A DNA stretch of 64,000 bases from an uncultured Nitrososphaeraceae archaeon. GTDB taxonomy: Archaea; Thermoproteota; Nitrososphaeria; Nitrososphaerales; Nitrososphaeraceae. A program made the position numbers and the translations under genes. Under the pieces are notes generated by a model, which did no database searches, was not told the origin of the DNA, and saw nothing but the letters and a program-made list of their open reading frames with translations. Below, in pieces: positions 1 through 64,000 of this stretch. How positions within the stretch are numbered: position 1 is the first letter of the stretch; every line of letters starts with the position of its first letter. Where the stretch lies: NCBI GenBank assembly GCA_963729045.1, contig CAVSMN010000012.1, forward strand, positions 320,001 to 384,000. The letters are read 5' to 3'.

Positions 1-361
1 GAAATAGCAATCTACCAACCCGAGCTAATGACCATTCTATTATTTGCATCCATGTCTCATAAAACTGGGACTTTTATTCCTTAAAGTCAATTAAAAATAA
101 CTTTTGTAGGATTCATAAAGGACTACAAAAATCCTTCGTGATAATCACATCCGAATGACATTGTATTCAGCAAATACGTCTATAATTTTTCCTTTTTTCA
201 TTAAATTATTTGCCATAGGATGAATACCATTTCTCAATTCTAATTCTAAAGCGCCAAACATTCTCCATTCTATACTATCCGACCAGCATAGAGTCGTATC
301 TTTGGATGTAATTACATGTAAACATAAAACAGAGAAGGACATCTTCAAATGATGTCAATTA

Positions 362-2023
362 TCATAAATTACTGATTTTATTTATATAATTGATTAATCT
401 TTTATCAAGAAAATCAAATTGAAAATCAGTAAGCGAGCCCCTTCTATACGTATTAAATATATCTCTCCTAAGGTTTTCCAATTTGATAATGCTTTCAGTT
501 TTGTCACCTACGTCAGCATCCTGTATGGCTTTATTAGTTATCTGAATTAGCTTGTTAAACTTTCTTCTCTGTCCACCCTTAAAAAACCATCCAAGTAAAA
601 CAGAAGCCATACCAGTTATACCTCCTATTAGGAAAATATATTGTTCAGTCGAAAGTGTTGGTCTAAAATTAGCAACAATGTTACCGTATTCGCTTGACTT
701 AAATTTTAGAGGGTTTTCAGTGCTGAATGCAAGTCCTGACCACGAGTCAAATGTGTATCCTCTTTCAGGCACTGCCGTGCAAGTTGCTTCATTGTCAGTT
801 GTGATAATAGTACTATTTTGATTTAGATTTTTTATACCATTGCACTCTATGAATCCAGAATTTTCCGGACTAGTCTCAAACCCTATTCTTACTATACTTT
901 CATCCTCTTTTCCGTCGATTATTGAAAGAGTATTGGAAGCAGTATTCGTAATGTAAACTAGGTTAGTAATGGGGTCTATTGCCACAAAACTTGCAATCAA
1001 TGGGAATTTTATATTTGTGGGAATTGTAGAAGGATATCCTTCTCTTTCGGTAATTGAGGAGGGATTTACTGGGATATCTTTTATTTTCTCCAAGGATGTT
1101 TCGTTTATTACACTTACAGTATTGGATCCTATGTTACTTACATATACCTTACCTGTGAGCGGATTAATTTTCACACCTACGGGAAACTGACCAGTCTGAA
1201 TGGTCTTTAACACAGTGCCGTCAGTTCCATTTATCAAAGAAAGTGAGTTTGAAGCGTAATTTGTCACATAGACAAGGTTTCTTTTCTCATTAATTTCAAT
1301 TCCTACTGGAGAATTGCCAGCAGGGATGCTTTTTATGAAATTGTAATTATCTTCATCTATGACTGTGATAGTTGAATTAGCAATGTTTGAAACGTACAAT
1401 TTATTTGATTGGGGATCAATGCCGATACCATAAGGGGTACTTATGCCGCTTATCGTCCTGATAACCTTATTAGTTATTCCGTCAATCACAGAAATTGAAC
1501 TTGAATCAATATTTGTAACATATACCCAATTACTTGATTGATCCACAGCAACTTGAACCGGGGATTTACCGACTGTAATATTGTCGATTACTGAATCCGT
1601 CGAACCATCAATTACCGTAACGTCGTTTGATCCTCTGTTTGTCACATAAATTCTATTATTAAATTGATTCGCGTCTATACTATATGGAAATATCCCAGTC
1701 TGAATGGTACTTATTAATTTGTCCGTTTTTGCATCAAATACCGAAACTGTATTGGAATACTGATTTGCGACATAGATTTTATTAGTGAATGGATTCAAGG
1801 TTATTCCTACCGGATAGCTTCCTGTATTGAATCCCGAAATGAACTTCTTTTCATCTTCTTGAGCTATTGCCATATTATTTGCTATTGTATTATTGCCTTG
1901 GTCAATGTTCATCCGTCCAGACGAAATTAGTCTGTCTGTAGCAGGCGGAGGATCAAAGTAAATTTGTAGATTCACCAAGGTTAAAAAAATAAATGATATG
2001 AAAATCAGCAACCAAGACTTCAT
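362..2023 (-). CDS. YVTN/YncE-type beta-propeller surface protein with C-terminal membrane anchor
   Basis: Repeated 'IYVTN/VYVSN...SN.VSVID' blades; N-terminal hydrophobic signal; 'GYTFDSWSG' InlB B-repeat-like segment; TM helix near the C-terminus. Confidence 0.85.
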   Translation of the reverse strand: MKSWLLIFISFIFLTLVNLQIYFDPPPATDRLISSGRMNIDQGNNTIANNMAIAQEDEKKFISGFNTGSYPVGITLNPFTNKIYVANQYSNTVSVFDAKTDKLISTIQTGIFPYSIDANQFNNRIYVTNRGSNDVTVIDGSTDSVIDNITVGKSPVQVAVDQSSNWVYVTNIDSSSISVIDGITNKVIRTISGISTPYGIGIDPQSNKLYVSNIANSTITVIDEDNYNFIKSIPAGNSPVGIEINEKRNLVYVTNYASNSLSLINGTDGTVLKTIQTGQFPVGVKINPLTGKVYVSNIGSNTVSVINETSLEKIKDIPVNPSSITEREGYPSTIPTNIKFPLIASFVAIDPITNLVYITNTASNTLSIIDGKEDESIVRIGFETSPENSGFIECNGIKNLNQNSTIITTDNEATCTAVPERGYTFDSWSGLAFSTENPLKFKSSEYGNIVANFRPTLSTEQYIFLIGGITGMASVLLGWFFKGGQRRKFNKLIQITNKAIQDADVGDKTESIIKLENLRRDIFNTYRRGSLTDFQFDFLDKRLINYINKISNL

Positions 2024-2170
2024 ATACTGACTCTGACTTTATCAATTATAATTTTTTGTATCGCACCTCATAATATCGAAAAGAAGTGATTAGGAATATT
2101 GTTCTCGATAAATCATACTTAACAATTATATCTGCAATAATCTTATTAAATTAAAAGGGATTTAAAAGGC

Positions 2171-2608
2171 GTGGTACAAGTAAAAACCCAGAGCTTATCA
2201 CTAGCTGTACTATTATGTTTTTATGTCATTTTTGTTTTTTCAATTACTCCGTTTATGACCAATTTTCCTGGGATGTCTTTTGAGGTAACTGATCAAAACA
2301 ATGAAGGTGTGTTTAGTTCTTTAAGTAGAAATTTTGAACAAACCGTTGAGGAAATAAACAATGCTGATGAAAAGAGCACTACCTCAACCTCCCCCTCCTC
2401 CTCAACCGACTCCTCTAACAATGCTGATGAAAAGAGCACTACCTCAACCTCCCCCTCCTCCTCAACCGACTCCTCTAACAATGCTGATGAAAAGAGCACT
2501 GCTTCTAATGTCCCAATTGCAGCTTTCGAATCTTCTAATCTCATTAGCAGCAATTCGACCACAACTGACGATTTGGAGAAAAATAATGAAACCGGTTTCA
2601 TCAAGTAA
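2171..2608 (+). CDS. Secreted/membrane Ser/Thr-rich hypothetical protein with internal repeats
   Basis: N-terminal hydrophobic segment; NNADEKSTTSTSPSSSTDSS repeats. Confidence 0.65.
   Translation: MVQVKTQSLSLAVLLCFYVIFVFSITPFMTNFPGMSFEVTDQNNEGVFSSLSRNFEQTVEEINNADEKSTTSTSPSSSTDSSNNADEKSTTSTSPSSSTDSSNNADEKSTASNVPIAAFESSNLISSNSTTTDDLEKNNETGFIK
2357..2500 (+). repeat. Perfect 60-bp tandem repeat, about 2.4 units, in frame
   Basis: aacaatgctgatgaaaagagcact... recurs at 2357, 2417 and 2477. Confidence 0.95.
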
Positions 2609-2983
2609 AATTAGTAACCATGCCTCTCATGCTGAATCGGGAATTTTTAGTAGACCAAGTAATTCAAAGTAACCCTTAACTACTGAAATTTGAATTAATG
2701 ATTAGAATTTAGCTTGTTCAATACCGAAGTTACTTTAATTTTCCATTGAAAAACTCTTCGTAATCAATTAATGCATTAACGAATTTCAATGGTGCCTTTT
2801 TTTCAGCCAATAAAGGACAATGAATTGATCTACAATTTGTAAATATCAAGATTAGAAGTTTAAATAACGTTAATTAAAATGGCAACACACGTGTTAATTA
2901 TTTAATTTTGAGTAGATTTACATGGTATTTAACAGAATTTACTAAAAAAAGTTAGGAATTCCAGATATAGAGAATGAACTGTC

Positions 2984-4165
2984 CTATGCTACTATATCTG
3001 CTATTGCCTCACCACTCGAAGTGCTGTTTGTGGCATTGTTTATTGCTCCTGTATCATCAATCGATTGTAGGCCCTTTTCGGCAAGTACTTCATTCAACAA
3101 GGTCGTATCATATATGCCTGAAAGATTCGGTCGATCTTTTCCCTTCTCTATAAATCCAAGGTCATATGCGTCATTTGCACTCTTAAAGAGGGTTAACTTC
3201 AATGGATCATATGTGAGTTCTAGATTACTGTAGGCCTTATCTAGTACACTTTCTGATATCTCTTGACCAGTAAGTTTCTTTAATTGAGTATTAAATTCCT
3301 TTGCTGCTGCTGCTGTATCGTTGTTTATCTTTAGTGTTTCATCTACGTGAGCTTCAAGTAATTTCTTTATGATTTCAGGATTCTTTTCAAGATAGTCTGT
3401 TCTGACAATTAAGTTGCCAGTTACAAACTTACCATCTGGCCATAAACTTTTCTCATCAACGAATACTTTACCGCCTGCTTCTTGTACTAATCTTGTTGCC
3501 CAAGGTTCAGGTACCCATGCTCCATCAATTTCACCTTTCAAGAATACTGTTAGTATATCCGCATTTGCAATAGGTAACACTGTTACGTTTCCACCATTTT
3601 CTACAGTATTGAAACCATTATCAATCAAGTATTTTCTCAAGGCCACATCTTGTGTGTTACCTAATTGAGGGGATGCAAATTTCTTTCCACCTAGGTCGTT
3701 GACTGTTTCTATCCCTGAATCATTTCTAACTATGAATGAGGCTCCACCACTAGATGCACCAGAAATTACTCTAAGATCTTTGCCTCCTGTAAGAAGATAT
3801 CCGTTTATAGCAGGGTTAGGACCAATGTAAGTAGCATCAATTCTATCTGCTAATAACGATTCAATTGCAGATGGGCCAGCATTAAATCTAAATGTTTCAA
3901 CAGTAACATTATCTCCTAACGTCTTCTGAAAATCTCCATTATTTAATCCAATTACGGCTTGTGAATGAGTGATATTTGGAAAGTACCCAATTCTCAAAGT
4001 CTTTTTCTCATCACCTAATGATTGTGCACTGGCAATCGATATGGGTGCTGATATCAATGCTATTGTGGTAATAATCATTGTAAAGACCAAGATAATTTGT
4101 CTTCCTCTATTATCAAAATTCTTTGGAATCTTGATACCTACTTTTTCTGACTTATTAATCATCAT
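2984..4165 (-). CDS. ssuA: ABC transporter substrate-binding protein, aliphatic sulfonate (SsuA/TauA/NMT1-like), copy 1
   Basis: RIGYFPNITHSQA, FNAGPSAIE, ASPQLGNTQDVALR and AWVPEPW motifs; N-terminal anchor. Confidence 0.85.
   Translation of the reverse strand: MMINKSEKVGIKIPKNFDNRGRQIILVFTMIITTIALISAPISIASAQSLGDEKKTLRIGYFPNITHSQAVIGLNNGDFQKTLGDNVTVETFRFNAGPSAIESLLADRIDATYIGPNPAINGYLLTGGKDLRVISGASSGGASFIVRNDSGIETVNDLGGKKFASPQLGNTQDVALRKYLIDNGFNTVENGGNVTVLPIANADILTVFLKGEIDGAWVPEPWATRLVQEAGGKVFVDEKSLWPDGKFVTGNLIVRTDYLEKNPEIIKKLLEAHVDETLKINNDTAAAAKEFNTQLKKLTGQEISESVLDKAYSNLELTYDPLKLTLFKSANDAYDLGFIEKGKDRPNLSGIYDTTLLNEVLAEKGLQSIDDTGAINNATNSTSSGEAIADIVA
3575..3769. repeat. 195-bp tract identical to 5179-5373
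   Basis: Base-by-base match from taacactgttac to ccagaaattac. Confidence 0.95.
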
Positions 4166-4221
4166 GCGTATAACGTTTAACGTTACTTATTATTCATTTT
4201 CAATGTGCCATTTTTTTTAAT

Positions 4222-4242
4222 ATTGTGCAGTTTAAGCATATA
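4222..4242. promoter_or_regulatory. Candidate palindromic operator (GC-N7-GC) upstream of ssuA copy 1
   Basis: attgtgcag-ttt-aagcatata; resembles the sites at 8245, 9710, 9729 and 12826. Confidence 0.35.
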
Positions 4243-4611
4243 TTCTGCGCCGACCGAAAAGTTATAATATTATGCCATCTATACCCAGGGACACAATTGT
4301 GCTCTATCATTATGTTGATAATTTGGTACAAGTTGTTGATTGAAGGCAAGCGATATGATCTGCCTATAATTAAATTTGAAAGTATCGTGACTCAAAATCA
4401 AAAAATCTAAAGGAGCGCGATTTTGAAAAATGATGTTAGACTTTTTGCCTATCATAATATTAATGGGTAGAAAATACATACTTGATTTTACGAAATTGTG
4501 CTACCTGATCCTTTTCATCCCGGCATATTTGATAGAATCCACCTCCGTTTACTAACAAATGGTTTAATTTACTAATGATTAGTAAATTAAACAACAAACC
4601 ATCATTACTGA

Positions 4612-5769
4612 TTATGGAACGGGGCTCAGACCTTTGCTCTTCAGTACTTCGTTTAAGAGACCAAGATCATAAATACTTGATAAATCTATTTGACGACTGC
4701 TTCCTAGATTTATATATCCCAAGTCGTTAGCGTCCTCAGCTATCTTGTTAAGCGATGCTGAGAGGGGATCGTAGGTAAATTCTATCCTTGATAATGCATC
4801 TTTTATTTGGTCCTCTGGATAAGTCTTACCAGTAATGTTCTTTAGCCCTTCATTAAATGCAACCGTTAATTCTTGAATATTTTTTTCATCCGTTTCAGTA
4901 TTATTAGTTTTTGATAACTTTTGATTTATCCATAATGTTTCATTGATATGTGCTTCAAGCAGTTTCTTTATAATTTCGGGATTATCTTTAAGATAATCCG
5001 TTCTAGCTAAAATATTGGCTGTCACGAATTTACCTTCTGGAGGCCAGAGCTCCCTTTCGTCGACCAAGATAAATCCTTTTCCTTGTTCTTTTAGAATGGC
5101 ACCTAAAGGTTCAGGTACCCATGCCCCGTCAATCTCTTTATTTAGAAACAATTTGATTATGTCCGCGGGTTTTGCTGCTAACACTGTTACGTTTCCACCA
5201 TTTTCTACAGTATTGAAACCATTATCAATCAAGTATTTTCTCAAGGCCACATCTTGTGTGTTACCTAATTGAGGGGATGCAAATTTCTTTCCACCTAGGT
5301 CGTTGACTGTTTCTATCCCTGAATCATTTCTAACTATGAATGAGGCTCCACCACTAGATGCACCAGAAATTACCCGTAAACCCTCTCCTCCCGAAACAAT
5401 GTAACCATTAATAGTAGGGTTAGGACCAACATAAGCTACATCAATCTGTCCTGCATATAGAGCTTCAATTGCCGAGGGACCGGTTGTAAAAACAAACTCT
5501 TTTACTGAGATGTTACCTAAATTCTTTTCATTTTCTATTATTTGTCTAAAATCTCCATTGTTTAGGCCAATTATGGCTTGAGCATGATTCAAATTTGGAA
5601 AATACCCAATTTTTAAAGAATCAGCCTTCGCATTTACGGTTTGACTGGTAGATCCAGTTGTACTATTATCCTGACCCATCAATAAAGACCAATAGAAATT
5701 ATAATTAGAAGATATGATAACTACGATAATTATGGCAAATGAAATACCCAACTTTAATTTTGAATCCAT
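4612..5769 (-). CDS. ssuA: ABC transporter substrate-binding protein (SsuA-like), copy 2
   Basis: Paralog of 2984-4165 with the same motifs. Confidence 0.85.
   Translation of the reverse strand: MDSKLKLGISFAIIIVVIISSNYNFYWSLLMGQDNSTTGSTSQTVNAKADSLKIGYFPNLNHAQAIIGLNNGDFRQIIENEKNLGNISVKEFVFTTGPSAIEALYAGQIDVAYVGPNPTINGYIVSGGEGLRVISGASSGGASFIVRNDSGIETVNDLGGKKFASPQLGNTQDVALRKYLIDNGFNTVENGGNVTVLAAKPADIIKLFLNKEIDGAWVPEPLGAILKEQGKGFILVDERELWPPEGKFVTANILARTDYLKDNPEIIKKLLEAHINETLWINQKLSKTNNTETDEKNIQELTVAFNEGLKNITGKTYPEDQIKDALSRIEFTYDPLSASLNKIAEDANDLGYINLGSSRQIDLSSIYDLGLLNEVLKSKGLSPVP
5179..5373. repeat. 195-bp tract identical to 3575-3769
   Basis: Direct sequence identity. Confidence 0.95.
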
Positions 5770-5965
5770 GTTATTTTTTTTGTAAATGGGATGTATTAAT
5801 AATCAGAAATAGGCAAAAAATGTATATTACACGTGGTTTTAGCAATAATGTTGTAATACTGACTCACAAAGGGTTATTTTCAGTATTTCAACTCCTTTAT
5901 CCTAACTTATCACGGTTCAATAAAAGTATGTGTAGGAGAAAAAGTGATGTTAGGTCAAAATGAAA

Positions 5966-6904
5966 TCATTTATTTTCAATGTCCTGCTCTTGTCTTAATC
6001 CCCATTTCTCTCTTACCCTTTCTTCTAGTTTTGCAAAGATTACTTTATCAAATAACATTCCTAATGCGAAAATAGTAATCATAGATGCTATTATCTGATC
6101 CATCAGTTGGAATTCTCTACCTACTAGTAGTATGTGTCCTATCCCTACCGCAGCAGCCATAAGTATTTCCGCTCCAATCAAAGCGTGCCAAGCAAATGAC
6201 CACGCTTGTTTTATTCCTATTATTAATGCAGGAGTGGCTGCTGGTATCATTAAGTATCTAAATAATGAGAAACCTTTAGCTCCCATATTTCTTGCAGCCT
6301 TTAGATATATGGGAGGTATGTTTCTTATTCCACTGTAAGCAGACATCATGACTGAAAATACTGAACTCATTATGACTACAAATAATATTCCTATATCATT
6401 TAGACCGATAAGCAGGATAGCAAATGGAACCCAAGCAACACTCGGAAAAGACTGTAATCCTACCGCAAAAGAACTCATTGTTTTTCCAAAGCCACTAAAT
6501 CTTACCATTGCAAGTCCCACACAAACCCCGATTCCTATTGATGCAGCAAATCCAATCAAGAGCCTATAAAGAGTCATTCCTATGCTTATCGTCAAAGTGC
6601 TATCTAGAGTTAGGTCATAAAACGATTCTACTACCATTATAGGAGATGGTAGTGATACTTTTGGCCAAATGCCACTTAAATACGCGAGTTGCCATAGGCC
6701 AATAAAAACTGCAATAAATAAAATGGTATTTGAGAATTCATCCAACCTGATTTTCTTTTTCAAGGGAATCTTGCTTTTATTTGGGCTTTTTTCGTCTAAA
6801 GAAATGATTTCTGATTCTTCGATGGAGTGCGATTCATCTAAATCATTTTCAATATCTTCCTTATTTTTCCGTTTATTTTCGTCATCTTCAGGAGCCCTGT
6901 ACAA
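5966..6904 (-). CDS. ssuC: ABC transporter permease (SsuC/TauC-like)
   Basis: LPSP motif, EAA-like loop 'KAARNMGAKG', 'AW..LIGAE'; multiple TM helices. Confidence 0.9.
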   Translation of the reverse strand: MYRAPEDDENKRKNKEDIENDLDESHSIEESEIISLDEKSPNKSKIPLKKKIRLDEFSNTILFIAVFIGLWQLAYLSGIWPKVSLPSPIMVVESFYDLTLDSTLTISIGMTLYRLLIGFAASIGIGVCVGLAMVRFSGFGKTMSSFAVGLQSFPSVAWVPFAILLIGLNDIGILFVVIMSSVFSVMMSAYSGIRNIPPIYLKAARNMGAKGFSLFRYLMIPAATPALIIGIKQAWSFAWHALIGAEILMAAAVGIGHILLVGREFQLMDQIIASMITIFALGMLFDKVIFAKLEERVREKWGLRQEQDIENK

Positions 6905-7250
6905 AGAAATCCTGTTTATTATTAGGCCTCCCGTATATCAATTTTCTTAGGCTTTTTACAAATTTAACTTCTTCAATGCATAATCACTATCACAACTTAC
7001 CTAACTTGAAATCGACCACTCAATTAGATTAGTTATCAGTGGACCATCAAATAAGTTATCAACTTTTTTCGTTTCTTGCCATTATTTGAAAATTATTTTA
7101 AGAAAAATCGATTCTGATATTGGACATTCGTTCAAAATTTTATAAAACTGTAATAAAGAAAACAAAATCAAAATAATATCCTGAAGGAATATTGTAAGAA
7201 CAATGATACAATAATGATTTCGTTATGTGTCTTAAGTTAGCCTGTAATTA

Positions 7251-8237
7251 TTATATCCATTCTGCCTTGACCAAATTGTAGACTTTTTTTCTTGTGTCGT
7301 CTAAGCTATTCTTTTCAATTATCAAACCTTGTTCTTTGAGTTCTTCGACTGAAGCTTGAACTGTTCTTCGTGGTAGATTGGTAACATAGATCAATTCGCT
7401 TTGATCAATAGGGTGCTTACTCCTAATTATGTAGTGAATAAATTTTGTGGCAGGACTACCTTCAGGACCTTTCTTTACTGGAGTAATGCTGAAGCTTGCC
7501 TTAGATAGGAAACCTCTCCTTTGGGACTCTATAGATAATACATTATTGAGTTTTATCTCACCCATATTTACTCGCTGTCCAAATTCTGCTACTAATACTG
7601 CTTGCTGAATCTCTAACGGAGCCTCAAAAATTATGCTGTTAGGATTAATTTTTGAAGTAATAGCGGAAAGTAAATTCCATTTGATATCTCCTTTTTCATC
7701 ATAGATACCCACGTTGTACCCCAAATTTGCTTCCAGGACTATTTTTTCTTGGCTAATCTCTAGAATTTCATTCATCTTCTTTATTGTTTCATCAACCGAT
7801 AGTTGCCTTCTGGGATCTTTGTGCCCGATTTTCCATTGAACCCTCATATCATACGAATCAACTATTTTTAGGATCTTCTTTTTTTCCTCAAAGGCAAGAT
7901 GAATACTATTTTCACTTATTTCAATTATATCAAACCCAATTGTTTTTGCACTCTCCATAAATTTTTCAAACACTTTTTCACGTATCGCGTATTCGGTCAA
8001 CGTACTCCCTGTAGAAACTAGAACATTTGATTGATGGTAAAAATCAATTCTATTAATGAGACTTTGTTGTTTTAGAAGAAGAGGAAATGCTCCATATATC
8101 TTGACCATGTCAATATAAGGAGATATAGTTTCAAAATTCTCTTTGTCAAGACCTTGAAATTTGTCTATAATGTATGTAATACCATCATGACGGGGTTTTT
8201 TATGATCTATTCTGTCCTCAATCAGGGTTTCTAGCAT
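7251..8237 (-). CDS. comA: ComA (phosphosulfolactate synthase)-like TIM barrel fused to a C-terminal winged HTH
   Basis: KPRHDGITYIIDK, GSTLTE, IIEISE, IFEAP and FG.RVN family motifs; C-terminal ~65 aa wHTH (..QSEL....LPRRTVQASVEELKEQGLI..DTRKKVY). Start moved to MLETLIE at 8237. Confidence 0.8.
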   Translation of the reverse strand: MLETLIEDRIDHKKPRHDGITYIIDKFQGLDKENFETISPYIDMVKIYGAFPLLLKQQSLINRIDFYHQSNVLVSTGSTLTEYAIREKVFEKFMESAKTIGFDIIEISENSIHLAFEEKKKILKIVDSYDMRVQWKIGHKDPRRQLSVDETIKKMNEILEISQEKIVLEANLGYNVGIYDEKGDIKWNLLSAITSKINPNSIIFEAPLEIQQAVLVAEFGQRVNMGEIKLNNVLSIESQRRGFLSKASFSITPVKKGPEGSPATKFIHYIIRSKHPIDQSELIYVTNLPRRTVQASVEELKEQGLIIEKNSLDDTRKKVYNLVKAEWI

Positions 8238-8244
8238 GAATGGA

Positions 8245-8265
8245 TGTATGCAGAATTTACATATA
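8245..8265. promoter_or_regulatory. Candidate operator immediately upstream of comA-HTH
   Basis: tgtatgcag-aat-ttacatata, an imperfect palindrome lying between an AT-rich TATA-like box and the start codon. Confidence 0.4.
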
Positions 8266-8798
8266 ATTAAATTGATATATGCATTTTTGAAAGTATACAC
8301 TAGACAAGAAGCATTAATTTTCGCATAAGATGTCAAATTGACACATTATCAAAGTTACTTCTTTTATCACTTCATTTCACTTCAATTTAGTCTATTATTA
8401 TTTAATGCAGCTAATTCTAGGTTCCATGACTCATCCTATCAAGTGGGTTAATTCTGACTATGTATGTTTTATTATGTTTTAACAGATTATTTGGGCTTAT
8501 GTCTAGTAGTAACATACCGACTGTAACTAATATTCCATTACAAGAACTAAACCGGGTTTCTAATTGATACCGTAGTTGACTCCTTTTTTTTTAAATGGGC
8601 TGACAATAATACCTTGAAAAGCATCCATTTTCAAGGATTGTTATTAATCAGTAAAAATTATGCGAAATATTGTATTAAAATAAAAACAAAATAAACGGGG
8701 GAAAAATAGTATTGAGACAAATAGATATTTTGCTGCCTTTGATAATGACTTCTGTTTTACCACATTACCCTGATTTTGTAGTATTAGAATCCTTAACA

Positions 8799-9671
8799 TT
8801 AATTTACTTTGGAAATAATTGTGCGGTCTAGATTTTGATTAATGGTTTCAAACTCTGTGATAGGACCATTTACAAATAAGTCATTTGATTCAGAAATAAT
8901 TTCTCGGGTAATTGATTCCACAAGAGGATGATCAATACTGCGTGGTCTCGGTATATTCACCACAACTTGCTTTTTTATATTCGCCAATTTGGGAGACATA
9001 ACAATAACTCTGTCACCCAATGCCACTGCCTCATGAATGTTATGAGTTACAAACAAAATAGTCTTTTTGGTTTCCTGGTGAATCCTCAATAGATGTGAAT
9101 AAAGCATTTTTCTAGTTTGAACATCTAAAGCAGCGAAAGGTTCATCCATTAGCAAAATCTTAGGATCCAACGCCAATGCTCTGGCGATCGCAACTCTTTG
9201 TTTCATTCCTCCAGATAGCTGGTGAATATAGGCATGGGTAAAATTGGTCAATTGAATCATATCAATTAATTTCATGACTTTTTCTTCCCTCTTATCTTTT
9301 GGAATTTTTGCAATTTTTAAACCAAATTCTATATTTTCATATACTGTTAACCAGGGAAATAAAGCTCCTTCCTGAAAAACTACCACCCGATCCGTGCTTG
9401 GAGATAGAGCAATAGGTTTATCATCAACAAGTATCTCACCATCAAATTTATTATCTAGACCAGCAACCAAATTAAGTAACGTACTTTTTCCACACCCAGA
9501 AGGACCTACAATAGTAACAAACTCTCCATTTTTGATGTTTAAACTAAGTTTATTGATAACCGTATGTTTGGAATGAATCTTGTTCTTTTTTTCAGTATAT
9601 CCTTTAGAAATGTTTTCGAGTTTTAAAATTGAACTATCAATAGATTGAATAGGATTTGCTAAACTAGACAT
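8799..9671 (-). CDS. ssuB: ABC transporter ATP-binding protein (SsuB/TauB/NrtD-like)
   Basis: GPSGCGKST, LSGGMKQR, LLMDEPFAALD, VTH motifs. Confidence 0.92.
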   Translation of the reverse strand: MSSLANPIQSIDSSILKLENISKGYTEKKNKIHSKHTVINKLSLNIKNGEFVTIVGPSGCGKSTLLNLVAGLDNKFDGEILVDDKPIALSPSTDRVVVFQEGALFPWLTVYENIEFGLKIAKIPKDKREEKVMKLIDMIQLTNFTHAYIHQLSGGMKQRVAIARALALDPKILLMDEPFAALDVQTRKMLYSHLLRIHQETKKTILFVTHNIHEAVALGDRVIVMSPKLANIKKQVVVNIPRPRSIDHPLVESITREIISESNDLFVNGPITEFETINQNLDRTIISKVN

Positions 9672-9709
9672 AATTATTACATAAACAGAAAATTATATAA
9701 TTAAATCCC

Positions 9710-9749
9710 TATACGCAACATTCGCCGATATGTGCCAGACTTGCACACT
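9710..9749. promoter_or_regulatory. Two tandem candidate operators upstream of ssuB
   Basis: tatacgcaa-cat-tcgccgata and tatgtgcca-gac-ttgcacact. Confidence 0.4.
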
Positions 9750-10397
9750 TAATGATGATTATGCGTCTTTTAGGAAAAAAATAAAAAAATTGTATAGTCA
9801 ATATTTGGTATATATCTTGGTTTATGCCATACATACAATAGATTATTCCTAAATCGATGCCATATTTATTTATCTTACAAAAAGGTAGTGATAGCGAAGG
9901 AATTTAAAATCGGTTATTTGAGATTATTTTAGAGTCAAGTCTAAATTTACGATTTGGGATATTTTTGTCGTTAATGTGGTTTACAAAATTGTTTGTTAAT
10001 CATCAATAATTTAAAGATCGATAGGTAATTCACTTGTCAATATTTACCCCCTTTATTAAATCAAATCAAATGATGACAAGGATTCAGACTTCAGACCCTG
10101 TTGTATATTGGAATTTGGTATAAACAATTTCTAAATAAGTTCCTATATGCAAGATCTGCATCTATTAGCTAAATCTGGCATATTATTAAACGGATCCAAA
10201 TATACTAATAACATTATATTTTATTAGGAATGATACTTTTTATGGATATATTCATATAAACCCGTTACTTTTTTGTATTTTTTTTATAAAGAGAGTTTAA
10301 TAACTATGAAATACCAAGTATTGATGATTGGCAGTCCCATCCAATCACAAAGATACTCCACGAAGAAACACAAAAGCAGTACGTATTCATTATAGTA

Positions 10398-10458
10398 GTG
10401 ATTCAGGTAATACCTAAATCGATGCCAGCACATCGTTAAGGTTATCAACCTGAATCAC
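10398..10458. repeat. Long imperfect inverted repeat (hairpin)
   Basis: gtgattcaggt...acctgaatcac outer arms; cgatg/catcg inner arms. Confidence 0.7.
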
Positions 10459-10923
10459 AATATCATTAGTATAAAAAGTAGGATACCCAACAAGGTTTAT
10501 GGACAGTCTATCATATTAAGAAATTGAAGTATTCTCTAAAAGTGACTAAATGATGCCATCTCTCTCTGTAGCTTAATAAAAAACCATAGCAAATACTAAA
10601 AAAGAGTGATTTTGACTATTTGGAATAAAAACCATCAAGAGCTTCGGTTATATTTTACATACATCTGTCTGTTTAGCTTTTCTACATATTACGGACGAAA
10701 CTGACTTTTAACACAAATCTACATGCGAATTGTGGATACCAGATTTAATAACCCTTTTGAGACCGGGCAACTGTCACAATAAGGGTCTCTGATCTTCAGT
10801 AAACTGCTACGTGAGAATCATATGTATCTATTCAAAAACCAATGCTTCAATAAATAAATTTAACAGGATAACAAAATTTTCTTTGCTTCTAATTGTAATT
10901 TCAATAGGGACATTTCTTCTCTA

Positions 10924-11853
10924 TCAGTTCTCACATTTTTTTATAGATTTTGCTGGTACGCCTGCAACAATGTCTTCATCTACAATATCATAAATAACAG
11001 AACTGCCTGAACCCACAATAACTTGATCGCCTATTTTTATCTTATTTTTTATCGTACTATTTAGCCCTAACCAACAATTATTGCCAATGATAGTACTACC
11101 ACCTACTATAGTTCCAGCTGTTAGCTCGGTATTTTTTCCAATATTGACATTATGGGCTATATGGCATAAAGCATCAATTTTGGTTCCTTGTCCTATAATC
11201 GTGTCAGAGAGAGATCCTCGTGCGATAGAGCAATTTGCAAATATTTCTACATCGTTTTCTATCACCACTTTACCATAATGAGGGAATTTTTCTAGATCTA
11301 AAGTATCACATGCTCTTTCAAATGCAAATCCATCAGAACCAATGGTTGTATTTGGTTGAATAGAACAATTATCTCCTACTTTACAATTTTGCAAATTTGC
11401 TTTTGATTCTATTATAGTATTATTACCAATAGAACAATTATCACCGATAACTACGTAGTCACCAATATAACAATCCCTTCCTATCTTTGCTGAATCGGCT
11501 ATAACAGAACTTTTGGAAATACCAACCTTAGGCAGAGCATGGGTAATACGCTTTGCAAGTCTTGTAAATTCAAGTCTAGGATTATCAACAAATATCAATA
11601 GTTGTCCGTCCTTGTGATTTGGATATACCAGCCCCTCCATACTTTTTTTACAAAGTATCACACCAGCGTTTGATTGTGAAATAGAGAGCATGCCTCTGTA
11701 TTCCTCAGATGAACAAAATGAAACATACCAATAATTTCCATTGTATAAAGAGGGCAAACTTTTTGTCAATTTTGACTTTATTGGTGAATCCTGGCCTTCT
11801 AACGTATAACCTGAATCAGTAAGGTGCTGCAATAATGATTCAACGGTCCACAA
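10924..11853 (-). CDS. LpxD-like hexapeptide-repeat N-acyltransferase
   Basis: DNPRLEF, IGSDGFAF, GKVVIENDVEIFAN, TKIDALCHIAHNV and VAGVPAK motifs; the C-terminus may be frameshifted. Confidence 0.8.
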   Translation of the reverse strand: MWTVESLLQHLTDSGYTLEGQDSPIKSKLTKSLPSLYNGNYWYVSFCSSEEYRGMLSISQSNAGVILCKKSMEGLVYPNHKDGQLLIFVDNPRLEFTRLAKRITHALPKVGISKSSVIADSAKIGRDCYIGDYVVIGDNCSIGNNTIIESKANLQNCKVGDNCSIQPNTTIGSDGFAFERACDTLDLEKFPHYGKVVIENDVEIFANCSIARGSLSDTIIGQGTKIDALCHIAHNVNIGKNTELTAGTIVGGSTIIGNNCWLGLNSTIKNKIKIGDQVIVGSGSSVIYDIVDEDIVAGVPAKSIKKCEN

Positions 11854-11919
11854 TTGTACAATTCATCCTCATCTTTGTTCCCTATTTTTGCTTCGAATAA
11901 AACTTGTAATTTGAGTAAA

Positions 11920-12141
11920 CTAAAAAGAAAATCTTATCCATCTAATTTCTTTTAGTTTGCAAAAGGGACAAAGCATTTTGTGACTGTCTAAATAAATACT
12001 TCCCGTTGTTTCAGAAAAAGAGGCATTCCAAGAACATTGGTTGCATCTCAAAGTATATTTGAAAGTCGAAGGCTTCAAATACATGTCCAGATTATCCTTT
12101 TCAATTCTTAATCCAACGGAATGATTTAGTTGCAAACTCAT
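11920..12141 (-). CDS. Small zinc-ribbon protein
   Basis: CNQC...CPFC. Confidence 0.55.
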   Translation of the reverse strand: MSLQLNHSVGLRIEKDNLDMYLKPSTFKYTLRCNQCSWNASFSETTGSIYLDSHKMLCPFCKLKEIRWIRFSF

Positions 12142-12413
12142 GAGTAGTTATTACAATAATTGTAATAAAAGGAATGTTGTATATGATATATTGGAATAGT
12201 ATACGCAAATAATTCACATTCTATAAGCTTTAGTTTTGGAATTTATACAAAGCGTATAATAATACAAACACAAGTGACCCAGTGCATCTGTTACTATTAA
12301 TTAAGGAGATCCTTTCAGAATTCTTATAAATAATATGCTGTTTGTGGTTAATTAATCCATGTAAATAAGAAAATAGAAAAATTTGAAAGAGTATAAAAAT
12401 AATCGGTCTTTAC

Positions 12414-12764
12414 TTACCTCATCATGTTTCTACATTCTTGGGCACATTTCTTACACATTTCAGCACATTCTTTACATGCTTCCATTTTGTTACCCATTTT
12501 TTCACATTCCATTGCACATGCGTCACATATGGTAGCACACATTTCACACATTTGCTTTGAGTATTCGCTTCCACGAGCCATCATCATTGCTGCCATTGTA
12601 CACATCGAAGCACAGTCTCTGCACATCATCATACATCGGCCCATCATACCGGCCATTTCAGTGTTGGACATACATGCAGTACAACAGGCTTCGCACATCA
12701 TTGCGCATTCATTGCAAGTGTCAATACAAGTTTGGTTTTTTTGATTAATAAGAGTAGTGTTCAT
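12414..12764 (-). CDS. Four-helix-bundle copper storage protein (Csp3/DUF326-like)
   Basis: Regular CxxxC/CxxC pattern, 21 Cys in 116 aa, no signal peptide. Confidence 0.88.
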   Translation of the reverse strand: MNTTLINQKNQTCIDTCNECAMMCEACCTACMSNTEMAGMMGRCMMMCRDCASMCTMAAMMMARGSEYSKQMCEMCATICDACAMECEKMGNKMEACKECAEMCKKCAQECRNMMR

Positions 12765-12825
12765 ACCATTAATAAGTTAAAAATATTATATAAACTTATC
12801 TAAAAAATATGAGAAAAACGTAAAA

Positions 12826-12846
12826 TATATGCAAATATTGCGTATA
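12826..12846. promoter_or_regulatory. Near-perfect palindrome upstream of the Csp gene
   Basis: tatatgcaa-ata-ttgcgtata. Confidence 0.5.
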
Positions 12847-13222
12847 AATTATGAAAATATAAAAGAATTATAAAATAAATATGTGATTTAAACATATAGC
12901 GATATACATAATAGCGTCGATTTAATTTTATCGTACCTGTTTATTAACTATTGAATTAATATCAAACCAACTATGAAATGAAAAAGTCGAAATAATATTG
13001 TATGATTTGTGTACCGGATTTTTAAATGCTAATTACATTTGAACTGATCAGGTTTATTAAAAATGATATCAAGATGTAAGATCTCAACACATTAGATGTT
13101 CAGATTCAAAAATGTTCTTTTATAAAATAAAGGGACTAGATCGATTAATACTTTATACTGATCATCTCTCTTTTATCTTTTTTTGGAAAACATGAGTATC
13201 AGAAATTCAATGAATAAATTCT

Positions 13223-13718
13223 CTATTTTATTTCTTTGATTCTGCCAGTTCTTACATCATATACAAACCCAGTTACTGAAGCAGCGTCAAGTAGGAATGG
13301 AGTGTTCCGAATTTTGTCGACTTGTTTTTTTACATTTTCTTCTAAATCGTCAAATGAATGAAATACTATGCCTGAAGCATTCGAATTGTATTTTTCCGAG
13401 ATTTTCTTTTGCAGGTCTTGGTCACTAAAGGTCAACATGCCACAGTCTGTATGATTTATTACAAAGAATTCTTCTGTTCCTAATAATTCGTGTGAGATTA
13501 TTAATGAGCGTATGGCATCTTCGGTAGCAATTCCGCCAGCATTCCTAATAATATGGGCTTCGCCGATCCCGAGTCCTAATAAATCATTTACATTCAATCT
13601 TGCATCCATGCATGCGAGGACGGCAATTTTTTTTGAGGGAGGCAATGGACAAATCTCCATCCTTGAAACTTTTAGCGTATTCCTCATTCTGAGATTTTAT
13701 CGACTCCAATTGTGTCAT
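13223..13718 (-). CDS. Beta-class (clade D) carbonic anhydrase; 1-nt frameshift near 13650
   Basis: ACMDAR, RNAGG and HTDCGM motifs; true N-terminus MTQLESIKSQNEEY lies in another frame from 13718. Confidence 0.9.
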
Positions 13719-14290
13719 AAAATTATATGGTTAATAAATATAGAATTACCTTCCGAAATAGGTTATTTAGGTCTTTTTCATGTGAAAATTTCATCTTGCT
13801 CTATAAATTGGCGTATATCTTGACTGCTTTATGTTGTCTTTTTTAGACAGAGCATATGTCGAAGCCAAATAATTTAGGATTAAAGTTTATAGTAAAATAA
13901 ACTGGTAAACAAGCCAAACACTAGATAAAACAATTTATCCTTGTAAATACAATTAAGGATAGACCTGGAAAAAGGCTTGTAGGTTTACCTTTAAAGTGAC
14001 TGGTAAATAAAACCTCTTACATGCCCAACAATGTTCCAAATTTTCTGTAATTGGGTGCTCGAACCTACTAATGAAATTGATTCTTATAAATCAATAAAAA
14101 ATTCTGCTGTCATCATTCCAAAATTATATTAAAGTTAACAAATTCTCAATTCATTACAAATTAAATCGTAAATCTTAATTGTTTGGATATGATCCCGTCC
14201 CTATCAAAAAAAATTCTAGTTATTTCCAATTCATGATTTCAATGCTTGATGGGTTATTGTCTAGGACTCCAATTTAGACCGCTTGAAAGT

Positions 14291-14542
14291 TTACGGTGAT
14301 TCAAGATTTAGCGTTAATTGTAACTGAGAAATCTCGTTGTCTATGATTTGTGTATCTTCACTTGATCTAATTTGCTTGGTAAGTTTCCTACAAGCTTGGA
14401 TTTGAGCCCGATAGATTTCTGTCTTTTCCAGATAGAGACTATTAAGAGGCTCTATGAACGAATATAGGATTTCTCTCCTTTTCGAATTACCGCCAATTTT
14501 TGCATCTATTTGGACTAGTGCTTCCCCTTCAAGTTCCCTCAT
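14291..14542 (-). CDS. Hypothetical coiled-coil protein
   Basis: ORF with plausible composition only. Confidence 0.5.
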   Translation of the reverse strand: MRELEGEALVQIDAKIGGNSKRREILYSFIEPLNSLYLEKTEIYRAQIQACRKLTKQIRSSEDTQIIDNEISQLQLTLNLESP

Positions 14543-15270
14543 CTATTTTGCCCCCTTTGTATCTCGTATTTTATTGATTTGTGAACTGGTTTGCCAGTTT
14601 TACTTTCTAAACAGCAAGTCATTAAAGAATAAAGAAGACTATTTTTTTTCTTGGTTAAGGTTATTTTATGCATGTGTATTAAGATAAAAAACGTACACAT
14701 AAAAAGGATTTTAAATATGCAAAAAAAGACAAATCTAAGCAGACAACAAGCTTATTTACATTAATTTCCATTTTGAAGTTTGGAATTTCACTCGGATTTG
14801 GATTTAAGAATATGAAATGGTGATAAACAAAATTCATCCGAGTCAGAAAAATTTGTTCCCTAATTTGTATGGAGGCATATTAAAATAATATTCTGAAGGG
14901 GTTCAAATTAATATAGATTACTTAAAAGAAGTTGATCCTAATCAAAATATATTGTGCTAATGAGTGAAATGATCTCATAAATGGATAAATAAGATAGAAA
15001 ATAAGATAGAAAAATGTTTTAGAGTCGACTTATATTTGCTCTATCAAAATAACTCAACAAATGTTTTTAGTAATTTAAAAAATCCACTATGTTATTTATC
15101 ACTATCGAGTTAGCTCAGTGACATTTATATTTCAAATAATTTGATAACAAAACATACTCAGATAAAATCTAATGATATAGTGACTTACATAATTTGCATA
15201 TAATTACAGAATTTTTCACATAACAGAATGATATTAAGTATCAATAGGACTATTATTATTGTAATAATTA

Positions 15271-15918
15271 ATGTCATTCGGAATTTTCAAAGAAATTGAA
15301 AGACTAGTTGAGTATATTCCCATTGAGACGGATATGGACGGAATAGGCAAATTATCAAGTGATGCTGATATCGACTCTCAATTTTATTTTGAAGATCTTG
15401 ATAGAATAGCTGTAAGACTAGGAATCTTGGAAATTGGGAAAAGCACCATAAGTCTGCGAGACATAATTAAACTGTTAAACAAATTTTTAAAGGATGCAAG
15501 AGTTGAGGAGTTTGTAGAAAGCCCACGAAAATATGAACAATTGTTGACCAGTGGGTCTGGTTTGCCATTGAAAAATTTGTTATTTGAATTTAGTCTATCG
15601 GCCTTGGCTGGGGACAAATTAGATGCAAAAATATATTTAACTCATACATATCATATCCTGGGTCTGAGAAGAAGTTTAGTCCTACTCCTTTCGATTATTG
15701 TGAATGAAATTGAGAACATAAAATACGATGCTGACGTAAGAGAACTATTCACACTTTTAGCGCTGATGTCGGAGCCAAATAATGTTGATATTCATTTTAG
15801 TATAGATGAAAATGGGTTTAGCAAAAGATATAGCGGATACTTACAGGAACTTCAAAAATTAACATTACCTAAGAGAGGTAAAGATCCAATTGATCTTCAT
15901 TCCATAAAATTCTATTAG
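15271..15918 (+). CDS. Hypothetical protein
   Basis: 215-aa ORF in AT-rich DNA; no recognised motif. Confidence 0.65.
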   Translation: MSFGIFKEIERLVEYIPIETDMDGIGKLSSDADIDSQFYFEDLDRIAVRLGILEIGKSTISLRDIIKLLNKFLKDARVEEFVESPRKYEQLLTSGSGLPLKNLLFEFSLSALAGDKLDAKIYLTHTYHILGLRRSLVLLLSIIVNEIENIKYDADVRELFTLLALMSEPNNVDIHFSIDENGFSKRYSGYLQELQKLTLPKRGKDPIDLHSIKFY

Positions 15919-16128
15919 AACGATAATAATTTTTTGATCTTACATTAATAAATTTTTACCTCATTTTATTCCAGTTAAATTCGTATAAATTGTAACCATA
16001 AATGATAGAATACACGAAATAGGTACAGATCTTACGGAGTTATCTAATGAATATGAAAATTTCACACCATTCTAAATTATTTTGCATATTTGAGAGTAGT
16101 AATATACAGGTTAAATCAATTAATCATA

Positions 16129-16354
16129 ATGGAAAATAAAGAAATTTCATATAAAAAATATTTAGGACTGGCAGCCGTTATTTTTGCAGTCGGTACTAGT
16201 AACTAGTAACTTCGGTGCTGCTTTCTCACAAAACAATACTGATGAGCTCGTAAATCTAAATTTGACGGGTGGTGACGTCCTCACAAGCCCTAATTCAACT
16301 GGGACAGATGCTAGCTCTAACGGGACCGATTCTAATTCAACATATACCCCTTAA
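16129..16354 (+). CDS. Small secreted Ser/Thr/Asn-rich protein (one-base frameshift near 16192)
   Basis: MENKEISYKKYLGLAAVIFAV continues in another frame as VLVTSNFGAAFSQNNTD...NSTYTP. Confidence 0.5.
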
Positions 16355-16629
16355 TAGACAATTGTTCTAAACCATCACCTTTTTTTTAAATACTAATAAT
16401 TTTTGCGTTATTAATCCCTGTACTTGAGAAAGCGGTAACAAATAATACTGACTATTATGTTCACAATACATAAAACCTGCAATCTACGAAGACCAATTTA
16501 TTTGCTAGATATGAGATCAATTTACCCATAAACAGATAAACCTTCACATATCACAAGTATATTATTACCAAATTACTATTATTACTTTATCGCATTCTAG
16601 CAGATGCGGTACAAGAACTTAAATCATGC

Positions 16630-16734
16630 ATATTGCAGGCAAGGTAGGAGCAAAGAAGATGAAAAATAAAAATCTCTCATGGTAGTATCATCGTAGTGAA
16701 GTGCTGTAAGCTTGCCTCTACTTTCCTGCAATAT
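16630..16734. repeat. 105-bp element with ~23-bp imperfect terminal inverted repeats (MITE-like or structured RNA)
   Basis: atattgcaggcaaggtaggagcaa ... ttgcctctactttcctgcaatat. Confidence 0.6.
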
Positions 16735-17773
16735 TTTGTTCTTTAAAAGTTGTTAACATTCTTTAGTATGGATAATTAAATAATTGAAAACCTAAGCAGT
16801 GATTAAATATGACATTCGGATTTTTCTCAAAAATAGATTGTAGTAACTTAGTACACTTAAGCAAAACAGTACAATTAGCCGTCTATCTCATAACCGTATT
16901 TGTTACTTCTACGACAAAAGTTAATAAATATACACTTTTGATTCGAAAGCAATCTAGAAAGATATCGTACACAAGACAATAAACTTGAACTGGTTTATTT
17001 CATTCGAGTTGTATGACTATAGTGAATCTAGATTGGGTCCATCCAAGTCAGATTCAGAGCGTGGTCTTGCATTAACCATGATTTATTATACAGGTTAACT
17101 CCTAAAATTGAACCTGACTATGTGAGAATTTTTGTTTCTTCCCAGGGTTTATTTTAATCGTTTAGAAACTGACCAAGTAGTTACTTCAAATTAGCGATTT
17201 TCAAAAAGACTAATCAATAGACATAATCAAAAGTTGGTTAGTATCGTATGAAATAGTAAAGGCGTCAATTGGAAGTTCACGTTGGGAACTTTCTCATGCT
17301 TTTGTATCTTTCTTATGGTAGCAGCTGTTTTATCGATCAAAAAAAGCCTTCGTTAGGACAACCCTCACGTGAGTCATTTGATTGGAATATGTGAGCAACA
17401 CGATTTAATTTTCCTTTAATAGACACTTATTACACGATTGTAGCCTTTACCACTTCATTACAGTATCAGGCCTTTGAGACCTGATGATTTTCGCCTATTT
17501 CTAGGAGTCTGAGTCTGAGTGCAAGTATAGTAAGCACATTGGTTATTTATTTTTGATCTAAATTATCATTTTGTATTCTCAGGATTGAAACTAACAATTG
17601 ATTTGCTCTGGTGGTTCCTCAACGTAGAATTTGTCTACCAGCTATTCTTATCCTTCATACCTAAAAACCTGTAAGATAGTAGCATTATTTAGGAAATGAG
17701 TTACCGTTTTTTAAAATATAAAATTGACTATTTATAACCACGTTGACGGATTTCTGTACTAGGCATTTAAAGT

Positions 17774-17965
17774 ATGTTGCACTTATATCATTACATGACA
17801 TCTGACGAATTTGAAAATAAAAAAAGAGACACTAAGAATGCTCTAGATGAAGCAGGAGATAAACTAGAAGCAGGTGCAAAAGCAGTAGCAAATAAGCTCG
17901 GTGATACTGACAAAGACATCGGAACAGAGTATAAAAAAGAAAAGTTAAAAGAAGATTTGAAATAA
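17774..17965 (+). CDS. Small hydrophilic protein (CsbD/LEA-like composition)
   Basis: DEAGDKLEAGAKAVANKLGD; highly charged. Confidence 0.65.
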   Translation: MLHLYHYMTSDEFENKKRDTKNALDEAGDKLEAGAKAVANKLGDTDKDIGTEYKKEKLKEDLK

Positions 17966-18107
17966 GAAATTTATTTCAAATTTATAGTTCATAGTCTCTT
18001 TCAATCAGAGATAAGCCACTTATTAAAATCATTTTTGATAGTTATAGTATTGAATACTAGAATATTTCCATATTAACTGTCAAAAATAAAGAATTACAAA
18101 AATGGTA

Positions 18108-18422
18108 TTAGTTAATGTTGTTTAATATATATTCCATTAATCTGTTACTAGATGCCGAATAGTAATCAAGGTTTTCGCTCATACACTCGGGACATTTGTT
18201 GGATAGAATCAATCTACTATGGTTAATCACCCCAACTGAAGAATGATAATAGCAGGTTTTACAGCGAATAATTTGTGTCTGTCCTTGTCCAGTTATGATC
18301 TTTTCATATGGTAACTGATTGTGGGACAGTGTTCCTCGTTCACCTCTTACAACTTTTTTTTGTATTTTTTGTAATCTCTTATTCCTGTCTGACTTTGTCA
18401 GTACAGATTTTGTCAAAGACAT
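18108..18422 (-). CDS. Hypothetical zinc-ribbon protein
   Basis: CKTC...CPEC. Confidence 0.55.
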   Translation of the reverse strand: MSLTKSVLTKSDRNKRLQKIQKKVVRGERGTLSHNQLPYEKIITGQGQTQIIRCKTCYYHSSVGVINHSRLILSNKCPECMSENLDYYSASSNRLMEYILNNIN

Positions 18423-18629
18423 AGGTAATATAACAGAGAATTATGATTTAATTAGATCTCTACGAGCAATGAAAACCATATATATGAAATTTATGCCAAT
18501 AATTATTCGATTTACTTTTAGTTATGCATCATCCAAAGAACGAATCCAAAACCGATGCATAATTCACACATTTCTGTAAAAAAATACACCAACCAAAGCA
18601 AAGATATGAAATGAATACTTAATTTAGGT

Positions 18630-18870
18630 ATGGCACAAACAACTAAAATTAAATATTCCCATCCGGAAGTACAGGATAATACACAATGAGTTGAAGTAAC
18701 ACTTAGACGATCCTAATATAAGAATAGTAGAAGTTGACTATGATTCTCAAGCTAATTGCCATCTTGGTCATATCCCAGGAGCAATTCTGCTTGAATAGAA
18801 AAATGACATAACTCATCCTATCTCAAGGGAAATTCTATCTGCGGAAAGTTACAAAAAAATCATATTCTCA
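18630..18870 (+). pseudogene. Thiosulfate sulfurtransferase (rhodanese) N-terminal remnant
   Basis: YSHPEV..TQ*VE / HLDDPNIRIVEVDYD..GHIPGAILLE*KNDI; stop codons at the conserved Trp positions, a frameshift and truncation. Confidence 0.75.
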
Positions 18871-19146
18871 AGTTTAGAAAGGCATACTTCGATCTTCATG
18901 TAATCAGACTATATCAAAATAATTCTTGGTGAAACTAGTTCGAGTCAGGGTTTTCTAATATCTTAGGTATATTTATTCAATATTGTATTTAAGAGTAGAC
19001 TAAAACTTAAAATATATTTATTCCACCCAGTTTAACCGATGAAGTTAGCGATTCTCACGTATTGAAGAATACGCTAGTCATAATCATGTAAGTAGATTTA
19101 TTAATTTCGAAAAGGCTCTAGTCCCTAAATTAGTAGGTTAACAGGA

Positions 19147-19625
19147 TTGCGAATTGGAAAATTATATAATAAATACAAGGATTATGTCTTATTTAATAAA
19201 AACATACTAATTTCAGGTATTTTTGCTTTCTTTGCTGGGGCTATCTTTACACAGTTTTTTTCTGAATTCAATTCCGACAGCCTATCAAACTCGATCGTTA
19301 CTCTAATCATGGAGTATTGTGTTTACATTCCTATTTTTTCATATTTGTTCTATCTGGACAATAAATCTCGCTATATTAAAAAGGAGACTGGTAAAAAAAA
19401 TTATAGTAAGATTAAGACAGATATCAAGAAGCTGATTGCAGCATTTGCAATTTCTGAGACTATCTATTCAGATTTCGAAAGTACATGATTCATTACCAAT
19501 TGTTAACCCTTGGTTTCATTGAACCATATCAGACCTCCATGATAGCTTCCATAATTGCTTGGATAATTTTCCTGTTGGTTATTAATCTAAGTATAAAAGC
19601 AGTTCACCTCTTTAAGTCAAAATAA
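19147..19625 (+). CDS. Hypothetical membrane protein (frameshift near 19475)
   Basis: TM segments; C-terminus HYQLLTLGFIEPYQ...LFKSK in another frame. Confidence 0.6.
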
Positions 19626-19791
19626 GTCATTGAATTTGGAGCAATACTTCCTATGTCCCTTATTTTAGGAGTATCTATCCAATTTAGTCAAATTTTGAGT
19701 ATCATCATTGTAAATTTAACTATCCGTGCATGATCTATGATTAGAATTATTTAGTAGTTATTAATATTACCCATCGATATTAAATAAAGGC

Positions 19792-20502
19792 ATGAGAATC
19801 GGTGCGGGGATTGTATTTTTTGATGACGCTAAAGGCTTGAAGAGATGCCTACACTCAATTGCATCCAACGTTGATTTAGTTATAACCATTGATGGAAAGT
19901 TTAAGGAATTTGATGAGGACTATGATATTAGCATTGATGGTTCTAGGGAGGTTGTAGAGTCATTTCCTAATACGAGATATTATTGTTATCCAAATATTAC
20001 TGAGATAGAAAAAAGAAACAAATATCTAGAGATCGCTGCAAAATTGGGAATTGATTTTTTGATCGTAATAGATTCAGATGAGTATGCTGTAATCGATAAA
20101 GAGGAACTGAGGAGAAATTTGCATTTCATAAAGGCTGGGAAGGAACTGTCGGAAACTTGCAATGAATTTATTCCTGAAGTCTATGGAATAAAGATGTTTG
20201 ATGAACAATATGAAAAACAGAACATGATTATAGAAAGATATAACGAAAGGTTGCTTTACAAACCCGGATACCTTCGATATTCTGCAATCCATAGCAATTT
20301 AATAGATATCAATAACAGGAATAGGAATTTTACTACGTCAAAATACACTAGTGAAATCGACGGCATCACATTATATAATGATGATCGTCTTAGAAGTTCA
20401 AGTTATATTAGTAAAAGTTTAAAATATCAAACCTATCTGTTTAATTCCGAGAGGATGGAACGAAAAAGAATAGTAGGATATGAGACATTAAGATATAAAT
20501 AA
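19792..20502 (+). CDS. Glycosyltransferase family 2-like protein
   Basis: LKRCLHSI..VD.VITIDG, SIDGS and IDSDE (DxD) motifs. Confidence 0.7.
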   Translation: MRIGAGIVFFDDAKGLKRCLHSIASNVDLVITIDGKFKEFDEDYDISIDGSREVVESFPNTRYYCYPNITEIEKRNKYLEIAAKLGIDFLIVIDSDEYAVIDKEELRRNLHFIKAGKELSETCNEFIPEVYGIKMFDEQYEKQNMIIERYNERLLYKPGYLRYSAIHSNLIDINNRNRNFTTSKYTSEIDGITLYNDDRLRSSSYISKSLKYQTYLFNSERMERKRIVGYETLRYK

Positions 20503-20543
20503 TCCTAGTGTATTATCCACAAGAAAATTTCTTTCGCTAACCC

Positions 20544-21448
20544 CTAATTTGAAGCCAAATTTGATAATTGGTCAAGGATTTGTCGAGCCTTAGTAGCGCT
20601 TTTTTCCTTGTCTTTTATTTCAAGCATAAGGTCGTAACTATAATCAATTGTAGAAGATAAAAAGTTCTTGAACTTCATTACATCCAAAGTATTAGCATGT
20701 TTTCCTTTCCTGAAATTTGGTTCTTGATTACTATAGTCAATCATCAGTACCCCATCTCTGTTTTTCTCCCACGTATTGTCTGCAGAACTTATGGCATCTT
20801 GTACCGATACGGCCATCATTCTTACATTCGTGGTGAAATACATCCAACAAGACGGGAACATTCGTTTTGTCGTGTATTTTTAAGCAATCATTTAAACTAA
20901 AACGATAATCATCATTTTCGATTGCCATTCTCGACCTAACCTCATCAGACAAGAGTGTATTATAGTTTTTGATGAACCTATCCAATGAGGAGATTTTGTC
21001 ATCATAAGTTCCTCCAACGTGGATCTGAATTTTTGCAGTGTTATCTAGCTTCATTGCGTTGAGGAGGGCAGTTTGGTAATTGATTTCTCTTATTCCGTTT
21101 TTCTACAACTTCATTATTTGGTGAATTCAATATGACAAATTGGTCTGGGTGCATGGAAATTCTGATTTTCTTTTCTTTAGCAATTTGACCGATATAAAAC
21201 AAATCTTTCTTGAAATAATTTTCCCAATCAAATTTGCATATTGGGTGTGAAGCGAATGGAATTATGTCAGAACTGATTCTAAAAAACAGGAAATCATGTT
21301 GAATATTATAGTCCAAGATATCTTTGAGTACCTCAAGATTATAACTGACCGCCTTGATTAATTTTTCTTCAGAGTACGAAGATATTCTAAACGTGGAAAT
21401 AGTTTTTTTTCCTAACGATTGGTTAATGCACGGATATCCTATTTTCAT
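20544..21448 (-). CDS. uvsE: UV damage repair endonuclease UvsE/UVDE (split across three frames)
   Basis: MKIGYPCIN, FFRISSDIIPFASHP, SMHPDQF, IHVGG, IENDD, LDVFHH, DLMLEIKDKE. Confidence 0.9.
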
Positions 21449-21833
21449 TACTCAGACTTTTTCTTCCAAAAATTGTTGGAGGTTTGATTCTAGTAATGAA
21501 AGATTCGCCTCTAGTATCAGATTCCAAAATCGTTTTGGCTATTATTACTAAGGACCTCTTGATATTTGATGTTTTGTATTTTGGGTCAGTTGTAGGGTAT
21601 AGTCTCACAGTTATCTTATCAGACTTTTTGATCAATTGAATAAAATAGTTTTGGGTAAATCTGGGTTCGATTGTTATTGTGTTTATTAGAATAGTATCTT
21701 TGGAAACACTTTGAAATGATTCCTTAAAATTATAAATGCATCCTCCATCGAGGGTGCTTCTAATAATCCTACCTTTAAAGTCGCTATGAATCAGGTCAAA
21801 GTTGACTAGACTATTTATGATAATGTGAGGCAT
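21423..21833 (-). CDS. Hypothetical protein upstream of uvsE
   Basis: ORF abutting the uvsE start. Confidence 0.6.
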   Translation of the reverse strand: MPHIIINSLVNFDLIHSDFKGRIIRSTLDGGCIYNFKESFQSVSKDTILINTITIEPRFTQNYFIQLIKKSDKITVRLYPTTDPKYKTSNIKRSLVIIAKTILESDTRGESFITRIKPPTIFGRKSLSNENRISVH

Positions 21834-22004
21834 TATTCAAAAAGAGTTTTTTTATAGTTTACCTGGGAACAATAACTAAAATCAGACCTATGAAAATTCT
21901 TTTGACTTCATTCTCGATTCTTGATTTCTTTATTGAAAAGGGTGGGAAAAAGATGATTCAATACCAGTAAAAACCTCCAAGAACAAATCGATTCCAAATA
22001 TATA

Positions 22005-22604
22005 CTATGATTTTGAGGACAAATTTTCTAAAGTCAATAATTCATTCGCACTCCTTGATAAGGTTTTGAGTTCCATCAATCTACCCGAAATGTATCCCAA
22101 AAGTACGCCGTAAATGATATGAAAAGCTAGGGAACCCAGTATGATTATAGGGTAAAGACCTTCAAAATTTGTGACTATCGAATATACATACTGATTGGGG
22201 GTTATTGAATTTCTAAATGAATCAATCATCGGTTGAATAGCGAATGTTGCTACTGGTACAAATAACAATGTCCATAAAACTACTCCCACAATAATCCCAG
22301 TTACCATGCCATGCCTTGCATTATAAGGAGAGATGCGACGCCAAAATATTGATACTTGCCCAAAAATATTACCAGCAATGGTACCTGTTAATAAATGTAA
22401 AGCAAAACCAATTAAAGGAGCAGCAGCGGGATCATAGAAACCCAGTGATACTCCTATTATTCCAAAAAATGAACCAGGTGGCGTTTGGGAAATAACATCT
22501 ATTGAAACTAACAATCCTGATATTCCCCAAGATGCAATGAAACCTGCTAGGGAACAATAAAGTATGAACAATTTTGGGGAATCTTCAATTTTGAATTTTA
22601 GCAT
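22005..22604 (-). CDS. Hypothetical membrane protein with intramembrane His
   Basis: About four TM helices; GFALHLL and AFHIIYG. Confidence 0.7.
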   Translation of the reverse strand: MLKFKIEDSPKLFILYCSLAGFIASWGISGLLVSIDVISQTPPGSFFGIIGVSLGFYDPAAAPLIGFALHLLTGTIAGNIFGQVSIFWRRISPYNARHGMVTGIIVGVVLWTLLFVPVATFAIQPMIDSFRNSITPNQYVYSIVTNFEGLYPIIILGSLAFHIIYGVLLGYISGRLMELKTLSRSANELLTLENLSSKS

Positions 22605-22766
22605 AGCCTGATATGGATAATCTATTATTTAAGAAATAGTAAAAACGATACCATAATGCCTAACTCTTTATAACACCTGTTTCATTTCCCAGCATTCTTT
22701 AGAAAGGTGCTCAAGACTTATTCTAGCACCTAAGAGTATTTTTTAATTCTCAAAATTTGCTTGGAT

Positions 22767-24186
22767 TTATTGACGCTCGAGGAATCCCTGCTCCGTTTTA
22801 TTTTCAATCTGACGGCCCAAAAGAAGTCTTACAGCATCCTCTAAATTGGTATTCATGAAGGGATAACCAGAAGTCAATAGCTTTTGGGGTTTTACAACAC
22901 CATTGGAATCGCTAATGGTATCCGCGAAATCTCCAACCGCTAGTTTCATGAATCCATAGCCAATTCTCAAAAAAATCTGATTTTCTAATATTTTTGAAAT
23001 TAGTTTCAAAAAAATCTGAAGCCTTTACCGGGTTGGGAGACACTATGTTAATAGGTCCACGGATGTTAGTGTTTCCAATCACATACAAGATACATCCTAT
23101 GACATCCTCAATTGATACCCAATTAATAACGTTAGTTCCTTTACCAAATCCTATTCCTGTTTTTAGGTAAGAAGCAAGAGTAAGTGGTTTCAATATTCCT
23201 CCCCTTGGAGATAGTATTAGACCAAAACGGGCATTTATCACCCTGATACCTATAGCTTCAACAGATTTTGAATGCGATTCCCAGTCAACACACAAGTTGG
23301 CTAGAAACCCATCTCCTGCTGTAGTTTCTTCTGTGACAACCTCTTCGCCACGATTTCCGTAATAACCAATTGCTGAAGCACATAATAAAGTTGAAGGAGG
23401 TTTTTTAAGTTTCTTTAAGGTGTTGCATAATAGTTCGGTTGTTTTCACTCGGCTATCACGTATGCGCTTTTTCTTTGATTCTGACCATCTACCACCTATG
23501 TTTTCTCCGGACAAATGGATAATAATGTCAAATCCTTCTAGATCAATTGGGTCAATCATTCCAGTTTCAGGATCCCAAACTCTGAAATTTGAACTGTTAT
23601 CGCTCTCAGGGTATTTGGAAGTGGGCCTTACCAATCTTGAAATCTTGTGTTCTCCAGCGGTTTCTAGAAAAGGTATCAGAGCAGATCCAATTAGCCCAGT
23701 AGATCCGCTAATTAGAATTCTTTTTCCCCTATTCTCCTTTAGCAGGCCCCATAATTTCAAATCATTTTGCAATATTCGATGTCGATAACTGAACATTTGA
23801 ATTAGGGTTTTATTGATTCGATTCCTGAAAATATTAAATCTATTTAATCCGTACGGTAAAGAATACTTTATTTTGTCCTCCATTATACATCCGCTTATTT
23901 CATTAGGAGCAAACGAGTGGGTATGTATCCAAGTCTTTAACGGCCCTTTGATCATTTCATCTTGAAATATTTGATCTTGAATGTATCCAAAGTGCTTTGC
24001 AATCCATTTTAATTTTAGCGGTCCATATTGCAATACTAGGATACAAATTGCTCCATTTTCTAGTCCATTATTTCGTTTAATGATTTTTAGAAAACTCCAA
24101 GGCGGGATCATTCTATCTATTGCTCTATATCTTGCGTGATAATTGAAAGCATCATGTACCTCGTAAGGGATTTCAACCCGTTTCAT
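22767..24186 (-). CDS. SRPBCC + TIGR01777/DUF1731 NAD-dependent epimerase fusion (frameshift near 23010)
   Basis: WIHTHSF cyclase-like domain; ISGSTGLIGS, IRDSRVKTT, ASAIGYYG; C-terminal VKPQKLLTSGYPF in another frame. Confidence 0.85.
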
Positions 24187-24920
24187 AAAAAATGCGGTTT
24201 TGTTTGATGTAATCGCTTGAATCTTTCAATAAAATGATCTAAATCTAGTATTCACCTTAATCTGTTTTTTGCAATAAAATTTAAGTGTTGGCAGCAGAGA
24301 AATACACATAGATAAATAAAATTATCTTTAAGTTTCGTATGTATAGTATATTTTTTGCTCATGCTGATCTTTTTTGTTTCAAAAATTGATAATTCTTTTC
24401 ATTCATTCCGCTTCTAGTCGATTTGATCTCTTCAAAGCAAATTAAATAGATATTAAAAGACTAACTAACAACTCATAAACCTAGAATAACATATTAAAAT
24501 TTAAAACTGTTATCTTTATTGTTTTCATCATATTGGCTGTAAAACGGATGTTGCAAGCTAGTTAATTGTTTTCGACACATTGTACAATCCATTTGAAAAC
24601 TATTTTTGTCAATCCAATGAATTTATTTAACCCTCTAGTAGTCAATGTATCTAAGAGGGATGAGGGAAATGTATTTTTAATACATTCAAGATGCAAATCC
24701 TCAATTTTTGAATTCATTTAATATTTATGGATCACTATTTTGTTTAATTAGAACCTGAGATATAGGAAAATATGAAAAATTATGCCAAACAACAGACGGA
24801 TGTTTTTTGCACTGGGCAGACCTTAATTCTATGCAGTGATAGTCATGATCTACTTCACAATGAGTCAGATCATTCTGAACTTATAGGGGCGCTCAATTTG
24901 GTACCAAAAACTAAGAGAAT

Positions 24921-25877
24921 TTGAATATCTTGAGATATCAATTCAGAGATTGGAGAATGAGATATAAATTGAAGAATGATGAAATGTGGCCAACACTTCC
25001 TGTTGCTACCTGGAAGGAAACATATGAAACGTTGCATATGTTAACACAAATCGTGGGCAAGATTCGGCTTGCAACTACCCCAATGGAAAATCATTGGTGG
25101 AACTCTACACTATATGTTACACCAAACGGGCTAACCACATCCGTGATGTACTATAATGATATCCCTTTTAAAATCGAATTTGATTTGAACAAACATTTCT
25201 TAATTATTGAGCAAGCTTTTGGTTACGTTAAGAAAATTCCCCTAGAGTCAAGACCCGTAGCAGATTATTATAAGGATATAATGTCAACACTGGAATCAAT
25301 TGGTATTTCATTAAGGATCTGGAGTACACCAGTTGAGGTGGAAAATGGAATTCCATTTGAGAAAGATTATACCCATTCAACCTACGACAGTGATTCGGCC
25401 AACAAATTTTGGCGGATACTTATACAGTCCTCACGATTATTTACAGAATTTAGATCAAGTTTTTTGGGCAAGGTCAGTCCAGTTCATTTTTTTTGGGGAG
25501 CTTTTGATTTGGCTGTAACTCGTTTTTCTGGACGAAGAGCTCCTGTTCATCCTGGCGTTCCTAACTGTCCGCAACATGTAATGGTCGAAGCATATTCTCA
25601 TGAAGTTAGCAGTTGTGGATTATGGCCAGGAGGTGGACCATTTGAAGGACCAGTATATTATTCGTATTCATACCCTGAGCCTCAAGGATTCAAAGATGCT
25701 AAAGTCGAGCCTGCAGGAGCGTATTACGAGGGCAGCATGGGTGAATTTATTTTGCCTTATGAGAATGTTCGGAAAAGCGAGTCACCAGATCAATCATTAC
25801 TTAGCTTCCTTCAGAGTACTTATGAAGCTGCGGCTGAGGCAGCAAAGTGGGAACGTACCATGTTGGAAAGACAATAA
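24921..25877 (+). CDS. DUF5996 (Ava_C0101-like) protein
   Basis: TLHMLTQIVGKIRL, NHWW, SPVHFFWGAFDLAVTRFSGR, AYSHEVSSCG. Confidence 0.85.
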   Translation: MNILRYQFRDWRMRYKLKNDEMWPTLPVATWKETYETLHMLTQIVGKIRLATTPMENHWWNSTLYVTPNGLTTSVMYYNDIPFKIEFDLNKHFLIIEQAFGYVKKIPLESRPVADYYKDIMSTLESIGISLRIWSTPVEVENGIPFEKDYTHSTYDSDSANKFWRILIQSSRLFTEFRSSFLGKVSPVHFFWGAFDLAVTRFSGRRAPVHPGVPNCPQHVMVEAYSHEVSSCGLWPGGGPFEGPVYYSYSYPEPQGFKDAKVEPAGAYYEGSMGEFILPYENVRKSESPDQSLLSFLQSTYEAAAEAAKWERTMLERQ

Positions 25878-26503
25878 CAGTCTTAATTGGAGTCCTATAT
25901 CGAATTGTCAGTATGCCTTGGCTTGAGAGGCTACCGATCTATTCCATGCTAATTCAAATGATAAATTACAATATTAAGCACAATTTCGCTGTTGATACCA
26001 TCTCCCTAAGCCACATAATTCCAAAACCATATATCGGATCCATCATAAAATTTTAAAATAATTCTTCTTATGGATGTTTGAATTAAGTATGTTGCAGGAC
26101 AAAAAAATCCACTGTTTTCTATTATTTTAGAACTAAGTTTTATCGTCTCTTGAGAAGCAGCAATATTATTCCATGCAGTTACACCATTCTAGTTTAATCC
26201 CTAGGATATGATTTAGATCTCATACCCCGATTGACAACTACGCAAAACAACTAATAAGATATGAACGATGGTTCTTACTTTCTAATCAAAATAATTGAAC
26301 TCACCTAATCACACAACATTGACTTTAATTTCCGAATCTTCATTCCATTTTGGTGATGCAAATGACAATTCCCTGTTCTCTACTAATATCCTTTATTGTC
26401 CTAATGACGATTGCATACTCTGAGCTTCTGTAAATGACTTGAATTTAAATGTCTTTAAACAGGAAGATCCATGAGGTTCTTATTATTAACTATCTTACAT
26501 GTT

Positions 26504-27539
26504 TTAGTTAGTGGTATCCATATTAGGATAAATAATTTTAAAGTCATCCTTCATGCTGACGGTAATCCAGTTTCGGTTTTGTGCTTCTATTAGCGCATTT
26601 TTAGCATGTATGTCATAGGAATATTCTCTCATGGCATCGTCGTGATGGACTAGAATTTGAAGTGATCTGCCGGGATGTTATTATCTTCAGTATATGTAAG
26701 CATCTCCAAATCTCCATCTGAATTTCCGACTGCTAATACGGGCACTTTTCCTATATGGAGCTGAATATTTTCTGGTTTTACTTCGTTGTCATTATAAAAA
26801 GCTAATTTTGACTCTCTAAAAATGCTCGATTTACTTCTGTTGGTTCCTTTAATGTATCTGAATTTTATGCTACTGCCTATTATCTGATCTGAAGGTATTC
26901 CGTACACATCAGAAAGAGATTCTCTTACAAAGTCTACTCCACCAGCAGAAACAATGAATGTTTTAAAATAATTATGCTTAAGAAAATCGATAAGTTCGAT
27001 CATTGGCTGGTATACCATCTGCACAAATCTTTTTTCGCGTATGGGGATGTTGTGCTGTCTTAATCCACATGTTTACCATTTTATTGAATTCGAGTTGTGT
27101 AATATTTGAATGAGTTAACAAAACGAGTGACATGATATCCTTTTTACTTAAATGTAAATTTGCAAAATCCTTATTCAGAAGTTGTTTGATCAGTGGATCA
27201 CGTTTTAATTCTGGATTTGACTTTGACAATTCTTCAAGTCTATCGAGGACGAAAATGCCCTGGAAATAAGTTGGTTTTTCTGCCCATAAAGTTCCGTCAT
27301 TATCCATGACTTGCGATTCTGTCTTCTGGCGGAATGTAATTGGGATTTTCTAGATCGATTACACCTGTTATAAAATTTAATATTCTTTCTTTTACCATAC
27401 CTTGGTTCCAAGAAGGAAGTGGATCTATCGTGGTTGAATACTTTTTTTCTGAAATCGACAATGTTTGAATAGAAATCAATGATTGTTTATATCCTAATCT
27501 TCTTATCAGCTCCAGAAGTCTTGACAAGTGATTCGGCAC
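26504..27539 (-). CDS. HAD-family nonspecific acid phosphatase-like hydrolase (multiply frameshifted)
   Basis: LPSWN, DNDGTLWAEKP, VYQPMIEL, VSAGG, GNSDGD, HHDDA.REY and W.TVSMKDDF in successive frames. Confidence 0.8.
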
Positions 27540-28051
27540 TGACAGACATACGGACTAATAATCATATCTTTTCAATGAGACTCACACAAAGAAATTAACC
27601 TTTTGAGTTGCAATCACCCTTTTTACCTCATAAATAAAAGAACTTTTTCCAATCTTTTTAGATACTCTTCCTTTGTAACGGGTAATTTCACAGTAAAGGA
27701 AAACAATGACCACAAATTCTGTCGAGTTTGTCACCTTAATTTGATTTTGATTTTGTCTACTACTTCCTTTATTTCACATTCTAAAATGTAAAATTGAACT
27801 TTGAGAGAAGTTAACAGCATAGGCACAAAGGGCTTTATACCGAAATCGATTCTTTAGCTTGTTTAAAAGCCTCTTATTTTAGGAAATTTTTTATGAGGTA
27901 CTCTATTATGAATTTAGTTGCCAAGTTAAAGGAATTATGAGCAGATTCATCTTCTCATGATAAGTCTAGATGGTTTGAATATTTGGTAGGATTTGTCAAG
28001 TTTCTGTCATATTGACGGTCAAGACAATGTAGTAAAAAAGCGACTGATGAA

Positions 28052-28288
28052 TTATTCTCGTTGTTGTCTTCCTTGTTCTTCCATTTGTTTAACATATTCT
28101 CTGGCCATATTAAGCATGGTGGGCTTGACTGAATCACAAAATAGCGTACATAAGAAGTCAAAGTTTGATTCAGTCATTTGCATGTACGTTTTATGATAAT
28201 TAACTGCAAAATTATACCATACATCCTGCATTATCTTAAAATAATCATTCGTTAGATAATACTTTTCTGATTTTGTTTTGTCACTCAT
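28052..28288 (-). CDS. Small helical hypothetical protein
   Basis: ATG ORF preceded by a TATA-like ttttata. Confidence 0.5.
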   Translation of the reverse strand: MSDKTKSEKYYLTNDYFKIMQDVWYNFAVNYHKTYMQMTESNFDFLCTLFCDSVKPTMLNMAREYVKQMEEQGRQQRE

Positions 28289-28991
28289 ACTACTGAAATT
28301 TTGTAACTTCTATAAAAAGTAATTACCTCCTAAAAGAATGAAATTTCGATTTATTGAATTATCTATAGTTTCTAGACTCTATGATAGGCTTGTTTGACAA
28401 GGACCATTTGCTAAATTTCTCTTATTCTTTTCCAGTAAAATGAGCATTCAGTTGTATTAATTCTTGTAATTTTTTATAAAATTCCATTGCAACCCTCTTA
28501 GATCTCCCCACTTGTTGATAAACTCTAATCTAAAAAACAAATGAATTTCTAATAAAATTAGGAATTGCAATCCGACAATTACCTATGAGAAGAGGTTTGG
28601 CTTAACTTCTCACAGGCTAGAGAGACATTGGCTGAGATACTTCAAATATAGAAGTGTTGATTTAGAATTTAAGCTTTAGGGGAATTAAGTTCTATACTAT
28701 TATAACATAAATAGCTAGTTAGGAGGAGAACGTATATTTCACCTATTATCATTGGGAGGATTTCCAAAAGAACCTAAGGGCGACGTAGAGGCTAAGACCA
28801 GCAGCAACAAAAAACAAAGCATTTTTGAATTAACCCGTTGGATAATATCTCTAGGGTTCGGTGTCTAAAGGAACTAACTTCGATATGATCTGCGATAGCA
28901 ACCGAAATGTAAGACGATTAGATCCGATAGAGTTTTCCCTTATCTTCTTCTTTCTCTAATTTGACGGCACATATTTAAACGTCCTCTAAAA

Positions 28992-29579
28992 GTGTTACTT
29001 ATGAGACGTGACCGGCTTTACAAAATCCTAGAATCATACCCTATTTTTGTACCTGCTATTGTAGCAATATTGATTGTAATTTTTGGGGGTATCGGGGTGT
29101 ATCTGGCCGAACACAATCATCCAGGCGCAAATATAACTAACTTAGGCAACGCCTTTTGGTGGGCCATAGTTACAATCACAACAGTAGGATATGGTGAATA
29201 TTTCCCACTCACTTTCGTTGGACGGGTGATTGGGGTATTAGTGATGCTCACAGGAATCGGTACTGCTGTAGTCATCGTAACTATCTTTGCGGACAGGAGA
29301 CTAAAGGATTTAGAGTCAAGGTTAAAGCCAAAGACTGATGTACATGCAAGATTATTCGGTGCTGAAACAAAGACTGATATAAAAGTCAAGATTGACGGGA
29401 TAGAGAATTTGACTGAAGAGGATTTTGATAATCTTATCATTATGATGAAAAGTCTGCGACGTACTTTACTTGAGGAGTCCAAGAACTTATCCAAGTGCTC
29501 GGTATGTGGTAACGCCTATTATAATAAACCTAAATTTTGCAGCAATTGTGGTTTTAAACTTACTTCAAATATCCATTAA
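28992..29579 (+). CDS. Two-TM potassium channel with C-terminal zinc ribbon
   Basis: AFWWAIVTITTVGYGE filter; CSVC...CSNC. Confidence 0.9.
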   Translation: MLLMRRDRLYKILESYPIFVPAIVAILIVIFGGIGVYLAEHNHPGANITNLGNAFWWAIVTITTVGYGEYFPLTFVGRVIGVLVMLTGIGTAVVIVTIFADRRLKDLESRLKPKTDVHARLFGAETKTDIKVKIDGIENLTEEDFDNLIIMMKSLRRTLLEESKNLSKCSVCGNAYYNKPKFCSNCGFKLTSNIH

Positions 29580-29599
29580 ACTAGATTAAAGTGAAATCC

Positions 29600-30260
29600 T
29601 GATCTATTTTTACCATATGCGAGTATATACGAATCACTCAGAGAGTTCGGGTATCATTTACCAGAATTAAAAAAGACTTTAAATGAACTAGTCAAATGTA
29701 AATATGTCTTATCTGCAGAAAAAATCCCATTTAGAGAAATGGATTTGATTAGAACTCTTAATCAGTGTAATATTCGTCATAATCTTATAATAATTAATTC
29801 ATTTAAGAAAACTCTCCTGAATAATAATCCTGACGTATTTTCATTACAATGAATAGATGCATATAATATAACACATACAATTTTTTACCAAACTGATTTT
29901 GGATTTTCAAATAAGATTGAAGTTGACACAAGAAAAATGTCACAAATAAAATGGATATTGAATACTTTATTGGTTATCTATACGATTGATCAGGATTGGG
30001 ATGTTATCGCTGAATTATTAGTTTGTTGTGACTGCCTGTACTGGCATCCCCCATTTTACCAAACAGCATGGGAACAGCTGATAGCGGCTCAAAAACCTAA
30101 TGGTAGTGTTCCTCGATTTAGCAAATCAATGATTATAAATGATAAAGATCTTGGTTCTTCTAAACTAAAAATTTTTGAAAATCACTATCCTACAACTATA
30201 GTAACTGCGTTGGTATGTATATTACGACGTAATAGTAGCAATATGAATGATTTTGGCGTA
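29600..30260 (+). pseudogene. DUF6895-like fragment
   Basis: EKIPFREMD, DAYNITHTIFYQTDFG, DWDVIAELL and QKPNGSVP motifs; internal TGA near 29850; no N-terminus. Confidence 0.55.
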
Positions 30261-30708
30261 TTTGTTTATAGTCCTAAAGTATATGAGTGTTTTAAATGCG
30301 ATTCCTATAATATAGTCTATAAACTAAACCTCCTTATCTTCAATTATGTAAATATATTCTTCATTTGAATCTTGAGATGTGATTTGTGGGTGGCTTATTT
30401 TCCTTCCCTCAATATTGGTCATACGCGTTCACATCTATTGTATAAACACAATCCAGCCAGTTAAATGCTCCTTGAATCCCATTCTCCGAAAGTATTCTTC
30501 CTAAGTTTTCTTGCACTAATCTATCTGGTTCGATGAGATGCAATACACTTGTGTTTGCAACTTCAACCAGATAATTATGATGTGCTGATTCTAAACACAC
30601 TGTCAAAAGACGAATATTATTCGTAAAGACTTTTGGTTTGAGTAGACATTCGTATCTCGCAATAATAATAAATCTTTTTACGTTATAATTGACTATCTAT
30701 TTTGGTAA

Positions 30709-31905
30709 TTGTCTTCAGAAGGTAAACGGGTCTTAATTTTGGGTGCAGGATTCGGAGGGTTAACAACTGCTAATTTATTGCAGAAAAATCTTTCTTTATC
30801 CTCAGTAAAACATCAAATTAGTATTGTCGACTCCAAAGACTATTTCATAATGGGACTTGTAAATTTATGGATTTTAAGTGGAATAAGAACACTGGATGAT
30901 TCTAAAATAGCATTAAGCAGGCTAGAAAATAGAGGAATAAGATATTTAAATGCTGAAGTAACGGCAATTGATCCTGTCTCAAGGACTGTCACAATCAAAG
31001 GGAATTCGACTCCTAGATTAGAATATGACTATTTGGTGATAGCATTAGGATCAGAATTTGCACTTGAACATGTCAAGGGATTTTTAGAAAATGGTGGTTC
31101 TAATCTATATGATGCAGAGCAAATTCCAAAATTAAGAGAAAAGATACTTTCATTAAAAAAGGGGAGAATAGTAATATGCATAACCTCTGTTCCATACAAA
31201 TGCCCACCAGCACCATATGAGGCATCTCTCCTTATCAATGATATTTTAGTTAAGAATGGTACAAGGGATTCAATTAATATCGAAATTTATACACCCACTC
31301 CAATTGCTTTGCCTGTAGCTGGAGCAAAAGTGAGTCATGAAGTTATTAACCTTCTTAATGATAACCATGTCAATTTCCATCCGTTACATAAAATAAAGTC
31401 AGTCTCAGACACAAAAGAGATAGAGTTTGAAAATGGACATAGGGTAAAATATGATTTGTTGATAGGTATCCCTCCTCATAAAGTTCCTGAAGTAATAAGG
31501 AATTCTGATCTAGTAAAGCAAGGACAAAACTGGATTAATGTCGACAAGTTCAGTCTTAAGACAGATTATCAAAATGTTTTTGCGATAGGGGATGTAAATG
31601 AAATTAAAGTAACTGAAAATGTGGCTATTCCTAAAGCTGGAGTATTTGCAGAAGCTCAGGCGAAGGTAGTTAACCAACAAATTATTGATGATATTGAAAA
31701 CAACAAGGATAAACGATCATCATCAAAATTTGATGGAAAAGGTTTTTGTTTTATGGAAGTTGGAAATAAGAAGGCAGGGTATATTTCCGCAGATTTTTAT
31801 AATGAAAATGGTCCTGTCACTCTACTTGAGCCACCATCTAAGGAATCATACGAAAAGAAATTAAATTTTGAAAGAAGTAAGGTAAGGGAGTGGTTATTAT
31901 CGTAG
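30709..31905 (+). CDS. sqr: Sulfide:quinone oxidoreductase-like FAD-dependent oxidoreductase
   Basis: ILGAGFGGL, YDYLVIALG, YKCPPAPYE, FAIGD, PKAGVFA and FDGKGFCF motifs. Confidence 0.8.
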   Translation: MSSEGKRVLILGAGFGGLTTANLLQKNLSLSSVKHQISIVDSKDYFIMGLVNLWILSGIRTLDDSKIALSRLENRGIRYLNAEVTAIDPVSRTVTIKGNSTPRLEYDYLVIALGSEFALEHVKGFLENGGSNLYDAEQIPKLREKILSLKKGRIVICITSVPYKCPPAPYEASLLINDILVKNGTRDSINIEIYTPTPIALPVAGAKVSHEVINLLNDNHVNFHPLHKIKSVSDTKEIEFENGHRVKYDLLIGIPPHKVPEVIRNSDLVKQGQNWINVDKFSLKTDYQNVFAIGDVNEIKVTENVAIPKAGVFAEAQAKVVNQQIIDDIENNKDKRSSSKFDGKGFCFMEVGNKKAGYISADFYNENGPVTLLEPPSKESYEKKLNFERSKVREWLLS

Positions 31906-31936
31906 TCCGCTACCTGTATGTCTAATGTTCTTTTAC

Positions 31937-32065
31937 TTAAGCCACTAAGGGTTGCTCTTCTTCCTTCTCAATCTCTGGTTGCTGTTCTTCCTCCTCCTCA
32001 ACTATCTTATCAATTTTCCTCTTGAAGAGTTTGCTATATTCGTAGTCTGATATGAACACGCACAT
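31937..32065 (-). CDS. 42-aa acidic small protein (below the ORF-track cut-off)
   Basis: MCVFISDYEYSKLFKRKIDKIVEEEEEQQPEIEKEEEQPLVA; TATA-like aatata about 20 nt upstream. Confidence 0.55.
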   Translation of the reverse strand: MCVFISDYEYSKLFKRKIDKIVEEEEEQQPEIEKEEEQPLVA

Positions 32066-32231
32066 ACCATGATATTCTGTAGTATATTACTTAAACAGAT
32101 TCCTAATGGATTATTTTACATTTCTAATATATCTCCAGGATTAGATGAATTAGTATTTGATTCCATTAGAATGAATTATACAATATAGGAATTTTCATTA
32201 ATCTTATAAATCAAGATTTAGGGTCATAAGT

Positions 32232-32888
32232 ATGACTTCTTTAACTCCTGAAGAACTACTTACAACTACAAGAGCTGTGAGAAGGAGACTTGATCTTGAA
32301 AAACCTGTGGAAATTGAATTAGTTAAAAAATGCATAGAAATAGCCCAGCAGGCCCCAACGGCTTCCAATAGACAGAATTGGCACTTTTTGATTATTACTG
32401 ATCAATCCATGAAGAATTCATTATCTGATCTCTTTAGAAAAGGATGGCAATCCTATATAGATTCACCAACTTCTGTCGCCAATACTATAAGTTCTGATGA
32501 TCCAAAGAAAAGTGAAACTCAAAGGAAAATATATGAATCTGCGAAATATTTGGTAGACAATTTAAGAAATATTCCTGTATTTGTTATTCCCTGTATCGAA
32601 GGCAGAACCGACGGATCAAATATTTCAGTGGTAGTCCAAAGTGCTGTATGGGGATCCATTGCTCCAGCAGTTTGGAATTTTATGCTAGCTGCCAGGTTAT
32701 ACGGATTGGGAACAACTTGGACTAGTTTTCATCTTTTGTTTGAAAAAGAGGCCGCTGAATTATTGAATATCCCATATGAAAAAGTTATGCAAGCGGCCTT
32801 GCTTCCTGTAGCATACTATAAGGGAACATCCTTTAAACCTGCACCAAGAGATCCGATAGAAAAAATAATACACATTAATTCATGGTAG
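32232..32888 (+). CDS. Nitroreductase family protein
   Basis: TTRAVRRRLD, APTASNRQNWHF, LAARLYGLGTTWT. Confidence 0.9.
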   Translation: MTSLTPEELLTTTRAVRRRLDLEKPVEIELVKKCIEIAQQAPTASNRQNWHFLIITDQSMKNSLSDLFRKGWQSYIDSPTSVANTISSDDPKKSETQRKIYESAKYLVDNLRNIPVFVIPCIEGRTDGSNISVVVQSAVWGSIAPAVWNFMLAARLYGLGTTWTSFHLLFEKEAAELLNIPYEKVMQAALLPVAYYKGTSFKPAPRDPIEKIIHINSW

Positions 32889-33249
32889 GGATTATTATCT
32901 TTTATTAGAACAATATCAAATAGCAATCAAAGGAGCTAATCCTTTCTTTAAATATGAAATGACCCTCATCCAAGGTGATTGTGAAGGGGAGAATACTTGC
33001 AAATCCATAATAAAACCTGGTATCAATAAGGTTACTGCGAACTTTTACTATGCAGGGATCGTCCCCTAAGGGATGTTGCACCCCGACCTTTCCCATTATA
33101 TTAGTAGAGGTTTGTTTTGTACCAACTAATGGTATTTCTTATCTATATTTTTTCTAGTATGTCTGATCGTCATTGGACTGGGGCCAAGATAGATGCTATG
33201 TTTATAGATGATGGTAAACCAAGTAATAGGAAAAAATTAGACAAATAAA

Positions 33250-33793
33250 ACTATCCAGTGCTTTCTCTTTTGTAATATAAAGTCTTGAGCATAAGATATC
33301 AATATTTCAAATTCCTCCTTCTTTAATGATTCAAATATATCAATCCGGTTCTTAACTAATGATTTTGTATCCTCTTCAACCGAGGGGGAAAGAATTGCCT
33401 TTCGCATTTGGTTTCTCTTTCTCTGTAGATGATCTTGTTTTGGTGTTTTTACTTTCCTTCTTGTCTATCCAAGACTCTACAAATGAGCTACCTAATGTTG
33501 AAATAAATAATCCTAAAATCATAATGCCTATAATCATCAAGAAAGATGCTATGACTTTTCCTTCTGTTGTAACGGGATAGATGTCTCCATACCCAACAGT
33601 AGTGACAGTAACCAATGCCCACCACAAAGCGTCTCCAAATGATGATATCTTGCTATCTGGTGCGGCGAACTCAACAACATACTCCGCATATGCGCCGAAC
33701 ATTATGGAGCTAAAAGCAAAAATCAGAATATACATAATTTTGCTGCCTTCAAAAATCGAGATCGTTCTAAAGAAGAGATGAATGATTCTAAAT
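33250..33793 (-). pseudogene. 5'-truncated potassium channel gene
   Basis: ALWWALVTVTTVGYGD; channel-like sequence (FRIIHLFFRT) extends upstream to ~33793 and then stops; C-terminus continues after a frameshift near 33385; end coordinate approximate. Confidence 0.7.
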
Positions 33794-33930
33794 GCTCAGG
33801 CTGTGAGGTAGCATATAACACAGACTCTATATTTTGCTACTGCTGCAAATGTAGACTCAGAAAACGAAACTCTAGATCAAAAAGGTCAATGAAATCTAGA
33901 TTAATGATGTCAGAGGTAAAGAGGTATTAA
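33790..33930 (+). CDS. Zinc-ribbon ORF fragment (CxxC...CxCC..RLR)
   Basis: KCSGCEVAYNTDSIFCYCCKCRLRKR...; its stop lies 1 nt before the thyX start. Confidence 0.6.
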   Translation, partial: KCSGCEVAYNTDSIFCYCCKCRLRKRNSRSKRSMKSRLMMSEVKRY

Positions 33931-33931
33931 C

Positions 33932-35272
33932 ATGGTTTTAGAATTTATCAGATCTGAAACTCATCCATCTACCATTTTCTTTATTAATGCTAATTCTCTC
34001 CAGGACAAAATAGACCTGGGAGCCTTGCTATCTCGATATTCTAGAAGCCACAAAGATGCTGAAACTTTATACAAAGAAGAATTTCTAACTAATCCAAATA
34101 GAGGAGCGGAATTCTATGCTAAGGTATTTGGCCAATATGGTGATGATTCTATTTCTGAATTAGTGCCTCATGGATTTGCTTTATGTTTAGAGAACATTCC
34201 TATATTATGGTCTACCTATCTACTCCATTATAGAACTCTATCAGCTATTGAGAAATCAACTAGATACGTAAAGGCATTTGATTATTACAAACCTGATTCT
34301 AAATATAATGCTCCAAATTTATACGATGCTTTATGTAAAAAAAGAATAGACGAATACAACAAAGCACACGATAAAGCATATAGAAAATTATCTTTAAAAA
34401 TTGACGCAAATGATTTAGAAAAGCCTGCAGTAAAGAGAGCATTAAATGCTAGGGCTTTAGACGAAACTAGGGACTTGTTACCTTTATCTACTTTTACATC
34501 CTTGGGAATCATGGCTAATCTTCGTTCCTGGCTTAACATCCTTACCAAAGAAAAAGTAAGAAATGATCCGAGTGTATATACAGCAGAACTAATAGATCCA
34601 CTTACAGAATTATTCAAAAAATATTTTCCTACCATTTTCAGCCAAGATAAAATAAACTATCTTAAAGAGGCTGAAACAGTAGCATTCGATTCAAAACTAC
34701 AATTAGAAATATCATTTAAAGAAGGTCCTGCAAATCCAAATGATACAGATGAATTTACATTAAAAAGCGAGATAGACGATGATACAAGATTAGACTATCT
34801 TTCTTATGCTTATGAAACAAAGAGAATGAAAAAGACAAAACCACTAAGGGAGACTGAAATGCTAGACTTTACTATCGCTATCCCTGATTTAGATATAGCA
34901 GCATTTAGAGATATACAAAGACACAGATATTTCACAATACAAATCAATAAATGGGAAAATTATCAATCAACAGATGAAGAATTTATTTTATTATCCTCTC
35001 CTCTCTCTACAACTATAGATATAACTATTAAGGGAAATCTAAGACAATGGACTCATGCTATAGAATTAAGAACTCAAGAGCAAGGTCATCCAAATTATAG
35101 AAGAATATTTCAAAGCTGTGGTATAGTAATCGCTAAACAATTAGACATAGACAAGGAAGAATTATTTCCTTATGCAGATTGGCGTAGTGATGAAGAAATT
35201 AACGGGTTAGGCAGACTCAAATCAGAAGAAAAGAAGCAGAATAATGATATAGGAGATTCTAATCTAACATGA
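33932..35272 (+). CDS. thyX: FAD-dependent thymidylate synthase, tandem-domain type
   Basis: LSRYSRS, YGDDSISEL, EKSTRY, FRDIQRHR, NLRQ..H.IELRT..QGHPNYR. Confidence 0.9.
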   Translation: MVLEFIRSETHPSTIFFINANSLQDKIDLGALLSRYSRSHKDAETLYKEEFLTNPNRGAEFYAKVFGQYGDDSISELVPHGFALCLENIPILWSTYLLHYRTLSAIEKSTRYVKAFDYYKPDSKYNAPNLYDALCKKRIDEYNKAHDKAYRKLSLKIDANDLEKPAVKRALNARALDETRDLLPLSTFTSLGIMANLRSWLNILTKEKVRNDPSVYTAELIDPLTELFKKYFPTIFSQDKINYLKEAETVAFDSKLQLEISFKEGPANPNDTDEFTLKSEIDDDTRLDYLSYAYETKRMKKTKPLRETEMLDFTIAIPDLDIAAFRDIQRHRYFTIQINKWENYQSTDEEFILLSSPLSTTIDITIKGNLRQWTHAIELRTQEQGHPNYRRIFQSCGIVIAKQLDIDKEELFPYADWRSDEEINGLGRLKSEEKKQNNDIGDSNLT

Positions 35273-35694
35273 GTTCAGACTTTTATGATGCTAATTCACC
35301 TATCGGAGACACGATATTAGAGGATAAATCCCCTGCAGATATTGATGAAGATATAACTTTATGTGATTCATGTTCTAACATTATATTAGTTCCCTATCAA
35401 GAGAACAAATTAATCTGCACTCGATGCGGGAATATATATGATCCACATTACGAATTAGTCCAGATCCAAGATAAAGAAACAACATTAGATGAATTATCAT
35501 CACAAGGAGAATTAGGATATAAGGATGAAAGTAAGAAACCCATATCAAAAACTCTAAATCATAAAGAAGCAAGACTAGAAAATATAGAATATGTAAAGAA
35601 AGAATTTGAAAGATACAGACAAATAGAAATCATTGATAAAGACGTAATTACTAATAAAATATCAAAGAGGCCAAAGGTAAACAACAATGAATAA
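35269..35694 (+). CDS. Zinc-ribbon hypothetical protein
   Basis: CDSC...CTRC; 4-nt overlap with the thyX stop. Confidence 0.75.
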   Translation: MSSDFYDANSPIGDTILEDKSPADIDEDITLCDSCSNIILVPYQENKLICTRCGNIYDPHYELVQIQDKETTLDELSSQGELGYKDESKKPISKTLNHKEARLENIEYVKKEFERYRQIEIIDKDVITNKISKRPKVNNNE

Positions 35695-35857
35695 TGAAAG
35701 ACTGAGAGAATTGTTAAACTCTCTTAATGATATACATGAATCCCTAATAAATATACGAAATGAAAGACAGCGAGAAGTGGATAAAATAGAGAGAGAAAGA
35801 ATTAAGATATATCATATTATGAAAGACTTGTCAGATGAGATAGACAAGAATGACTAA
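35687..35857 (+). CDS. 56-aa coiled-coil protein
   Basis: MNNERLRELLNSL...DKND; overlaps the previous stop. Confidence 0.6.
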   Translation: MNNERLRELLNSLNDIHESLINIRNERQREVDKIERERIKIYHIMKDLSDEIDKND

Positions 35858-35939
35858 TTCCTACATTATATTCCATTAATTTTACATTAATACCCTTGTA
35901 ATTCTAAAGTCTTTTAATAGATAATTACTTTAAGTGTAT

Positions 35940-36092
35940 ATGGTTCAAATAGATTTTACAGAAGATGACATAAAGAATCTAAAAACACTATTACAATTCT
36001 CTAAAGATGCATGTCCTGTTGAGAGTCTAGAGGGGAATATGGATAATGACTATCTTGATACCCTAATTGATAAGTTAGAAAAGGCAAAATAA
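35940..36092 (+). CDS. 50-aa hypothetical protein
   Basis: MVQIDFTEDDIKNLKTLLQFSKDACPVESL...; TATA-like ttttaata upstream. Confidence 0.6.
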   Translation: MVQIDFTEDDIKNLKTLLQFSKDACPVESLEGNMDNDYLDTLIDKLEKAK

Positions 36093-36142
36093 ATAACTAT
36101 TATTCATCATCTATTCTTATTTTATGAGGATATTATCGGGCC

Positions 36143-36307
36143 ATGAAAGTAACAAAGGAAATGAAAGAAAAAATCAACAATAATGGTTTTGTTGTAGATT
36201 ACATTTATTGTAGTGAATGTTCTAATTTCACATCTCTCAAGGACTATGAAATAGGAGACGATGTAACCTGTCAGTATTGCAAAAAAGATAAGAATATTGT
36301 AGAATAA
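36143..36307 (+). CDS. 54-aa zinc-finger protein
   Basis: MKVTKEMKEKI...CSEC...CQYC. Confidence 0.6.
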   Translation: MKVTKEMKEKINNNGFVVDYIYCSECSNFTSLKDYEIGDDVTCQYCKKDKNIVE

Positions 36308-36605
36308 TAAACAATATGAAGCTCACAAAAGAAATCAAGGAGAGAATAGATTACAGAGGTAAGAGCTTAAAAATATCTAGAAGTTGTAATAAAGGAAGTT
36401 AAGAAAGAAGAAAAATTCCCTGACTCCTGATTTTGTTACTAATCTAACATTTCCATTTGAGGCTTGAGACTTGCACTTTTATTTATAAAGGGGGTAAATA
36501 ATAATTATCAATAGATAGATACTATAATCAAGTAAAGTGTTTCTTGTTGAATCTTTCTTGAGATCTTATCAGAGGTAAAGTATGATTGATCCGAAAAACT
36601 AAATA

Positions 36606-37224
36606 TCAATTTCTTAGCCTTTCGATAATTAGCTTTTTATTTAGGGAAAATAGTTTTGGATAACTGTAAGAACTGGTAGGAGTCAAATTTGTCTTTAGAT
36701 AGTTTGATAACAACAACTGAGCTATTACTTTCATATTTTTTCTCTCATCTTTATTTATTTTCCTACCAGCAAATAGATCGATACCAATACTCCACCAAAC
36801 AACATTCTTGTTATTCACAAGATTTAATGTCGTAATTTCAATGGAACGATCAGGAACACCTTTATTTAAAACTGGTAGCAATAAATCGTCCTTAGATCTG
36901 AATTTATATCTTGACCTTTCTTTCATTACTCTTATCCATGGATGTACGGGATTCTCAGCTATTTGTTCTTCAATTTGTTTGTCTGTTTTTCTTTTTGAAT
37001 CCAAGAAACCTAATATTTGCTCTTTCTCTTGAATCTGATAAAACGGTGTGTTTTCTCCTATATGTTCTGCATATCTTATCAAAACCTTTAGTAAACCATT
37101 TTGATAATTTTCCGAGGTATTGCGTTCTGCAATATTCGTAAAAATCTCTAATTACTTGTCTATTGGTCTGATTTGTTACTTTGATTTCTATATTTTGAAT
37201 GGTTGTTGATAATTTAGCGGGCAA
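36606..37224 (-). pseudogene. Tyrosine integrase N-terminal remnant fused to an unrelated gene tail
   Basis: MPAKLSTTIQNI...IRDFYEY and YAEHIGENTPFYQIQEKEQILGFLDSK resemble the N-terminal domain of nitrososphaeral integrases (from memory); no catalytic domain; starts about 60 nt from the att copy. Confidence 0.7.
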
Positions 37225-37286
37225 TAATATACCCCCTTCTCTTACCTAATCTCCTATACAACCAAGAATTGTTGGAACCCAGATGG

Positions 37287-37309
37287 TTAACGGGCCCGAA
37301 GGGCTTCGA
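37287..37309 (-). repeat. att site: 23-bp duplicate of the tRNA-Arg 3' end
   Basis: ttaacgggcccgaagggcttcga, identical to 41528-41550. Confidence 0.92.
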
Positions 37310-37892
37310 ATCCATCAAGGATATGGGATCTGTTAATTCTATATATTTCATGCAGATAATTTATGATATTTGAAAATAGATAGATGAATAGATAATCTTG
37401 ACATGAGTGTATGTGTCTCTTTCTTATTTTATAATGAAAAATAACTATAGAACAATACTATAAATAATTTGCATTTCTTACTATTGGGAATACATTGTTT
37501 TATTAAGTAAAGTCAAGATAACATATTAATTATAGTTGTTTCAAACTATTTTATTTTCTCCTAATATTTAGGTCCAAATTGCTCAAGTTAATTACAGAAA
37601 TAGAACGAATGACCTTTGATTTCAAATAGATTAATTCATGAACAATCATATAATCGATAATTTTGACGAGAGTAAGCATCTATTGGTATCCAAGTTTCGC
37701 AGAGAAATTGTAATCGATCAGAAATAAAAAAACAGATTCAAAAATACCATTATTTCTGGTTTATGTAAAACAGAATAAAATGCCTCCGGGGTTTCCAATG
37801 GTCATGTATTATCAAGAATATTAGAATAATCTAGGTTAGCTAAATTAACGCCTGCATTTTTATGTTCGGTCATACATACACCAATAACTCGA

Positions 37893-39328
37893 CTATTTCA
37901 CAATCTGATTTCTCGCATACTGATTGATTTCGTCTTTAGCATCATCATATCCTCTCTCAAGTAATAGTTTAATTGTTCCAGTAGAGAAATCAAAAGTTTT
38001 ATTTGAAATAGTATATTCATCATTCTTGCGGTCTATGCGTAATATATCATCTATTTCTGGTCGTCCTTCAAGTAAGTCTGAATATTTGCGAATCTTTGAG
38101 AACATACCGTGGGATCGCGTATTCTGGTTCAAGATATCGTTAATAATTTCGTCTTTTAGTCCATTCTCCTTTGCCGCTTTTATTAATTTACTTATCAAGG
38201 TAATATAATCTGAAATTGCTAACATCGCAAGTTCTTCTGTCTTCGTCCGATCAGAGAAGGTTATGTCAGTATTCCTGTTAATAACCCCGTCCCGATCAGT
38301 AGGAATCTCTGCCTGTTTCGTGGGATGTAGATTGATAATACATATTCCTAGTGCTGGTATCTTGTTCCTTAATCCTCTTACTTTCCACCAATAGAGCCTG
38401 TGTAGGAGAACTAGTTGCACTAATGGAGTATTGGTCATAAGTCCGCCGTCCCAAAAATGTCGCATCTCTTTTCTGTAGCCGATCCCATCGCTGTTATTTG
38501 TCGGCCCGCTGATAAAAAGAGAATCAACTTCTATTTTAGTAAAATCAAAATTGACTGGAAAGGATCCACTTGCCATAACATGATCTGATGTAATACCCTT
38601 ATCATAGTGAACAACATGTTCAAATCCGAATTCCTTGCCGTTCTGATTTATGAATCTTCCATACTCTGTTTTTCGTGAACCATCTTCTGTTGGATAGCTG
38701 TCAAATGTGACTGGTATACCATCAGCAACGTCAACTGCTACTAGTATGAGCCTTGGCTGATCTTCTTCTTGATTGGTAGCAATTGGAAATTTTACAAATC
38801 GCTCCAAACTTCTTCGTAAAGGTTCATTATTATAGCGGTACCATGTATTATTAGAATCAAAAAACCTGCTGTCGTGTGCAGGCAAATGAGGATAAAAGAC
38901 ATTGGTACTCCGTATATCGCAAATTCTTGGGCTGAATAGTATCTTCTTGCAGCTTCTCCAGACGCAATCTTTCCATTAATTGCATGCCAATAATCCCACC
39001 AAGGTTTAAAAAATGGATTAGATCCAACTAATGATTCCTTAGAAAGGTAATTCCAGAAATCGATAAGTCTCTCTGCTGATCCCTCATAAGTCTGATTTTC
39101 TACGACATAACTTACGAGAACAGCAGAGTTGATAGCACCTATTGAAGTTCCTGCAACGATATTAAATATAGGCCGTCCCTTTTTACCTTCATCTGTATCC
39201 CTTTTAGAGAAGAATTCATACATTGCCTTGTACACTCCAGCTTCATAAGCACCAAGAGACCCTCCTCCTTGAAGTACTAAGGCTCTCTCCCTATCTGGAA
39301 CACCCGTTTGCTTCTTAATACTAGACAT
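37893..39328 (-). CDS. Patatin-like phospholipase (frameshift near 38895)
   Basis: LQGGGSLGAYEAG, GTSIG, FWDGG. Confidence 0.88.
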
Positions 39329-40126
39329 TGTTATAATAGCAAACTCATAAAAGATAAAAGATTTTATGTTAAAAAGAGACACGGTCTCTTCTCATTTAAT
39401 GGACAACCTAACCTGGACGGGGTGGACACCTGAGATGAGTCTGAATTGTTACTAACTAAGAGCTCGTCCTAAAAACTCTATAACACTTTCAAACTTGCAT
39501 GGCATTCCTCTCGTGTGATTTGACCAATCTGACTGCAAAGGCCTTAGATGTAAAGCTTCGAAGATTTAATGAAAATATCGTTATAGGTCTTCATTCCAAT
39601 CAGGCTTTGCTTGATATGTTTGATGACTAGGAGACGACGCTTAGGGAAGATATGTCCAAAATCTTCATTATGGCTGCAGATCGATTTCTAATGCTACCAT
39701 GTTCCTGTTCATGTATCGAAGGATTACAATGTGGAGCAACAAGGTCTAAAAGAGCGGATGGCCGCAGTAAACGGATTATTTCCGAAGAAATCAGAAAAGG
39801 AGAAAAAATCTTGCGGCAATTATACCTCACTTTCGTCATAATGATCACCAAATCAATTAATCTTCCTACATAGAAGTCAAGCATTCATTCTGATTATTTT
39901 AATCTTAATTTATTTCGAAATTAAATAGGAAAGTGAAATGTAAATATCAGTTCTATTTGAGCCTCCCTACTCAGTTGGACTCGTCATTGATCCTAATAAT
40001 CAGAAAACCAAGATCCATAAACATACTCACGCATTCAATCATCGATTCATCGCAATGTTGCCATCATTTTTTTGTCACTCTTGACTCTTACTGAAAGTGA
40101 GAATATTCATATACATGGACTACTTT

Positions 40127-40495
40127 TCACTCGGTACTGGATTTTTCCTTGGCACTCATTTCGATTTCTTTTGAGAGAGACCAGCTTAGTAATATTCTTA
40201 AAACCACAATCAATGCGAAAACTGCGGTTTCCTCTAGAGTTGGATCCAACAAAGACTTAAGTAAATCAGCGGCGATCAAGAAATCTAGTGCAATAAGAAG
40301 GCCTCTTAACATTCTCGTGACTAATTGGCGGACATATACCTGTCGCTGCTCTTTCCGTATTTTAGAGAGTAACAACTTGATCAAATAAAATAACCCTATT
40401 ATTACAATCGCAACTACAAATATTCCAACTATTACCTCTATAATTATGACAAGGTATTCAACAATCAGGTGAAAGATTTCTGGACTTTCTACCAA
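40127..40495 (-). CDS. DUF1622 membrane protein
   Basis: GLLIALDFLIAADLLKS..PTLEE....IVVLR.LLSWSL..EI. Confidence 0.85.
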   Translation of the reverse strand: MVESPEIFHLIVEYLVIIIEVIVGIFVVAIVIIGLFYLIKLLLSKIRKEQRQVYVRQLVTRMLRGLLIALDFLIAADLLKSLLDPTLEETAVFALIVVLRILLSWSLSKEIEMSAKEKSSTE

Positions 40496-40727
40496 GCTCT
40501 AAATTACCTTTATAATCTTAATGCTTATATCTATGTCGGATTCAGTTTTTTGGCATCATAAATTCCAACCGGATCTTTTTTTATCAAACAAGTCATATTG
40601 TATGAAACTTTTTTATTTACTAAACTTTGAACCATCTAATTATCTTTAGATTCAGAATAGGAATAACTAATAACCCAGCTGATATTTTTCCTATCTAGTA
40701 TTTCTGTAGGTTATTAACTTTAATTAG

Positions 40728-41523
40728 CTAAATTAGTATTTTATCGTTAGCATTGAACTCAATTTCATTGATAATGCTGTCATGTGAATATTCAATTCCC
40801 GTCTGATTTTTAACCAAATCTAAATATTTAGTGATACATGACCGAACCATTTTGTTATTTTCTATTAAATTGAACGATTCTGGTGCAACATCTCCATGTA
40901 CTATCGAACTACGTATAGCATAAAATTCCTGAACTCGTTTATGCATCGATTTACGATTCTTGTTGGTCTTGGGTTAACAATCTTGAACTCCTCAAACTCA
41001 ACCTATGCGTTACCGAATCCTTGGGATCTTTTTTCTTTGAAAAGAATGCTTCCATAGCAATTGCAAGATCTATGATAGTATCATCTGCATCAATTCTTTG
41101 ATAACTGTAATTGAATCTGCGAAAAGAAGTTCTAATATTAGTAAAAGGATCGTCGAGATTTTGTCTTTGTTCTATTAGTTCCAAGGTTTCGGGATAATTT
41201 CTATAGAATTCGATAAATTCAGCAAGTTTTTGAGAATTAAATAGGTATTGTGATTGACTATAAGATTCGAAACCCAGTATCTTTAATCCTGTTGTACCTG
41301 ATGAATAATCGAGAAATTCTGAAGAAAAATAATTAACGGTAAAATCTATTCCGAACCCGCCCTCTTGGAATAATCTAAATGATGTAATTAATGACGTAAA
41401 TAAGCTCAACGTAACTTGACTATCTATATCGTCTACTCGTTGATTATTAAGACAATAAATCCATCTCATAATTTCTTTTAAATTCAATAATCCAATTTGT
41501 ATCAATGAAATATTTGAACCCAT
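40728..41523 (-). CDS. HEPN-domain (ApeA/MAE_28990-like) protein; frameshift near 40950; possibly 5'-truncated
   Basis: IIDLAIAMEAFF, THRLSLRSSRLL and FYAIRSSIVHG (RxxxxH) motifs. Confidence 0.75.
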
Positions 41524-41531
41524 GTGATTAA

Positions 41532-41629
41532 CGGGCCCGAAGGGCTTCGATCCCTCGACTTCCGGCTTTCTTCATAATTAGAGTATCAGATAGAAGGCAG
41601 GCGCTCTATCCATGCTGAGCTACGGACCC
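41532..41629 (-). tRNA. tRNA-Arg(UCU) with a 23-nt intron at 37/38
   Basis: GGGTCCG/CGGGCCC acceptor stem; CTTCTA[intron]A anticodon loop; CUUC/GAAG helix of a bulge-helix-bulge. Confidence 0.92.
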
Positions 41630-42039
41630 TTAAAAAACTGTGATTGGTACTTCCCTATAAAATTGTTGGGCTCTAAATCGAATCCGTTCATTTGACGAAT
41701 ATGGTTCTATGCAATGATGATTTAGAAACAGATTCATTCGATCTGTCAAAGACTTTGCCAATCATAAAAAGAATGTGTTGTGCTTTCATGTAGACTTATG
41801 ATGTTAGTTTGGATAAATGATATTTTGGTTATCATTTTGGATCATAATGATGATTGGCACCTGCCTCCTTCATAATATAGACTTGTAGTTGACTCTGTAC
41901 TCTCTAAAAAAAATGGGAATAGACTGGGCAGCTAAAAGATAAATCAAATACATATTCACGAACATAGCAAGTTAAATGTTCAATAGTCCCCGAATATTTG
42001 CTATCCTAACCATTGTATTTGATTTATAATTGTAAGATC

Positions 42040-42101
42040 AACGGTGTGTTTGCGGTATGTTTACGGTGTGTTTACGGTGTTTACGGTGTGTTGCGGTGTG
42101 T
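42040..42101. repeat. About six imperfect 9-11-bp tandem repeats (TRCGGTGTGTT)
   Basis: acggtgtgtt tgcggtatgt ttacggtgtg tttacggtgt ttacggtgtg ttgcggtgtg. Confidence 0.85.
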
Positions 42102-42406
42102 CAGACACCAGATTTAGTTAAAAAGGAGATAAAGAGTTTTTGGGTTTAGACTTTAAACCAGCAAGAATATCTAAAGAGGTTATCGAGAAGATGATTCCAG
42201 GACTATTCTAGATGAAGATGCAATAGTCAACCCCATTCGAATACTATGCTATTACAGATAGAATTTCTTCTAGATAATTCTGATGTTAGACATGAAAGAA
42301 AAGTAATAAAGGTCTAATATGTACAATATCCAAAACCGGAGAGCACCGATAGACAATGCCGGCTTTTAGGAAATAAATGACACAGGCAAAAAGAGTTAAT
42401 TATATG

Positions 42407-42426
42407 TCTGATATCATGATATCAGA
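42407..42426. repeat. Perfect 20-bp palindrome
   Basis: tctgatatcatgatatcaga. Confidence 0.9.
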
Positions 42427-43266
42427 TTTTTTAGTCAGGCAAGGACGATGAATCATGATATATCAAGGACTAATGAATTAAAATGATTTAACCATGAGCA
42501 CAATGGGCTGCACAGAACCTTACTTTTAAGTGGTTTATGAATATGTTCCAAGTATAGTGTTTACCAGTCAATATTGTTCTATTGATATAAAAGCGACACC
42601 AAGGGATACCAGCACTGTCATAATTACCCAAAATATATCTGTATATAAGACGTATCTGCTTATATAACATTAGTTCATCGCCGTGTCAGAGAAATACTAG
42701 TGCTATATGATTTTTTAGCAATGAAAAATGGGGATTAAGGACCAAACAGTAGTTTTAAAAATGATTGTATAATTTATGAAGAGAAAGGGGAAGAAGGTCG
42801 AAAATAGTTTTTCTATAGCGCAAGCCTTTCTCTAAATAGTCAAATATTGCTATAAAATCCCGAGATGTATCTTAAATCGTCGCAATCTCATTGATTGAAG
42901 TTCCCCCAGTATTATGATGTTTTATCGACACACGAGACAACAAGATAGAATTAATAACCCGCAATTGCTGTCTTGAAGACCCACTTATAGGAAATCAGAT
43001 TGATTAATTGCCATTAAGATTAAAGATTCACAACAATTTAGGGTTGCTCTCTATTCGACAATATATTTTTATGATATGAAGATACCTCTAAATAAACTTC
43101 AGAGGTTTTAATCTGCCCTTCACTAGTGCATTTTCTATCTTTCAAAAGTGCTTATAATAAAGTTAATATCCGCAATAGACATACAAATTGATATCAACTG
43201 CAAAGCAACTCTTAATAATTACGGAAAAGATGTTAACAAAAATGGGGTGAATAGAATCATTGAAAG

Positions 43267-43842
43267 ATGACGAAAAAGGTCCAAAATAATGAGAATAATG
43301 ATACGGCTAAACTACCCTTCGTTAATGAAAAATTCGTAGATTTATTTGAAAATTTCTTCAAGCAGTTGACAGAATTGAATAAGATTTCTACAGTTGGTCC
43401 ATTTATTTCCATGATAAATGATCCTCAGATTAATATGAATAACATGAGGGAATATGGAAATGTTTTGATTAACTATCAAAGATATCTCAATAAATATTTG
43501 ACCCAAATGATTAATTCATATCTTCTGGCCTTGGACAAAGTTTCTGCAGGAATAGATGGCAAAAATGCACATGAAACTCGCATGCTAATAATTAATTCAT
43601 TTGAAGATGTTTTCTCTAGTATGTTTGAGTCGACAGATTTTTCAATCAATTATAACAATCTAATTAATATATATATTGATTTAAACAAGAGTTATCAAAA
43701 ATTTTATGATGCCTCGCTTCCTATGTTGAACAGACAGTCGTTGAGTAAAGAAGAAAAAGATTTATTGTTCAAAGAGCTATATGAAATAAAGAAGATTACT
43801 TTAGAAATCAAAAACAAGATGAAAGAGAGAAAAAATGAATAA
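43267..43842 (+). CDS. phaE: PHA synthase subunit PhaE
   Basis: Helical protein overlapping phaC; EDVFSSMFESTDFS and C-terminal L.KELYEIKK. Confidence 0.75.
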   Translation: MTKKVQNNENNDTAKLPFVNEKFVDLFENFFKQLTELNKISTVGPFISMINDPQINMNNMREYGNVLINYQRYLNKYLTQMINSYLLALDKVSAGIDGKNAHETRMLIINSFEDVFSSMFESTDFSINYNNLINIYIDLNKSYQKFYDASLPMLNRQSLSKEEKDLLFKELYEIKKITLEIKNKMKERKNE

Positions 43843-44908
43843 AACTATTTTGGATCACTATTTGAATGAATATGTGAATTTTGTAAACGAACCTGAAAAT
43901 TTTAGAAAATTAACAGAGATGAAAAGATTATTATCAAATATAGAAAAAATTAAAACAGGACAAACCGAATATGAGGTCATCAAGGAGACCGGTCTTTTTC
44001 GATTGTTGCATTATAAGTCAACTAAAGAACGTGTTTACAAATATCCTTTGATTATAGTTTATGCCCTAATCAACAAGTCATACATCCTAGATTTGCAACC
44101 AAACAAAAGTTGGATAAAAAATATTCTAGATCAAGGCATAAACGTATACCTTGTTGACTGGAAGTCACCGGGCAAATTTGATAAATTTACAACTATTGAT
44201 GATTACGTCAATCTTTTTATTTATGATTGCGTGGAGATTGTAAAAAGCATTGAGAACATAGACAAGGTTTCACTTCAGGGCTATTGTATGGGTGCTACAA
44301 TGTCGTTAATTTATACGTCATTGTATCAGAAAAATGTGAAGAATTTGATAACTGTGGCTCCAGTAGTAGATACCGAGAAGGATAAGACGGTCATAAAAAA
44401 TATGGCTCAGAATATGGATATTGACAAAGTTTTATCACATTATGAAAATTTCCCTTATGAGTTATTATATAGTCTATATGGATCTTTAAAACCATTCAAA
44501 CAGGGAGTAAACAAGTACTTGAATCTGTTTGATAATCTTAAAGATGAAAGTTTTGTTCAAAATTTCTTGAGAGTTGAAAAGTGGTTGTATGATACACCTC
44601 CAATAGCAGGAGAAACATTTAGGCAGTGGATTAAAGATATTTATCAGAAGAACCTTTTTTCAAAAAACAAATTGGTTGTGGGTGAAAATCGGATAAATCT
44701 AGCAAACATCAAAGTCCCTTTATTAAATGTAGTAGCGGACCAAGACCATCTAGTATCTCCGGAATGTAGTGTTTCTCTGAATAATCTTGTATCAAGCACA
44801 GATAAGAATTTGATGAGATTTTCGACTGGTCACGTAGGATTGATTGCTAGTGGGTATTCTCAAAACGTGGTGTTGCCCAAGTTGGGCAATTGGATAAAGA
44901 TTCATTGA
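43835..44908 (+). CDS. phaC: Class III PHA synthase PhaC
   Basis: VYALINKSYILDLQP, GYCMG lipase box, DHLV, TGHVG. Confidence 0.93.
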   Translation: MNKTILDHYLNEYVNFVNEPENFRKLTEMKRLLSNIEKIKTGQTEYEVIKETGLFRLLHYKSTKERVYKYPLIIVYALINKSYILDLQPNKSWIKNILDQGINVYLVDWKSPGKFDKFTTIDDYVNLFIYDCVEIVKSIENIDKVSLQGYCMGATMSLIYTSLYQKNVKNLITVAPVVDTEKDKTVIKNMAQNMDIDKVLSHYENFPYELLYSLYGSLKPFKQGVNKYLNLFDNLKDESFVQNFLRVEKWLYDTPPIAGETFRQWIKDIYQKNLFSKNKLVVGENRINLANIKVPLLNVVADQDHLVSPECSVSLNNLVSSTDKNLMRFSTGHVGLIASGYSQNVVLPKLGNWIKIH

Positions 44909-44915
44909 ATCTATT

Positions 44916-45224
44916 TTAGTTTTTTTGCGAAGTCTTTGGTTTGCGAGCCAAAGGTATGATAATAACTTGCACGAGATCACCCTCTTCAATTCCTAGTGCC
45001 TGTCGCTCTGCCTCTGGGATTGATATCCTACCACCACTTTGGACATTTGTTTTAAACATCGCATTATAATTAGTAAAACCTTGAAGCGAGGAGAACATAT
45101 TTTGGAAAGCATTATATTGAAAATTTGAAAATTGTCTTACCATGTCTTGCTGAAATTCTGCGGTCTTTTCGATTGTCTTTTTTAAGTCAGTATTCTTATC
45201 GCCATTTTCATTTTCATTACTCAT
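44916..45224 (-). CDS. AbrB-domain protein, haloarchaeal PhaR-like
   Basis: FKTNVQSGGRISIPEAERQALGIEEGDLVQVII; Gln-rich helical N-terminus. Confidence 0.8.
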   Translation of the reverse strand: MSNENENGDKNTDLKKTIEKTAEFQQDMVRQFSNFQYNAFQNMFSSLQGFTNYNAMFKTNVQSGGRISIPEAERQALGIEEGDLVQVIIIPLARKPKTSQKN

Positions 45225-45280
45225 AGAAAATTAAATATCTCATCAATATTTTAATGTTGTAAAGGTTTTATAAAATTAAA

Positions 45281-46108
45281 TCAAGAGTCTATAAATTTTT
45301 CAATAATTTCATAAAATTCAACTGGCTTTTCAACATACGGAGTATGACCGCAGTCTTCCATTATCAATGTCTTCACATTTGGCATTTGCTTAAAATATTC
45401 TATATTTTCTACTGGTATGGTCGTGTCATTTCTTCCCCAGATAACCAACGTGGGTACAACTATTTCCACCAATCTTTTTCGTAAAGTTTGATCTTTGCGC
45501 ATTGCAAGTAAGGTTGAAATGAGCGAATACTTGGCATTAGGGAGTTTCATTCTATTCATATAGTCCTTAACTGTTCCAACATCGACGACATATTCTCGGT
45601 TATTGGCCATCATTTCAAACGCCCTATGAACATTTTCAGAAGTTGGATATAAGCCAGAGAAAATATACTGACTCAAAACATATGTTGGTTTTTCTAATGT
45701 TCCGGCAGGAGAAACTAAAATGATTTTCTCAAAGAAATCTCTATGAGTTAAACTGAACTCCAATGCCAACTGTCCTCCAAATGAGGAGCCAATTATTACT
45801 GGATTTTGAATTTGCATTTTCTCAAAGAAAACCTCTAAGAATTTAATAAAAAATTCTATTGTATATTCTATGAGGGGTTTTTCACTATATCCGAATCCTA
45901 CGAGATCAGGAATCACTACGTTGTATTTTTTTAATAAAGGCCATAAATCAGCCCATCTTTCTGCAGATGCACCTAACCCGTGTAGCAAGACGATGGTTTT
46001 CTTTGATTCTGGATGATCAAACTTAATAAATCTTATTTTGTAACCTAGTATTTCAATAAAATCCATACTTTGATTACTTTTTTTGTGTTGATTAAATACC
46101 AGGCTCAA
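45281..46108 (-). CDS. Alpha/beta hydrolase
   Basis: LLHGLG, DLVGFGYS, GSSFGG, WGRND, CGHTP. Confidence 0.9.
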   Translation of the reverse strand: MSLVFNQHKKSNQSMDFIEILGYKIRFIKFDHPESKKTIVLLHGLGASAERWADLWPLLKKYNVVIPDLVGFGYSEKPLIEYTIEFFIKFLEVFFEKMQIQNPVIIGSSFGGQLALEFSLTHRDFFEKIILVSPAGTLEKPTYVLSQYIFSGLYPTSENVHRAFEMMANNREYVVDVGTVKDYMNRMKLPNAKYSLISTLLAMRKDQTLRKRLVEIVVPTLVIWGRNDTTIPVENIEYFKQMPNVKTLIMEDCGHTPYVEKPVEFYEIIEKFIDS

Positions 46109-46419
46109 TTGTTGAATAATGTTCTATAATTGATATGTTTAATATATATAATTTTTAAAAGAAACATTAATTTTTATAAGGAGAATACAGGATAAGACTC
46201 CATCAAATTATTTTCTATATAATTTTAGAAATTCTAACTAATAGCTATTCTTTACGCATGAAATAGAAATGTAGTTCATATTTTTTGTGTATTTGTGTAG
46301 TGTAGTGCAATTAAGATAAGATAATGTATTTTACATACATACTTTTGCTTACTTACTTACATACTTGTTTGCTTGTATTTGTTTTTTATAGTTACTTGTC
46401 GGTTGTAATTTTTTAATTA

Positions 46420-49375
<2,956 letters not shown>

Positions 49376-50227
49376 TCCAGTAGTTATAAATTAATTAATA
49401 AATTAATTAATTAATTAATTAATTACTTTTTTATTTGGAGTTTCTTTCTTTGTCCTTTGGATCTTTTGTTTGTTATTAGTTATCTAGTTAGTTAGTTAGT
49501 TAGTTAGTTCCACTTGTGGTAGAAAAGTCTAATTCAATTTGGTTGGTATTGGTATTTCGTATGTATGTTTATATATTAAATCTGTTTGCACTACAACCAG
49601 TTACACATAATATTTTACTACAATTCACTATTCCATTATTACGCGAATAGTTATTGTTGTTACTTCTTCGATTATATGTAATTGATAATTTGACGGAGTT
49701 TTCCTTTACATGATGATCATTGTAAACTCACATTTACTACATCAACTTCATTCTTTATCTTCTACTCCTCATTTACATGAGACAAAGAATTGCATCCGAT
49801 ACTATATGCTGATTTTAATTGGAATGATCAGATAGATGATTTATGATTTTGTTTAGAATATCTATTATAATATTTACACAGATTACGCCAATAGAACTCT
49901 AACAAATATGAATATTTTTTGTATAAAAATACAACATACTAATCAGTTTTTCAAACCGTATGAAAAATGAAGGAATTGATTGATCAGTTTTGATTTGATT
50001 GCACTCCCTTCTTTATCTACCATCCTACTCTACTGCTATACTATCTTATCATCGTCCATTCGTAATGGACAGGACAGATAAGTGTGTATAGTATGGATTG
50101 ATAGATATGATAGATAGATTTAGGGATTTTATTTTATTTTATTAGTATAATTATTGTAAAGTCTCGCAGATTAGAAAGAGCACAAGGCCCTTTCTAACCC
50201 ACTACCACTACTACAATATAATAACTA

Positions 50228-51696
<1,469 letters not shown>

Positions 51697-52807
51697 CAAA
51701 TAAAGTAAATAATGGCTGTAGAATTATTATTTACTTTATTATAAATCGTCGGTTGATTCTCACATAAACAAACTAACTTTTTTTAGGGTTTGTTTGTTTA
51801 TTTTATATATAAATATCGTCCATTTCTCTTCTTCTTCTTCTGTTATCTTCTTCCCCATCTCAGGAAAGAAATAGATTGAAAAATTGAAAGGACGTTTATT
51901 GAGTTTCTTTCTTTATTGTTATTCTATTTCAGATTAACAATAAAGAGAAAGAGTACGATCGAAAAACTAGATTTGTATGTTGTTTTTTTTTACAAATAAT
52001 AAAATCACACATTAGCTAGATTTGTTCTATAGGATCATCTTTAATGCAATTATAATAGCATTATAGTGATCTATACTTCGATATCATCTATCTGATCATT
52101 CCCATGTCAGATTCAATCTATCAGGTCAGCACTGATTTTTTTGATCGAATCTCCAATACGTTATGATGAATCTATTTAGATGTATTTTAATGCTCGATCC
52201 TTATAGGATCGATCTCATACCGAAATACTCATGATTCTATGATTACTGTAAAGAGCGCACCTGGAGGTCTGTAAATCACATTGTGGCACTTGCCAACTTC
52301 ATTACCGACGCCGCCTTTTGTCTTGGATGCGTTCACAAGTGTTTAGTTAAATGATAATATTAACTTTAGGGTTGCAAGATTTATCAAAAAGATTTTTCCA
52401 TGTACAATTCAATCCCAATCACACTTACTGCATCAAAATCAGTACCCTGACATCTATACACGAGCTAAATATAGCAGCCATGATTGTGTACAAGAACCAC
52501 CATGTAGAGTTAATCATGTCTTCATTTGGTATAACTCAAAAAAAATATTTACCAAATTAAACTAGTTAGTTTCGTTATAATTGAAATTTAGAATTTGAGC
52601 TAAGAAATCGGGATAAAGAGCTGGATTCCTTGGGAAGTATGATTTATCCTCTTTAAAATATCTGAGAATATCTTATTACTCGAAACTATTTTATCCCAAA
52701 CATCATACGGAATTCGAAAATCTTCAAAATGTTATCATGACAAATTTGATATGCTAAATTGATATCCAACAAATTAATTTTTAAAAGGCAGAATAAAATA
52801 AACAATA

Positions 52808-55531
52808 GTGCAGCAAGTAAATTTGGCATCAGATAAGAAAGATGAATATTATTCAAAGAAACTACCCGAAGATATACCGTCCTTGCTTCTTTCATCCTTC
52901 TATGTAGGGGAAAAAAAATCTGTTTTCCTAAAGTTTTATAATCCTGCTGACTCACAAATTTATTTTTGGAGCGAGTATTTTATAGGCAATACTAGTTCAA
53001 AGAAGCATCAACCTTACTGTTTTGTTAAAAAAAAATTTGAAGTTGAAGCAAAGAGTGTTGTAGATCAAGAATCAACCAAATTCCAAATTCAAGAAGTGAA
53101 AAAAGTAGATGATATTGTAGATGAAGAAATAGAGGTACTCAAAATTTTGGCACCCGACCCTCTGTCAATCGGGGGTACAGATAATAGTTTTAGGGAGAGA
53201 GTTACTTCTTGGGAAGCAGATATAAAGTATCATGAAAGCTATCTCTATGATTTAGGACTAATTCCGGGGGCTTTTTATAAAAGAATCGGCAATAACTTGG
53301 TATTTCACGAATTCCCAATGCCAAAAAAGGTAGATCAATATTTAGAGAGCTTGTTTGCCTCTAACAAATTCCAGAACAATTTCAGTAGCAATGAGTATGA
53401 CAAGTTTTTGCTGAAATGGTCACGTTTACTGAATCAACCCATACCTGATATAAAGAGAATTGCTATAGACATTGAAGTTGATTCTGAGGAGGGAAGAATG
53501 CCAACTGCACGAGACCATGATCGCCTAATAACGGCAATCGGCTTGTCTGCATCTGATGGGTTCAAAAAAGTTTATGTTCTAAAAAGGGAGGAGAATATAG
53601 ATCCAACAACATTAGACCCCAAGCATAGTACTTTGTAACTCTGAAAAAGAGATGCTTTTGTTAGCTTTTGATGTATTAAGTAAATATCCGGTTGTGTTAA
53701 CATACAATGGCGATGATTTTGATATGCCTTATTTATATGCAAGGTCTCAGGACCCTGCGATTGATCCTGCAGATAGGAAGCCAATTGATAAAGAACAGGT
53801 GCCTATTCTGGTAAAAAGAGAATCATTTATGAAAAGAGGAATACAAGCAGATCCAGTCACCATCAAGTCAGGAATTCATATTGATCTTTTTAGGACATTT
53901 CAGAATAAATCCGTGCAAAACTATGCCTTTAGTCATAAATATTCAGAATTCACTTTGAGAGCCATATGTGAGGCACTGTTAGAGGATACAAAAATCGAAT
54001 TTGAGGGAAGTATTAGCGATCTTTCCATTAGAAAAACTTGCAGAATATTGTCTTAAAGATGCTGATCTAACTTTCAGATTGAGCGCCTTTAACGATAATT
54101 TGCTCATGAAACTAATAATAATTATTTCGAGAATCTCTAGAATGTCTATTGAAGATATTACAAGATTCGGGGTGAATCAATGGATTCGGTCTTTAATGTT
54201 TTTTGAACATCGACAACAGAACATACTTATACCTAGAAGAGATGAGTTACTTCAAAAAGGATCTTCATCAACCACTGCAATAATTAAAGAGAAAAAATAT
54301 CGAGGTGGATTAGTCGTTGAACCCGAACTTGGAATTCACTTTAACGTAGTTGTGGTGGATTTTGCAAGTTTGTATCCTAGCATTATTAAGGTACACAATT
54401 TGTCTTATGAAACAGTAAATTGTCCTCACAACAAGTGCAAAGATGACCCGCTTAATCATATCGAGGGAACAACCCATTGGATATGTAGGAAGAAAAGGGG
54501 GATGACTTCAATTCTAATTGGAACTTTACGTGATTTACGGGTAAATTACTATAAACATCTGTCCAAAGATACCAGTCTTGGTAAAGATGATAAACAACTT
54601 TATGGTGTTGTGAGCCAAGCAATTAAGGTAATTTTAAATGCCACATACGGAGTCATGGGAGCAGAGATATTTCCACTCTATTGCCTGCCTGTCGCAGAGG
54701 CTACTGCCGCCATTGGGAGAACTACTACGACCAGAACGATAAACAAATGCGATGAGAATCATATCAAGGTAATATATGGAGATACCGACTCGTTATTTTT
54801 GAAAAATCCTAGTCCTGATAGCCTGAATACGATTTCTAATTGGGCCAAATCTGAACTGGGAGTTGATTTGGAAATAGACAAGCGTTATCGGTATGTTGTA
54901 TTTAGTGATCTAAAGAAAAATTATTTGGGTGTACTTGAAGACGGGACTGTCGATGTCAAGGGGTTAACTGGAAAAAAATCTCATACCCCACCGTTTATTA
55001 GAAACGCATTTTATGAGATACTAAATGTGTTGAAAGGATATCTTTACGGAGAAGGACTTTACCAATGCTAAAACTAGAATAAAAAAAATAGTTCATTCTC
55101 TTGCAGAAGACCTTGAGAAGAAAAGTATTCCTTTATCTGATTTAAGTTTTAATGTAATGATAAATAAGTCTCCAGAAAAATACGGGATCAAATTTCAAGA
55201 AAATAGAAATCATCGCGCCATTTCTTTAGATGGTAAAGATAAGAATATAGAAAGCATAAAGGGAATCCCTCAGCATATAAAGGCCGCAAAACAACTTGTC
55301 GAATTAGGACGACAACTCAAAGCTGGCGATATTATTTCCTATGTTAAAACAAGGACTATTGAAGGAGTAAAACCCGTTGAATTAGCTAACAAAATGGATA
55401 TAGATACTGAGAAATATCTTGATACAATGGAATCTACCTTCGATCAAATCTTATCATCACTAAATTTGAATTTTAAATCTATAATTGGAAAGCCTAGGCA
55501 ATCCAATCTTGATGAGTTGTTTTGGACTTGA
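52808..55531 (+). CDS. polB: Family B DNA polymerase (three apparent frameshifts)
   Basis: AIDIEV, YNGDDFD, DFASLYPSII, K..LNATYG, YGDTDS. Confidence 0.95.
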
Positions 55532-55571
55532 ATATCTTTCAAAATAATTCTTATAACATATTTGAATAAAC

Positions 55572-56547
55572 ATGGATAAAATCTCTTATTTAGAAAACTT
55601 CTTTATTCCTCCAGAGAAAACAGTCGCAGGGCACACTTTTTGTGATATTCCTATCCCTATTACATTTGATGCTTCGAAAATATGTATAGTAGGAATCCCA
55701 ATAGATATAACAACTACATTTGGAAAAACAGCATCTTTTGGCCCTGAAGCAATTCGAACCACTTCAGCAAAACAAATCGAAACCCTTGTTTTTGAGGAGG
55801 ACGTTGAGATTTATGAGAAGGCATTGATTTATGATATTGGTGATGTAAATTTTGGGAAACTTAATGACGGTAAGATTAGCGATATTAAGGAAATTAGTAA
55901 ATTTTGGGTAGAGTTTGACAGCAAGTTGTCTTCAGTGTTAAGAATTATAGTGGATTCAAACAAAATACCTGTTATCCTAGGTGGTGAACATACAATTACA
56001 TATTCTATTTATAAGGAACTATCTGAAACACATCCACTATTAATCCATTTTGATGCTCATCGTGACATGAAATCGATTTACCAAGGTATGTCGATGTGTC
56101 ATACAACTCCATTTTATCATCTGATTAGGGAAGGTTATCTTAGAGGGAACGATTTAGTCCAAATCGGCATAAGGCAAGGAGATAGAGAAGAGAATAAATT
56201 CGCAATTGACAATGGCGTTATTACTTTTGATGCATGGGAATGCAACAGTTCTCTGGAGAAGGTCTGTACAGTGGTTAAAAACAAACACCTACAAACGAGA
56301 CATTTACATATCATTTGATATCGATGTTTACGATATATCTTATTTACCTTGCACTGGAACACCAGAACCATTCGGATTAAATCCCTTTCAAATATTAGAG
56401 CTTGTCAATAGCATAAGCGATACAGCAAGATTAGTTGGAGTTGATTTTGTTGAAACTGGTCTAAAGAACAATGATTATAGAGAAGGGGCGTTGGCAACCC
56501 AAACTCTACTTAGGATTTTGTCTAGACCATACATGTCCAATCTTTGA
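55572..56547 (+). CDS. speB: Agmatinase/arginase family (frameshift near 56265)
   Basis: GGEHT, DAHRD, SFDIDV, GTPEP. Confidence 0.88.
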
Positions 56548-56575
56548 ATACTGTATATCCACCAGTACAAATTTC

Positions 56576-58508
56576 CTAAGAAGCAATTTTTGGTCTCTTT
56601 GAGAGGAATTCAGGCAAATTGATGGGAAGGTCGGGCTTGCCTTTCATCGGTTCTTTAATTATATCTATCAATTCATCTATGTTTGTAGAATAACTTAATT
56701 TTTTTAACCTATCTCGGACTGAAATTGAATTAGTGGCAACTTCTTTCTCACCGATTATTATAGTATAATGAATCCATTCAGTTTCCGCATCTCTAATCTT
56801 TTTGGATAGAGTATCCTCCCTATCGTCAATATCCGCGCGAATAGAATTAATTTTCAGCTGCTTTAGTAGTTCAACACATTTAGGGATAAAATCGTCTCTC
56901 ACGGGAATTAATCTTACTTGGGTATTCATTAGCCATATTGGTAAATATGGTGTTTTTCCTTCTTTCATCATCTTGGCAGATTTTTCGAGCAATGCAAAAA
57001 TGACCCGCTCAATAGCTCCGCTAGGTGAATTATGCAAAATTATGGGATTTTTCTTATTGCCTGACTCATCTATGAAGGTAATGCCGTATCGTTCCCCGTT
57101 TTCAATATCAATTTGATCTGTAGCTAGCGCAGACGCTTTGCCAGAGTTATCTAGAAAATTGAACTCCCATTTTAATACAAAATAAAAGAATCTATCGTCC
57201 CACATCTCCACGAGAACTGGCTTACCAATCTTCGTTACTAAACTGTTGAACAAACTCTTTGTTATTAGTATAAAATTCATTGGTAAATCTTATGGCCATC
57301 TCTAAATCTTTTTCAATAGAGATTCCAATTTCTTCCATCACAGAAACAGATAAATCAAGTCGTTTCAAAAATTCAATTTTGGCCTGATCAATATCTTTAC
57401 AAAATGCATGACAATCAGGCATACTAAATGCACGCAACCGCCTTAATCCAACCAGTTCTCCACTCTTTTCTCTCCTGAAACTATATCTGGTTAGTTCGTA
57501 TAGTTTAAGTGGTAAATTCTTATATGATATCTGAAAGTCTTTAGTCATTAGGAATTGGCCAAAACAGGCGGCAAATCTCAAAAACAAATCTTTCTGATCT
57601 GATTTAATATTGTACTGTCTTGCAGGAAAGCGATTGAAGTAACTCTCCATCGATGGATGGTGGGAATCATACATTATTGGTGTTTCTACTTCTAATCCAC
57701 CATATTGAGAGACTTTTTTGGTCACGAACTGTTCTAGTAACGATTTTAACAATCGGCCTTTTGGATAAAATCTCATGTTCCCAGAATCAGAGGCCGGCTC
57801 ATAATCGGCTATACCCAATTTTCGCATCAACTTAACGTGAGGGGGTTGATCTTCCACTGTTCTTTTTCGAAGTATTTCATATTTGAACAAATTCTCTAGA
57901 TTGATTTCAGATTTTTTAAATTTATAGTCATTGTAAGGGATCAAATCCCCGTCAACAGTTAGGACATACCAATTTGATTTTAGATCCTTCTCAGCAGCTA
58001 ATGCACTAGAGAATGATCCTTCGCTTTCATTAATGTCTGATTTTGAAGTAGCAATTTCAACCAAAGTATTTGTCTGTCTCTCAGGATTTTTTTTAACAAT
58101 AAGTCTTGAATTTTCCGATAATGGATGGCCCTTTATCTTGATCCCCAGTTCTTTTGTCCATCCAAATGGAGCTCTTTTAACCACGATGGTATCGGTACGA
58201 GCCCTTAAGGCATTTTCTAACTGGATCATTAATTTATATGCACTTTTTGGCGGTTCTAGAGTCGAACTAAGATGTGCATATGGATAAATTAAAACAGAGT
58301 TACACTTAATTTTCTTAAGATATTCTAAAGTTTCCTTTATAAAGTCTTCAATTAGAGTTTCATCATCTCCCTGCTCTATCGATGTTAATATAACAACTGT
58401 ATCTTCTATTCGTTCCTTCTCATTCTTTAATAAAGGTTCAGCATCATCTATTTCCTTTTTGACAGGCAAATATTCTACAAAATCTACATGTAACTGTAAT
58501 ATTCGCAT
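56576..58508 (-). CDS. thrS: Threonyl-tRNA synthetase, archaeal type (frameshift near 57250)
   Basis: MRILQLH..YPYAHLS editing domain; RFAACFG, MPDCH, LHNSPSGAIER. Confidence 0.96.
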
Positions 58509-58599
58509 ATTTACTAATTAAAATATTTAGTTTGATATATTCCATACCTATTTGAAAACAAGTGAAATGTTTTTGTCTCAGAATTGATGCTGATAAGAT

Positions 58600-58962
58600 G
58601 TGGGAATAGTGGATTTCACCCTAGCGTGTTCGAATGATGATTCTCAGGAATACTGTACATACGATAATCCGATTTCTGAACCTAATGATCAATTAGATTA
58701 CTCACTCATGTTTGTCGTCTCCAAAGAATCTGAATTATCAAATGCTAAGAGCTTCACTCATATCGAAGAGCTTATAGAAAGAGTAATTGCTCACGAAACA
58801 ATCCACGTCGTTATTTTGGAATTGGAAGGAAGGGATTCATCTGATAAATTGGATGATCTTGAAATATCTATTACATTTGGAGCTGGAAGGACACATTTGA
58901 TTAGGATGAATTTTTTGGGATACGCGAGTGATAATACTGGCTTAGTAACTACTACTCTGTAA
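58600..58962 (+). CDS. Hypothetical protein with HExxH motif
   Basis: VIAHETIHVV. Confidence 0.6.
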   Translation: MGIVDFTLACSNDDSQEYCTYDNPISEPNDQLDYSLMFVVSKESELSNAKSFTHIEELIERVIAHETIHVVILELEGRDSSDKLDDLEISITFGAGRTHLIRMNFLGYASDNTGLVTTTL

Positions 58963-59761
58963 AATCTGTGATTTTGTAATTCTTGTGTTGCTGGATTGTC
59001 TTGATAATCTCCTTCTTAACGTTAATCTTTAGATTCAATGATGAAAGTTCTTTCATAAATATTACTTCGTCCTTCAAAAGATACTGTCCATCCTTGAATA
59101 TCTGATTATAAATCAACTTTTGATGAATGGATTGTAGCTTCCTTAAATTATTATACAATTTGGTAACATTGATTTGACATTCTGCTTTTTCCAGCGTTCG
59201 GATCAGATTCATCTTGTTTACGTTTAACAAGCTGTCTGAATACACTCGGTCGTGTCTATTTATTACCGCGAATCCATCAGTTTCACTAAAATATCCTATC
59301 AAGGTCGAAGGTAATATTCTTGATAACCCGTTTTTTATTATTTTTGAAGAGTGTTTATTGTCTAATATTACTATAGAACGACCAAATGAGAGGATTGCCT
59401 CAATTACTTGATTAGCTAGCCTCTCATCAAGTTTGTCTTTATCTGATTTAATTTCGATAGGATATAGAGTAATTTTTTCAATATTCATTTTGTAACTTTC
59501 TGATATTGTTTTTAGTAACGTTGACCTGGCAAAAATATTCTTTAAATCATCATCCATCTCAATTGTACTATTTTTAATATCCTTTTTTTTGATGTTTTTT
59601 GTTTTACATGCTGCCAATATTAAATCAAATTTTCTATTTAGAGCTTCATTTTTGATTTCAATATATTTTTCGTAGTGGTTTGAACTATTTCCAAAAAAGC
59701 CGTTTGTGGGATTTAGGTTTAGAAAATCCAGGAACCGATCTTTTAGTTGAATTTCATTCAT
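58952..59761 (-). CDS. Hypothetical protein with a possible PD-(D/E)xK fold
   Basis: KFDLILA...PIEIKSDKDKLDERLANQV. Confidence 0.6.
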   Translation of the reverse strand: MNEIQLKDRFLDFLNLNPTNGFFGNSSNHYEKYIEIKNEALNRKFDLILAACKTKNIKKKDIKNSTIEMDDDLKNIFARSTLLKTISESYKMNIEKITLYPIEIKSDKDKLDERLANQVIEAILSFGRSIVILDNKHSSKIIKNGLSRILPSTLIGYFSETDGFAVINRHDRVYSDSLLNVNKMNLIRTLEKAECQINVTKLYNNLRKLQSIHQKLIYNQIFKDGQYLLKDEVIFMKELSSLNLKINVKKEIIKTIQQHKNYKITDFTE

Positions 59762-59791
59762 GTTGTAAAGTTGCTATTCAAAACATAACTT

Positions 59792-60622
59792 TCAATTTGG
59801 GACCTTGCAAACAGCCTTCAAACCTTTGACAAAAATGTCTAATTCTGACATCATCTTACTGCGATCGTGCTCATTTTTTGTAATTATGTCGATTAAGGAG
59901 CTTCCTACAATAATGCCATCTGCTCCAGCCTCAATCATTCTCTGTCCATCTTTGGGAGTGCTAATCCCAAAGCCGACTGCTAAGTGTTTCCTATATGAAG
60001 AAACAATGGCTTTCGAACGGGATATAGATTCGAAGGTATATTTTTCAAATTTATTTCTCGATCCGGTGATTCCAAAAACCGATACCATATAGACAAAACC
60101 AGTAGATAGGGCGGATATCTTCCTTAATCTCTTGGTACTTGTGTTAGGGGAGATCAGGAAAACAGTTGTAAGGCCCAATTTGTTTGTTATTCTTAAATAA
60201 TCATCAGCTTCTTCAAAATTCAAATCTGGTACTATGAAACCATCTATCTCACAGTTTTTAGACTGGATTAAGAATTTTTCTAATTCATTAGAATAAAGTA
60301 TATTTGAATATGTCATTAATAGCAGCGGAGTTTCTTTATGTCTTTGCTTAATTGATTTTACCAAATTTAAGCAGTCTTTTGGAGCAATCCCAGAATTGAG
60401 AGTCTTCAAGAACGCATCTTGAATAATAGGACCATCTGCCATCGGATCAGAAAAGGGGACTCCTATTTCAATAATATCAACTCCAGAGTGGATCAATTGT
60501 TCGATTATCTCTCTAGAAAGTTCCAGTGTAGGATATCCTCCGACAACATAACCAATCAATGCCTTTTCATTCTTTTGTATTAAATCATTGAAAGTTCGAG
60601 TAATTTTATTTTCAATTTTCAA
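59792..60622 (-). CDS. trpA: Tryptophan synthase alpha
   Basis: [28 protein letters not shown]. Confidence 0.97.
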
Positions 60623-61854
60623 GTACGACCAATTCCTTTTGATTGGGTGTTCTTTTGAACACCTTCTTCTGAGATGGAGAGATAATCCCTTACTATTTGC
60701 AAATCTTTGTCACCTCTACCGGATACGGTTATTACAACATTTTCATCCTTCTTGAAATTCTTAGCATTTTTCATGATATACGCAATGGCGTGCGCCGACT
60801 CCAATGCAGGAATTATTCCTTCAAGTTTTGACAATAGTACAAAGGCTTTAACCGCTTCTTTGTCAGTTACGGAAGGATAAGTGGCCCGATCAGTATCCAT
60901 TAAATTTGCATGCTCAGGTCCGATTCCAGGATAATCAAGTCCAGCAGAAATGCTGTGTGCCTCGCTTATTTGTCCATTTTCGTCCTGTAAAAAATAACTT
61001 TTCATTCCATGGAAGATCCCCATTCTTCCCTTTGACAATGTGGCAGCATGGAACCGAGTTCGAATTCCCTGTCCTCCAGCTTCTACTCCTATCAGTTTAA
61101 CTTTCTTATCATTAACAAAAGGGTAAAATGATCCAATAGCGTTACTCCCGCCACCAACACATGCTATTACCGCATCAGGCAATTTTCCAGTTAGTTTTTG
61201 TATTTGTTCCTTTATCTCCTTACCTATCACACTTTGGAAATCTCTTACCATTGTAGGGAATGGATGAGGGCCCATAACAGAACCAATTAAATAATGTGTA
61301 TCGCGTACATTCGCAATCCAATCTCTCAGTGCTTCATTTATAGCATCCTTCAGTGTTTTTGACCCAGAATGTACCGAGTGCACTTTTGAATTCAATAAAT
61401 TCATCCTGAAAACATTGAGTTGCTGTCTTTCTACATCCTTTGCGCCCATATAAATTTCTGATTTGAGATTGAAAACTGCTGATGCTATTGATGTTGCCAC
61501 TCCATGTTGCCCAGCACCTGTTTCGGCAATTATTCTGGTCTTGCCCATTTTTTTAGCAATTAAAGCCTGTCCTAAAGTATTGTTTATCTTATGAGCTCCA
61601 CTATGGAGGAGATCTTCTCTTTTTAAATAAATTCTTGGGCCTCCAAGTTGATTAGTCAAATTATTAGCATAATAGAGCGGAGTTGACCTGCCCGCAAAGT
61701 TTATCAATAAACCGTTTAGTTCGCGTTGAAAAGACTTGTCTACTTTCAATCTCTGGTACCATTTGTCCAGATCTTCTAAGGCTGGAATCAATGTCTCTGG
61801 AACATATCTTCCTCCATATGTTCCAAATTTTCCTAAATCAGTGTTATTTTTCAA
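60619..61854 (-). CDS. trpB: Tryptophan synthase beta
   Basis: [31 protein letters not shown]. Confidence 0.98.
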
Positions 61855-61906
61855 ATATATAGAAATGGAATTAGTCAGTTGCTACATAATACTTTATCGA
61901 TTAGAA

Positions 61907-62749
61907 CTAGCTCTCGACTAATTCTCTTATTTTTTGGCCCATCTCTTTAGATTTCTCCATTAAAGTTGTCCCAATCAAAAATGCATCTGCTCCTGCACTC
62001 TTTAGCTTTATGATATCCTTTGGGCCCTTTATACCACTTTCTGAAATCACAATATTGTTACTTTTGGAATTTTCGGATAATATCCGAACTGTCGTGTCCA
62101 AATCTACTTCTAGTGTACTCAAGTTCCTGTTATTGATACCAATTAGGTTAAAGGGTTTTTTTGATTTACTATTACTCTTTACAGCCTCACTAAACTCAAT
62201 TTCATCATGAGTCTCTAAGATCACTTCCAGACCGATTTTCTTTGCATACTCGGCCAATGTCTCTAGGCTTCCCTCAGTCAAGTTGCTGTCAAAGACTGTT
62301 TTTATTAGCAATATGGAATCGGCCCCGGCTTTTTTTGCAGCTTTGATTTGAACGTCACTTACCACTATGTCTTTCATCAGAATTGGTACAGTAACATGCT
62401 TCCTTGCTCTCAAAATATTGCCTATTGATCCATTAAACAAGTATGGTTGAGCTAAAATCGATATACCGATAGCTCCAGCATTTTCCATTGTCGTAGCGAT
62501 TTCCTCGACATTCATATCATTATAGTCTACTAATGTTCCCTTTGACGGGGATGCATACTTTATCTCGGTTAGGAGTGGATTCTGCTTGCATTTAAGAATG
62601 TTATTCTGCATGCTCAAACAAGTATGATTGCTATATTCGCGGTCTCCATTAATTTCGTACATTCCATCGTCAATAGCTTTAAAAGAATTCTTCACGAGTG
62701 TTTTTAGCATGGATTTCGTGCTGGGAAATCTAAGATTATTTGTTGTCAT
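61907..62749 (-). CDS. trpC: Indole-3-glycerol phosphate synthase
   Basis: EIKYASPSKG, LMKD, GINNRNL, SESGI. Confidence 0.95.
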   Translation of the reverse strand: MTTNNLRFPSTKSMLKTLVKNSFKAIDDGMYEINGDREYSNHTCLSMQNNILKCKQNPLLTEIKYASPSKGTLVDYNDMNVEEIATTMENAGAIGISILAQPYLFNGSIGNILRARKHVTVPILMKDIVVSDVQIKAAKKAGADSILLIKTVFDSNLTEGSLETLAEYAKKIGLEVILETHDEIEFSEAVKSNSKSKKPFNLIGINNRNLSTLEVDLDTTVRILSENSKSNNIVISESGIKGPKDIIKLKSAGADAFLIGTTLMEKSKEMGQKIRELVES

Positions 62750-62792
62750 ATTGGTGGGTTAAATTAATGTGGTAGAAATGGTTTACAACCTT

Positions 62793-63203
62793 TTAACTAT
62801 AGAAATTGATATATCTATCTTTTATTTTAGTCTCTTTCTGATTCTTCATCACACCAATCAAAATATCAATGCAGGTATTTTCAGTAATTTCACCAAATGC
62901 AACTTGAGTGGAGAGGGTTTTCAAATCAAGGTGACTTTCGATAAATGCACTCTTACTTGATAATATTTCAGATTTTTGTATCATTTTTTTCAATCTCAAA
63001 CTGTGATAGTTTATGTGAATTTCGTTTGCTTCTTCATAGTCTACACCATACATATCTGAAATTTTTAAGTTGAGGTTTTTTTCCTTCTCTTTGACTATAT
63101 CCTCATGTAAAGCATCTAAGGCACTCTTCCCTTTAAATGGGCTCCCTATTATCAATATCATTTTTGTCATTATCTTTGCCAAAGACATTGTCATTATTTT
63201 CAA
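62793..63203 (-). CDS. Hypothetical protein
   Basis: ORF upstream of trpC; N-terminus uncertain. Confidence 0.45.
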   Translation of the reverse strand: MKIMTMSLAKIMTKMILIIGSPFKGKSALDALHEDIVKEKEKNLNLKISDMYGVDYEEANEIHINYHSLRLKKMIQKSEILSSKSAFIESHLDLKTLSTQVAFGEITENTCIDILIGVMKNQKETKIKDRYINFYS

Positions 63204-63340
63204 AAGAATTCATGATGATATACTTATTATATGTGGGATACCATAATAAAACTTTTCATCTTAGTAACATTAATTTTCGCTAAAATAATAATAAACACTT
63301 AATTAACATTGATTCAATCTACATTTTCTATAAAGCAATT

Positions 63341-64000
63341 ATGACCAATTCTCCAAAATTTATATTTGTAACTGGGGGAGTAATGTCTGGCTTAGGGAAA
63401 GGAATCGTAGCTTCATCTATCGCCAAATTATTACAACTTTGTGGGTTGAAAGTAACTTGCATAAAAATAGATCCTTATTTGAATTATGATGCAGGAACAA
63501 TGAATCCCCTCACTCACGGTGAGGTGTTTGTTACTGATGATGGGGGTGAATGTGACATGGACATTGGAAACTACGAGCGTTTTCTAAATACTAGTTTAAA
63601 ATCAGGCCACAATTTGACTGCGGGGCGAATTTTTTCAAATGTGATAGGATTAGAAAGGCAAGGAAAATACCTTGGCCAGTGTGTACAAATAATACCACAC
63701 ATAACGGATGAAATAAAAAAACAGTTGAGAAAGATATCCACAGAAGAGAATCTAGAAATTATTGGTCGTAGAATGTGGGGGAACGGTTGGAGATATTGAA
63801 AGCTTACCTTTTTTGGAAGCATTAAGACAGATGGAGTTGGAAGACGGGTATACAAATACTTTCTTTGTTCACGTAACTTTGGCCCCTGTTCTGGACGCTG
63901 TAGGAGAGCAAAAAACAAAGCCTACCCAACATAGCGTGCAGGAATTGCGCAGGATAGGCATACAACCTGACTTATTGGCAGTGAGATGTAGAACTCCATT
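63341..64000 (+). CDS. pyrG: CTP synthase (partial; frameshift near 63765)
   Basis: [37 protein letters not shown]. Confidence 0.97.

Follow-up and report, generated by a model that had tools for sequence, protein, structure and literature searches.

What does a protein that carries the name of a coenzyme M enzyme do between the genes of an ABC transporter in an archaeal ammonia oxidiser? The gene lies on the minus strand at 7251–8237 of the window, the whole 64-kb stretch of DNA analysed here. The source genome (2.85 Mb, 87% complete) contains archaeal amoA, in agreement with the ammonia-oxidising host assumed by the first-pass annotation. Every source name that we saw for the protein is 'phosphosulfolactate synthase'. 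From the letters of the DNA, the first-pass annotation had proposed a ComA-like barrel fused to a winged helix-turn-helix (wHTH), an enzyme fold turned into a one-component sulfur regulator. Our analysis indicates that the annotated phosphosulfolactate synthase of soil ammonia-oxidising archaea is most likely a gene regulator. The sequence comparisons would be read best as a local regulator with a link to sulfur metabolism, one that senses a ligand and controls its own gene.

Domain layout of the fusion protein

The open reading frame translates into 328 amino acids plus stop. The ATG at 8237 was taken as the start codon and the alternative TTG at 8336 was rejected, because the 328-aa homologues share the same first methionine and because a conserved TATA box and a palindrome fall within the longer TTG frame. 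As had been described, the gene is flanked by an ABC ATPase gene (8799–9671) and an ABC permease gene (5966–6904); all three are on the minus strand.

The domain order also held. Residues 12–244 (7506–8204, minus strand) form a ComA-family (beta/alpha)8 barrel, which matches Pfam ComA (PF02679) with 215 bits against a cut-off of 25.2 (E 1.4e-63) and M. jannaschii ComA (1QWG) by sequence with an E value of 5.9e-32. The barrel of the AF2 model (pLDDT 90) was aligned with 1QWG by Foldseek at E 1e-19, with a TM score of 0.88 by target length, an rmsd of 2.7 Å and 29% identity. M. jannaschii ComA, B. subtilis YitD (1U83) and Xanthobacter XcbB belong to the same Pfam family. ComA is a homotrimer with active sites at the subunit interfaces. 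Compared with 1QWG, the fusion protein has the same fold, adds 85 residues of linker and wHTH, and has replaced about ten well-conserved positions. The linker, residues 245–261 (7455–7505, minus strand), directly follows an altered RRGFL segment and was modelled with low confidence (pLDDT 62–66 in blocks 241–260, and below 50 at residues 252–255).

The C-terminal part is a MarR-type wHTH (residues 262–322; 7272–7454, minus strand) with the topology H-H-H-strand-strand in the AF2 models. The domain profile matches the SlyA/MarR structure 4MNU (E 5e-7), and the best Foldseek matches are MarR-family DNA-binding domains, DNA-bound ones included, with TM scores of 0.77–0.81 and rmsd of 1.1–1.8 Å; in the 76-aa domain of three helices and a two-strand wing, 59–74 columns align of targets of 124–178 residues. 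Membership of Pfam MarR_2 stays under the gathering cut-off, whether searched with the whole protein (E 3.4e-4), with the domain alone (24.6 bits against 27) or with any of 18 copies of the domain, all of which match. The LPRRTxQ motif of the recognition helix is invariant in all 18 copies. The wHTH core superposes on 3BPV MarR and on the MepR-DNA and SlyA-DNA complexes, whereas only this core of 60–70 residues is present: structure alignment found the flanking dimerisation helices of MarR proteins (about 140 aa at full length) to be absent from the fusion protein. In MarR proteins those helices build the dimer and the ligand pocket; without them, it must be the ComA barrel that provides sensing and oligomerisation.

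The possibility that the fusion is a frameshift artefact, raised in the first-pass annotation, was refuted. Full-length, stop-free matches (query 1–328 or 2–328) occur in most of the 121 genomes searched, assigned to Nitrososphaeraceae by their source names. All 18 genera match at E ≤ 0.001, and several genomes match only weakly, near 1e-4. A total of 916 proteins match at E ≤ 0.001; among the 120 of these that were listed, most have 328–333 aa. RNA contigs from four of four soil RNA libraries overlap parts of the coding sequence, which is not proof of transcription, and they leave the intergenic spacers uncovered.

Replaced and retained residues of the barrel

The barrel had been called altered on the basis of six short strings, all of which are present: KIYGAF (46–51), EISEN (106–110), KIGHK (136–140), EANLG (169–173), VNMGE (223–227) and RRGFLSKA (240–247). 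They align to KFGWGT, EISDG, EVGKK, EGRESG, VNLAN and RRGL of 1QWG; in the consensus given by the first-pass annotation, 'EARESG' is slightly off. In fusion-protein numbering, the replacements are G27F, G50A, G78S, G110N, E136K, R171N, E172L, N227E, R244L and T248S, at ten columns that are conserved in 66–82 of 83 unfused ComA representatives. The claim of an altered barrel is thus borne out. All strand-borne replacements lie on the catalytic face, at or near the C-terminal ends of strands 3, 4, 5, 6 and 8 of the AF2 model.

Five of the replacements were counted across the ammonia-oxidiser clade (n = 113): K136, E227, N110 and S78 occur in 113 members each and N171 in 112, whereas the unfused ComA proteins (n = 83) have glutamate (80), asparagine (79), glycine (73), glycine (82) and arginine (69) in these columns, respectively. 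In M. jannaschii numbering, E133, R170, N227 and R244, together with three glycines, are replaced throughout the clade. The fixation of derived residues points to a selected new function and not to decay. H139 is peculiar to this genome, occurring in one of the 113 clade members (K in 71, R in 39, N in 2). Apart from the ten replaced columns, about 30 conserved ComA columns are retained, and the pocket residues shared with ComA include K46, E106, K140, E169, E205, Q211, Q212, N224 and R240. With most pocket residues kept, there is still room for catalysis.

Of 19 older fused relatives, 14 keep the canonical E, 11 the R and 13 the N of the three main columns. Fusions with canonical ComA residues are also found in Thermoplasmata and in other Nitrososphaerota, some beside the same kind of ABC operon. 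As judged from these sequences, the two domains were fused before the residues changed. The first-pass annotation had traced the regulator to a pseudoenzyme; the canonical residues in fused relatives overturn this part, as the pseudoenzyme state is not what made the regulator.

The gene neighbourhoods were surveyed as well. ABC genes lie within the stretch examined at 17 of 20 loci of relatives, where the regulator gene is often divergent from a binding-protein gene. At 80 loci of older fused relatives, sat, cysH or tauE lies within 8 kb in 25 cases, and a divergent operon of substrate-binding protein, ATPase and permease is present in four; a short-chain dehydrogenase gene follows nearly all of the older fused genes. 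The first-pass annotation had reported comB–E to be missing from the window. We searched both the window and the genome for ComB to ComD; ComB (PF04029) and ComC (PF02615) gave no match, and ComD (TIGR03845) reached 20 bits against a cut-off of 148. ComB is also missing in four of five Thermoplasmata genomes with the canonical fused form.

These data bear on whether the protein could be enzyme and regulator at once, as PutA and BirA are, with a barrel that continues to turn sulfite into phosphosulfolactate or a related sulfonate and a wHTH that couples this flux to transcription. The retained pocket and the canonical residues of the older fused relatives would suit such a bifunctional protein, and the sulfite-producing sat/cysH genes that often adjoin those relatives, followed by the dehydrogenase gene, could form a small sulfonate pathway. 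However, the clade-wide replacement of E133, R170, N227 and R244 (M. jannaschii numbering) and of three glycines argues against it, as do the lack of ComB and ComC in its own genome and of ComB in most of the Thermoplasmata genomes, and the score of 175.3 bits for the arch_ComA equivalog (TIGR03849), well under the cut-off of 280. We therefore regard a bifunctional protein as rather unlikely.

A palindrome at the promoters of the locus

A 19-bp palindrome, ATrTGCA-N5-TGCAyAT, is reported here as a candidate operator over the gene's own promoter and neighbouring promoters; MarR-family factors bind palindromic operators, which often overlap their own promoters. In 16 of 21 loci, which represent four of the nine genera sampled, the gene's own promoter has a proximal copy that agrees with the consensus at 11 or more of its 14 positions; the copy is absent or weak in loci L028–L031 and L033. 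A site matrix was trained on these 16 proximal sites alone. Against the 2.85-Mb genome, it gave three matches of at least 22 bits, at window positions 8246, 10145 and 12827, all within 4.6 kb of the gene (8246 being a training site); the next best match scored 17.8 bits. Further matches lie nearby at 9730 and 12201. The genome shuffle control for the matrix was mononucleotide (n = 3).

The consensus, worded with the window promoters already in view, matched the 64-kb window seven times with at most two mismatches, where 1.06 matches would be expected; a count of seven was not reached in any of 100 dinucleotide-preserving shuffles, and all seven matches fall between 4223 and 12845. With three mismatches, the count did not exceed chance (15 matches against 12.7 expected). 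Among 25 non-training matches of at least 13 bits in the 21 loci, 12 had an ORF start 66–78 nt from the site centre, compared with 1.2% of random positions and 2.6% of intergenic-only positions; the P values of this enrichment are overstated, since the distance range was set with the data in hand and the genomes, being related, do not count as independent. Filtering by score and distance left nine sites in the genome, and gave no good site at the genome's own sat-cysH locus. In the class of 62–80 nt and at least 14 bits, the only sites are those of four local genes, plus the gene's own site.

The site on the gene's own promoter, O1 (8246–8264; 22.0 bits), closely follows a TATA-like box and has its centre 18 nt ahead of the start codon. 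A weaker second site (8328–8346; 10.7 bits) lies 82 bp upstream of O1, and equivalent blocks occur at -109 to -111 in L017, L019, L020 and L021.

The ATPase gene (PF00005; all NCBIfam equivalogs under their cut-offs) is preceded by a site at 9730–9748 (15.8 bits), centred 68 nt before its start and upstream of its TATA-like box. This site recurs at the same position in L017 (23.0 bits) and, by hand inspection with tblastn starts, in L019 and L020. No site was found upstream of the permease gene (PF00528), either by matrix or by consensus. Two genes for substrate-binding proteins follow on the minus strand. SBP1 (4612–5769; NMT1_2) is SsuA-like, scoring 147.5 with TIGR01728, under the cut-off of 163.5; SBP2 (2984–4165) passes this cut-off with 198.2, and among solved structures it comes nearest to TauA (E 1.2e-9) and to 3e4r, whose title is 'Nitrate transport protein'. 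Each is preceded by a weak consensus match with two mismatches and a matrix score below 9 bits, at 5809–5827 (centre 49 nt before SBP1) and at 4223–4241 (centre 67 nt before SBP2). In NCBIfam terms, SBP2 alone passes the cut-off of its SsuABC family, with SBP1, the ATPase and the permease below theirs, so the assignment of the transporter as a putative sulfonate importer is one of subfamily-level similarity. The best NCBIfam matches carry 'Sao' names, which go back to a preprint on selenoprotein-linked ABC systems; these names were given no weight because the scores were under the cut-offs.

Beyond the ATPase gene, the top-scoring site of the genome (10145–10163; 23.1 bits) is an orphan with no gene or known RNA alongside. 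Only short ORFs lie nearby, an Rfam search at the site returned no match, the spacer is 74% identical to the closest relative, and the site is kept in L016 at 20.3 bits. A 73-aa ORF (11920–12141, minus strand), zinc-ribbon-like with two CxxC pairs and with homologues in L016, L017 and L019, has a site at 12201–12219 (14.0 bits) centred 69 nt before it, an arrangement repeated in L016. Next to it, a gene for a Csp3-type cytosolic copper-storage homologue (DUF326, PF03860; 12414–12764, minus strand) encodes 116 aa with 21 cysteines and 23 methionines that match CSP3 of the PDB (5fig) at E 1.3e-14. The palindrome at 12827–12845, centred 72 nt before this gene, is the second best of the genome (23.0 bits), and L020 has a perfect palindrome 70 nt before its Csp3 homologue (26.1 bits).

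We infer from co-location alone that the fusion protein binds the palindrome. If the protein were an enzyme only, its winged helix would mediate oligomerisation or contacts with proteins, much as winged helices have non-DNA roles in some enzymes, and the palindrome would be the site of some other factor or a part of the promoter's architecture, which would suit the overlap of its left half with the AT-rich TATA-like box. This account is very improbable given the invariant, basic recognition helix, the DNA-bound MarR-family domains among the closest structural matches, and a palindrome that is rare in the genome, clustered at this locus and held in position before the gene in four genera. The conserved fusion, the wHTH with its invariant motif and the palindromes on the own and ABC-locus promoters give the protein the look of a one-component regulator, as had been anticipated. 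The protein is probably a one-component transcription factor with a ComA-type barrel as sensor and a MarR-type wHTH as output, its predicted targets being its own, the ABC and the Csp3 promoters.

A regulator could also serve something other than sulfur, sensing a copper-related signal or a central metabolite such as PEP beside an ABC transporter for a non-sulfonate substrate. The strongest target sites do precede the copper-storage gene, the SsuA cut-off is passed by one binding protein but not by the other, ATPase and permease pass no equivalog, the sat-cysH locus of the genome has no site, and for sulfonate use the genome contains neither SsuD (best match 64 bits against a cut-off of 518) nor TauD (no match). 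Nevertheless, we hold this to be quite unlikely. The fusion protein contains no cysteine, which argues against direct sensing of Cu(I) through thiolates; its relatives repeatedly adjoin sat, cysH and tauE; and the ComA parent enzyme family binds sulfite (PMC9457059). The promoter motifs reported for copper limitation in N. viennensis are different sequences from the palindrome. The sulfur link drawn in the first-pass annotation thus keeps its footing in the sat, cysH and tauE genes or ABC operons beside relatives, and loses some of it where the 'sulfonate' transporter is concerned. The predicted regulon extends beyond the organosulfonate uptake proposed there, adding the Csp3-type gene and the zinc-ribbon ORF. 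Co-regulation of a sulfonate-type importer and a copper-storage protein has no clear logic.

For the preferred reading, a sulfur-linked regulator, we infer DNA binding, the sign of regulation, the ligand and the loss of catalysis as follows. The wHTHs of an oligomer would bind the palindrome. The position of O1, between the TATA-like box and the start codon, implies negative autoregulation, whereas at the target promoters a site centred about 68–72 nt before the start codon and upstream of the TATA-like box has a position more usual for activators. The targets would be the genes of the ABC ATPase, the Csp3-type protein and the zinc-ribbon ORF and, weakly, those of the binding proteins. The pocket of the barrel may take a small anionic sulfur-related metabolite, sulfite or a sulfonate being the best guess, and the ligand would shift the linker behind the altered RRGFL segment, thereby changing DNA binding. 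The trimer reported for ComA in a preprint (bioRxiv 10.1101/2024.10.15.618377), fits awkwardly with a two-fold palindrome.

Relation to known regulators and meaning for the family

Regulators derived from enzymes are known. PutA, a TIM-barrel dehydrogenase with a DNA-binding domain, BirA and NadR are one-component regulators of similar build: an enzyme fold plus a DNA-binding domain, with transcription controlled through a metabolite pocket. The fusion protein differs in that it belongs to another enzyme family, carries its DNA-binding domain at the C-terminus, is archaeal and has a pocket altered at well-conserved positions. Control of sulfonate and taurine import by sulfur status is known as well: CysB and Cbl of E. 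coli and CymR of Bacillus act on the ssu/tau ABC importers, although they belong to unrelated families (LysR and Rrf2). To our knowledge, little has been learned about gene regulation in ammonia-oxidising archaea. In the literature searched, which mostly excludes subscription journals, we found no archaeal counterpart of CysB, Cbl or CymR, no sulfur-uptake regulator described for ammonia-oxidising archaea and no account of a ComA-wHTH fusion or of a sulfur regulator of these archaea. Another ComA-family member with a role other than coenzyme M synthesis, in this case a non-enzymatic one, is plant HSA32, described in the preprint cited above (bioRxiv 10.1101/2024.10.15.618377) as a homotrimeric TIM-barrel ComA homologue of unclear molecular function; unlike the fusion protein, it has no DNA-binding domain and acts via HSP101 in heat-stress memory.

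The operator matrix found no convincing sites at the loci of Thermoplasmata and deep Nitrososphaerota, whose operators, if any, differ from the palindrome, and a second paralogue in the same genome has neither such a palindrome nor ABC neighbours.

The locus offers a testable package: a candidate operator of 19 bp whose coordinates are known exactly, a candidate regulon of four to six genes and a shortlist of candidate ligands. Additionally, the series from canonical to altered pockets inside one fused family is useful for studying the change from enzyme to sensor.

There is also a family-wide annotation problem, in that hundreds of proteins of Nitrososphaeraceae and soil Thermoplasmata bear the name of a coenzyme M enzyme while the rest of the pathway is lacking. 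As a result, metabolic reconstructions may wrongly infer sulfonate or coenzyme M biosynthesis in these organisms. In its fullest form, which we advance only tentatively, the proposal is that the barrel has lost catalysis and now responds to sulfite or an organosulfonate, and that the protein represses its own gene while it activates a small local regulon of organosulfur import and a cysteine-rich copper store. If true, it would be the first transcription factor for sulfur status to be proposed in archaeal ammonia oxidisers, and it would be part of an older archaeal family of ComA-wHTH regulators, so far unrecognised, that governs the assimilation of sulfate (sat, cysH), the export of sulfite (tauE) and the uptake of sulfonates.

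Fold and altered barrel face of the fusion protein

The ComA-wHTH fusion gene (7251-8237, minus strand) encodes a 328-residue protein, in which all motif strings quoted in the first-pass annotation were present as written. The start codon was assigned to the ATG at 8237 because the same methionine begins the homologues and the longer TTG frame contains the conserved promoter upstream of this ATG. The proposed order of a ComA-family barrel followed by a winged helix-turn-helix (wHTH) was supported by profile and structural evidence. Residues 12-244 matched Pfam ComA (PF02679; E 1.4e-63, 215 bits against a cut-off of 25.2) and 1QWG, the M. jannaschii phosphosulfolactate synthase (E 5.9e-32). The AlphaFold2 model (65-sequence alignment, mean pLDDT 90) comprised, from the N to the C terminus, an eight-stranded barrel, a low-confidence linker at about 241-261, and three helices with a two-stranded wing; the barrel was superposed on 1QWG with a TM score of 0.88 by target length and an rmsd of 2.7 A. 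Modelled on its own (pLDDT 87), the C-terminal domain had its best structural matches in MarR-family DNA-binding domains (TM 0.77-0.81, rmsd 1.1-1.8 A), several of them solved on DNA, and its profile matched a SlyA/MarR structure (E 5e-7). All 18 copies of the domain tested matched Pfam MarR_2, each below the gathering score. Without the dimerisation helices on either side of its wHTH core, the fusion protein is not a full MarR-family member.

The barrel residues were compared in an alignment of 11 members of the ammonia-oxidiser clade, 19 distant fused forms, and 83 unfused ComA representatives; the last two groups comprise the 102 of 150 listed representatives with 225-360 aa, the remainder being dropped as fragments or longer fusions. 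Among the columns with at least 75% conservation in unfused ComA, about 30 were kept in the clade, including K14, R16, D25, D43, K46, T79, E82, E106, K140, E169, E205, Q211, Q212, N224, E237, and R240. Of these, K140 corresponds to Lys137 of ComA, reportedly proposed as the proton donor. The loss of family-typical positions was borne out: the barrel fold of M. jannaschii ComA was kept in the model, and ten family-conserved columns of the three-group alignment were replaced. Four of these are glycines in unfused ComA: position 27 (66/83; F or L in the clade), 50 (68/83; A), 78 (82/83; S), and 110 (73/83; N). The remaining six are position 136 (E133 of 1QWG; E in 80/83, K in the clade), 171 (R170 of 1QWG; R in 69/83, N), 172 (E in 67/83, L or E), 227 (N in 79/83, E), 244 (R in 69/83, L or P), and 248 (T in 72/83, S or A). 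The derived states were fixed among 113 full-length clade proteins (S78, N110, K136, E227, and F243 in 113, N171 in 112); the histidine of KIGHK is particular to the window's genome (1/113). In the model, positions 78, 110, 136, 171/172, and 227 lie at or near the C-terminal ends of strands 3, 4, 5, 6, and 8, the face on which TIM-barrel enzymes do their chemistry, and positions 243-248 run into the linker.

Compared with ComA enzymes, the fusion protein shares the Pfam family and fold but failed the enzyme-level tests run: the archaeal ComA equivalog score (175 bits against a cut-off of 280), the conserved catalytic-face residues, and the pathway partners searched for (ComB, ComC, and ComD). 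In the window's genome (87% complete, 22 contigs, archaeal amoA present), ComB, ComC, and TauD had no match, and SsuD and ComD had nothing above the cut-off. The distant fused forms mostly retained the canonical residues (E in 14/19, R in 11/19, N in 13/19). A bifunctional enzyme-regulator is unlikely for the present protein and is more likely the state of these canonical fused relatives.

Distribution and age of the fusion

The ComA-wHTH fusion is real and old. The suspicion of a frameshift artefact was dispelled by full-length (query 1-328 or 2-328), stop-free matches in most of 121 genomes of the same family. All 121, a tally that includes three unpublished genomes (G077, G035, and G099) on which no other claim rests, had a match at E <= 0.001, and in some genomes of several genera the best match was weak and at the wHTH level only, near 1e-4. 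A word-index search returned 916 proteins at E <= 0.001. Among the 120 of these matches listed, lengths were mostly 328-333 aa, the sources were Nitrosocosmicus, Nitrososphaera, or Nitrososphaeraceae, and the only functional name given by the sources was 'phosphosulfolactate synthase'. Outside the family, one of 300 sampled phylum genomes had a match, which was unfused, and none of 43 genomes of the sister family in the same order had any.

The architecture recurs across Nitrososphaeraceae, Thermoplasmata, and other Nitrososphaerota, as the survey suggested in the first-pass annotation revealed. The 19 distant fused forms, 25-40% identical, came from a search of 1.84 billion cluster representatives; by source name, some belong to Thermoplasmata (including Thermogymnomonas acidicola), an unclassified Thaumarchaeota MAG, and Nitrososphaeraceae. 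A scan of species-representative genomes gave 80 fused loci, mostly from soil or peat Thermoplasmata MAGs with a few from Nitrososphaerota MAGs. A midpoint-rooted FastTree phylogeny of 112 barrel-domain sequences placed every fused form on one side, with the ammonia-oxidiser clade nested inside this group; hence, on this rooting, we read the fusion as the first event and the residue changes as later.

Further fused paralogues were observed. The second one in the window's genome (G000:C14:17768-18751; loci L002 and L041) is 62% identical, is nearer canonical at some positions (EVGEN, KVGKK, LEGN), and differs at three residues after RRTVQ in the recognition helix. It has neither the palindrome described below nor ABC neighbours, and is flanked by glyoxalase-like and SRPBCC-like ORFs, named by eye from translations. 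The third type, protein P0130 and its relatives in another genus of the family (e.g., G078:C4:25077-26036; about 40% identical), is much more degenerate, with barrel motifs mostly eroded (VKIPQSC, WKFNKKN, FDTDIESLQ) and an intact wHTH, and is a clearer pseudoenzyme case. Some relatives have short open frames of 59-81 aa (e.g., G022:C117:9661-9897) whose match is confined to residues 249-328, the wHTH part; these may be independent wHTH genes or fragments at contig ends.

The ABC locus and a candidate operator

The placement between ssuB and ssuC held in so far as the gene lies between an ABC ATPase gene (8799-9671) and a permease gene (5966-6904), both on the minus strand as the regulator gene, but neither passes an equivalog. 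Of two SsuA-like binding proteins on the minus strand, only the one at 2984-4165 passes the SsuA subfamily (198.2 against a cut-off of 163.5), whereas that at 4612-5769 falls below it. The nearest solved relatives of the former were TauA (E 1.2e-9) and 3e4r, titled 'Nitrate transport protein'. As previously noted, no other coenzyme M genes were found in the window. In the relatives' loci L017 and L019, a second permease gene lies between the ATPase and regulator genes, whereas in the window (8238-8798) and in its closest relative the two genes are separated by no more than a 560-bp spacer, a pattern suggestive of a deletion. Elsewhere in the window, four genes appear to be broken into two or three frames that adjoin or overlap (UvdE, patatin-like, family-B DNA polymerase, and threonyl-tRNA synthetase; 20740-21448, 37896-39382, 52808-55068, and 56579-58508), which could be assembly frameshift errors, pseudogenes, or programmed events. 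The stretch at about 46000-52000, where G+C reaches 0.43-0.48 compared with about 0.33 outside it, probably holds a ribosomal RNA operon.

The regulator upstream regions of the window and 20 relatives' loci (16 genomes, 9 genera) share a block directly 5' of the start codon. Within it, the palindrome ATrTGCA-N5-TGCAyAT, at 11 or more of 14 positions and 27-34 nt before the start, was found in 16 of the 21 loci: all seven of the window's genus, all seven of another genus, and a single locus in each of two further genera. It was absent from the own promoter in the loci of the remaining five genera. These 16 own-promoter sites alone were used to build a symmetrised weight matrix, which was scanned over the 2.85-Mb genome. 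As a result, three hits of at least 22 bits were obtained, all in the window (8246, itself a training site, 10145, and 12827); the next best scored 17.8. Three mononucleotide-shuffled genomes gave a mean of 0 hits at this threshold and 0.67 at 20 bits or more. Additional hits near the regulator gene were at 9730 (15.8 bits) and 12201 (14.0 bits). In a separate-tool control, the consensus with up to two mismatches matched seven times in the 64-kb window against 1.06 expected, a number reached by none of 100 dinucleotide-preserving shuffles; with three mismatches it was at chance level (15 against 12.7 expected). All seven matches fall within 4223-12845, each in a spacer before a gene except one in an empty spacer. 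A genome-wide filter on score and distance returned nine sites, the strongest at the Csp3 gene, the regulator itself, the ATPase, and a 73-aa ORF. A reading of the fusion protein as an enzyme with a winged helix that makes no DNA contact is very improbable.

Two site positions recur. In the regulator's own promoter, the site centre lies 18-25 nt before the start; in the window's genus, it is accompanied by a second, weaker site 82-83 bp farther upstream. At other genes, the centre lies farther out: before the ATPase gene at 68 nt (window, L017), 77 nt (L032), and 68-69 nt (L019 and L020, by hand from tblastn starts); before the Csp3-type gene at 72 nt (window) and 70 nt (L020, a perfect palindrome of 26.1 bits); before the 73-aa CxxC ORF at 69 nt (window, L016); and before the binding-protein gene at 70 nt (L031). 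Among 25 non-training hits of at least 13 bits in the 21 loci, 12 had an ORF start 66-78 nt from the centre, against 1.2% of random and 2.6% of random intergenic positions, a range picked post hoc in related genomes, so that nominal P values are overstated. In both the ATPase promoter and the regulator's own, the start is preceded at about 25-38 nt by an AT-rich TATA-like box (TTTAATTATAT); the own site thus falls downstream of the box, and that of the ATPase gene some 40 nt upstream. Small zinc-ribbon-like ORFs with two CxxC pairs (window 11920-12141 and L023:9234-9521, both minus strand) are found in two genera, each about 68-69 nt downstream of a palindrome site.

The second-best palindrome in the genome (12827-12845) precedes a single-copy homologue of Csp3-type cytosolic copper-storage proteins (12414-12764, minus strand; PDB CSP3 at E 1.3e-14), which has 21 cysteines and an unusually high number of methionines, 23, in its 116 residues. 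This target, together with the absence of desulfonating enzymes, would suit a regulator that responds to copper or to a central metabolite instead of sulfur, but the fusion protein has no cysteine, and we regard this reading as quite improbable. Copper-limitation motifs have been published for N. viennensis and differ from the palindrome. The top-scoring site genome-wide (10145-10163) lies in a 1.25-kb spacer with short ORFs only, had no Rfam match around it, and is conserved at position 12094 of L016, the closest relative. A small gene or RNA missed by annotation may lie here, or the site may belong to a relic promoter.

RNA-library contigs from soil or rhizosphere (4/4 libraries) covered parts of the regulator coding sequence, some mismatch-free over 150-250 nt, and parts of the ATPase, Csp3, and neighbouring genes. 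As the libraries may hold DNA and the contigs show neither ends nor strand, this coverage lends weak support to expression.

Sulfur neighbourhoods and proposed mode of action

Same-type ABC genes were present in 17 of the 20 relatives' loci (stretches of up to 20 kb), one of the other three stopping at a contig edge, and the regulator gene was often divergent from the binding-protein gene. Among the 80 older fused loci, four from Nitrososphaerota MAGs (L108, L109, L110, and L118) had a divergent SBP-ATPase-permease operon, and 25 had, within 8 kb, a gene for ATP sulfurylase, for APS/PAPS reductase, or for a member of the TauE/SafE family. The reductase gene was divergent and immediately upstream in L101, L102, L105, L113, L115, L119, L120, and L121; ATP sulfurylase immediately preceded the fused gene, in the same orientation, in L046, L047, L050, L052, L053, L070, L071, and L074; and TauE was divergent from the fused gene in L111. 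In most Thermoplasmata loci (L042-L107), a short-chain dehydrogenase gene lies directly downstream of the canonical fused gene and may form a two-gene unit with it. ComB was not found in four of five Thermoplasmata genomes tested that carry the canonical form.

Sulfite is the product of APS/PAPS reductase, a proposed cargo of TauE/SafE exporters, and the sulfur product of sulfonate cleavage. It is also described as a ComA substrate (PMC9457059). Because sulfite is common to all four, we favour it, or a close relative, as the ligand.

The architecture, fold, conservation, altered pocket, operator-like palindrome with its positions, and sulfur-gene neighbourhoods were established by computation, and the fusion protein is probably a ligand-sensing, autoregulated local transcription factor. 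In a literature search that covered few subscription journals, we found no description of a ComA-wHTH fusion, of a sulfur regulator in these archaea, or of the palindrome. ComA itself is described as a homotrimer in a preprint (bioRxiv 10.1101/2024.10.15.618377). The fusion protein would bind the palindrome, repress its own gene, and act on its targets from an upstream, activator-like position. The ligand would be a sulfonate or a sulfur oxyanion, and its effect would pass through the linker after the altered RRGFL segment. PutA and BirA are enzyme-derived one-component regulators, and the fusion protein may work in a like mode.
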